Below are positions 1 through 54,873 of a stretch of 54,873 bases of DNA, in pieces. Positions within the stretch are counted from its first letter, which is position 1. Each line of letters opens with the position of its first letter. The notes beneath the pieces are model-generated. The model was not told where the DNA came from, did not search any database, and saw only the letters and a list, made by a program, of their open reading frames with translations. The stretch lies in NCBI GenBank assembly GCA_010405405.1, contig MU004240.1, forward strand, positions 1,684,814-1,739,686, written 5' to 3'. The stretch is from Microthyrium microscopicum (lineage: Eukaryota). The position numbers were made by a program, and so were the translations under genes.

Positions 1-1003
1 TGCTGGGCAGTTGGCGGCCAAGGTAGGCGGGAAGCAGGCACTGGAGATTATTATAGGTGGTTTTGTGTTGCAGGGCATTGGCTTTATGGTCAGCTTGATG
101 ATATACAGCGCTTTTTTATATCGGCTGATGACGCATAAATTGCCGAGGGAGAATGTTAGGCCGGGCATGTTTGTCAGTGTTGGACCCAGTGGGTTTACGA
201 TTGCGGGAATTGTGACAATGGGGCAGAGATTACCGGCAGTGGTGTCGAGTGATTTTATGATCAAGGGAGAGGGGGCGTTGGTTGCGAAGATCAGTTTGGT
301 AGCGGCGAACTGGGCGGGCCTGTGGTTATGGGGGTATGTATGCTGTGGTGGTCCAAGGGATGACTTTGCTAATGGTGGTATCAGGCTCGCTTTCTGGTTT
401 TTTATCGTTTCCGTGGGATCGCACGTGTCGTCAGCGTACAAGGGACGTATTCATTTTGCAATGACGTGGTATAGTTTCGTCTTTCCAAATACGGCGTTGA
501 CCACGGCGACTTTTGCGATTGATCGGGCGTTGGATGGTAACCGTGCCATTCAGATCCTCGGATGTACGTTGGCAATGGGTGTCGTACTGACGTGGTTTTT
601 CGTTACTGCTATGATGATTCGAGCTATCATCCTACGTCAGATTCTGTGGCCACAAAAGGGTGAAGATCGTAATGAAGGTGGTTGGGTCGAGGGAGACGAA
701 CGTATGAGGAGCGTGGATCGCGAACGGGAATTCAGATTGAGACGAGCAACCTTGATGCAGCGTAGGATGAATGGACAAGCAAAACTCTCGCAGACAGGAA
801 TCGAGCCCGATACAATCCCAGAAGAGCCAAAACCTGAGCGTAAGAAGAGAGGGAGTAGAAATCAAGGCGGAAGGGAAGATGATGAGGAGAAAGTGCTCGA
901 GTTCGACAGGGCGGACTTTGCGATTAAAGAAGCTCGAAGAGAGAGCGGCTTTGGCCCGATGCGCGGCAGAAGAGGCAGAAGTGCTACAGACAACGTTGTG
1001 TAA
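1..1003 (+). CDS. 3' portion of a malic acid/C4-dicarboxylate transporter (Mae1-like, SLAC1/TDT family), 5'-truncated by the window; in-frame 51-nt intron at 334-384
   Basis: Multiple hydrophobic helices with the family motifs RPGMFVSVGPSGFT, MTWYSFVFPNTA and ILWPQKGEDR. The intron GTATGT(334)...GCTAAT...TCAG(384) is stop-free; removing it gives WLWGLAFWFF. Confidence 0.88.
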   Translation, partial: AGQLAAKVGGKQALEIIIGGFVLQGIGFMVSLMIYSAFLYRLMTHKLPRENVRPGMFVSVGPSGFTIAGIVTMGQRLPAVVSSDFMIKGEGALVAKISLVAANWAGLWLWGYVCCGGPRDDFANGGIRLAFWFFIVSVGSHVSSAYKGRIHFAMTWYSFVFPNTALTTATFAIDRALDGNRAIQILGCTLAMGVVLTWFFVTAMMIRAIILRQILWPQKGEDRNEGGWVEGDERMRSVDREREFRLRRATLMQRRMNGQAKLSQTGIEPDTIPEEPKPERKKRGSRNQGGREDDEEKVLEFDRADFAIKEARRESGFGPMRGRRGRSATDNVV

Positions 1004-1091
1004 ATGCAAGGCGCTGGAAGAGAATTCGGCATTAATCGTTCTGCATATTATATCATATGAACATACTGCTTGTTGTTCAAATACATACCTT

Positions 1092-2488
1092 TCAAACTTC
1101 TTCTGGCTCATTCTCGTCCTCATCCATGGCATCGACGCCTTTCGCGCGCGCATTCTCCCATTGGTCCAAGTCAGATAGCATATCTTCATCAAAGTTGTCG
1201 AGATCGTCCTCATCGTCATCTTCCTCGCCCTTGGTTGACTTCTTCTCCTTTCTCTTCTTCTCAATATTTTCTCGCTGCTGCTTCTTCCGTGACTCCTTCT
1301 GTTTCTTTCGATTGCTCCATATCTCGTCAAGCTCCATTTGCTCCTCCTCACTCTTTTCAATCCACTCATGCCACATGACTTTGCCGTCACATAGTCCATC
1401 TTGGATCTTGACAAGTCGTAACCTTAGTCGGGGTCCAATCTCCTTCAACTTGACAGCTCGCTTTTCGACATCAGGTCCTGTCGATGCTCCAGCGGCTTCA
1501 GCTGCTCTTCTCTTCTTTTCGAGCTTATCTCTGTAATGTAGCTTTCGCGTCTGGGCGGCCAGCACTTCCACTTCGGCGTCGGTATCTGCCTCGCTATCAC
1601 TAGCGCTAGTGTAATTGCCTGCTTCAGCATCGAGGATATAGTCGGCCACATCCTCTAGTTGACCGAGATTCGGTATGCCTTTGCCCTTTCGATGACTCTT
1701 GTGGACCTTTTCAGCAGCGTTTAGTCGTTTGATGGGCTTGGGAACGCCAGTTGATTTGGTGGTGATTGCGTAGTGTCGTAGGGTGATTGTATAGGCGCCA
1801 TTGGCTTCATCGGTAGGAGGTTCGCGGTTAAGGAGGAGCACACGCTTTACGGAGGAGAGCGGCATGGTTTGTGGAGAAACTGGTGGAAAGAGGGATTGGA
1901 AGATGGTAGTCACCAGAGACTCTAGATGCTTAGGTACGGCGGGAGTTTTCGATTCGGTAGTGTCGGTATCTTTGGCTGCGGCGGTCATGAAATTGTTCAT
2001 TATGAGCTAATGAAATTAGTATGATCGTCTGGAACATGATAACAGGCGCATACCAATGGAGGAGTCTGATGTAGCTCGCTTGAGCTTTGTGGATGTCTTT
2101 GACTCTTCAATATGTCCTTGGCCAACGAATAATTGTCGACTTTGAAGCAAAGTGTCGGACCTCTCGGCGTAATAGCAAGTCGCATATTTGTGTTGCCCCT
2201 GTCTGATCTCGAGAATAGAAGGAAATGCGTCACTCCCAAAGGGCCAGCCATGGTAGTAAAGTCCCGTAATCGATTCTTCTTGCGCTCTTTCAGCCGGGCG
2301 GCTGTATCTGGCTGCATGACCTGGCGCATGTCTGCTACCAGCTGTCGTACCGAACGTCCTACGTCTTCGTTGCCCACTCGAATAACCATGGACTTTGGCG
2401 CACGATCCATGGCCCGCCCAGTAGGGACTGGTCCCTGCTTGGGTTTGGCGCGAGGCACGGTGTGTTTCTTTGTGCGATGTCGAGCCAT
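1092..2488 (-). CDS. SSF1: Ribosome biogenesis protein Ssf1/Ssf2 (Peter Pan, Brix domain), 2 exons (2488-2054, 2006-1092), about 449 aa
   Basis: Motifs PKSMVIRVG, MQPDTAARLKER, AGPLGVTHFLLFS, PRGPTL, LKEIGPRLRLRLVKIQDGLCDGKVMWH. Intron 2053-2007 (GTATGC...ACTAAT...TTAG) joins PPL to LIMNNF in frame. Confidence 0.93.
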
Positions 2489-2992
2489 TTTGGGTGGTGT
2501 TTGAAGATCCGACTATTGGTGCTGTTGAAAATAATTCCTTGGAGTATTTTTTTGCTGAGACAAGATTTGGGGTAGTTGAAGATTAGATTAGATGATTCTG
2601 CATTCATCTAGCTCCTCTGGCCAATCAGATCGCGCTCAAGCTGGTGGCGGGGAACAATAAGGCTGGCACCAGCAATTGCCCAGATCACAATTTTTACAAA
2701 GTCAATATTTGTGTTTGAAATCTTGAATTATTAAATTCGGTCATTCGAGTTTATGCAATGTCTATCTAATGATTCCCTGGGCGATCTTCGTCCAGCACCC
2801 TTATTATGCTAATCTACACGCTCAAAGTCGTTTCCCATGCTTTCATGATGTACAGTTGGTTCATAATAGCCTCCCAATGCTCCGTGCTGCAGTGCTGAAT
2901 CCTAAGCAGGTAATAATCTTATTCAAAAAACATTTGTAGAATGCCATCAAAACGATGTCTTCCGTACCAAAATACGTATATGAAGTTGTACT

Positions 2993-3520
2993 TCAGCTTG
3001 GTGATATTCCTGTAGAGTTCGACCAGAACGGTAACGATGTTGCTACAGCAATTTGTGTCATCGGTGTTATAGTTGTGGATGGAAACTCTGTTGTTTCAAC
3101 TTGAGCTTGTTCCGTTGGTGACGGGATTGGCACGACTGTGTAGTAGGAGGTATGCCACATGCCATTATCGTACCATTCTGTTGATACGGATGCGGCGGTT
3201 GTGACTGGTGTTGTTGTTGTTGCTGTCACTGTGATAGAGTCGGTTTCGATGGCTGTTTGGGTAGGGGGCGTGGCTGTTATTGTGATTGTGATGGTTGCTG
3301 GTGGAGGAGCCGCTGCGCCTTGTATTATGGTTGTTGTTGCGTATACGGTTTGAGTGACGGTTGGCGGTAGCGCCGTGGGATTTGAGCCTGGAGGTCCTCC
3401 GTCCGGGTTGACAATGGAGTAGCTGGCGGCTTTGTCCACTTGTAATGGTGCGCTATATGGAAGAGCTGAGGCGAGTAGTAGATTGCTTGCGAGTATCGAA
3501 AAAATTCTGAGAGATACCAT
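2993..3520 (-). CDS. Small secreted Thr/Pro-rich protein (175 aa), probably O-glycosylated or cell-wall associated
   Basis: Hydrophobic signal peptide MVSLRIFSILASNLLLASA, Thr-rich body and a single aromatic block WYDNGMWHTSYY. Confidence 0.75.
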   Translation of the reverse strand: MVSLRIFSILASNLLLASALPYSAPLQVDKAASYSIVNPDGGPPGSNPTALPPTVTQTVYATTTIIQGAAAPPPATITITITATPPTQTAIETDSITVTATTTTPVTTAASVSTEWYDNGMWHTSYYTVVPIPSPTEQAQVETTEFPSTTITPMTQIAVATSLPFWSNSTGISPS

Positions 3521-4551
3521 GTTGGAGGTAATGTGAGAGTGGGGAGCGTTTTCGTAGAGTGTTGAGATCTTGCAGTGGAGGATAGAGCGAGAGCGAGAGC
3601 AGCGATAGCAGTATTTTCTTTTTGGTGAGGTCGCACAGTATGAGGTTTTGTGAGAATGGGTAGATGCAGGAGGGACATTTAAAAGGGTTTGAGATAGTCA
3701 GGGGAATTTTCCAAGGCGTTGAAGAATTTAGATATTTGGGGGGCGGGTGGTGGCTGGAAGCCATGTTAAATGGCGGGTAATCCCAGCAAACAATGCACGA
3801 AATTCATACAATGATACTCTTATTGGAGCATATAACTATCCGCCTATGACCCCAGCGTTTAATTCATTAACAAGGGAAGATTAAAGCCAGATTGACGAGT
3901 CTCGATAGAATCTGTAGGTCGTCCGCAACCAAAATCGTCTGCGTGAGCAAGATCCAGAACCCGAGAACGTGGTTCGGCTGTTCCCGAGGCTGAGGCGTCA
4001 CACTAGATCTTTTCAAGACTAGCGTATTGCTTAGCGCTCATCAGCCTTCTTGGCAGCCTTATCATCTTAACTCCATCCCATGCTTCTTTCTTGCTGTCGC
4101 AGATGAATTGATGAGCAAGTATCGGTAGTGCTTGCTTCATAGTCTCTGTATGCTAGGTAATGTATTCTAACTTCAACTCTATCTTGTAGTGTTGGAAGCA
4201 AAAAGCCTTGAATCGATCAGCAACAACGATACGAGACAATTTATGGCTCGATTGGGGCAAAGTGGCGTGTTCCCAATGATATTTCTAGCTACCTTCGACG
4301 ATATTTGATACCAATGATTTGCTGCCCCATTACTATGAGCATTCCAGCGTTCTGCCGGCTACAGTGAAAGAAAATATCTGCGATGGTACCTATCAGCGCA
4401 CGTCTATGTTCGCTCTTGGTCACTACTCCAGTACATTAAATGTAGAAAGTTCTGAACCGAGTGAGGAGAAGAACGAAGCTATGGTTGTTTTTGCTGCTCT
4501 GGTAGCTATATAGCTCGTGGAATAGTGCTTGTATTCTTGTCTACTAGACGG

Positions 4552-4764
4552 CAGCGGCATAGCAAAATAGATGGCGTACTCCCATCAACACTGATGGCGC
4601 CCAGACGCTACGGTCTATTATCGAGTGCTTTATTTGCCACAAAGGGCGTTCGGATTGGGAATATATATCAGATGCGATGGAAATTCGAAGCACCTGTTGG
4701 TTAGCAGCGCTGGTGGTAGCCATCACAGTTGTGGGAGTACGCCATTTATTTTGCCATGCCGTTG
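4552..4764. repeat. Long imperfect inverted repeat (hairpin), copy 1 of a two-copy dispersed element
   Basis: Left arm GGCATAGCAAAATAGATGGCGTACTCCCATCAACACTGATGGC is the near reverse complement of GCCATCACAGTTGTGGGAGTACGCCATTTATTTTGCCATGCC. The whole unit recurs at about 22890-23090. Confidence 0.85.
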
Positions 4765-5376
4765 GACGGTTGGTATTTGCGACAGCTCTTGAACATGATT
4801 AACGGTGGTTGGCTTTGCGGAGAGAACAGCACCCTTTCTATTTAGAAGCCTTCAGTTCATCATGTCTAAGATATAGCTACAGTTTGAAGATAATGCAGTT
4901 TTTGTCCTCATGGAAGACTTTGTTTAGGTATGGGGAGATATTCTGCAGTGACCGCGCCACAATGTGTTTTGCAAGATCGCGTATACCACCTCAACAATCC
5001 TAGTCGAGGCATAACACCTCCATCACAGTTATTTCACCTGAAGGTACCTTCCCTTTCACTTTTGCGGCCCGGAACGCCAAACTCTTCCAGCAACCAAGTC
5101 CTCGACCTTCCACCACCACTTGTTTTGACTTTTGCCAGCAATTCGACCTCTTCCACACCTTCCAACCATCCTCTCTACCACACCCTCAACATTTCGAAAC
5201 CTTCAAGCTTTTCTCTTTTCTGTCATTCTTCGATTACCTGCCCGTTTCAGCCCACGCGCCTCTTCCTACGCTCGAAAACAACAGGCTGTTGAAACGCCGC
5301 CATCACTCGCGTTTCTTCTCCATTCACCGCAATTTACCATCTCAAAACCTATTCGAGAAACCCACAGAGCGGGAAA

Positions 5377-7309
5377 ATGAGCAGCTCCTCGGATTTTGAT
5401 CCAGCGGCCTTCCAGTCCTTGGATTGGGACGATATGGTTCCGCACTACCGCGTTCCAGACGAATTTGTCGACTTATGCGACGACAATGCTGGAACTTCGG
5501 GCTTCCTAGCTCTAGACGGATCGCAAAATCCAAGCCCATCCTCCACCGAGAACAACGCCTATTCAACATCTCCTGCCGGTTCAGAACCACTGTTATCGCA
5601 AAAGCCAGCTACAACTGATCCCACCACGCGCTTTCGACTGGCAGCTCCCTCACAGCTACCGGTGCCTCAGGACTACTTCACAGAAGTACCTGGACCCGAG
5701 CAGGATACAATGATGTCAGCTACTTCTACTCAATCCCCTCCAGGGCACGCTAGCTTTGAGCAGCTGCTACCCAGCGAGTCAAGTAACCCTGTCGGTCATG
5801 TCTTGACGCATACAACGGATCGCTCATATCAGCATCCATTGACATCTGGCCACGAAGGGTTCAATGACTATTCTGGTCTTCCGCACCTGCCTGTCATGAG
5901 TACCGACTCTCCTCAGTCTGTTGGACAACAAACCCCTGTCTATAGTTCGCCCATGGGCAACGCAGTGACTAACCGCCCTTTGCTGTCTCTGATGAAACTG
6001 GTAAACCCCGACGACCAAGACCACCCTCCAGGAAACATAGCAAATTCCTATTCCTTAAATAGGTCACTACGAATGACGCATCCACAGCTTGGCGATCCTT
6101 ATTTCCTGCTTGCTGCTTTGCAATCATATCGCGCTCTGGTACCATTACAGGCTCATACACATGGCCGATTTCACAACGGTCCTGCCTTCATTGCTCCAGT
6201 TGCTGTCCATAATACTGTGACTGTCACCACTTCGACAGCTTCTGCGCCTGCGGCTGCTGCTGCATCCGGCTCTAGCCTAGTCGCTGCTCCAGGTGTGGTA
6301 CCAAACACCTCACGCATCCATACCACTCGCCGTGGGAAGCAAGTCGTTATCAATGCTCCAACTACTCAGGCGGGAAACGGCCAAGCACAATCATATCGCG
6401 CTCCTTCGCGACCAAATTTGAATGCCAAAATCCTTAAGCCAAGCGCTGCTGGCGTACCCGTCGGTGACTTACCAGTATACGAACTACCTGATGGTCGCTT
6501 TAAGGCCCTCCATTGTCCTGACTGCCGCGGTAATGCAGCCTGGTCCCGAGGTAGAGGCGGCGCCTCCGACTATCTCAAGTTTTTTAGAGGTGAGAAACTT
6601 CCAATATAGTCTCTTGGAATTTACTAAAGATCCAATAGGTCTGAAAAGTCTGCAGGAACATATTTATGTCTGCCACAACAAAAAGCCTACTGACCCACAT
6701 GGCAATCCGATCAAACGCGGTGCTGCTGGTCGAAAGAAATTCGCCTGGCTTCAAGACGCCTGTCCAGGTCCCATTATAAGTCGAACCGAAGATCTGCAGG
6801 CAGTGATGGCCGACTCAACAATTCACCCTGACGTTCAGGCTGAACGTGAGGCTGGTAAGCGCGCAAAGGCGGAAGAGGCGCGTCGTAAGGCTCGCGAACA
6901 GCAGCTTCTGCGTGATAGCCAGCGAGCCGCTGCACAGGGCCTACTGATTCAGACTATGAATCAGCCACAACAGCAAGCACAAGCACTACCTCCTGTTATG
7001 ATGCACGCTGGACAGCCTCCCTACCAGATTGGTGCAAGCTCTCAAACGTCCATGCCTTATGTGCCACCACTACCACAAGCAGTTCCACCTTACGGAAACC
7101 ATCCTGTAGTTGCGATGATGCCGCAGATGAGTTTCATGCCGCCTATGGGAACTTCGGCACAGCAAGAGTACATCTTCATCAACGAGAACGGCAAGCGAAC
7201 CCGAGATACCGATGAAGATCTTTATGAACAGGAGACCGAAGACGAGGACTATGACACCGAGGAGGAAGATGTCCATGGTCACTGGAAGAAAGCTCGATAC
7301 GATGCTTGA
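5377..7309 (+). CDS. Tandem paralogue 1: atypical C2H2-like zinc-finger protein, exons 5377-6589 and 6639-7309, about 627 aa
   Basis: Intron GTGAGA(6590)...ACTAA...TAG(6638) joins ORFs 5377..6609 and 6422..7309 in frame, giving CPDC-x28-HIYVCH. Acidic N-terminus, P/S/Q-rich linkers and a GKR..acidic..WKKAR tail. Homologous to 8379-10232 and 11820-13392. Confidence 0.85.
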
Positions 7310-7427
7310 GAGTCTGGAAATTGAGGGTGTTGCAATGAAGCTGCTCGCGATTGTCATGTAATCGTGATGAGCGAGTGCGGTGTTGTCTCTTGTCTTGCGC
7401 TGTCATTACTGACGCTGTTCTCATTGA

Positions 7428-7475
7428 CTCTGTTGATATTGGCTCTGTTGATATTGGCTCTGTTGATATTGGCTC
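7428..7475 (+). repeat. 15-bp tandem repeat (CTCTGTTGATATTGG x3) downstream of paralogue 1
   Basis: Three direct copies visible. Confidence 0.85.
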
Positions 7476-8378
7476 TTGTTATGCTTGGGACAGCAGGCTT
7501 TTGCTTCTGTCTTGTTTGATATTGTTGTTGTAGTTGTTATAGACGACTTCGGACCACCATGTGGTGGTGGCTTAAACACACCATAATATCGCCTGCTGCT
7601 GCGTGACGCAGATGTCGAAGGCTTGCTCTTGTTTTATGCCTCAGAGATACCCATACAGAATTATTTATAGCATAACATCGCGTTTTCGATCGCTTTTGAC
7701 AGTCGTGAAGAACAGTATACAAAACCCTTCAGGTATAGTGGTACATCTTGCAGTCACTGCGGCATGATTGAGTTCTGCTACAGTATGTTCAAGGGAACCA
7801 CATGAAAGCCGAGTCGCTGTCATCAACCGTGATATCTTTGAACTAGCAAAATTAGCCACGCCTTGTCGACGCCGTGTGAATGTACATAGATGGACTCATT
7901 CGGACGTGTAGTAGTAGACATCGGTGTCGAGGGCTACCGCGAGAACTTGTAAAGACATGACGACACCTCCTTATGGGACTCACCTCATTGCTGTCGTTCC
8001 TTCCACTACCCGGGGAGCACCTTCCTCGAGCTCAGTTGTTTTGATATTCATCACCTTAAATCTTCTGGCGCCGAAGGTTAAAGCCCGATTCTGTTTAGCC
8101 TGGCCCCAGATTTCTCGACCTCTACTTCATAACTTTTTGCACATTCTTCCCACGACCTCCAGCCATCTTCCTCTTCACCAAACTCTCCACTCGAATTCTC
8201 AATTCATAATCTGCAAGAACCTTCTGCGCCTTCGCGCGATCACAATCCAACCACTGTCACTCAACGCTACCAAGCACCAGCGATCGCGTATTCCAAGTAC
8301 TGTCATCACCTTCATCCGCTCCAGGCACGTCACCACATCTGGTCTGCGTGATCTGATTACGACATCCTTGTAGCGAAA

Positions 8379-10232
8379 ATGGACGGTTCCTCGGAGTTCG
8401 TCCCAAATTCCTTCAATTCCTACGATGGCGATACAAAAACTGGTGGCCTCCCTGTTCCAGAAGAGTATCTGGATCTGTTCGACACCGAGGAAACTCTTGG
8501 CCACTCGCTAGTCGGCGCAGTGCCAACCGCAGACGGCAGCCTCTCTGCGGAATCGAATTCAGTCCAGAGCACTCTGTCTCCTCAAGATCGATCTCCATCT
8601 GAAGCTGTCGCATCGCTAGGACAAGATTCATCCGAGTTAGGCGCATCGCAGGACATCCAAGAGGCATCGACAAATCTTGCGACCGAATCTCATACTCCCT
8701 CAGTGTCACCATCTAGACCATCTTCCTTCCTACCACCTTCTGGTTCATCCATCTTCCAACCAGTTCTGCCAGGTCACCAGCGTGTCGAGATCAACCCGAC
8801 CTTCAGACTTCCCTCTACTAGTACTTTCTCGTCATCTCAATATCCCATTACCCCTAGCGCCAATCGGCAAGCCAATGCTTCCAATGGCACCATAATTCCT
8901 ACTCAGAATGGCCACTGGCATGTCACTGGGAACCGTGCACAATTCTCTGGAGCGCCCTTCCCCGTGAATACGACATCGAACTCCCATCGAACCCATCAAT
9001 TCGGCAGCATGCAGCCATTGAACGGAACATCGTCCTTTCAAACTGGTACAGTGCCGGCTATGAGCCGTAACGTCACCCAGCCAGGCATGGCAGTAACAAA
9101 TGGACCACCCCTGGTTATCCCAAATGTACTTCGCAACCGCCCAATGCACCCTAACAACATGGCCCAAAATCGCCTTGCTCTTGCTAGCAATGCTGGTGGC
9201 ACTTTTGTTGGACCTGCCACCAACATGAATGGCCTTGCTCCGACTCCTGTTCAAGTACAAAATACGCAGCCACGAGTAATGCGTCCACCTCATCGACCTA
9301 ATTCCAACCGAAACATACAGATGCCAAGCGCTACCGGCGTGCCTTGGACACAATTGCCAGTATGGCAACTCCCTGATGGCTCCTATCAAACCCTGTATTG
9401 TCCATATTGTGGCGGAAATGCGCGTTGGATCAAAGGTGTGAACGGTGATAGCGACCGCTTGGAGTTTTATAATGGTATGTTACTTCTTTTTAGAGACCAT
9501 ATGCTTCTTTATTGCTAACATTCCGCTCTTGTAGGCTGTAAGGCTCTTCAGGCACATATCCATGCGGCGCATGGAAAAACTCCGACTGACGCAAACGGAA
9601 ACAAAATCAAACGCGGAGCAGGCCGCAAGGCCTTTGGCTGGCTCCGTTCGATTTGTCGTGGTCCTACCCTCGCCCATGATCGGCTAGGTGACCTGGCGCC
9701 TGCTATGTCGGATTCCACGATTGATCCTGCTATGCAGGCAGTCCGCAATGCGGGTAAAGGGAAGAAAGCGGCAAAGGCTGAGGCAGAACGACTCCGAAAA
9801 GAACAGGAGCGTCAACCGCGAGACCCACATGCATCCAGTAGACAGCGTCATTCCACTCAGACTCGAACTCAGCCGCTGCGACAGGCCCAATCGTACACTC
9901 TTGCCTCTGGTACGCCCTATACTCACTACCAGCATGGTGGCTTTGACCCAGGACGCAATCCATATGCTCGAACCAACCCTCTTGGTATTCCTACGTACGA
10001 GCCACCGGTCAGTGTTTCTCAGCAACCACGGGTGCCGATGCCTATGATGCCACAGCCGCCTATGACTATGGGGCGACAAGCACAAGATAGCTCGCTTACC
10101 GTAAATGGCAAGCGTCCACGAGGTGTTCAACATTGTTGGGAGGAGGAAGACAGCGAAGACGAGGAAGAGGACAGTGAAGAAGAGGAAGAGCGACACCAAC
10201 GCTGGAAGAAGATGCGGAAAGGCCGAGAGTGA
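8379..10232 (+). CDS. Tandem paralogue 2: atypical C2H2-like zinc-finger protein, exons 8379-9474 and 9535-10232, about 597 aa
   Basis: Intron GTATGT(9475)...GCTAAC...TAG(9534). The spliced frame reads CPYC-x28-HIHAAH and runs into ORF 9705..10232, ending GKRPR..acidic..WKKMRK. Confidence 0.87.
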
Positions 10233-11819
10233 TGTTGCTGCGATTGACTTGCTTGGTTTGAAGATACATTCACCGCAATCGAGCGAGATTACTGTTTTGG
10301 CTGGGGCTGTTGTTACTGGCTGCTGTTGTTGTTGGTTTCTGTTTGTCTTGGCTCACCAAGTTTGAGCTTCTGTTCTGATTTCGATCGTTATGACTAGTCG
10401 ATGTAGGCGAGCCTAAACTCAGCCTACATGGCCGATTTGGCTGCCAGAAGACAACCTGCTCCTGCATGAAGCGGGGAAAAGTACTTCGTTTATGTTTACT
10501 GTTTTAAAGATAGTCTTATAGAATATACAGTTGCTGCTTTGGTTTTGCATTTTCGATCGCCCCCCCCAGTTGCGACAAAAATAAGTATATAATCAATACA
10601 CTCCACGCTGATGCTTCTTCGAGTTTCAGCGGCACTAAAATGCTTTACCATGATGATCTAAACTGGCCGAACAGAGAACTGATATGTTGCCGTCTTGTGC
10701 AATACCGAAAATAGCCATAGATGGACTGCTACTTATCAGCTGTGATTTCGGCAAACTTTTGTTTGTTCAAAGTTTACTGATGATAACACATGACAGTCCA
10801 TGCCAATTATCAGAACTGAAAATGATCCAAGAACAATTTTGACAAGTCTGTAGCAGCTCTGGAGAACTCTCCAGTAGCGAATAACTGAAAATAGCAAATA
10901 ATGGTTATTGAAATTGTATGTCATCTATCAACTTGTTTCTGAAATTCAGAGGCTGTTTTCTTTCTAAAAAATTCGCTATATAACCGCTTTCTCCATAGCT
11001 TCTGTATCAAAGCCTTCTACGCAATCAAGTTTTCCACTTCTACCACTGCCTCTTAGAACATTTCAAACTGGTACAATTGCCTCCGTCAGCGTACATGGAT
11101 CCCGTTGGTGGCCTTCTGTTCTCGAGCGTATTATCTCCCAATGTCGGAGTTGCTTTTCATCGCCACTTATCAAACGCGATGAAGTTATAGTACGTTTTGG
11201 TTAGAGACACTGGTGGAAGCTAAAGAAGTAGTTGGGAGCGCCTCATTTATTCCCCTTGCTCCTCTTGAGATAACATCGTCTCCGGCAACGTTCTTATTCG
11301 AGGTCTGATTCTTGTCTTCGCTAGGCGTATCTTTGTAACCAGCCTTGTCTGCTGTAGGAAAGGGTAGGGGGATTGTTGTAGGGATATGGCCTCTCATGCT
11401 ATCTGTGGTTTCTTATAATCGCTGCTTCTGTCTCACGTTCTATATATCGTCTCTAAACTTTCAACTTCACCTCGTTGCACCTGATTACTCGTTGACACAA
11501 TTGGAGCTTAGAATCGCTCCTATCCACTATCATCTCTCACCTCCGACTCGCATCACTACCTACCAGAACTCTGTGTGCGATACTGCCAAAATTTCGACAA
11601 CCTCTCGAATCCGCCAACATCGCCATCACCTTCCTGTCCTCCACATAACACAACTTCAGCTCTTTACCCGCCAAGAAATATCTTATAATCATCGCGATAA
11701 CCTCACTTTCCCTATATCGCCTTCCTTCCAATACCTTTCTCGAATCGCCTCCACCAAATCTGGGTCGCTGCTTCATCTGTCTCTGTAGCATCAAATTCAC
11801 GCTCTCTTTCAGCATCAAC

Positions 11820-13392
11820 ATGGACGACTTCAACTACGATCTGACGGATGAATACGGTAATCCAGTTGATCCTAATCTCGTTATCACAGAGGAAGAAGCT
11901 CGTCGCTTGCAAGCTGAGTTAACTTCGATTTTGGCAGGCGCTGGTTACGGGAACATCAATCCTAATCCAAATATAAGCCAACCAGAGATAACGCGAGCCG
12001 CCTTACCGCTTCAGCCATCCTTGACGCAACCAGACTCAACGACCCCGGAAGGCTCTCCAGAGCCACCATATAGAGATGGAGATAATACGCAACAGCGGTG
12101 GGAGGAACATCTAAACCGGTCTATAATTCGTCAACCACAATTAACAAACAGTCAAAATATTCTCCAAGCACAGAACGGTCTTCCGCAATCGTATGGACCA
12201 CCATCCTTTCATCCAGTTATACAACCTCAAGCCGGCCCTCCAATTTACCAGCCTCGTGTACCAGAAAGCCAGTATCTGCATCAAGCGTCAAGTGGGTTTC
12301 CGCAATTGAACGGACCATTACCACTTCTTTCGGGTATGCAATCCCAAGTGGGCACTGCAACTTCTCAGTTCCGTATATCAAACAACCCGAGTCTACACCA
12401 ATCACAGAATGGATCATCGCAAATATACGGGCTGCCACTGCTCTATCCAGGTATGCAGGCCCAGTATGGTGCGCCATCCGTTACCGCAAATGGACAGCCT
12501 ATGTCCACCTCAAGCTACGGGGGCAATTCAAGCCACCAGACCACAGGAGTCCAGCAACTCGAGCAACCTCTGCAGCGTAACACCACTCAAGGCGCTTCGA
12601 CTGGCCCATTATTCTCACTTCAGTTCGCTGCGCCGGTCACTCCTGCCAATTACGGCCAAATTGTTCCTGCAGCCCCAACAACTATCGCTACTGACCCCAC
12701 CCCGGCTGCTGCTCCAGCAATACCTACACGTGTTACCAGAAGCGGATTGGTCGTCGGGCTTGCTCCGAGACAGAATGGGCAGCAGATAAGAACCGATGTT
12801 CCTCCTCCGCTGGACCCCAATCGCAATGTTGACATGCCAAATGCTGGAGACTGGCATCACTCAGAGTTACCAGCGATAGCAATTGGAAACGGGCTCTACC
12901 AGCCGATTTACTGCCCAGTCTGTGGCGGTAATGCCTCCTGGGTACGGGGCCCCAGGAATGGGAATGACCGTCTGGAGTTCTACAACGGGTGAGTACATAT
13001 CCTACTTTGAATGTAGTCCATGAGCTAACAATGTTGAAAGGGGAAAGCCGCTTCAAGAGCATATTTATAATGCTCACGTAATGAAACCGGTCGACCGAAA
13101 CGGAGTTGAGCTTGATAAGTGGAGTGCTGGCCGCACAAACTTCGCCTGGCTCGTGGCATTGCAAACTGTTCCGCCCCTTACGCGTGACCAGTTGGATGGT
13201 CTCCAAGCCGTGCGTGCCAACTCTTCACGGCACCCGGATGTCACCTTTGAGCTCGAGGAGGGCAAACGCCGAGCTCAAAATCAGGTAGTGTTTGATGATG
13301 ACAACCAGGATGATGAAGAGGAGGAAGACGAGGAAGACGAGGAAGACGAGGAAGAGGAGGAAGACGAGGAAGACGAGGAAGACGAGGATTGA
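11820..13392 (+). CDS. Tandem paralogue 3: atypical C2H2-like zinc-finger protein, exons 11820-12988 and 13041-13392, about 506 aa
   Basis: Intron GTGAGT(12989)...GCTAAC...AAG(13040). The spliced frame reads CPVC-x28-HIYNAH and joins ORF 13081..13392, ending in a D/E tract. Confidence 0.83.
13310..13389 (+). repeat. GAR/GAC low-complexity coding repeat (poly-D/E tail; 36-bp unit duplicated)
   Basis: GAAGAGGAGGAAGACGAGGAAGACGAGGAAGACGAG occurs twice in tandem. Confidence 0.85.
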
Positions 13393-14234
13393 GAGGTCGC
13401 TTGCTTCTTCACGAAAGCTCTTCAAGATAATGGCAGGCTCGAGGTGATAGTTTGTGCTGGTTCTGTTGTTCGCAGTGGTTGTTATACTATGAAAATAATG
13501 TTTTGGTCTGAAGGTGTACGTACGGTTGTTGGTACTTTTACTGCTTCTGTTTCTGTTTTATACCCACTGTACTTCTGGTCCCTGGTTGATGCGTTGCTTT
13601 GGGATGGAGATTAATGTATAATGGAAGAGTGTTGGTCGCACTACTGAACTTAATATCGCTATTAATTGATATGCTTAGCATTATTTGGTCGGAGTTTTGG
13701 CTGTACAGTATTGATCATTCTTGGGTCGATTCAAATCCTCGTTGTTTATCTTTATTCTAGATAATAACAGTCCTGAGGAATTTCATTTTCTCCGTTGAAC
13801 TTTGGCAGTCGTGAGAAATCAATGCAGATTTTAACAAGATTTGCCATCGAAGGAGTTTTATCTATCATATAGAAATGGACGATTCCAGTCCTCTCTCGCC
13901 CATTACCTTTTAGATTGTAGTCATTGATAAACTCCCGCCAGAGTTCTGGTTTATCGATCTTGATCTTGGGGTATTTGCGTTGATAGCGCTTGACTGAAAG
14001 TTCATTAGTAGAGAATCATGACTTCGGGCTATCTAGCTAGCTCAAGTATAAGCTGCCACTACTCTGCTATGATTGTATTTGGTAGCGCTTTGTGTTTGGC
14101 CTTGATAGCATTGCCGCCATATCAAGTGCAGGGACGTAGACAAAAGAAATGGCATGCTCGCACCGAGTAACCTGTCAACCGCCGCAACGTATACAAAGCA
14201 TAGTACTCAATATTTGGTATACTCTTCTTCGTAG

Positions 14235-14972
14235 TCAATCACAGATGAGGGCGTCGATAACGAACGTAGCGGACGGGCGCCAAAGAAGCTTCAAGCTGAT
14301 GGGCGCAAGACATCTATAATGTCGATCGCTTGTTTGGAAGGGGAAGAACTTACTTTGTTGGATATAAGGCCCGACAACGAATTCCAAGGACGTTCCCCAG
14401 GCTATTGGTGGCGTATGTCTGAGAGGTGGATCCAGGATTGTGAGCTCCCACATAATGAAGCATAGATCGATTTTGCGAAGGCCTGGCAGATTTTTCAAGA
14501 CCTCCACTCCAGAGAACCGGATTGCCTCATCGTCTCCCATATCAAATGTCGAATGAGGCTCAAGGAGTTGGACAATGCATACTTGCTCTATGAGGTGCCG
14601 GTAAGGATGATGGGCAATACAGCCTGCATGGCATTCGCGGTGCGCTCTAAAAAAGTTTCGAGAATAAAGGACTTGCGATGCTTCGAGATGAATATGTCGG
14701 CTTGTGCGTAGCAGAGCAATATAATTGCCAATTGTTTTTGTTTCATTACTCATCTCTTCCAGAACGTGCTTACAGCCAAAAGACAGAGTAGAGTGGGTCT
14801 TCAGGGCCATGGAATAGACCATTTGGCGGATCTCGGTGGGAAGTTGCATAAACGGAAATGGACGGGACATCGCCATGTTGTTGATGGATGACGGGTTGGC
14901 TCTTGGACGGCGGGCTGAGCTTTGCCTCCTCATACCCCACCCTTCTTGCATTGAAGCAGGACGCTCTTGCAT
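14235..14972 (-). CDS. Hypothetical protein with an N-terminal F-box-like motif (245 aa; true start may be a downstream Met)
   Basis: PFPFMQLPTEIRQMVY followed by ALLRTSRHIHLEASQVLYSRNFF, the pattern of common fungal F-box-like orphan proteins. Confidence 0.7.
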   Translation of the reverse strand: MQERPASMQEGWGMRRQSSARRPRANPSSINNMAMSRPFPFMQLPTEIRQMVYSMALKTHSTLSFGCKHVLEEMSNETKTIGNYIALLRTSRHIHLEASQVLYSRNFFRAHRECHAGCIAHHPYRHLIEQVCIVQLLEPHSTFDMGDDEAIRFSGVEVLKNLPGLRKIDLCFIMWELTILDPPLRHTPPIAWGTSLEFVVGPYIQQSKFFPFQTSDRHYRCLAPISLKLLWRPSATFVIDALICD

Positions 14973-16099
14973 GGTTCGGGCGTTCTTTGCACGGAGCTGT
15001 ACAATCTTGATGATGGACCGCTGTTGTTGATGGTTGAATTGGACCTGTGTACGCGTTGCGTTGTGCTAGGAATTTGCGTAGAAAGCCAGACTAGAAGCAG
15101 AACGGAAGGTGGATACCTACCATGCCCGCTAACTTGCTTAGCGTTATGGCCTCAAGCATCTTGATATCTGTAAGAATTACGGAGTCCTTTTTTTGTACAT
15201 TTTCTTTTAAAGTGCATTGGTAACTAGAGGTAATCTATAAAGACCGGCGATAAGTTGTTTTGCGAATCTGGTCAGATACTCATGTTGTTATTTGATGAGA
15301 TGTATTGACAGAGTTCAGCCTGATGACTTTTCTTGGCAGCCTTGCGACTGGCACACTACTGCAATGCGACCCGCCGACCACATGCACGATACCATCCACT
15401 ATCTACAATTAAATTACAATATTCCGTACCGCCCTTAAGCTGATGAGATCAAGAGCAGGCCTGGACTCTATGTTGTCCAATCCCAATACGACTCCGGTCC
15501 CGAAAGATCCGCGAATTGCGCGTACTTCCGGCCGTGCAGTACCTCCTACCGGTAGGTACCTTTTGAACTTTCAACAGATCTTAAGTATGGCTATTTGAGC
15601 GGAAACGTGGCTTCCAGGAGGGTATTATTGCGCCAATCCTTCGATACAGGCTCCTGTGTTGCAAGAAACAGTGTTTTGATATCATAGAATTCGAAATGTA
15701 TATGTAGTTATGTGCATGTTATAAGTACCTAGCTTTTCAGATTTCGTCTTTGTCGCTTTCCAATAGGTTCGGTCTAAAAGCTACAGGTCCGACTCTGGGA
15801 TTACTCTTGGCTTTGCGTGAGCAGCACAGCGAACTTGTATACTCGTGCTCATCGCTTGGCTCTAGCGAAGTGTATTGGCAAAGTTAGTTTGTATTTCTCT
15901 TCCAAGCAAGTTTCACTATTCTTCTTGTAATTACGTAGGAAAAGGCGGGAGTAAACGAAGTCTTATTGTGATAGAGAATTTCCGACAACAAAGCCATATT
16001 GAGAAGCGATGGAGTTCTACATTTTACCATTAGGCGGTAGATCTCAAGTCGATCTGATTGCATAGTCCTCATTTAATTGCCAACCCTTAACATCTTATC

Positions 16100-18340
16100 T
16101 TTAACAGGTCTGACGTGGGACCAAACCGATTTCAAGAACTCTTTTGTTGCTCTTTTGGCCTGGCTCTGATTGAGCGCTTTGGACTGAGGTTGGTGCAACG
16201 TGGCGAGCCTCTTACAAGTCTGATATTGCTGCCAAGTACAAAAAGCTCAAGACCGACGGGCGATCCACCGGATCTATCTACGCGAACGTCACTCTGCTTG
16301 ATGACGGCCCTGCTCCCCAGAAGGAGCGCATTGCGAGCGGTCTCGCCGTGTCAAAGTTCAAATGGTGATTGACTAGAAGCTGAACGTTGTTGACCGTTTT
16401 GGTATCAAGATCACCAAGGAAGAGTTCATCGAGATCCAGCTGAACATTGGATACCAAACGACGCTTCCGTTTGAGGCAGCGCCCGACCCAAACCCTTCGA
16501 GGGAAGTATCGTGACGCTATAGAAGCCATAGGCATTCGAATACACTCTTAAATTGTATGCTGATCAATTTGGAGCTTAATCCTAACCTAATATCTACCAT
16601 GACAGTGTTTCGCCGTTGATCTGGTGAAAGAAACGGAGGAACAGGCCAAAGATGCGTTTTGGGCATTGCTTAACCGTTGGACGGAGCACTGCAAGCAAAA
16701 GTGGCAGAGTGTCGGAAACCGTGCCGGTCATCAGCAGACAGTTTGAACGGATACTGCAAATCCCATCTTTTTCTTCGACATATCAAGATCTACTTAGTAG
16801 ACATCTCTCCATTTTCGACCCATTCCATGCCATTCCATGGTTTAATAGTCTCTTTCATAGCTTTTGACTTCAATAATGAAATTCTTCCCATGCATACTGG
16901 ACTTGACAATAATAGGTGCTTGTCTGCAGTCAATCCAAGTTTTCCCACGACAAGCTGTGGGTGTCGTACCTAGTAGCCAATACGATGGGATAAATACAGA
17001 AGGTTCTGAATTGGCACTGGAACTGACAAAAAGCATCTGCCTACCCACATTCAGCCAACACAATTGTATCAGAATCGTTCGAGCGGTCCGTAAAATGAAC
17101 CTTGATAATGATATCCGCTCGGCGGTCTGCAGCTTGATGTGCCCGATATTGAGCCAACAAAGCAAGCTCGGTTACTACCAAGTTGTTCGTTTTAGATCGA
17201 GACTGATTCATACCACACTGTGCTGCAAATTTGCCCATCTCTAGCTGATGCAGTCGGATCAGAGAACATAGAGTTGGTTGTAGTCCTAGTTGCTGGCGTT
17301 GCCAACAGGAAGTCGAGCTTACCTACGCGCTAATGAGCTGTATTTTATCTCCCAGCTTCCCATACCTCCCTTAACTTGAGGCCATGCTTGCTACTTTCAC
17401 CGACTCCGCGCGGAAGTTACTCTCGCTCTTGAGCCGCGATGGAGAGACGGGCTAACCCATCATCAAAGAGCTGGGAGTCTCGAAGAAGAAATCGAATTGA
17501 CGACAGTATCGCCTGGCGCGACTCAGCTGGGGGTTACTCGCGGATATTCTACATGAACCTCGGAAGCAGAGCATACTGGAAGGTAAGATTTTGGCTCTAC
17601 TATCACATTTGCCGGGTTTCAGCACTTGATGGCTCCCATGACATTCGATGGCCGTTCCCACTAACGGACCGCAGACCAAGCTACAGCAGAGAAAACACTC
17701 AAAAATCCATTCAAGAACTGCAAAACAAAGTGAATGACACCAACACGGAGAACCGATCGCTCGTGAAAAAAGTGGATAGCCTGGAGCTTGAAAATAAGTC
17801 GCTTCAAAAAAGATCGGATCTGGTGGAGGTTGAATTGACGGAGCGACGTAAAACCACGATACCTCCACCCCATGATTCGGGGTTCTCGGACCCAAATGAA
17901 GATCTATGTGCTCTTGTTCAACAAGCGCTTGCACTAATTCTCCCAGTGAATCGACATGATCCCTATCAGTTGGCGTCGATCACCCCCTTACTCCTATATC
18001 TAGCTTGCACTTGACCGGCTATCAGGCTGCTCCCTCCGCCACCCTATCTACCCCTATGCCTCGTTCTGAAGTTGGAAAGCGAGCGCCACGCGCGCCTCGA
18101 TCAAGGAAATCCACGCCTTACGCAGCCAAAGCAACAGGCATAACTCGAATTCCCCTGCGTGTGACTGCCAAGCGACCCAAGCACGTTCTTTCATATCTGC
18201 AGAGAGCGCCTTATACTGGTGACGAATGTCGAAGATACCGACATCCAATCTCAGGCTGATGAACTAACAAAGAAATTGAATGCTGCCGTTGGCAAAAAGA
18301 TAAAGTTAGGCTATACTGAGTCACATGGAGATATCGCCTC
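16100..18340 (+). pseudogene. Decayed multi-exon gene with a coiled-coil segment (copy A of a diverged pair); boundaries approximate
   Basis: Intron-like GTAAGA(17583)...CTAAC...CAG, heptad-rich segment QKSIQELQNKVNDTNTENRSLVKKVDSLELENKSL, frameshifts and stops. Collinear similarity to 20860-21750. Confidence 0.5.
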
Positions 18341-18521
18341 AAGATATGTGTAGAAAGAAACTACTTGTTGTTTCCTGGTTTTGATATCTACCAACCCACA
18401 ACTGCTACGTGCACAAGGCCAACATGAAATTTGGCACAGGCCTCAAGTTGGAAGACTTATACCTTTTTTGGCTTCCTGAGCGCAAGCTGACCATCGGCCT
18501 GAAAGCTATTGCCCTCAAGAC

Positions 18522-18988
18522 TTAGGCCTGCGGCCAAGGTAGTTTGCTTGGCGTGCTATCCGACGGAGACGTAGTCTTGATGGAGCTCCTCGACATGACC
18601 AGCCACAGCAACACAATCAGTGTCCAGCTTGTGGATAGCTTCAGGATTCCAGGTCGTTTGGTGTTGGTGGTAGCGGCGACCAAGGTCATCGTTCTTCTCT
18701 TAAATTCATATTAGTGTCCGTTCCAGGACATCAGACCAGAGAGGACTACCTGAAATGTGCCACTATTCAGAAGCTTCTGAGCATCGGAGACCGCCTGGAA
18801 ATACTCCATTACTTGGTCGTGAATGCTTTCGTTCTTGGCATTAATGTTACCAAGCTCTTGAGTGACCGTGTTCAGTTCAGTCTTGAGGCTTCTGTATGAT
18901 TAATGAATACTAGCCAACCGTATCAGGTTTAAGCGACTTAAAAAGCAACTTACGCGACGGCTGGATCTCCAGGGTAGTTTAAGGCCAT
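18522..18988 (-). CDS. Candidate small spliced gene or pseudogene missed by the ORF track (MALNYPGDPAVASLKTELNTVTQELGNINAKNESIHDQVMEYFQAVSDAQKLLNSGTFQ...)
   Basis: ATG at 18988. Intron GTAAGT(18953)...CAG(18892) joins an open helical exon 18891-18750. A second probable intron (GTAGTC...ACTAAT...AAG) follows; the frame of the last exon is ambiguous. Confidence 0.4.
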
Positions 18989-19195
18989 GACGGTTTGATT
19001 TTTAGTTCGGTGCTTTGAGTTTGGTGGTGTTGATGTAAAAGAGGTGATGTGCTTGGCTGAAGTTATTTTGAAGGAAGCGGATTTGAAAGAAGATTTGGTA
19101 CTACGGAGAAATGACCTGGCCGGGTGTTAGACTCCAGACCCCGAAGAACAAATCTCCCCGTTTGCGGAGTCTTATGACATATCTGAAGAGGTAAA

Positions 19196-21831
19196 GTGCC
19201 TCTAAATTCTCGCTTTGCATCAAACCATGATGACTCTGCAAGTTACTCAGTCAGACTGGTCAACCACATCACCCAAACACGCAAATTTCGTCGATTCGTA
19301 TATCTCATTACTTGGAACCATGTTGCCGCAGCAGACTGGCAAATTGCCATTCGTTTCTGTCTCAAGTCAAACTTCGATGCCTCATATGCTAATATCACCA
19401 GGTTCATAACGACTGAAGACCAGCGGGACCAACACCAGCCCAACCTGAATGTTATTTTGGGAGCGGATGATTCATTGATTCGTCTCGAGCAGTTTGCTGT
19501 CCTGGTCGACGAAAAGATCCAAGGCGTCCATCGTACGCTAGCTTCGTGGCGAATATTCCATGAAAAAGACACGGATAGTTGGAACAGCAGGCAAAAGCTC
19601 AGACGGGATGGAAAGATCACGAAGAAGTTGTATCTGGTGAGAGTCTCGGGAATATACAAGGGCCTTTTCTCTAAATGCTGTGTCTAGATATATACTCAAC
19701 TCATAATTGATCATCAAGGCACAACGCGACGCGAGATTACCCAATCCCTACAAGACCTCTCCATCAATCTCTCCAAACTACGTGGTTCCATCCCAATATC
19801 GGCATACCGTGGACTTTGTGTAGCCAGAGAACAGATTTTCGATCGGACTCGACCCAACGACCCCCACAAATTCACCGCAGAATCTCGCAAGCACTTTCAC
19901 ATATCCATAGCGGTCATGAGAGAGGAATTGGGAGTAAAGCTCACCGCGGTTTCTTTACTGCGTGGGTGTCGAAGTGCAATCACCGTACCTCCATGGAATC
20001 AGCTTTCATGGGTCGCTATAGTCGTGCCGTGGATTTCGTGCAATCTTATGGAATCCACGAATTCGACCAACAAACCGCTGTACCACCTTACAACAAAAAT
20101 GTATGGTTTCAAGACGCCGTTGAAATTCTCCTCCGCCACCCGGCTTATGACGGCTCATAACGGCCACCCTGGCCACTTCACCAAAACCAAAAAGTACAAA
20201 ATCTATGTGTTCACAAATCAATTATTTACAACACAAATACTACATATTTAGACAATCTGAAGAAGCCAAATTGCAAGTTGGATTTCGCTTGATTTTTTGA
20301 AGCTTGAAATAACTAGCTAATTACGGTTGTTCATATTAAATTTTTAATCTATGAAATATGCATCTTTTCTTGGCACTTTCTGAAGATATGAAGTTGAGAA
20401 AGGGGTCGCTAATTTAGAGGGTAATAGCTTCACTAACTTAGGGGGCTATCTCACTAATTTAGCGATTAACTATGGCTCTTACTTATGTCTCCACTTTTTG
20501 TCAAAAAGTAAAAAGATCTTAGAAATAACCAACCATCATAAACATATCAAAATATACACATATTATATTTTTAGATTTTGCAAAAATACAGAAAAATTCA
20601 ATTTGCTAAATGGCTTCTTCAGAATGTCTGAAAATGTGCTATTTGGGGTGTAATAATTAGCTTTAGAATTTTGTGTTTGTTGTACTTTTTGATTTTGGGG
20701 AAGTGGCCAGGGTGGCCGTTATGAGCCGTCATACGGCTGGACCTTTCAACCAACAGGAAAGCGTCCGGAACACCTTGACCCATTTGAGCAGCATTTCGCT
20801 GCAAGGCTGGAACAACGAGCTGCTTCACCAGGCGAGCGAGGCTGGTAGTCTCCCATGGCGCTTGATGGCTCCCACGACACTTAATCGTATTCCCCACTAA
20901 CAAACCGTAGACCAAGCTATAGCAACGAATCGTGCTATCGAGAACCTATCTGAAGCTTTCCAACGACTCCAAGACCGTAGCAATATACAAGAGGAGCAGA
21001 TCAAAAGCTTACAAACTTCTACCAAAGCACGTCAAGACGACGCCAACACAGGGAGCAAAGCGCTCATGGAGCGACTGGCCAAGGTTGAGACTTCCAACGG
21101 GAATCTTGTACTAGAAGTGGAACGTCTCCAGACCGAGAACGAAAACCTTCGCAATCAAGTGCACAGCCTGGAAACTACGGAAAATTCTCTTCGATGAAAA
21201 CCACAGCATACAATATCTCCGGCCCATGTTACCGCGTTCTCCGACGACAATGAAAACCTATTTTCTTTGATTTCTCAGAGCACTCCCGCTCCAAAGCATC
21301 CTGCTAATGGTCTCCATGTTGCAGGTCATGTTTCATGCACGATACATGAGCATGGTCGAGTTCCTCGTGAAATTGCGTGTCTCGGGCTTCAGTTGCTATA
21401 ATCTGGCGCGATCATCTTAGGCTAATAAACTACAGATCCCGTTCAGCCTACCAATGTTGCTCGGGCGAAAGTACACCAGCCCAATCAGGTCGGCCCTTTG
21501 CCATTTCACCAGAGCCTTCAGGCCGCTCCACCCGGGTGACCCGCCAAAACACACCTAGACAACCCACGCCATACGAAGCCATGCAGCTAGCATCGTTTGC
21601 TCTCCTTTGCGCGTGAACAATCAAGTCACGCAGGTAAGGCACAGCATATCTGACGACGACCGCCCTATACTCTTCACCCATGTCAAAATTTCGATATCAA
21701 AACCGAGGCCGAGGCGCGGCATAAAAGAACTTAATGGCACCTTCGGCAAACCCGGCATCACAAAAGGTCTGCCTATCGATTGCTTGACCAGCACGCTCAC
21801 CCGTAGAAGAAAATACAACGCCGTGAACTAG
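19196..21831 (+). pseudogene. Decayed multi-exon coiled-coil gene (copy B), disrupted by a MITE and a premature TGA; boundaries approximate
   Basis: The exon after CTAAC...TAG(20910) reads QAIATNRAIENLSEAFQRLQ...LEVERLQTENENLRNQVHSLE, then TGA at 21195, then continues KPQHTISPAHVTAFSDDNENLFSLI, matching KTTIPPPHDSGFSDPNEDLCALV in copy A. Confidence 0.55.
20146..20733. mobile_element. MITE / non-autonomous DNA transposon (about 590 bp) with long imperfect TIRs
   Basis: TATGACGGCTCATAACGGCCACCCTGGCCACTTC at the left end is exactly inverted at the right end, and similarity extends about 135 bp inward. AT-rich non-coding interior. Flanks fit either a TA or a CGGCT duplication. Confidence 0.92.
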
Positions 21832-22508
21832 GAAGATGGTCCTGAGATTGCATGCGAGAAATGCAGGAGCCAAAAACGGGGCAGTTGGAGAGCGCTCATG
21901 TCGCTATTGATTCCATGATATACTTTCTTGTTCCGCAAAGCAGATGTGTCATTTTCAATGCAGTCTTCTCATAGTAGCGGAGAGACCTTGAACGTCAGCT
22001 CGTGCGCTGTTTGGCGGAAAGTAGAATCAATCGCAGAACCGGGTGAAGCCAACATTAACTCTTGTTCCCGCCCGTTAAAATTTTGTTCCGCAGCATAATT
22101 ATCTGTTGGCCAACCTTTATATGGAGCCACGGCTCAAGTCTAGGTCCCCCGCTGCCCAGCCCTGTGGCCAAACATAGCTGCGCCACCTCCTGCTAGCCAC
22201 AAGCAGATCTGCGAGGTCTCGTAAGGACCAGCCAATGCTCATTTGCGGAAGAATAAAATAAGCTGCGGAAGACCAGGGTTTTATAGTAAGTCATCCACAA
22301 GTCATCTATATTATCCGCAGTGTAGTTGTTTTGTTCTGTAGTACTTGTTACGATTGCTTATACTATTAGTCCAAACAAATGGGTCCAGCCCATAGTAACT
22401 TGTAATGTAATTTAACACGTCGTAGGATGTTGAGTGGCTACTTGTACCAGGAGGCCAGTGGGAAGTCAATTATCGAGACGAGAAGATCGCCATAGAAACC
22501 CTGAGCGT

Positions 22509-25071
22509 ATGGACAAGTCATTACAATCCCTTGTATCGAAGAGACGCTCTGGAAAGAGATCAGATGTCGATGAGAAAGAGAGATATTTTCTGGACTTACC
22601 CTGCTCAAGTCTGTATGACACGCGCTGGTGGTGGAGCGCGCACAACCACGAGGTAAGAACAGTGTATCCCATTACATTCGATGGGTTCCTTGGATGGCAT
22701 CAGAATTTTGAGTACCGTGGGCCCCATCAGATGCGATAGCTCACGTAACCTTCATACTCATCATTTCCAATCAATCGCACTCTAGACATGCTCAGCAACA
22801 TTTATAACGACATGAGCTCATACGCGACAACGCATTTGGACACCATCGCCAACTGCAAGCCTTTCCAGGCTGAACGGTATGTAATTTTGACAATGGCGCG
22901 TTCCCAGGAAGTGCGATGGCTCCCATACAAGACGGTCTGCTATCGAGTGCTTTATTTGCCATGAAGGGCGTTCGCATTGGAAACATCTAGCAGATACGAT
23001 GGAGATTGAAGCACTCGATGACAGAACGTAGCGTCTGGGCGCCATCACAGTTAATGGGAGTACGCCATTTATATTTTGCCATGCCGTTGTCGCGGTCGTG
23101 GGAGCCGTCAACGGGAGCCATCGACGCTGATGGGTGTCAAAGTACCACAATGCTAACAGGTTCTAGGATGCTAAAGAAAGAGGCAGCGTCCCAGGTTCAC
23201 AATGCTCGCCAAACAGCTGCCAGTGAGCAATTTGACACTGTCAAGAAGCTGCAAGAAGACAAAGCAACCTTTTACAATGACCTGCGGAAATCTGGAGAGG
23301 AACTGAAAACCGCTCGAGACGAAGCCACCGGGATGCTCGAAAAGATGCGTGAAAATCGTGACCTCATACAAACCCAACTGGAGGAGGCTTAAGCTTCCTG
23401 CGTCACTCTCAAATCTCAGAAACAAATCGCTATGAACCGTTCCGAAGAAATCGAGGAGGCTGCCGGCGCAGCAAATCGCCAATGGGAGATCGAAAAAGAC
23501 GGATTCAACAAGGAAATCCAAGAAATAAAAAACGAGAAGATCGCTCTACAATCACGATCAGACACCATGAGCCAAGAGGTTGCGGATCTACGTTCGCGTC
23601 AGATAGATACCGAACAACTCCTTAGCAATTCGAGCGCGAATGCGCGATCCGCTATCTCTCAGCTCGCGACCGAGCAAGACGAGACTAGGAAATTGAAGAT
23701 CACTGTAAAAGGTGCGGAAGCTGGCCGCGATGCCCTTCGTGAGACCATTAAACAAATGAAAGCCGAGAAAGCTTCTTACGCCCAGATTAATGAGGAACAA
23801 CGCGACCAAATTTTAGCCTTCGAATCCACGAAGTCTCAGCTGGAGGAGAAAATTCACCAAGAGCAAGACAAACAAACCCGACTGGGTCAGGACTGGCAGC
23901 AGTGCTTCACAACATTGCAAGACTCCACAACTGAACAGATTGCTGGCTTCGAGCATACAATCAAGTCGCAAACCCACTACAGCAAGGCCAAAAGGATGAA
24001 ATCACGCAGTTAGAGGCAAGACTCAAGGCAGTCACCGAGCTGGAATCATCCGCTCGGACGGGCGTTAGCGAGCTCGAGGCAAAGATCACAGACATGCAGA
24101 ATAAACAGAGCCAATCCAACCACAATAGTAACCAAGCCCTTGGTAAAGTGTGTGACGAACGCGACGGTCTACAAGAGACATTGGCAGAAGTTGAAAGTAA
24201 ATGCGGCATATTGGAATCGGAGAAGGAAACGTGGATGGCAAAAACAGATGACCTCCTCAACAAACTCGAGCAGTCTAAAGGAGAAGTAGAAAGTCTGCGC
24301 CAGCAAAATGGTGACCTGGAAACGCGAGCGATTGATTCTGAGGAAGAAGTCAAGACTCTCACAGCCAACTTCAGCCAGCAAACCAGTCTACTCAGCAACG
24401 CGAACGCCAACGCAAAATCTGCCATTTCAAAGTTAGAGGCGGAGCAAAACGAGCACCGAAGAATCCAGATCGTACTGACTGGCACAGAAAAAGGTCGAGA
24501 TGCGTTGCGGAAAAGCTTGACAGAAGCCAAGAGCACCATCAACGACCTGAACACCAAGTTGGACGAGATCAACCGACTGAAAAACGAAGAATCAGCCAAA
24601 ACACACGCTGTGACCACAAAACTCGAAAGTACCGAGCAAAGATACACCAATTTACAAACCCAGCACTCGGGGCTTCGATCGACATCCTCAAAGCGGATGA
24701 GCGGGCTGGAGGATGCAATAGTGCAGGCCGAAGGCGAGCAGAGCCAACTTGATCGGGCCTGGCAAAGTCGATATGACAATTTTGAGAAGGAGTCTAAGCA
24801 GAAGGTTGACGATTGGCAGAAAACCAACGCTGACAACCACGCCAATGAGATTGACACCCTAAACAGCAAATTAGCCACAGCCAAGGAGGATGGCGATAAG
24901 AGCACAAAAGAGACCGCAGACTTGACCGGAGGCATTGAAGAACTCTCCAAAGAAATAGCCGAACTTAATGGCAAGGTGGTCGCCGGAACACGACACATTA
25001 ATGCTTACAAAGACGATGTTGAAGTGTTAGAGAAGAAACTCACGGAACAAGCGGAATTGATCGAGGACTAA
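22509..25071 (+). pseudogene. Pseudogene of a long coiled-coil protein with an internal duplication
   Basis: Exon 22786-22876 splices via GTATGT(22877)...GCTAAC...TAG(23166) into MLKKEAAS. In-frame TAA at 23390 and frameshift near 23970. E/K/Q/L heptad composition. Repeated block LLSNSSANARSAISQL..GRDALR / LLSNANANAKSAISKL..GRDALR. The 5' end is uncertain. Confidence 0.7.
22885..23141. repeat. Hairpin element copy 2, filling a predicted 290-nt intron
   Basis: Shares TATCGAGTGCTTTATTTGCCA..AAGGGCGTTCG and GCCATCACAGTT..GGGAGTACGCCATTTA with 4552-4764, and is bounded by splice signals at 22877 and 23166. Confidence 0.82.
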
Positions 25072-27696
25072 AAATTGAACATGGAGCACATCACTACGGA
25101 GTATATAGCGCAATAATATGTATAGTTCTGTTTCAGTGAGGAATGAGCTGCGTCACGGACGGCCTTTGAATACTTTGCTGCTTCAAGAGCTACTACTTTT
25201 CATCGCTGGCCTCAACTGAGGATGGCACATGCGTCAATCGATGTAGCTTGAGAAGCTTGATCAAGTGCAATATTGGCTTGCGGCCTTTGTCGAAGCAGAC
25301 TTGCAGAGTTAATCATTTTCTCCTTGGAGTCCGCAAACGACTGTAACGTCGTTGGTGTCTGGTTCAAGACCGCAAAGGACTGGCTCTTTGAGTGATGTAT
25401 GTTGGGGTTTTGGACTTGTGAAGTGCCCCTGCATCGAATGGAGAATCGCTCAACTCTTCTTGAAGTCCGGAGACTGCTCACGTAAGGAGCTCGGCTCTGG
25501 GCTTGTACATAGAATGGAGTTTCGATCAGCGAGTCTGCTTTGCGCGTTGGATATATAGCTCTTGTTTAGCTTGAACTTCTCCTTGTACTTACTTAGTGGA
25601 TTTGCAGATTATCCTCTCTAGTGATCTCCCTCTCGTTGGCTTTCTCCCCAGTTATTCATCCTGCATATGCGTTCCTCATATCGATCGATTCCTACAGAAC
25701 CCATAAACCATGACGCTGCTTTGGTTACGATGGCACTGTTGTACGCAGTATATCCCTTTCCATACTCACACCGGCCAAGCAAGCACATTAGCCAATCCCA
25801 CCCATATCTGTTGTATGACTGCGTCAGGGTGAACTTCTATTATGGAAGGAGATGGTCCGAACCCCGGAAAGGCTCGTACGTGCGAGAACGCAGAGCCTGG
25901 GTTCTCAAAAAGCCCACCACTTTCAATGAACTGTCTTTGAGCTAACACGTATACACTTTCAGTAATCCACTCGATCGCTCCGTACTCTCCGTCACCACCT
26001 CCTCCGATCCCAAAGCTATTATTCACGTAGCTATATATACAAGCTTGTACTATAATGCAGAAAGGTCTGAATCCGGGAAGACCTTGTCGGCAACAGCAAG
26101 TGCGTTTGGGTACGGTGCTGCTTCGAAGCGCTACTCCGTTCGGTCTCTGTTATGTTTGAGGGACGTCATATATCCCTAAGGCCGGATACGCTGCTATCTT
26201 TACCGAAACATTTCTGGTGTTTCTCTCGCCGGTCTCCCCATCAATGCCCCGTCACTGCCCGGCGCCTACCCGCCAACCATGCCATTGAACAATAGCTCAC
26301 TCCAGGAAGGGCAAGGTGGTCCAAGAGAAAGAGCTCGGAGTCTGGCAAGCTATATGCCTGCAATCATTGTACCAAACGAAGACCTGGCCCTGCTTTGGCA
26401 ATCGGCTTTGCATTGCCAGACCTCGAGGGACAGTCACAATCGTCCTCCGCAGCTTGTGCGCGAGGACCTGCGCGCATACAACATTCAGAGCAAAGCTGTA
26501 CGCCTACAGGTAGTGTAGCAAGCGAGGTTTTGCCTTGATTCCCATTGGTTTCTAGAGCTTCGACCTCTAGAAAGTCATGCTCCTACAAATATTGTACCAA
26601 GGGAAGGCATGATCTTGCTTTGGCAACAGCCTGCCTTGCCGGCTCCCGACTTATCCTTCACAGCATGACCACTACATGTTCGCAGCCTGCCTGTTTGTTC
26701 GCTGGATAGTGAGCCCCGAATATACAACCCTCGGAGCAACAACGCCCACAGTGTCACATCTCAGTGGATCTGGAGCGGACAGTTGGATGGGTTGTCTTCT
26801 ATGCAATCCCGTACTGGAAGCGCGCGCAAGGTCTTTTTGATCAGCCTCTCTGATACTGTTTGATATATAGCAATTTATGTACTGATGTCGCCGGCTGATT
26901 GCTCACTCCATCGCAGTTACCTCGACTTGATACACGTAGCAGATGGCCATTAGCTTCTGCCCTATTCATTTCTCGCGCGGCTTTGTGACATAGAGCTCCT
27001 ATATCAATCCCTAGAGTTCCGAAGTGTCCTCAACCCAGTAGCTAGCCATTAGACCTACGCCCTCCCTATTCTATGCGGCTTTCTCGCTGTCTGTACATCC
27101 AGTGATCGTCCGTTCCTACCCAGGATTACCGTCATTCTTAGGCAGACAATATTTAAATGCGTACTCAGCACTAACACGCCAGCGACAGGAACGGAGTCGT
27201 AACACGTCCCGCCACAATCATACACACTGGGTGTTCTGACAGGAAACGTATCGGTACTGGAGAAAAGAAGTGAGATCAGTAAACCAGACTGGCTCGATAA
27301 ACCATTGACATATAGTCAATACAGCTACCCTAAGGAAACCGTCCCGTCCGTTTCACCAACCACTCAACGTGACCTCCCCCATCTGGCGCAAGTGCACCAC
27401 AGCTCTACCCCATCCTAGCGCAGTTTACCGTGTCTCGCCCCTATTCGGCGCCTTTTGCTGTGGCCTTTCTACCGTTGTTGGGCGCCAGTTGCCGCGACCT
27501 TACCTCCATGTAGCGCGAGTTTACTATGCTTCTGCTCTATCTAGCCCAGCTCGCCGCGAGCTCTTCTTCTTTTGAAGAATTCGTCGTGACCTTTCCCCCC
27601 ACCTGGCGCAAGCTTGCCAAAGCCTCTCCATCAAGCTAGGCCGGGGCTCAATATAGAGCCAAAACAGAGCCTACAGCCGGCTCCATCGCTAGTGTT

Positions 27697-29070
27697 AGTG
27701 TTGGTTTGAACCTAACCGTAGCTAGTTGAGTCAGGATAAACCCCAGAGAACGAAAAGCAGGCCCACCGGCAGGGTGTCACTGCAGCCGGTAGTGTTGTTT
27801 GAACCTGACCGTGGCCAACCTTGTGGAGCGGCAATGGACCCTATCGCAGGCCGCTTCATAGCCAACACAGTAGCTCCAGGAACTGGTTTCACGATGGCGC
27901 CGGAGCTGGTGGTGTTGGCTTGAAGCTGACCGCAGCCAGCCTTGCGGAGTCATAATGAACACCATAGGCTGCTTCATTGGAGCCGGTGGTGATGGTCTGA
28001 ACCTGACCATGGATCTCACGGGCCAATCATAGGCTGCTTCATTGCCAACACTGTGGCTCCAGGAACTGGTCTCGCGACAGCATTGTAGCCGGTGCTGTTG
28101 TTCTGGAAACCTGAATACAGCAAACTCCGTGTTCAACATGGCATCCGACGACCAAACTGCCCATGGTATTGGTTTGCACCTCACCGCAGCCAACCTCGTG
28201 AAGCGGCAATGGACCACATAGGCAGACTGTAGGCTGCTTCATTGCTAACACAGTCGCTGCAGGAACAGCTTGAGCGACAGCCTTGCCGGCGGTGTTAGCT
28301 TGAATCTGAACGCAGCCAACATCGCGTTCATCATGGAGCCAGAATGGAATCTGGAGGCCAAACCGCCAATGGTGTTGGTTCGAACCTGACCGCAGCCGCA
28401 ATGAAACGCGCAAGCCGAGCAACAAGCCGCTTCACTGTGAAGCCCACAGGCCGCCAGGCTAGCCGCAGTCAACTTCATGGATCCCAGCTACTCCATTGCC
28501 AGCATTGAGCCATTGGTGTTGGCTGAACATGATCGCAGCCGCAATGAAACGCGCAAGCCGAGCAACAAGCCGCTTCACTGTGAAGCCCACAGGCCGCCAG
28601 GCTAGCCGCAGTCAACTTCATGGATCCCAGCCATTCCATTACCAGCATTGGAGCAGGTGGTGTTGGTTTGAACATAACCGCAGCCGCAATGAACTCGCAG
28701 ACCCAGCAGCAAGCCGCTTCACTGACTCATTGGCGTCTGTTGAAACCAAGCTGGAACCAAGTCCGTGATTGTCGTGGAGTCAAAATGAAGCCCACAAACC
28801 GCGCATTGGAACTAGGGTAACCGTAGTAAGCTGTCAAGGAGGCCAGAAGGTAAACAGGAGGCCGAGCAGGCAGCCATTCCATTGCTAGCATCGGAGTCAG
28901 TGGTGTTAAATCGCACATTACCACAACCGCAAGGAACTCGCATACCCAGCAGCAAGCCGCTTCACTAGTTCATTGGCATTCGATGGAAGGAGACCACGGC
29001 CAACTTCGTGATCATTATGAAGCCACAATAGACCGGACCGCCGGCAGTGTTGGATGAACAGACACCAGCC
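27697..29070. repeat. Degenerate GC-rich array of about 12 copies of GGTGTTGGTTTGAACCTGACCGCAGCC, with higher-order duplications
   Basis: Motif cores near 27703, 27796, 27917, 27994, 28100, 28171, 28297, 28377, 28521, 28665, 28905 and 29050. Near-identical duplicate 28391-28488 / 28534-28631. No consistent reading frame. Confidence 0.8.
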
Positions 29071-29275
29071 AAGTGTGTATTTATCGGGGAGTCATATTGA
29101 AGCCTATGAGCACTCCTAACTACTATTGTTAAATATCGGATAGGCGTAGAAGATTTAATATAGCCTATATACTTACTAAGAGGAGGGTATCCAAGATTTA
29201 AAAAGTATAAAATAAATATCTTATATAATAAATAATATTTAAATTAAGATATAAATAAGCTAAAAAATATAGAAT

Positions 29276-29604
29276 TATAAAGAATCCTTATAGGTTTAGT
29301 ATTATAGTATTTAGATATAGAGATCTAATCTTATAGATAAGATCTCTTTATCTCGTTTAGAATTAGTATGTCTAAGGATCTATATAAGGAATCTTTATAG
29401 GTTTAGTATTATAGTATTTAGATATAGAAATCTAATCTTATAGATAAAATCTCTCTATCCCGTTTAGAGTTAGTATATCTAAGGATCCCTTAGGCCCTAT
29501 ATCTTTATATTTATAACTATATCTCTAGATCTCTTTTCTCTATACTTAAATCCTATAATACTAGCTACTTTCTACTTACCTATTACGTTTATTAGCTCCT
29601 TATA
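29276..29604 (+). repeat. 5' LTR (TGT...ACA ends RIP-converted to TAT...ATA) with an internal 107-bp tandem duplication
   Basis: Direct repeat of 36876-37204. Confidence 0.9.
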
Positions 29605-32600
29605 TAATCTAAGTACCTCTATATTAAATTTTATACTTTATATATATTTTATATATTATTAATAAACGCGTAGAGATATTTAATAATTCCTATTAAATTA
29701 CTATAGTTGTACTATAAATTTAACTAATTAGTATTTAGTAATACTACTCTTAATTAGGATTAGCGTTATTAAAGGTGCTAGTAAATTTATAAATACTAAC
29801 TAAAGTAATATAAATTTAGTATTATTTACTAAAATAAAGACTACTTAAAGGCCTAAGCTTTGCTCTATAGTATTCTTTTTAGATCTATAGAGACGTTTAT
29901 ACTACTTCCTTTCTACTAACTATAAAATATACTTATCTTATTCTTTATTAATTTATATTTATTAAATCTATTAAATTAGTTCTAATTTATTAAGAAATAC
30001 TATATTATTTAGTTACGTATTACTATAAGTAAAGCGCTACTTATTCTTAGTCTTAAACTAGTATTAAGTAACTTTTATATTACTTATAAGCGTAATAGTA
30101 TTAGTATTTAAAGTTACTTAGTTTTACTTTACTATAGCGAAGATAGCTACTTTACTAAGAAGCTAGTTATCCTAAATATAGAAACTAATTAATAATCTAC
30201 TATTATATTAACGCTATAGTAAGAGAGTATCCTAGTAGTTAAATCTATTAAAAAGTTATCTCTATTACCTAAAGTAGCTTTAGATAATAAAGATAAAGAA
30301 TTCCTCTATTAAAATACTTAAGTTAGTATTAATATTTAATAACTTTATAAGATTGTTACTAGACTATTAACTATAGTACCTATTATATTAGTAAGTATAA
30401 TAAAAAAGCTAAGATTAAAAGATAAAGAGGTATTAACCTTTAGTATTATTATTAGTAGTCTACTAAATAAAAGTACATTAGAAATAAGATTACCTATTAA
30501 TATTTATTATTAGCTAGAATTACTAGTATATAAAAAAGAACCTTATAATATTTTTATATTATTTCTACTCTATTTACCTCTAAAACTAATAGACCTTAAT
30601 AATAAAATTATATTACTTACTAGTATAAAGCCTTTATTTATATAAGCTTTATATAAAGTTAAACTAGAGATAGAGAAATAGATATTAGTAGTTCTTTAGA
30701 ATAATTCTAATAATTTTACTACTTTCTAGAAATATTATATATTAATATCTAATAGTAAGTATTTAGATTAATATATTAAGTTTATAAAAAAAGATTAATT
30801 CTTTAAATAACTATATATTGCGTTAGTAATTAATTAAACTATAGTATTATATTACTAGTTTACTTAAAAACTTTAAGATTAGCTAGTAGAAGAACTTATA
30901 AATACTAATATAAAAGTAGATTAACTAAGTAAATTAGTAGAAGTACTATAAGAAGAAGTAGCTACCTATTAGTAGATAATAATAGATTTTAAAGTACTTA
31001 TTAACTAAATTCGCTATAACTATAAGTTAGTACTAACTACTACTTATTTAAATAAATAAGTAGCTTTTACTAAATTAGTAAAGAAGCGTAATACTAATCT
31101 ATAATATTATAAGTTAGTTATTAACCTTTACTACTAGATTTAAGAACTTAAGAATAGACTTTAGACGAATTTAAACTAAATCTACGTTAATTTAGATAAT
31201 TTAGAAAATAATATCTTTCTAAGTTATTCTATATTATAAGTAACGTATCTAGTAGTTTTATACTTATAGCTTTAAGCCTAAGGAATATACTATATTTTAC
31301 TATTATTAATAGCTAATAGTATCTTCTTAGTAATACTTATAAAGTTTAAAGAACTTAGCGATTTTAAAAATAAATCTACGTACTATAAATAGTAAAAGGA
31401 AAAGATATTAGATATACTTCTTAATAAGAATATATATCTATACGTCTCTACTAAAAAGAAGAAAATTAAGTATATTTATATCTATTATACTAGCTTTACT
31501 TATAATATTATAGTTATATATAAAGGTTATAAGTTAAAGAACCTTTATAATATTATAAAAGAGATATAGGTAAATCTAAATAGTTATTACTATTCTAAGA
31601 ACGCTTTTAAAAATATTAAGGTATAGTTAAAGTTCTTAAATATTAAAATAAAAGATATAGAAAGTCTTTAAGCCTTTATTAGCTACTTCTTAACGAATTT
31701 AGTAAATATAGAACTATTTAAGCGTAAGAAGATTATTAAATTATAAGATTTTATTAACTATAAGTTTATAAACCTACTAGTAAGCTAGTATTTTAGTAGT
31801 TTTACTATATTTTATGCTTAACTTTACCTAATTACGTACTAAATTAATTATAAGCCTATTACTATAAATAATACTTCTTATAGCTATAATAATAATTAGT
31901 CTACTAATAAAGAGGCCTAAAATAATAAAACTAGTAATATTAACTATCCTATAGACGTCTTTAACGCCTTAAAAATAAATAAACGTTATATCTATTATAA
32001 ATAAAAAGGTTACTACTACTTTAATAAGACTACGCTATATAAAGATTAGGAACCTTTATTTAATAATAAGATTAAAGCCTTAGTTATATCTTTAGTAGTA
32101 ATATTTATAAAAGTTTAAAAAGAATAGTAACCTTTTATAAAGAATACTACTAAGGATAATAATTATTAGTCTTTAAACTAGATACTCTTTTACTAAGCTA
32201 TAAGGAGAAGCTAAATAAGACTAAAATATATAATAAAAGAAAGAAACGTATCTTTAACGCTAATACTAAGTATATAAAGAAGATATTCTATTAATATAAT
32301 AAAGAATAGTACTAAAATACTAAAAAAGCTAAAAAAATATTCTATTAAGCTAAAAAAGACTATAAAAATATTAAAGAAAAGGTATAAGAAAAAACTAAGA
32401 AGATACTTAGCTATCTTTACTAGTATATTTAGCGCCTTAAATATAAAGATACTATTTATAAGAAATAAGTCTTACTAGTATACTTATATACTATCTATAT
32501 TTTACTAGCCTTTATTATATTAGTAATATAGCTTTAAGATATTAAAAAAAAAGATTCTATTATTAAATTATAATAGACTACTATTAGCTTAGTATTTATA

Positions 32601-35600
32601 CTATAGTATTTAATCTACTCTAATGCTAGTATTTTAATTAATATTAGTAGTAGTATAATAAAAATTATTAACCTTTATTATCTTTAGCAATATAATATTT
32701 CTACTTTTTAACTTATATATCTATACTTAGTAATACTTATTAATAGTAAGTTAGTATCTATAATTAATTAAACTACTATTCTTAATTTACGTATTAGATA
32801 CTATATTAAGTAAATTAGCTATTTCGTTATAAAAGTAGCCTTTTATAATCTAATCTTAGGAGTACCCTAGCTAAATTAATATAAAGTTAACCTATATAGA
32901 GATTTAAAAATATTAACTTTTTATAATATAAAATATATTATAAATTATATTATATTATAATGCTTAATTACTATAAACTTAAAAGAACGATTTATAAACT
33001 TAGAATTACTTAAAGAATTAGATATTACTTTTATATCTATAGTAGCGTTTAAGAAACTAATAAAGCGTAAAGACGCTATAGTTAATATATTCTAGCTTAA
33101 AGATTTTAATAACGAAAAAGAAAAGAAACCTCCTAATAGTAATAAAGATAATAATAATAAATTTACTATAAACCTTACTATATATACTATATTAAAAGAA
33201 AATTATTTTAAATAGTAAAATAAGTAAGATTACTCTTATTTATTAAGAGAGAAGATCTTAAAACTTATTCTAAAACGTTTCTACTAATATTTTAAAGTCT
33301 TTAATCTAAAGCGTTTAAATATCCTTACGCCTTATTATAGTAAATATAACTACGCTATTAATTTTATTCCTAATACTAAAATTCTAAAACGCTAATCTAT
33401 ATTAATATTACTAAAATAAGCCTTAGTTATTAAATAATATATTAAAAGTCTACTCTAGCGTAGTTTTGCTATAAGTTTAAAATCTTAATATACTATACCT
33501 ATACTTTATATAAGTAAGCTAGGAGAAGATATCTATATTTATATTAATTATTATAGATTAAATAATATTACTATTAAAAATAGTAATATTCTACTACTTA
33601 TTAGTAAGATACTTATATACTTTATAAAGGTAAAGTATTACTCTAAGTTTAATATTATTACTACCTTTAAACGTATTTATATTAAACCTAAAAATAAATA
33701 TAAAATAGTATTCTTAATATACTATAGCCTATTTAAGTTTAAAGTACTACTTTTTAGCCTTATAGAGGAACTAAGAATATTCTAAGTATATATTAATTAT
33801 ACGCTAATATAGTTTTTAGATAATTTTATAACTATTTATTTAAATAATATTCTAATATTTAGTAAAATACTAAAAGAATATAACGCTTATATATATTTAG
33901 TACTAGACGTATTAAAATATATAGGCTTATTTCTTAATATTAAGAAGTTAGAGTTTGCTATTTAAAAAGTAAAATACCTTAGTCTAATTATTACTATAAA
34001 AGGTATTAAGATAAATCCTTTAAAGATTAATATAGTAGTTAACTAGAAATAACTAAGCTATCTTAAAGATATTTAGGCGTTCCTTAAATTTACTAACTTC
34101 TACTAATAGTTTATCTTTAATTACTCTACTATAGTAATACTCTTAATAAATCTTACTTAGAAGGATACTTTAGCTATATTCTCCTAGAATCTTAATAAGC
34201 CTAAAGAATAAGCTTTTAAGAAGCTAAAAGTAGACTTTACTAGTACGCTAATACTTTAATACTTTAACTATATTAAGGAAACTTAGATAGAGATAGATAT
34301 ATTAAATTAAGCTTATACTACTATATTATTATAAAAAGATATAAATAGTAATCTAAAACTAGTTACTTTCCTTTCTAAAAAAATATTACTAGTAAAATAT
34401 AATTATAATATTTATAATAAGAAACTACTTACTATTATCTATACTTTTAAGAAATAAAAACTTAAGTTATTTAGTACTAAAGATATTATAAAGATATTCT
34501 TAGATTATTAAAATCTTTAAATCTTTATAAAGACTAAGAAGCTTATATACTATTAAATACGCTAAGCTAAATTCCTATTATAGTTTTACTTCTTAATTAA
34601 GTATTATCTTAGTAAAGATAATAGTAAAGCTAACGCTTTAATCTAAAGATTATAGAATATACTCTAAAGTAATAAAGACTTATAGATTAAGTAATAGTAT
34701 TAACTACTTTTATTCTTATATTAATTTAGTACTAAATAAGCTATTAAACTAGTAGTAATACTTATTAACTCTATTACTTTATCCTTTATATAGATAGCTA
34801 TACTTATATTAAATAAGCTAAATATTACTATAGTAAAGAAGTCTAATTTAGAACCTATTATAGAAAGCTCTTAGAATAGAGCTCTAGCTAGTTTAGATAA
34901 TTTACTACTAGTTAATACTAAATCCCTAGATTTTAACCTAGAGTAGTTTATATAAAAAGTAATAAAGGTAAGTAAGGAAAATAAGTTACTTATTATAATC
35001 TAACTAGTAAAAGTATAGAAAGACTACTTCTTACTCTTTAGTATACTAGATTAAAATTAAATTAAATTAATAGATTATAAGGCTTTACTAAATAGTATTA
35101 TCTTCTATTAATAAAAATTATTTATACTAATAACGTATTTATAGAATAAAGTAATAAAACAAGCGTATTAATATAAAGTTATAAGTTATAAAAGAACTAT
35201 AATAACTTACTACTACTTTTAATAAGATTATTAGTAGTTAAGAATATTAAAATATATTAAAAAATATATTAAAGATTATTACTATATCTTTATAAAACTA
35301 ATACGCTAAAAGAAATAAAGACTCCTTCATTTATTTCTTTTACTAAATTAGGCTTAGTCTAATATCTCTATAGACTTTACTATTTTACTACTATATTATA
35401 TATACTAAGGTATAGTTTACTAGTATATTATAGTTATTATTAATTATTTAATGTAATTATAATAGTTTATTACTCTTCTAAGTCTTTTAGTAAAAATAAT
35501 AGTTATAGTATTTATTAATTAAGTATAGAAGTTATATAGTTAGCTAGATTCTATCTTTTTAGATTAAGAAACTTAATTTATATCTACCTTTTAGAGTTAC

Positions 35601-36875
35601 CTATATAAATATATAAGTATTATATTAAGATTAAGTACTATATAGTATCTAGAGTCTAATAGTATTACTAAAATAACTATTACTACCTTAAAATAGTATC
35701 TTAGATTCTTTATTAATTAGAATTAGAATAATTAGGTAGCTCTATTACTATTTACTAAATTTATAGTAAATTTTACTATAAGTACTACTACTAGTTTTAT
35801 ACCTTTTAAGATATAAAATAGTTTTTTACTAAAATTAGGACTTAAGTCTACTTACTATTTACTACTTAAAGTATTATACGCTTCTATTATAATGTATAAA
35901 GAAGTTATTACTACTAATTAAGTATAAAATAGTTAAGAAAAGCTTTATAAGTTCTTAAAAGAGTAATTAGTATAAGCTTAAGCTTAATAAAAGCTCTACG
36001 CTAATAAATATTAACGTTTAGCACTAGATCTTTATTCTAAAAACTAAGTACGCCTTAACGTTTAAAATTATAATATAACTTACTCTTTAAAAATACTTAA
36101 TAGTAAAAGCGCTAGTTCCTTTAAGGTATTACGTAAAATTAATAAAGTAACCTATAAATTAGATCTTTCTAAATTAATAAAGATATATTTAGTATTCTAT
36201 GCTTAGCTACTATATCTAATTAATAATAACGTATACCTATTATAGGAATTAAACTCGCCCTTAGTAGTTATTAATAAAAAAGAAGATAAAAAGGAATAGC
36301 TTATTAATACTATTATTAATAATAAATAGAATAGTAGAGACAAAAATAAGATACTTAAATATAAGATTAAATAAATAGAATTTTATAATAAAACTTAGTA
36401 GCCCTAGAAAAATACTATTAATATACCTAATACTATATTAGAATTCTATAAGCTTTATCCTTAGAAGCTTAGTCTATACCCTTCTTAGTCTTTACTAGTA
36501 AATAAAGTTAAAGAAAAAGATTATAATACTAATAAACTACCTATAGATTAGAATTATATAGTATAAAAAGCGTTATATTTATTTATTTTTACTAAAGTAT
36601 TATACTTCTAGTTTAGTTTTTTTAATTTATACTACTAAAGAAATTATAGAATACTATAAACTAGCTTAAATAGATATCCTTTTCTTTATTAAATAGATTT
36701 AAATAGTACTAAGGTAAGTAGATAGTATATTACTATATTTCTTAGTAGTAATATATATAAAGAAGTTTTATATTTATATAAACTAGCCTAGCCTAGCCTA
36801 GATTAGCCTAAACTAAACTAGAATAAATTAAATTAAGATATAGCCTATAAGGTTTATTTTAAAGAAGGAGAGTTA

Positions 36876-37204
36876 TATAAAGAATCCTTATAGGTTTAGT
36901 ATTATAGTATTTAGATATAGAGATCTAATCTTATAAATAAGATCTCTTTATTCTATTTAGGATTAGTATATCTAAGGATCTATATAAGGAATTCTTATAA
37001 ATTTAGTATTATAGTATTTAGATATAGAGATCTAATCTTGTAGATAAGATCTCTTTATTCTATTTAAGGTTAGTATATTTAAGGATTCTCTAGGCCCTAT
37101 ATCTTTATATCTATAGCTATATTTCTAAATCTCTTCTCTTTATACTTAGATCTTATAATACTAGCTACTTTCTACTTGTCTATTATACCTATTAGCTCCT
37201 TATA
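36876..37204 (+). repeat. 3' LTR
   Basis: Direct repeat of 29276-29604, preceded by a polypurine tract. Confidence 0.9.
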
Positions 37205-38030
37205 AGAATTATAAAATAAAATAAACTATTAATTTAGAATAGATAGAATTTAATAAAAGTAGATATAAAAGTTCTAAGTAAGATAAGTAAATTTAATATT
37301 TAATAAAGTAAATATATAGAGATTTATAAATTAGCTTAATTTACTATTATAACTTATAATATAAATATTATAAGTATAACTAAATAATTAATATCTAGAT
37401 TAAATTAGTATTTAATTTAATAGTAAGCCTAAAGAAGTATACTACTCTTAATAATATTATATACTACGTCTAACTTATATAATAATAATATATTACTACT
37501 AATTTATACTACTTTAAGAACTTTTAAACTTCTAAACTTTTATTTTAGTAGTAAAAATTATCTTTATTTATAATAAAATTACTAATATTTAATAAGGTAG
37601 CGCTCTTATATAATATTATAACTTACTTAAAAGGGTCTAATAAGCTATACGTAGGTTTTAGTATAGTTATAAGATTATATTTTAAATAAAGATATTAATT
37701 TATAAAAAAGCTTATTAAATTTAGTAAAGAAATATTCTTTATAAGGACTACTTACTTATAATATCTTTCCTAAAGTAGGCTATATATAGATTTTAATATA
37801 ATTATAAAAATATATTATAAGTAAAGATATTAATTTATAACGAAGCTTAAAAGAAGCTTACTAAATTTAATAAAAAAATATTCTTTAAGCTATATATAGA
37901 TTTTAGTATAGTTATAGAAATATATTATATATAAAGATATTAGTTTATAAAGAAGCTTACTAAGTAAGAGAATATTCTTTAAGCTATATATAGATTTTAG
38001 TATAGTTATAAAAATATATTATAAGTAAAG

Positions 38031-38125
38031 NNNNNNNNNNNNNNNNNNNNNNNNNNNNNNNNNNNNNNNNNNNNNNNNNNNNNNNNNNNNNNNNNNNNNN
38101 NNNNNNNNNNNNNNNNNNNNNNNNN
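38031..38125. other. Assembly gap (95 N) between two different tandem arrays
   Basis: Run of N with about 94-bp units on the left and about 110-bp units on the right. Confidence 0.99.
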
Positions 38126-38440
38126 AGATATATATAAGATAATATATACTTTATTAGAAATATTATAAAACTATTTAAAATATTTTAAACTTATTAAGTA
38201 TATTATAGTTATTTAAAACTTATTATAAAAATATTAGATATATATAAAATAATATATACTTTATTAGAAATATTATAAAACTATTTAAAATATTTTAAAC
38301 TTATTAGATATATTATAGTTATTTTAAACTTATTATAAAGATATTAAATACGTATAAAATATTATATACTTTATTAAAAATATTATAAAACTATTTAAAA
38401 TATTTTAAACTTATTAAGTATATTATAGTTATTTAAGTAT
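38126..38440. repeat. AT-rich tandem repeat, about 110-bp unit x3
   Basis: Unit starts at 38126, 38236 and 38346 (AGATATATATAAGATAATATATACTTTATTAGAAATATTATAAAAC...). Confidence 0.85.
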
Positions 38441-40097
38441 AGCTTATACTATACTTAAGTAAATTTATTATAACTAGAGCTACGTATAATAGAATATAAA
38501 TAATACTTACTAGTAACTTTCTATATACTAAATATATCTAGATATATCTAGATATTAGTATTTAAATATATTTAGTATCTAGATAAAGTAATTATAATCT
38601 TTAAGTAAAAAATATAATTTTTAGAGAAAAGAATTAAAGATTACTATATAATTAGCTACTAAGGCGTAATAGCTTTTTCTAACTAGTTAAGATATTACTA
38701 TTTCTATATTTTATGTTCTAAGTAAGCTATATATTACTTTTATAGTTTATCTTTCTTAAATATTCTAATTAGTCTTTAATATTATTATTCTAGTCTTAGT
38801 AAGTTATAAGTAAGATATATAATTAAGCTTTTATCTTTTAGACCTAATAGAAAGATATATCTCTTATATTTATTATAGCTAATTAAGAAGATATTTAAGG
38901 ACTTAGTAGTTACTACTATAAGTAGTTACTAAAAAGTAATAATCTTTTTTTTCTAGTTAAAATAGTAATATTTCTATATTTTATACTCTACTAAGTAAGC
39001 TATATATTACCTTTATAGTTAAATTAAGTAATTATATTAATAAATATATTTATATTTCTAACTAGTTAAAGAAGTAGCTAAGGACTACTTTAAGCTCTAT
39101 TTATAAGTAGATAGATTAGATACTTAGAGTAATAATAATTATTTAGAAGTTATTACTATATATAGAAACGTTACTTACTAGTAACTTCTATTATATTTAA
39201 ATATATTTAGTACTTAGATAAAGTAGTAATAATATTAAGAGTAAGTAAAATAATAGTACCTTTAGTAGTATATTAGTTAATTATAATAATAAAAGTAATA
39301 GTAAGTAGTATATAAATTAAGTTAAGTCTATATATAATACTTCTTATTATTATAAAGTACTACTATATCTACTTTTATTCTACTAGTCTCTAAGATATAG
39401 ATTATAATAGTAACTATTACTCTAGTATTATTATTAATTATAATATTACTAATATCTATATTTAGAACTTCTATTTCTAACTTTACTTTATACTTTAAAG
39501 TACTACTTATTCTATATACTATATAATTCTTTATAATAAGGTTCTATATACTTATTATATTAAGAGTAAAATATTACTTCTATTAAGCTATAAGTAGCCT
39601 AGTTATTATTTTAATTATATAGTACTACTTACCTCTTTATATAATTAATAAAGTTAGAGATTTATCTACTATTTCTAGTCTAATAGAAATTAATATTAAA
39701 GACTAATTATAGTATACTAAAGAAGTTTTTCTTACTTTACGCTACTTAAAAAATATTATTAACTTTTTTTTTTCTTAAATTATTTTTCTTATAGAAATAA
39801 GAAAGTTTTCTTTAAAAATTTCTATATCTAGTACTATTATATAGTTATTAAACTAGGTAAAGATACTTAAGTAATATAGTAAAGAAAGAATTATCTTAAA
39901 CTTTATCTATAAATAGGTAGATTAAATATTTAGAGTAATAACTAATACCTATAGTAGTAAATTTATTTAGTATATCTAATTATACTTATAGTATATTCTA
40001 AAAATTCTATATAAAGCCTTATAACTCTTAATACTATATATTATCTAGAAGTTATTACTATATATAGGAATATTACTTACTAGTAACCTCTATTATA

Positions 40098-42824
40098 TAT
40101 AATAAGCTATAGAACTTAAGTAAGTAGATAATTAGATTATATTCTAGAATTTATAAATAAAAGAAAGAGAAAAAAAGATTTAGAAAAGCTATAGATTTAT
40201 AAAGAAAGTAAGTCTACTTAGTAAATCCTTAGGCGTACTAATCCCTTTAGGTCTAGTATATAATCTTATAATAAGATCTTTCTTATAATACTACTATAAA
40301 GCTTATAAAGAAGAATTATTATATAACTTCTCTCTTTAGTATAGCTTTCTAGGCTATAAACTACTAATTATATTTACTTTTCTAATCTATTTTATTTTAA
40401 TTTAGTCTAGTCTAATCTAGTCTAGTCTAGTCTAGTCTAGTCTAATAAACTTTTAGTAATAAATAATATTTTAATTCTTTTATAGTATAATATTAACCTT
40501 ACTAGTTATTTAAAGCATCTTAACCTCTAGCCTACTAAGGTAACTATTAAGAAGTATTAATAAACCTTAAAATATCCTTAGAATACTCTAGTTCTTAAGT
40601 CCTAGTAGTCTAGTAGTTAGTAATCTTATTAATATAAGAAAATTAGTAATATAATTATTTACTTCTCCTAATTAGTAAGAACGCTATTAAAGTTATAATT
40701 AATACTATTACTAGTAGGCTCTAGTATTAGTAGTATCTAGGTAAGATATAGACTTAGCTTATTAAAGTACTAAGTATAAAACTTAGTAATAAGCTCTAGT
40801 ATATTCTTAATAACTATTTAATTATACTATTTAGCTTTATTATAACTAGTATACTTAATCTTATATTATAGCTTCTTATATTAACTAGTAAAGTAGCTAT
40901 TAATAATAGTATTAATAAATTATTTATTATTATTTATAGTTTCTCTAATAACTACTAGTAGTAAATTAGTATACTTAAGTAGCTTAGTATTATCTATAAT
41001 ATAGTAGAGAACTTAGGCGTAGAAAATATTATATATCTTTATAAAAGAAGAGAGATTAAGTTTATAGATAATAGTATTAATCTTTTTAATTATATAAAAA
41101 GAGCCTATATTCTTATTATCTAGAGTCTTTAAAAGATATAAAGTAAAGTAGTTCTATATATCTAAGTAAACCTAATTACTTAGTACTAGATCTAAAGCTA
41201 TATAGTAATAATAGTTAGTATATTCTATCTACTAAGCTTATATCTAGATTAATTACTTTATTAAGTAATTATATATCTTAGCGTAACTTATTTATATTAT
41301 ATTTATATTAATAGCTTCTTTATTAGTAGTTATAAAGGCGTTTATAGGTTTTAGAAAGTAATATAAGAACTTAAGACCTAATTAAGAATTAAATTTATTT
41401 TAAGCTTTAAAAGGTATAACTTTTATAATAGTATTTATAGTAAAATTAACTATAAATTTAGTAAAGAGTAGAAGGACTATCTAGTTATCTTAATTCTAAT
41501 TAATAAATATATATAGAAATTACTTAAGTATAGTAACTAAAATTTCTATTATACTATTAGTCTTAAAGTAGAATACTATACTAAAATAGAGTATTATATT
41601 TATATATTTATATAAGCACTTCTAAAATATAAAGGTAAATTAACTACTATAGTCTAAAAGAATTATTAATAGCTAGCTAATAAGCTTTTATATATAGTTA
41701 ATAAAGGCTAATACTATTAAGTCTATAAATAGATCTAATAGTAAAATAAAATATTAAGTTTATATATATTAGTTAATAACTACTATAACGTATTAGTAGA
41801 TTATATCTTAGTATAAATAGTAAGATAATAAGATAGTAAAGTTAATAAAGATATTAGACTATATATACTTAAGAAAAAAGAATTAACGTAGGAAGCTTTA
41901 CTTCTTTTAATAAATAGATTTAATAAATATATATTTATAATCTTTAATAAAGCTCTTAATATTCTATAATATCTTAGACTACTAGTAATTTTTTTATAAG
42001 TAGTAATAAGTTATTACTACTTTATTATAGCTTATAGCTTTATAGCTATACGCGCTCTATATAGTATAATGCTAAAGCTTACTTTAAGAAATAAAGATTT
42101 AGTTATAATAAAGAATTATCTTATTAGTAGCTACTATATAGTCTCTAAGCTTAATCTATTCTTATTTTAAAATACTAAAAGATAAGAAGAGCTAGTAGTT
42201 AGTTTTAGTATAGTAAATAGTAATTATTATTTTATTATACTTTATTACATTTATAATATTTTATAGAAACTAGTTACTATTAAAATCTAGAAATAAGTTA
42301 TCTCTTAAAGAATTAAGTAGCTTATTCTTAAGCGTCTTCTTATTATTAAGAGACTCTTCTATAGAATTAAGTAGCTTATTTATAGAATTAAAAATATCTA
42401 ACTTATTCTAAGTAATAGTAGCTAAGTATAGTATTAAAAGGTAAATAAGTTTAATAAGTAATATAGCTAGCTTTACTATGTATTCTATATTAAATTAGTA
42501 TAGAAATAGTAAAAATTAAACTTATTAAGAAACGTAAAGGTTGTTATTACTTTATAAGATATCTTATAACTAATAAGTAAAGGTATTTACCTTTCTATTA
42601 GCTATACCTAAATAGTACTTTATCTTAAAGTAAAACTAAGAGAGAAACTTAGCCTATCTAGCTTATTATTAAAAAAAACGTTTTATTATTATAAATATTT
42701 AAAGGTTATAGTAATTAGAGAATACTTAAATAGAGTTAATAGAGCTAAATAGCTCTAGTTCCTACTTTTTAAATACGTAGATAATAGCTAGAAGCTCTTT
42801 ATTATAAATATTATAATTATATTC
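40098..42824 (-). mobile_element. Truncated RIP-mutated Ty3/gypsy element (RNase H, integrase, 3' LTR at about 40098-40323), cut by element X copy 2
   Basis: The minus strand de-RIPs to ECNYDIYDKELLAII near 42800 and an integrase core near 41400-41600 similar to 35640-35810. PPT near 40327-40337. LTR termini TATAATAA...TTATTATA. Confidence 0.8.
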
Positions 42825-42997
42825 TAACTACTATTATTAAATATTAAATAGGTATAAGAGATTTAATATAGCCTATATACTTACTAAGAAGAGAGTATCT
42901 AAGATTTAAAAAGTATTAGGTAAATATCTTATATAATAAATAATATTTAAATTAAAATATAAGTAAACTAAAAGATATAGAATTATAAAATAAGATA

Positions 42998-44200
42998 GGG
43001 GGGAGTAGTACAGTAGTAGTACTTGCGATCTCGCGGCAGGCCCTACCTGTTTGAGAATCCGCAGGGCACGGGTTCGATTCCCGTCTCCCCCACCACCCCA
43101 AAAAAGGCAATCGTTACTCGCTTTTAAAGCCACGTTCACCACTTTTTAGGGAAGGTTATCCTTCCCTTTTTAGCAGGTGTGGAGGACGAGCTACAGCTCT
43201 TTTTAACACGTCGCGGAAGGTGCAAATTTTTGTATCACGTGACCGCTGTATGCAGCCACAAGATCATCCTTGTCGAAGCCCCACCAACCAACAACGGACT
43301 AGCGTCAAAAATCACATGATTGGAAACCAGCCACAGCCACACGGCACGCAAAGCCACCAAAAAACAAGCCACAATACCACCGAAGCGCAGCAAAATCGGC
43401 ATGCCGAGACAATTCTTTTACGGCTCTTGGCAACTAGATCGGAGGATCGGCCCTGGCTCAGTAAGCTCGAAATCTAGCCGCGTGAGGCGAGATCGGACCG
43501 AACGACACGGCAGTAAATCACGGCATCTAAGGACACCACGGCTCGGTAAGTACAGTACCCACGGGTCGGCATAACGGCGCTACAAGATAAGTCGGCAGAC
43601 TTGGGGAAAGTAACCCAGAACACGCTGGGCCGAAGGACCCTAGATCTCGGCTCGAAAGCGAAGCACAGCGTAGCGGATAGCCCTCGGCAAACCAGCGGCG
43701 CTGCCTCGGATTCGGTATTTAACGGCAAGAATAGAGGGATCTAACACAATAACAAGGAGGGAATCTCGGCCCCTCGGGGGACGACAATATCGGCAACTTT
43801 AGGAACTTGAAGCAGTAGACCGAACGGAAGAACAATAACCCGTAACGGATACCAGCCTAGAGAGGTGCCGCGGCTAGATATTACCCAGAATTCGGCTCTC
43901 CTAACCTACTAATGCTTCCGTGGCTCGGGAAGCCGATGGGGCTTAGCATAGTATTAACGGCCTCGGCACGGATCGGCCTACGAAACACGATAGCAGGGTT
44001 TTCCCTTATATAGTTAGCGCCTTGGTTTGCCGAACATGTAGGGATTAGCCGAAGCCGGACCAGGCCCCAGGCCTGGAGTAAGCCGGCTCGGCTAGATTCG
44101 GATAGATCGGCTAATTAGATAAGGGTTTTTACCCGCTTATTAAGAGTAGCGTCTGCATAGCCCATTAGCGTAGCTGAAAGACAATAAACAAGATTCAATA
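42998..44200 (+). mobile_element. tRNA-headed SINE-like retroposon (about 1.2 kb), GC-rich, lightly RIP-mutated
   Basis: 13-bp TSD ATAAAATAAGATA (42985-42997 and 44201-44213); the empty site is seen in copies 1 and 3 of the host repeat. The 5' end is a tRNA-like cloverleaf and the 3' end is an A-rich CAATAAACAAGATTCAATA tail. Confidence 0.8.
42999..43095 (+). tRNA. tRNA-like sequence (possibly Ala-CGC-derived, intron-like insert, encoded CCA); probably a SINE head or pseudo-tRNA
   Basis: Acceptor stem GGGGGAG/CTCCCCC followed by A-CCA; D arm GTAC-AGTAGTA-GTAC; T arm ACGGG-TTCGATT-CCCGT (B box GGTTCGATTCC). The anticodon arm is imperfect and G3:U70 is absent. Confidence 0.7.
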
Positions 44201-46884
44201 ATAAAATAAGATAAACTATTAATTTAGAATAAATAGAATTTAATAGAAGTAGGTATAAAAGTCTTAAGTAAAATAAGTAAATCTAATATTTAATAAAGTA
44301 AATATATAGAGATTTATAAATTAGCTTAACTTACTACTATAACTTATAATATAAATATTATAAGTATAACTAAATAATTAATATTTAGATTAGATTAGTA
44401 TTTAATCTAATAGTAAGTCTAAAGGAGTATGCTACTCTTAATAATATTACCTACTACGTTTAACTTATAGTATATTACTACTAATCTATACTACTTTAAG
44501 AACTTTTAAACTTTTAAACTTCTATTTTAGTAGTAGAAATTATCTTTATTTATAATAGAGTTACTAATATTTAGTAAAGTAGTACTTTTATATAATACTA
44601 TAGCTTACTTAGAAAGGTCTAGTAGGCTATATATAGGTTTTAGTATAGTTATAGAGTTATATTTTAGGTAAAGATATTAGTTTATAAAGAAGCTTACTAA
44701 ATTTAGTAAGAGAATATTCTTTATAAAGACTACTTACTTATAATATCTCTTCTAAGATAAGCTATATATAGATTTTAGTATAGTTATAAGTATATATTAT
44801 AGGTAAAGATATTAATTTATAAAGAAGCTTACTAGATTTAGTAAGAAAATATTCTCTAAGCTATATATAGATTTTAGTATAATTATAAAAATATATTATA
44901 AGTAAAGATATTAGTTTATAAAAAAGCTTACTAAGTAAAAGAATATTCTTTAAGCTATATATAGATTTTAGTATAGTTATAAAAATATATTATAAATAAA
45001 GATATTAATTTATAAAGAAGCTTACTAAGTAAGAAAATATTCTTTAAACTATATATAGATTTTAGTATAGTTATAGAAATATATTATAAGTAAAGATATT
45101 AGTTTATAGGAAAGCTTACTAAGTAAAGAAATATTTTTTAAGCTATATATAAATTTTAGTATAGTTATAAGAATATATTATAAATAAAAATATTAGTTTA
45201 TAGAGAAGCTTATTAAGTAAGGAAATATTCTTTAAACTATACGTAGATTTTAGTATAATTATAGAGACGTATTATAAGTAAAAGATATTAATTTATAGAG
45301 AAGCTTACTAAGTAAGAAAATATTCTTTAAGCTATATATAGATTTTAGTATAGTTATAGAAATATATTATAAATAAAGATATTAGTTTATAGAGAAGCTT
45401 ACTAAATTTAGTAAGAAAATATTTTTTAGAAGGACTATACTTATAATATCTTTTCTAAAATAGCTTTAATAAATAAAATAATACTATATAAAGGTTTTAA
45501 TTAAGATAAATATTATAGAGCTTCTTTTTTAAAAAGATAAAAGTATAGTTAGAGATTTATAATTATAGTAAAATTTAGTAAAGCTTAGTAATAGTAGTTC
45601 CTTACTAAATTACTTTATAGATAAGCCTTAGCTATAATATTCCTTTAGTAGTATTATTCCTTTTATATATATTATTCTTTTAAGTTAGATATTATATCTT
45701 AGTAGTAAAAAAAGCGTAATTCCTTATTAAATAATATTATTCTAGTACGTTATTCTTTTTACTTATAACTACTTTATTAATTTCTAGTAAGTCTAAGTTA
45801 CTAAAGACTTCTATCTCTTTAGCTATAACGTCTTTTAATACTTTTCTACTACTAATTTATATTTCTAAAAGTAATATTTAGCTTCTAATATAATTATATA
45901 AGCTTTAAAATATTAATATAAAGTATTTTAGACTTCTTTATATATATTATATAAAGTAAAGTTACGTTTTAGTAAGTCTATATTTCTTAGCTTATATACT
46001 AAACTATTATATATACTATTTAGCTTACTAATTAATAGAACTACTAATACTAAAGGCGTAAATATTCTTTATAAATATTAATTATCTTATAAAACGTATC
46101 TATACTTAAATATTTAAGAGGCTAGCTTACTATTATAGAATACTATACTATAAAGAATATAAAAAAAGTAAGAAAATAATATAAGATTAGTATTAGAATA
46201 GTTAGTACTACTATATAATAATCTTATAAAGCTAAATTATATATAAGTTTATCTTTCCTTATTAAATTAAGTATAACTAATATAATTAAATAATAGAATT
46301 ATAATAAAGAAGGTTTAATAAAGTAAGATTTTATAGTATTAAGAAAAAGAAAGACTATAACTCTAATCTAGCTATTATATCTAAGTAGTACTAAGCTAGT
46401 TTATATAGTAAGTAGTATATATACCTAAGTCTTATTAAGCTACTCTATAGCTATATTAAGAGCTAAATAAGTAGAAAAATAATATTTTTTTAGCTCTTTT
46501 ATAAAAGAAGAAAAAAAAATATTATTTATAATTATCTAAAAAATTTTATATAACTTAAAATTATATAGAATTTATAGTAATTATTCAAGCTTATACTATA
46601 TAGTAGTTTTATACCTACGTAGTCTTATTATAATAATCTAGTAGTAAGTATTACTTTAGAAATAACGTCTTACTACTATAAAGTAAGCCTTCTTAGTTAA
46701 AAAGCTCTTTCTATTTCTTAATTCTATATTCTCTAATATAGTATACTTTTATAGCTATCTAATTTAAATATAAAGCCTACTATACTATTCCTCTCTTAGA
46801 ACTACTTAAAAGAATATATATAGTAAAATACTTTATAGTAAAATACTTAGTATTTTTCTTATAATATACGCTTTATAGATAACC

Positions 46885-47090
46885 TATTAGAATATATTAA
46901 AGTATCTACCCTTTAATAAAGAGATACCTTATATAAGGAATTAAGATATTATTTATTAGAATATATTAAAGTATTTACTTTTTATAAAGAGATACTTTAT
47001 ATAAGAAATTAAGATATTATTTATTAAAATATATTAAAGTATCTACCCTTTATAAAAAGATATCTTATATAAAAGATTAAGATATTATTT
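46885..47090. repeat. AT-rich tandem repeat, about 69-bp unit x3
   Basis: TATTAGAATATATTAAAGTATCTACCCTTT...AAGATATTATTT repeated at about 46885, 46955 and 47023. Confidence 0.8.
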
Positions 47091-48299
47091 TACTTATTAT
47101 ATATATTTATTTTAGTAAAATAAAAAGAATAACTTATAGTTACTTTTTAAAGTACTATTTAATAATTACTTAGCTTTAAAGTAACTAAAATTAGTAAAGA
47201 TTACTAGTTTAACCTATTTCTATAATCTAGTCTAGTTTTTTAGATATATAAGTATTAACTAGCTAGAATAGCTATAAAGCCTTTCTATTATTAAGTAGTA
47301 TTATTTAATACTACGTATTACTTAGGTAAGTAAAGCTTTCTATAATAAAGCTTATTAAGTAGTATATTTATATTAATACTTAGTAAAATTACTATAAAAG
47401 TATCTTAGTAGATTTTAATTAATATTAAGACTCTTTTAAAGTAATAATATTATAATAATCTTTATAACTATTTATATTTTAGTATTTATTATTAGAGATA
47501 TCTTATTATACTTCGTTAGTTACTTTTTTCTAATACGCTTTCTAGAGAAGATTAAAATAATAAAGTATTTTTTATATTAATTTTTTTCTTTTAAAAAAAA
47601 TTTTAACGTTTTTAACGTTAATATATTCTATATTAATATATTATATTATATTAGGTTAATTTATAGTAATATAGATAGTTTTTAACTATTAATTAATTAG
47701 TATTTTAGTTATACTAAATATTATAACTACTTACTACTTAAAGATACTATATATAGAATATAAATAATATTACTACCCTTTATTAGTTATAGTCTACTAT
47801 AGACTACTATTTATAGTAGGCTTATTAATAATAACTAATTACCTTCTTATTTAGAGATTTTATCTTATAAATAAGCTTACTAGTTATAATAAAATAATTC
47901 TAGTATACCTTTTAAGTTTAATCTTATTCTTTCTTTACCTATTTTTCTAATAATACTTTTCTAAGACTATAGTTTTATATAACCTATTATACTTATATAG
48001 TAGTTATACTCTAGGCTAAAGTATAGTAATTAAGTTATTCTATATATTAAAAGAGCTTACGTTTTATAATATAAAGAAAAGTTAATTAAAAACTAGTATA
48101 TTATTTAAATACTATCTAAACTAAATACTAGTAAGTTAGTAATTAAAAGGAAGGTTACCTAAAAACTAAAGCTAATTACTATAATTTTCTACTATAATTT
48201 TTAATTAAATTAGGCTATATAAAGACTTTCTAATATTATTATAGCTTTATTATTAGAGGTTAAACCCCCTAAAGCTATACCCGTTTAGACTACTCCTAT

Positions 48300-51200
48300 T
48301 ATATATAAATATCTTAATTAAAGAGTCTCTTAACTCTTCTTTCTTTTTAAGTTACCTTCTTATTTAGTAGGCTTATAATATAACTTATCTCTTTATTATC
48401 TAACTTATAATATTAGGTAACTTTAAAACCTACTTTCTTTCTATTTATTAATAAATAGCTAGAATAGTAGACTAAGATTCCTCTTACCTAATAACTACTA
48501 AACGAGATAGAGAAACGTCCTCTAAGAGCTTTACTTATAAAAACGTAAAAGCGTACTTTACGTATATTAGTTAATAATAAATAAAGCTATAGAACTACTT
48601 AGACGTATCTTAGGAAGTAACTAATAATAGCTTATAGTAAGTAATAAATAGTATTTTACTACTTAATAATATACTTAATTTATTTATCTTATAATTATAT
48701 ATAACTACTACTAATTACAAATAAGCCTTATAATAACTAAATAAGTTAACTAGCAAAATTCATATATAATTAAATAAGAATATATAATAAATCATAATAG
48801 TTTATACTAAACTTTAAGCTTAAGTTAATAACTAGAATAAATAGCTTACTAATATTTATACTAGTAATAAGATTCTTATATAATAAGTAAATAATATTAC
48901 TTATAAAATACTAACCTAGTAGTAATAGTAGGAATAGAAACGACTTTAAAGAGAATCTATAACGCCTAGTATAACTCTTTTTTTAATACTAGCTATATTC
49001 TTTACTAGAGAAACTTTTAATTATAGCTACTACCTTTCTCTAATTCTATAAGCTAATCCTCCTTAGACTCTAATTATAATAGCTAGACTAGTAGCCTTTC
49101 CTTTACCTTTTCTAATAAATTCTTTAGCTACTTAATATAAGCTACTTTAACTACTACTACGAAACTTCTAACTAGCTCTCCTAAACCTAAAATAATATTT
49201 ATATAAGGACCTAATCCTTTACTTTAATTTTTATTAAATAATTAAAGTAAAATTATATATTAATAAATAGATTTATATAGATAACTACACCTAAATTTAC
49301 TATATATTTAGCTAGCTTATAGAAAACGTCGCCTAATAAGTCCTTCTCTAAATCTAGAATCCTACTAGCTATAGTATTATAAGTTTTAGTAAGTTTATAA
49401 AATAAATAAACCTTCTCTTTTGTAATCTATATAAAGAAATAAGAGCTCTAGCAAACCTCTAAGAAATCTAGTAAGAAGGTAGAAAATAAAGAATCTTTTA
49501 AGCTAAGTTTTAGTAGTATCTTATCTATATTAAAGTATAATTTTAGGCCGCTCTTATTTAGATATAGTTCTTAGAAAATACTATAGATTCTAGTCTTAGA
49601 ATAGCTCTAATTACTTACTCCTAGCCTAATAATTTAGATACCTTTGCTTAAGAAGCTTTAGAGACTTAGAATTAAATAATTTAAGTCTATATAAGCTATT
49701 ATAGCCTAAAAGGCTTAAGCGCTAAAATAAGTACTTAGTAGAGTTAACTATCTAAGAATTAGGACCTAGATATAATAAAAAGCATCTAGGTTAAAGCTAG
49801 CTAAGCCTAGTATAACTACTATAAGTAAAATAACCTTTATTTTTACTATAGCTTAGCTAATTATAGGATTTAAGATTATAAATAAGCGCTCTAAGTATTA
49901 TCTAAAAGTTAGAATTTCTTCTATAGCTAAGCTAGCTATAAATAAGAATAAGGTAAAAAAGGTACTACTAAAAGTAAATACTTATAAAATAATATTAATA
50001 AATTCTAGACTAATACTACTAATACTTTAGACGTTTCTTAGAGTAGCTAGCTAGTAAGAACTACTACTACTTAGCTAAGAAATAATAACTCTTATAATAA
50101 TCTATATAATATTACTAATATAGAATTAGAAAACTAGTAAACTTAAATTAAAGACGTAATACTAAATTAGAAAATTATAAAAATATTATTTTAGAATAGT
50201 ATTAAAAGTTCTTTATTTAGAATATAATTATAGAGCTCTTTTTAATATCTTTAATAGTAAATTAACTTTCTTTATATATAGGCTTTATTAATAGTAGCTA
50301 CTTAACCTATTCTCTTATAAGTCTTTACTTTATCTAAAGATATAAACTTAAATATATATTACTATCTTAAGTAATTCTTATTAAAGAAATAAACGATAAA
50401 GCTAAAGAAATCTATAAAATAGTAATTATAAAGATTAATATTAAAAGCTATAAAGAAACTATTTAAGCCTTTATAGTAAAAAAGACTCTAGGCTATAATA
50501 TAATCCTTAGCCTATTTTAGATAAAGAAATAAAATATTATTCTCTATATAAAACTTAAGAAGCTAGTCTTTAACGAAATAGGTTATATAGTTATAAGTTT
50601 AAAGATTTCTTAGAAAAAGTATAACTATGTAGTAATTAAGGCTATAGTATTTAAAATACTTATCTAATAAGCTAGAAAGTAAGTAAGATAGTCTTAAAAA
50701 GGCTTAATATTAATTATATAAGTCTTTACTATAAGTCTTTATAACTTATAAAAAGCTCTTATTTCTAAGAAGTATATTAACCCTTATAGGAAGCTTTCTA
50801 AATAGTATTTAGATTACTTTAACCTCTTTTAAAAAGAGCTAGCTAATAAATAGCTACTTATCTAAAGCTCTTTTATAAACTATAAGATTAACCTAATTCT
50901 AGACGCTAATAGAAAGAAACTTTAGTTACCTTAGTAGATATTATACCTTATAAATTAAGATAAATTACTAGTCTTTAGAAGAATTCTTAATAATCTACTA
51001 GAAAGTAAGTTTATTTAAGTAAGTAACTTACTTACTAGAGTACTAGTTCTCTTTATTTATAAAGTAGATAGATTAATTTAGTTTTATTATAACTACTACG
51101 TATTAAATAAATTAACTATAAAGAACTATTACTCCTTACTACTTATTTATAAAATACTAAATACTTTAGAAAAAGTATAATAGTTTACTAAGCTAGATAT

Positions 51201-51851
51201 ATCTTAAGTATTTTATAAGATTTAGATATATAAGAGTAATAAGTAGAAAATAGCCTTTTAGATAAAATATAGCTTATTTAAATAAATAGTAATACTATTT
51301 AAGTTATTAAATACTTTAAGTATCTTTTAGAAATTTATTAACTCTATCCTTTAAAATATTTTAAATAACTACGTTTTTATATACTTAGACGACGTCTTAA
51401 TCTTTAGCTTAAGTATTAGGAAGTAATATAAAGCCTACGTTTATAAAGTTTTTAAGTAACTATAAAAAGTAAGACTTTACCTTAATATTTAGAAGTATAA
51501 ATTTATAACTACTTAAATAATATACCTAGATTATATTATTAAGACTAAATAAAGAATCTTAATAAACTTAACTAAAGTTAAAGTAATCTAAGAATAAAAG
51601 GCTTTTAAGAATATTTATAGAATTTAAGCTTTCTTTAGCTTTACTAATTTTTATTATAAGTTTATACTAAACTTTTAAATAATTATAAAACTTTTTATTT
51701 AACTTACTTAGAAGGACATTCCCTTCTTATTTAAAGACTTAGAAAAAACTATATTTAAGAAGCTAAAATAGCTCTTTACTACTAACTAGATACTAGTCCT
51801 ATTTAACTATAATAGAAAGACTCTTATTTATACTAACTTTTTTAGTTACTT
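48300..51851 (+). mobile_element. Truncated RIP-mutated Ty3/gypsy element of another family (gag, protease, RT); left boundary approximate; cut by element X copy 3
   Basis: De-RIPped protease AFIDSGC near 50282, RT DYRALN..T.KNRY.LPLI near 51090, and a still-readable TAC TTA GAC GAC GTC TTA ATC TTT (YLDDVLIF) near 51382. Confidence 0.8.
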
Positions 51852-54800
51852 TAACTACTATTATTAAATATTAGATAGGTATAGAAGATTTAATATAGCT
51901 TATATACTTACTAAGAGGAAGGCATTTAAGATTTAAAAAGTATTAGGTAAATATCTTATATAATAAATAATATTTAAATTAAAATATAAGTAGGCTAAAA
52001 GATATAGAATTATAAAATAAAATAAACTATTAATTTAGAATAAATAGAATTTAATAGAAGTAAGTAAAAAAGTCCTAAGTAAGATAAGTAAATCTAATAT
52101 TTAATAAGGTAAATATATAGGAATTTATAAATTAGCTTAATTTACTATTATAGCTTACAATATAAATATTATAAGTATAACTAAATAATTAATATTTAGA
52201 TTAGATTAGTATTTAATCTAATAGTAAGCCTAAAGAGGTACGCTACTCTTAATAATATTATTTACTACGTCTAACTTATAGTATATTATTACTAATTTAT
52301 ACTACTTTAAAAACTTCTAAACTTCTAAACTTCTATATTAGTAGTAGAAATTATCTTTATTTATAATAGAGTTACTAATATTTAGTAAGGTAGCGCCTTT
52401 ATATAATACTATAGCTTACTTAGAAGGGTCTAGTAGGCTATATATAGGTTTTAGTATAGTTATAGAGTTATATTTTAAGTAAAGATATTAGTTTATAAAG
52501 AAGCTTACTAAATTTAGTAAGAAAATATTCTTTATAAAGACTACTTACTTATAATATCTCTTCTAAGGTAGGCTGTACGTAGATTTTAGTATAGTTATAA
52601 GAATATATTATAAATAAAGATATTAGTTTATAAGAAAGCTTACTAAATTTAGTATAGAAATATTCTTTAGAAGGACTATACTTATAATATTTTCTCTAAA
52701 GTAGACTATATATAGAGTTTAGTATAGTTATAGGAATATATTATAAATAAAAATATTAGTTTATAGGAAAGCTTACTAGATTTAGAGAAGAAATATTCTT
52801 TAAGCTATACGTAGATTTTAGTATAGTTATAGAAATATATTATAAGTAAAGATATTAGTTTACGTAGAAGCTTATTAGATTTAGTAAAGAAATATTCTTT
52901 AAGCTTTTAGTATAGTTATAGAAATATATTATAAATAAAGATATTAATTTATAGAGAAGCTTACTAAATTTAGTAAGAGAATATTCTTTAAGCTTTTAGT
53001 ATAGTTATAGAAATATATTATAGATAAAGATATTAATTTATAAAGAAGCTTACTAAGTAAGAGAATATTCTTTAAGCTATATATAGATTTTAGTATAATT
53101 ATAAAGACGTATTATAAATAAAGATATTAGTTTATAAGAAAGCTTACTAAGTAAGAAAATATTCTTTAAGCTATACGTAGATTTTAGTATAATTATAAGA
53201 ATATATTATAAGTAAAAATATTAATTTATAAAAAAGCTTACTAAGTAAGAGAATATTCTTTAAGCTATATATAAATTTTAGTATAGTTATAAAAACGTAT
53301 TATAGATAAAGATATTAGTTTATAGAAAAGCTTATTAAGTAAAAGAATATTCTTTAAGCTATATATAAATTTTAGTATAATTATAGAGATATATTATAGA
53401 TAAAGATATTAGTTTATAAAAAAGCTTACTAAATTTAGTAAGGAAATATTCTTTAAGTAAACTATACTTATAATATTTTTTTTAAAATAGCTTTAATAAA
53501 TAAAATAATACTATATAAGAGTTTTAATTAAAGTAAATACTATAAAGCTCTTTTCTTAAAAGAATAAAAGTATAGTTAGGAATTTATAACTATAGTAAAG
53601 TTTAGTAAAGCTTAGTAATAGTAATTTCTTACTAAATTACCTTATAGGTAAGCCTTAGCTATAATATTCCTTTAGTAGTATTATTACTTTATATAGTTAT
53701 TTCTTTAGGTTAAGCGTTATATCTTAGTAGTAAGAAGGGCGTAAATCCTTACTAAATAAAGTTATTTTAGTACGTTATCCTTTTTACTTATAACTACTTT
53801 ACTAACTTCTAGTAAGTCTAAGTTACTAAAGACTTCTATTCCTTTAGCTATAACGTCTTTTAATACTTTTCTACTACTAATTTATATCTTTAAAAGTAAT
53901 ATTTAACTTTTAATATAATTACGTAAGTTTTAAAACGTTAATATAAAGTATTTTAAACTTCTTTATATATATTATATAAGGTAAAGTTATATTTTAGTAG
54001 GCTTATATTTCTTAGCTTACGTACTAAATTATTATATATACTATTTAGCTTACTAATTAGTAGAACTATTAATACTAAAGGCGTAAGTATTTCTTATAAA
54101 TACTAATTATCTTATAAAATATATTTATACTTATATATCTAAGAAGCTAGCTTACTATTATAGAATACTATACTATAAAAAATATAAAAAAAGTAAGAAA
54201 ATAGCGTAAGATTAGTACTAAAATAGTTAGTACTACTATATAATAATTTTATAAAGCTAAATTATATATAAGTTTATTTTTCTTTATTAAATTAAGTATA
54301 ACTAATACAATTAAGTAATAGAATTATAGTAGAAAAGATTTAGTAAAGTAAGATTTTTTAGTATTAAAGAAGAGTAAAACTATAACTCTAATCTAGTTAT
54401 TATATCTAAGTAGTACTAAGCTAGTTTATATAGTAAGTAGTATATATACTTAAGACTTACTAAGCTACTCTATAATTATATTTAGAGCTAAGTATACTTA
54501 AGCTAAATTTTTTTTTAGCTATATTATAAAAGAATAGAAAAATTAATTAGCTAATTTAACTAAATAATTATTATTTTATATAATTTAAAATTATATAGAA
54601 TTTATAATAATTATTTAAGCTTATACTATATAGTAGTTTTATACTTATATAGTCTTACTATACTAAATCTTAATAATCTAGTAGTAAGTATTACTTTAAG
54701 AATAACGTTCTACTACTATAGAGTAAGTTTTTTTAGTTAAAAGGCTTTCTCTATTTCTTAATTCTATATTCTCTAGTGTAGTATACTTCTATAGCTATCT

Positions 54801-54873
54801 AATTTAAATATAAAGCCTATTATGCCATTTCTTCCTTAGGACTACTTAAGAGAATATATATAGTAAAATACCT
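51852..54873 (+). mobile_element. Element X copy 3 (uninterrupted, runs off the window) with a 94-bp tandem array (about 52480-53450)
   Basis: Collinear with copies 1 and 2, and shows the empty site GATATAGAATTATAAAATAAAATAAACTATT. Confidence 0.82.

Follow-up and report, generated by a model that had tools for sequence, protein, structure and literature searches.

What is the GC-rich, tRNA-headed block that interrupts AT-rich repeat DNA in this stretch of Microthyrium microscopicum, and which machinery put it there? The window, by which we mean the whole 54,873-nucleotide stretch that was analysed, has a gene-rich half with Pfam matches to 2EXR/DUF7730, Brix and SLAC1, which point to a filamentous ascomycete in view of the distribution of 2EXR, and the DNA surrounding the block is RIP-degraded, with 18–20% GC. 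The GC-rich island in AT-rich DNA described by the first-pass annotation is borne out by composition: GC is 0.525 over the 1203-bp insert (42998–44200) against 0.196 and 0.176 in the 3-kb flanks, where the ratio (CpA+TpG)/(ApC+GpT) falls to 0.02 and 0.01, which is extreme RIP, and the insert is nearly unmutated despite these surroundings. We consider it likely that the element is a LINE-dependent, tRNA-headed, non-autonomous retroposon, SINE-like, multi-copy and non-coding, of which 42998–44200 is a young copy. It would be an unusually long example of a familiar class of mobile element, the SINE-like retroposons; an exact-word search of papers with four stretches of the element gave no match, and no 1.2-kb tRNA-headed fungal element was found in the literature by keyword.

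The segment 42998–44200 was inserted with duplication of 13 bp of target DNA, and its target site is seen both filled and empty.

42985–42997, no strand: left copy of the target-site duplication (TSD), ATAAAATAAGATA, exact over 13 bp
44201–44213, no strand: right copy of the TSD, an exact 13-bp match to the left copy
52012–52024, no strand: empty target site in a sister of the host repeat; alignment of the left flank ends at 52024, and that of the right flank begins at 52012
37211–37223, no strand: empty target site in a second sister of the host repeat; the right flank aligns from 37211

The identity of the two TSD copies is perfect over 13 bp, as first described, and extends on neither side. 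The two sister copies of the host repeat that had been reported as empty are so: in both, the flanks are contiguous and the 13-mer is present once, with one A/G difference, and in the alignment the copy at 37211–37223 reads AGAATT, then the single 13-mer, then AACTATT. A third sister (29.1–29.3 kb) diverges ahead of the target site. The empty form is also present in contigs assembled from public sequencing runs, in which 42986 is joined to 44203 (at least two contigs of run X1 and at least one of X2).

The inserted sequence opens with a tRNA-like unit.

42998, plus strand: extra G before tRNA base 1, absent from the other copies seen
42999–43095, plus strand: complete tRNA-like head (Rfam tRNA, ARAGORN with introns, fold z −3.14)
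43034–43058, plus strand: intron-like insert of 25 nt, directly 3' of position 37 (ARAGORN, MFE structure)

The Rfam tRNA family matches 42999–43092 with 50.2 bits (gathering score 29, E 1.9e-09), so that a tRNA cloverleaf preceded by one extra G, as proposed from the first reading, is indeed present. ARAGORN with introns reports a tRNA at 42999–43095 with anticodon CTC and a 25-nt intron at 43034–43058; without introns, it reports no tRNA in the head. The acceptor stem has seven of seven pairs, the anticodon lies at 43030–43032, the discriminator A at 43092 and an encoded CCA at 43093–43095. In the MFE fold UGAGA of the insert is base-paired to the anticodon plus G37, which leaves the 3' junction inside a 3-nt bulge; the hairpin GGCAGG/CCUGUU around CCCUA, which had been singled out as intron-like, belongs to this fold. 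The combination of a 25-nt insert with an encoded CCA, pointed out earlier as an oddity, is real. The head is an imperfect tRNA: its D loop (AGUAGUA) is without the usual GG, position 32 is A and position 38 is C, and the Glu(CTC) label given by ARAGORN is doubtful, being, as we assume, at odds with the acceptor stem of eukaryotic tRNA-Glu. Of the two promoter boxes, the B box is intact (GGTTCGATTCC, 43071–43081, 11 of 11 consensus positions) and the A box slightly degraded, the A-box-like site TAGTACAGTAG at 43006–43016 having two mismatches in the nine specified positions of the consensus TRGCNNAGTGG.

Behind the head, the element is devoid of recognizable coding sequence.

43096–44108, plus strand: non-coding body, with no long ORF and no Pfam or Rfam family
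44109–44200, plus strand: 3' tail region, ending in ...AAGATTCAATA, holding the fifth T5 run and matched by a contig of run X6

The body of about 1.1 kb had been described as lacking a convincing ORF, in agreement with our reading: the longest stop-to-stop frame spans 140 aa and passes through the tRNA, and the sole ATG frame (43250–43477) is broken in other copies by 1-nt and 6-nt indels at 43288, 43328, 43358 and 43406. Six frames read through stops hold no Pfam family in the element, and no Rfam family other than tRNA was found in it at E up to 1; a sub-threshold match to a bacterial sRNA family that overlaps the tRNA was judged to be chance. On the plus strand the body has more A than T and is rich in TCGG(C), the sense strand counting 339 A and 233 T, and its repeats comprise two 10-nt tandem arrays and three weak two-copy direct repeats. 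T5 runs lie at 43143–43147, 43167–43171, 43200–43204, 43227–43231 and 44126–44130 of the sense strand, along with three T4 runs; several T5 runs just after the head had been noted, of which the one at 43143 is correctly placed, the second starts at 43167 rather than 43166, and the total is five. The region 44051–44200 folds with z −2.03. The A-rich 3' tail was quoted correctly and is A-rich, but it has no poly(A): its last letters in the window are ...GATTCAATA, and a contig under another organism label (organism C), read from a 30-letter loose end, ends in ...GATTCAACAAC. We regard 44109–44200 as the segment that a partner reverse transcriptase may recognize.

These ends and repeats bear on two readings in which no LINE takes part. 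A head followed 27–50 nt on by T4 and T5 runs resembles an ordinary tRNA transcription unit and could point to a DNA-level event, either a MITE or other DNA transposon or captured filler carrying a tRNA gene with its terminator. Such an event is extremely unlikely, given that the element has no terminal inverted repeats (its sole inverted pair is internal, 16 nt long and 81% complementary), that the family described below has defined ends and a 3' bias, that DNA transposon superfamilies are not known to leave TSDs as long as the 13 bp observed here, and that the head encodes CCA, which nuclear tRNA genes normally lack. We give equally little credence to a solo LTR or a TRIM of the Helenus type, in which a tRNA-derived Pol III promoter within an LTR would have been moved by an LTR retrotransposon. 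Ty3/Gypsy-type remnants (RT_RNaseH_2, E 2.3e-12, and SH3_Tf2-1) do lie around the site, and tRNA-like sequences occur in fungal TRIM LTRs (PMC10886601). Nevertheless, the element runs from GGGGGG... to ...CAATA instead of TG...CA and has no long internal direct repeats, and its tail-only truncated copies (see below) fit target-primed reverse transcription and not integrase. Fungal Helenus elements, moreover, have TSDs of 5 bp against 13 bp here and in that study were found in Pucciniales and some Agaricomycetes, not in ascomycetes (PMC10886601). An LTR or solo LTR, which the first-pass annotation had named as a refuting outcome, is not what these ends describe.

The evidence on other copies consists of short contigs assembled from public runs, of which X1–X4 probably represent the sample behind the window, X6 is organism C and X5 carries a third organism label. 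None of the runs with matches is recorded as RNA; X6 may be. On 42600–44600, 560 pieces of X1 were placed. Among the 40 of 397 differences listed, as many as ten X1 contigs have a variant letter at a single place (43141), and six have one at 44067. Transitions dominate the differences (C>T at 123 places, G>A at 91, A>G at 60 and T>C at 40, with at most nine for each transversion class), as expected of copies hit by RIP. Loose ends are listed for 24 of 168 cases, and among these unrelated sequence reaches to just ahead of 42999 in at least three contigs of X1 and in a 1399-nt contig of X6, the last flank letter of these contigs being A and not G. From there the 1399-nt contig crosses the junction of head and body and can be followed to 43443, with 10 gaps and 13 letters that differ. 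The junction is also spanned by several X1 contigs and varies by 1-nt length changes only, in the C run at 43096 and the A run at 43100. At the other end, a 1514-nt X6 contig matches 44109–44198 with one other letter and then enters a different flank, and further X6 contigs pass from unrelated sequence into the element at 44024 and at 44143; these two are apparently 5'-truncated copies. A 14-nt word, AACATTAAAAATGA, is common to the flanks that precede 44024 and follow 44198; it probably represents the TSD left by a truncated copy of organism C, on the assumption that the two 30-letter consensus strings come from one locus. Run X5 holds 43036–43357, 43359–43523 (no difference in 165 nt), 43659–43885 and 43846–44031. 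Depth in X1 is highest in the last bin (31,250 against 3,573–18,842 in the other bins of the element), although summed contig depths are not copy numbers. A loose end before 43990 in X1 and X2 was not counted as a truncation, as its letters look by eye like diverged upstream sequence of the element.

Copies or parts of the element are present under three organism labels, with the same 5' end and the same head–body junction elsewhere and, in X6, the same 3' end as well, and the suggestion of a family instead of a single copy is upheld by the variant contigs and by other flanks with the same 5' end. Within the 54.9-kb window, blastn at word size 7 found no second copy. A RIP-tolerant scan in purine/pyrimidine space (60-nt windows, at least 85%) gave none on the plus strand and one borderline match on the minus strand, which at 51/60 equals the 85% threshold and was taken for chance. 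In metagenome contigs a 20-mer of the tail had no match; a 25-mer of the head had one, to a bacterial tRNA-Leu beside a tRNA-Cys, which is irrelevant here.

The multiplicity of copies is also what weighs on a one-off or repeatedly re-made chimeric retrocopy, in which a LINE reverse transcriptase copies an RNA and jumps onto a tRNA, so that the tRNA would lie outside the transposing unit. The arrangement has features reported for such chimeras (PMC2104539): the small RNA is complete and carries CCA, the sequence fused to it has the same orientation, and a TSD flanks the product. The intron-plus-CCA state points to an origin at the RNA level. However, the 3' part of chimeras is cut at varying sites, whereas here one junction recurs under two organism labels, in the window and in the X6 contig that covers 42999–43443, with X1 contigs across it as well, and many variant copies exist. 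We judge a chimeric retrocopy of this sort to be very unlikely.

The proposal that the insertion was mobilized by a LINE agrees with the 13-bp TSD, the empty sites, the other flanks that begin at base 1, the apparent 5' truncation and the 3'-biased depth. According to PMC2104539, LINE insertions have TSDs of 10–20 bp, terminate in A-rich or microsatellite sequence on the 3' side and are often truncated at the 5' end. Six frames of 29001–54873, translated with X at stops, contain no RVT_1 or endonuclease domain and no LINE remnant, and the only reverse-transcriptase remnants of the window are of Ty3/Gypsy type, which counts against a LINE partner. As for the further proposal of a SINE family, the tRNA head, the non-coding body, the TSD and the multi-copy state agree with it, and the length does not: 1203 bp lies outside the usual SINE range of ~80–700 bp and counts against the label. 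The T5 and T4 runs, read as Pol III terminators, would likewise speak against a Pol III transcript, by which SINEs are defined, although both promoter boxes are present. The excess length could instead mean that the element is an internally deleted derivative of an autonomous LINE that begins with the same tRNA-like unit, a parent of 5–7 kb sharing both ends. Both the 3'-biased depth and the tail-only junctions would also be expected if a longer parent shared the tail. Against this, no remnant of a reverse transcriptase or endonuclease was found in the body and, a weaker point, among the differences and loose ends listed no contig leaves the element internally into coding sequence; LINEs headed by a tRNA are not known to us. 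Such a derivation appears distinctly unlikely, and we retain the LINE-dependent, SINE-like retroposon as the preferred reading.

How such an element would be transcribed is less straightforward. Judged by its boxes, Pol III can start at the head; the five T5 runs, however, should stop most Pol III molecules within ~50–140 nt of the head, so that a full-length RNA would need rare read-through or another polymerase. The conflict between Pol III boxes and Pol III terminators raises a question of transcription for long tRNA-headed elements in general. One possible but unlikely answer is that the head is not a Pol III promoter but an RNA-processing cassette that rides on read-through (Pol II) transcripts. 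RNase P would then cut at tRNA base 1 and create the 5' end common to all copies, while the encoded CCA, an anti-determinant for tRNase Z, would keep the head attached to the 1.1-kb body. A cassette of this type would account for three observations that are otherwise awkward: T5 runs directly after the head, a 5' end set exactly at base 1, and an acceptor stem kept whole together with its CCA. In R2 and L1Tc retrotransposon RNAs the 5' ends are released by HDV-like ribozymes (PMC3383444, PMC4035085), of which the cassette would be an analogue that works through protein enzymes.

For the LINE-dependent retroposon that we favour, we propose the following cycle. A resident LINE would supply a reverse transcriptase that binds the 3' tail of an RNA extending from tRNA base 1 to ...GATTCAA(TA). 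This LINE would most probably be of the Tad1/I clade, a prior that rests on the host being a Pezizomycotina fungus. The LINE enzyme would nick AT-rich DNA, prime on the nick and copy the RNA; an early stop of copying would yield 5'-truncated copies, and staggered cleavage of the second strand would yield duplications of 13–14 bp. The founder was likely born as a template-switch chimera: at the 5' end of a body RNA, the reverse transcriptase would have switched template onto a pre-tRNA with mature ends and CCA that was still unspliced. The intron-like insert and the CCA would occur together because the template was an end-matured, unspliced pre-tRNA, and the state of the head fits such a copy. 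An origin from strong-stop DNA of an LTR element (tRNA primer plus antisense U5) was set aside on reasoning, as the sequence after the CCA does not open in the manner of an antisense LTR end, and a tRNA acting as primer would have been spliced.

An unmutated copy in DNA in which almost every CpA/TpG has been lost to RIP means that the family moved after the surrounding repeats had been destroyed, and therefore that some non-LTR retrotransposition machinery was recently active under strong genome defence. Insertions of this family are usable as presence/absence markers and can seed new RIP and regulatory sites. The intron-like insert plus CCA in the head is the signature expected if SINE heads arise at the RNA level, which gives a long-standing model of how SINEs originate a concrete case on which it can be tested.

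Among known systems, the closest parallels are fungal SINEs. Mg-SINE of Magnaporthe has 472 bp and ~100 copies, and the lengths of fungal SINEs are given as 472, 500, 700, 800 and 900 bp (PMC5063351); at 1203 bp our element is longer than every one listed there. With Mg-SINE and Foxy (Fusarium oxysporum) it shares a tRNA-related 5' head with A and B boxes, a non-coding body, dispersed copies in ascomycetes and TSDs of LINE type. It differs in that its head is an entire tRNA, complete with CCA and an intron-like insert, and in that T5 runs follow directly after the head. AfuSINE2-1a of Aspergillus fumigatus, a tRNA-Arg SINE, likewise has a tRNA head, marked in the table of that source as '5' tRNA-related CCA end', and its 3' region resembles the 3' UTR of the Tad1-clade LINEs I-4_AO and I-1_AF; AfuSINE2 elements are low-copy, 140–493 bp long, with TSDs of 4–14 bp and a short 3' terminal repeat (PMC5063351). 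A LINE-like tail is demonstrated there and is putative for our element. Eg-R1 (700 bp) and EGH24 (900 bp) of Blumeria graminis (PMC5063351, PMC6022598) are also long, non-autonomous, SINE-like retroposons of an ascomycete; Blumeria lacks RIP (PMC10648671), whereas the present element sits unmutated in extremely RIP-degraded DNA. In Helenus (TRIMp3) a tRNA-derived sequence also lies inside a mobile non-coding fungal retroelement, but one with two LTRs, a PBS, a PPT and 5-bp TSDs in basidiomycete hosts (PMC10886601), while ours has a 13-bp TSD and is without an LTR pair, PBS or PPT. Lastly, the WEIRD/Mg-SINE/MGL chimeras of Magnaporthe and U6-L1 of mammals have a full-length small RNA fused head-to-tail to the copy of a different RNA, with 14-bp direct repeats reported (PMC2104539). 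These chimeric retrocopies are dead-end products with varying junctions, whereas the element described here is a family that propagates a fixed one.

A GC-rich island that the first-pass annotation had described as a tRNA-headed SINE-like element was confirmed in the sequence as a 1203 bp insert (positions 42998–44200 of the window, 52.5% GC; hereafter the element). The 13-mer ATAAAATAAGATA, proposed to be a target-site duplication (TSD), directly abuts both ends (42985–42997 and 44201–44213), and the duplication extends neither leftward nor rightward. The insertion site lies itself within a repeat (the host repeat), other copies of which in the window lack the element. In one of these sister copies the match to the left flank ends at 52024 and that to the right flank begins at 52012, so that the flanks overlap by exactly 13 bases; in a second, the right-flank match begins at 37211. 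Both had been said to show the empty site, and in the alignment both do pass through one single 13-mer, with one A/G difference, while a third sister (29.1–29.3 kb) diverges ahead of the site. The empty-site joint, 42986 to 44203, is also found in contigs of public sequencing runs of organism A (two of run X1 and one of X2). The element was genuinely inserted, with duplication of a 13-bp target site, and a chance repeat is excluded. It does not qualify as a solo LTR or as a TRIM of the Helenus type, as the TSD is 13 bp rather than the 5 bp of Helenus, the host range does not fit (PMC10886601), the ends of the element differ and there are no LTR pairs. Classification as a DNA transposon fails likewise, as the element is without terminal inverted repeats.

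The window consists of a gene-bearing part (1–29,000, 44–55% GC), with Pfam matches to SLAC1, Brix and 2EXR/DUF7730 as befits a filamentous ascomycete, and an AT-rich part from ∼29 kb to the end (13–25% GC). GC content drops abruptly within 28,500–29,100, from ∼55% (genic) to ∼20% (degraded by repeat-induced point mutation, RIP), a switch that constitutes an isochore-like compartment border. Over the 3 kb to either side of the element (CpA+TpG)/(ApC+GpT) is 0.02 and 0.01, compared with 1.28 in the genic part, and TpA/ApT is 1.6–1.7, compared with 0.74; these ratios are the signature of almost complete RIP. Arrays of a ∼94-bp unit (37692–38030, 44681–45462 and 52492–53489) follow the insertion site and each of the sister copies at a distance of ∼0.5 kb on the downstream side, which identifies the host repeat as a satellite-bearing RIP-degraded element with at least three copies in 26 kb. 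An assembly gap of 95 Ns (38031–38125) falls within a tandem-repeat region of the AT-rich part. Six-frame reads with X at stops also revealed decayed Ty3/Gypsy remnants there, listed below with the T-runs of the element.

Features of the AT-rich part and of the element (window positions, strand, description)
34197–34578 (+), 36090–36213 (+) and 41013–41129 (−): RIP-decayed Ty3/Gypsy remnants, matching RT_RNaseH_2 (E 2.3e-12), RT_RNaseH (3.8e-08) and two integrase SH3_Tf2-1 pieces
43143, 43167, 43200, 43227 and 44126 (+): runs of five T (motif positions)
43122, 43416 and 43999 (+): runs of four T (motif positions)

The element begins with a tRNA-like head, preceded, as had been noted, by a single G (42998) ahead of tRNA base 1. 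The Rfam tRNA model matches the head over its full length (42999–43092, 50.2 bits, E 1.9e-09; gathering score 29), with an anticodon loop of 32 nt versus nine in the model. ARAGORN found no tRNA in the head in default mode and, with introns allowed, one tRNA (42999–43095) with anticodon CTC and a 25-nt intron (43034–43058); the label Glu(CTC) is doubtful. The acceptor stem has seven of seven pairs, the T arm and the B box (GGTTCGATTCC, 43071–43081) are perfect, and discriminator A is followed by the encoded CCA (43093–43095) reported earlier. In the predicted minimum-energy fold (−42.9 kcal/mol, z −3.14), UGAGA of the insert is paired with the anticodon and base 37, a 3-nt bulge holds the 3′ junction and the remainder of the insert forms the intron-like hairpin of the earlier description, an arrangement that is standard for introns of nuclear pre-tRNAs. 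The D loop (AGUAGUA) lacks GG, and an A-box-like site, TAGTACAGTAG, departs from the consensus at two positions; these changes could be of the TpG-to-TpA or CpA-to-TpA type.

The body agrees with the earlier finding of no convincing ORF: the longest frame of 43096–44200 is at most 140 codons and runs through the tRNA, and its sole ATG version (43250–43477) is broken in other copies by 1-nt and 6-nt indels at 43288, 43328, 43358 and 43406. The body yielded no Pfam family in any of the six frames read past stops, Rfam families were likewise absent at E values of up to 1, and neither terminal inverted repeats nor internal repeats of any consequence were found. That the element is an internally deleted LINE, having both ends in common with its parent, is improbable; the body, without a coding remnant, gives this reading no positive support. 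The plus strand of the element has 339 A versus 233 T; many non-LTR elements show such an excess of A over T on their sense strand. TpG is depleted in the body (observed/expected 0.52) and TpA raised (1.17), which suggests mild one-stranded RIP, or C/G surviving only where RIP cannot act. TCGG occurs 21 times in the body (stretch 43396–44110, plus strand), or 19 per kb versus 2.6 per kb in genic DNA, and TCGGC 13 times versus 1.3 expected, a count reached in 0 of 2000 Markov shuffles; the enrichment is strand-asymmetric, with no wider shared context or motif and no fixed spacing. A perfect 16-nt palindrome, GGAAGGTTATCCTTCC (43150–43165), lies between two 8-nt direct repeats, CTTTTTAG (span 43142–43173), each containing one T5 run, and the block looks like a small duplication or insertion footprint within the element. 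ATCACGTGA and its one-off variant ATCACATGA (43234–43242 and 43311–43319, ∼140 and ∼215 nt downstream of the head) are E-box/Cbf1-type sites, and could be part of an internal Pol II promoter.

The window contains no second copy of the element, including in a RIP-tolerant purine/pyrimidine comparison. Six public runs contain part of it: four of organism A (0.64–0.86 of sampled words found), one of organism B (X5, 0.28) and one of organism C (X6, 0.23). The four runs of organism A come from one sample, and the window probably derives from it. Contigs of X1, X2, X5 and X6 were aligned on 42600–44600 with an 80% likeness cut-off; all evidence on other copies comes from short assembled contigs, and the contig figures cover the matches listed (40 out of 397 differences, 24 out of 168 loose ends, 32 out of 896 pieces). 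The element is split over many short variant contigs in X1, with 560 pieces (142 at ≥99%, 141 at 95–99%, 182 at 90–95% and 95 below 90%); among the differences listed, ten X1 contigs have another letter at 43141 and six at 44067. Differences are dominated by transitions (C>T at 123 places, G>A 91, A>G 60, T>C 40; each transversion class at most nine), so organism A carries numerous copies, of which several have suffered more RIP mutation than the window copy. A deletion variant joining 43031 to 43142 (one contig each in X1 and X2) ends exactly at the edge of the palindrome/direct-repeat block.

Immediately ahead of 42999, at least three contigs of X1 and a 1399-nt contig of X6 run out into sequence that is unrelated to the element and differs among them; tRNA base 1 is therefore the 5′ end common to the family, and G42998 is private to the window copy. 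The same X6 contig continues past CCA into the body up to 43443 (13 other letters, ten gaps), so that the head–body junction is identical under another organism label. A chimera that was made once, or made anew several times, is contradicted by this fixed junction, seen in contigs across copies and organism labels. A 1514-nt X6 contig agrees with 44109–44198 in all but one letter and continues into another flank, and at least two X6 contigs pass from DNA unrelated to the element into it, at 44024 and 44143. The 14-nt word AACATTAAAAATGA is common to the flank before 44024 and that behind 44198; from two 30-letter consensus strings, we infer it to be the putative TSD of a 5′-truncated copy with tail ...GATTCAACAAC. 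In X5, one of four element pieces is identical over 165 nt. Summed X1 contig depth climbs 3′-ward (3,573–18,842 across the element bins and 31,250 in the last); it is not a copy number and serves as no more than a hint of a 3′ bias. The contigs thus bear out the proposed family, with many variant copies in organism A, copies at other flanks, and parts under organisms B and C.

The insertion, anatomy and family of the element are shown directly; we infer its mechanism and origin. The variable 13–14-bp TSD, fixed 5′ end, 5′-truncated copies, A-rich non-poly(A) tail, noncoding body and multiple copies are marks of target-primed reverse transcription, most likely of a non-autonomous RNA by a LINE enzyme. 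LINE insertions have 10–20-bp TSDs, A-rich or microsatellite tails and 5′ truncation (PMC2104539). An RNA that starts at base 1 and extends through the tail would be recognized at its 3′ end by the reverse transcriptase of a resident LINE, for which the Tad1/I clade serves as a prior only; I-clade elements end in short repeats, e.g. TAA (PMC3747384). Nick-primed copying would then insert the element into AT-rich DNA. The founder probably arose when reverse transcription, at the 5′ end of the body RNA, switched template to a pre-tRNA with mature ends and CCA, its intron retained. Yeast tRNAs are spliced in the cytoplasm after end maturation, and an end-matured unspliced pre-tRNA is thus to be expected where LINE particles assemble; such a switch would remove the oddity, raised earlier, of an intron together with CCA. 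With the B box intact and the A box slightly damaged, Pol III initiation at the head is possible. The T-runs should end most Pol III transcripts 30–140 nt past the tRNA, so full-length RNA would need read-through or another polymerase. The head may act not as a promoter but as an RNase P/CCA processing cassette, a reading that is unlikely.

The tRNA head places the element within the tRNA-derived SINEs. An exact-word literature search with four stretches of the element gave no match, and a keyword literature search found no comparable element. Two points are notable: the size, with its promoter–terminator conflict, and the pre-tRNA-like head. The fungal SINEs named in PMC5063351 include Mg-SINE (472 bp), nrs1 (500), Egr1 (700), mgsr1 (800) and EGH24 (900), and AfuSINE2 elements of 140–493 bp with 4–14-bp TSDs; in the portions of the fungal-SINE literature compared, neither a length of 1203 bp nor an intron-like insert together with CCA has a precedent. 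A table of that paper marks a 'CCA end' on a tRNA-related head, and AfuSINE2-1a has its 3′ region in common with Tad1-clade LINEs; both a CCA in a fungal SINE head and a Tad1 partnership thus have precedent (PMC5063351).
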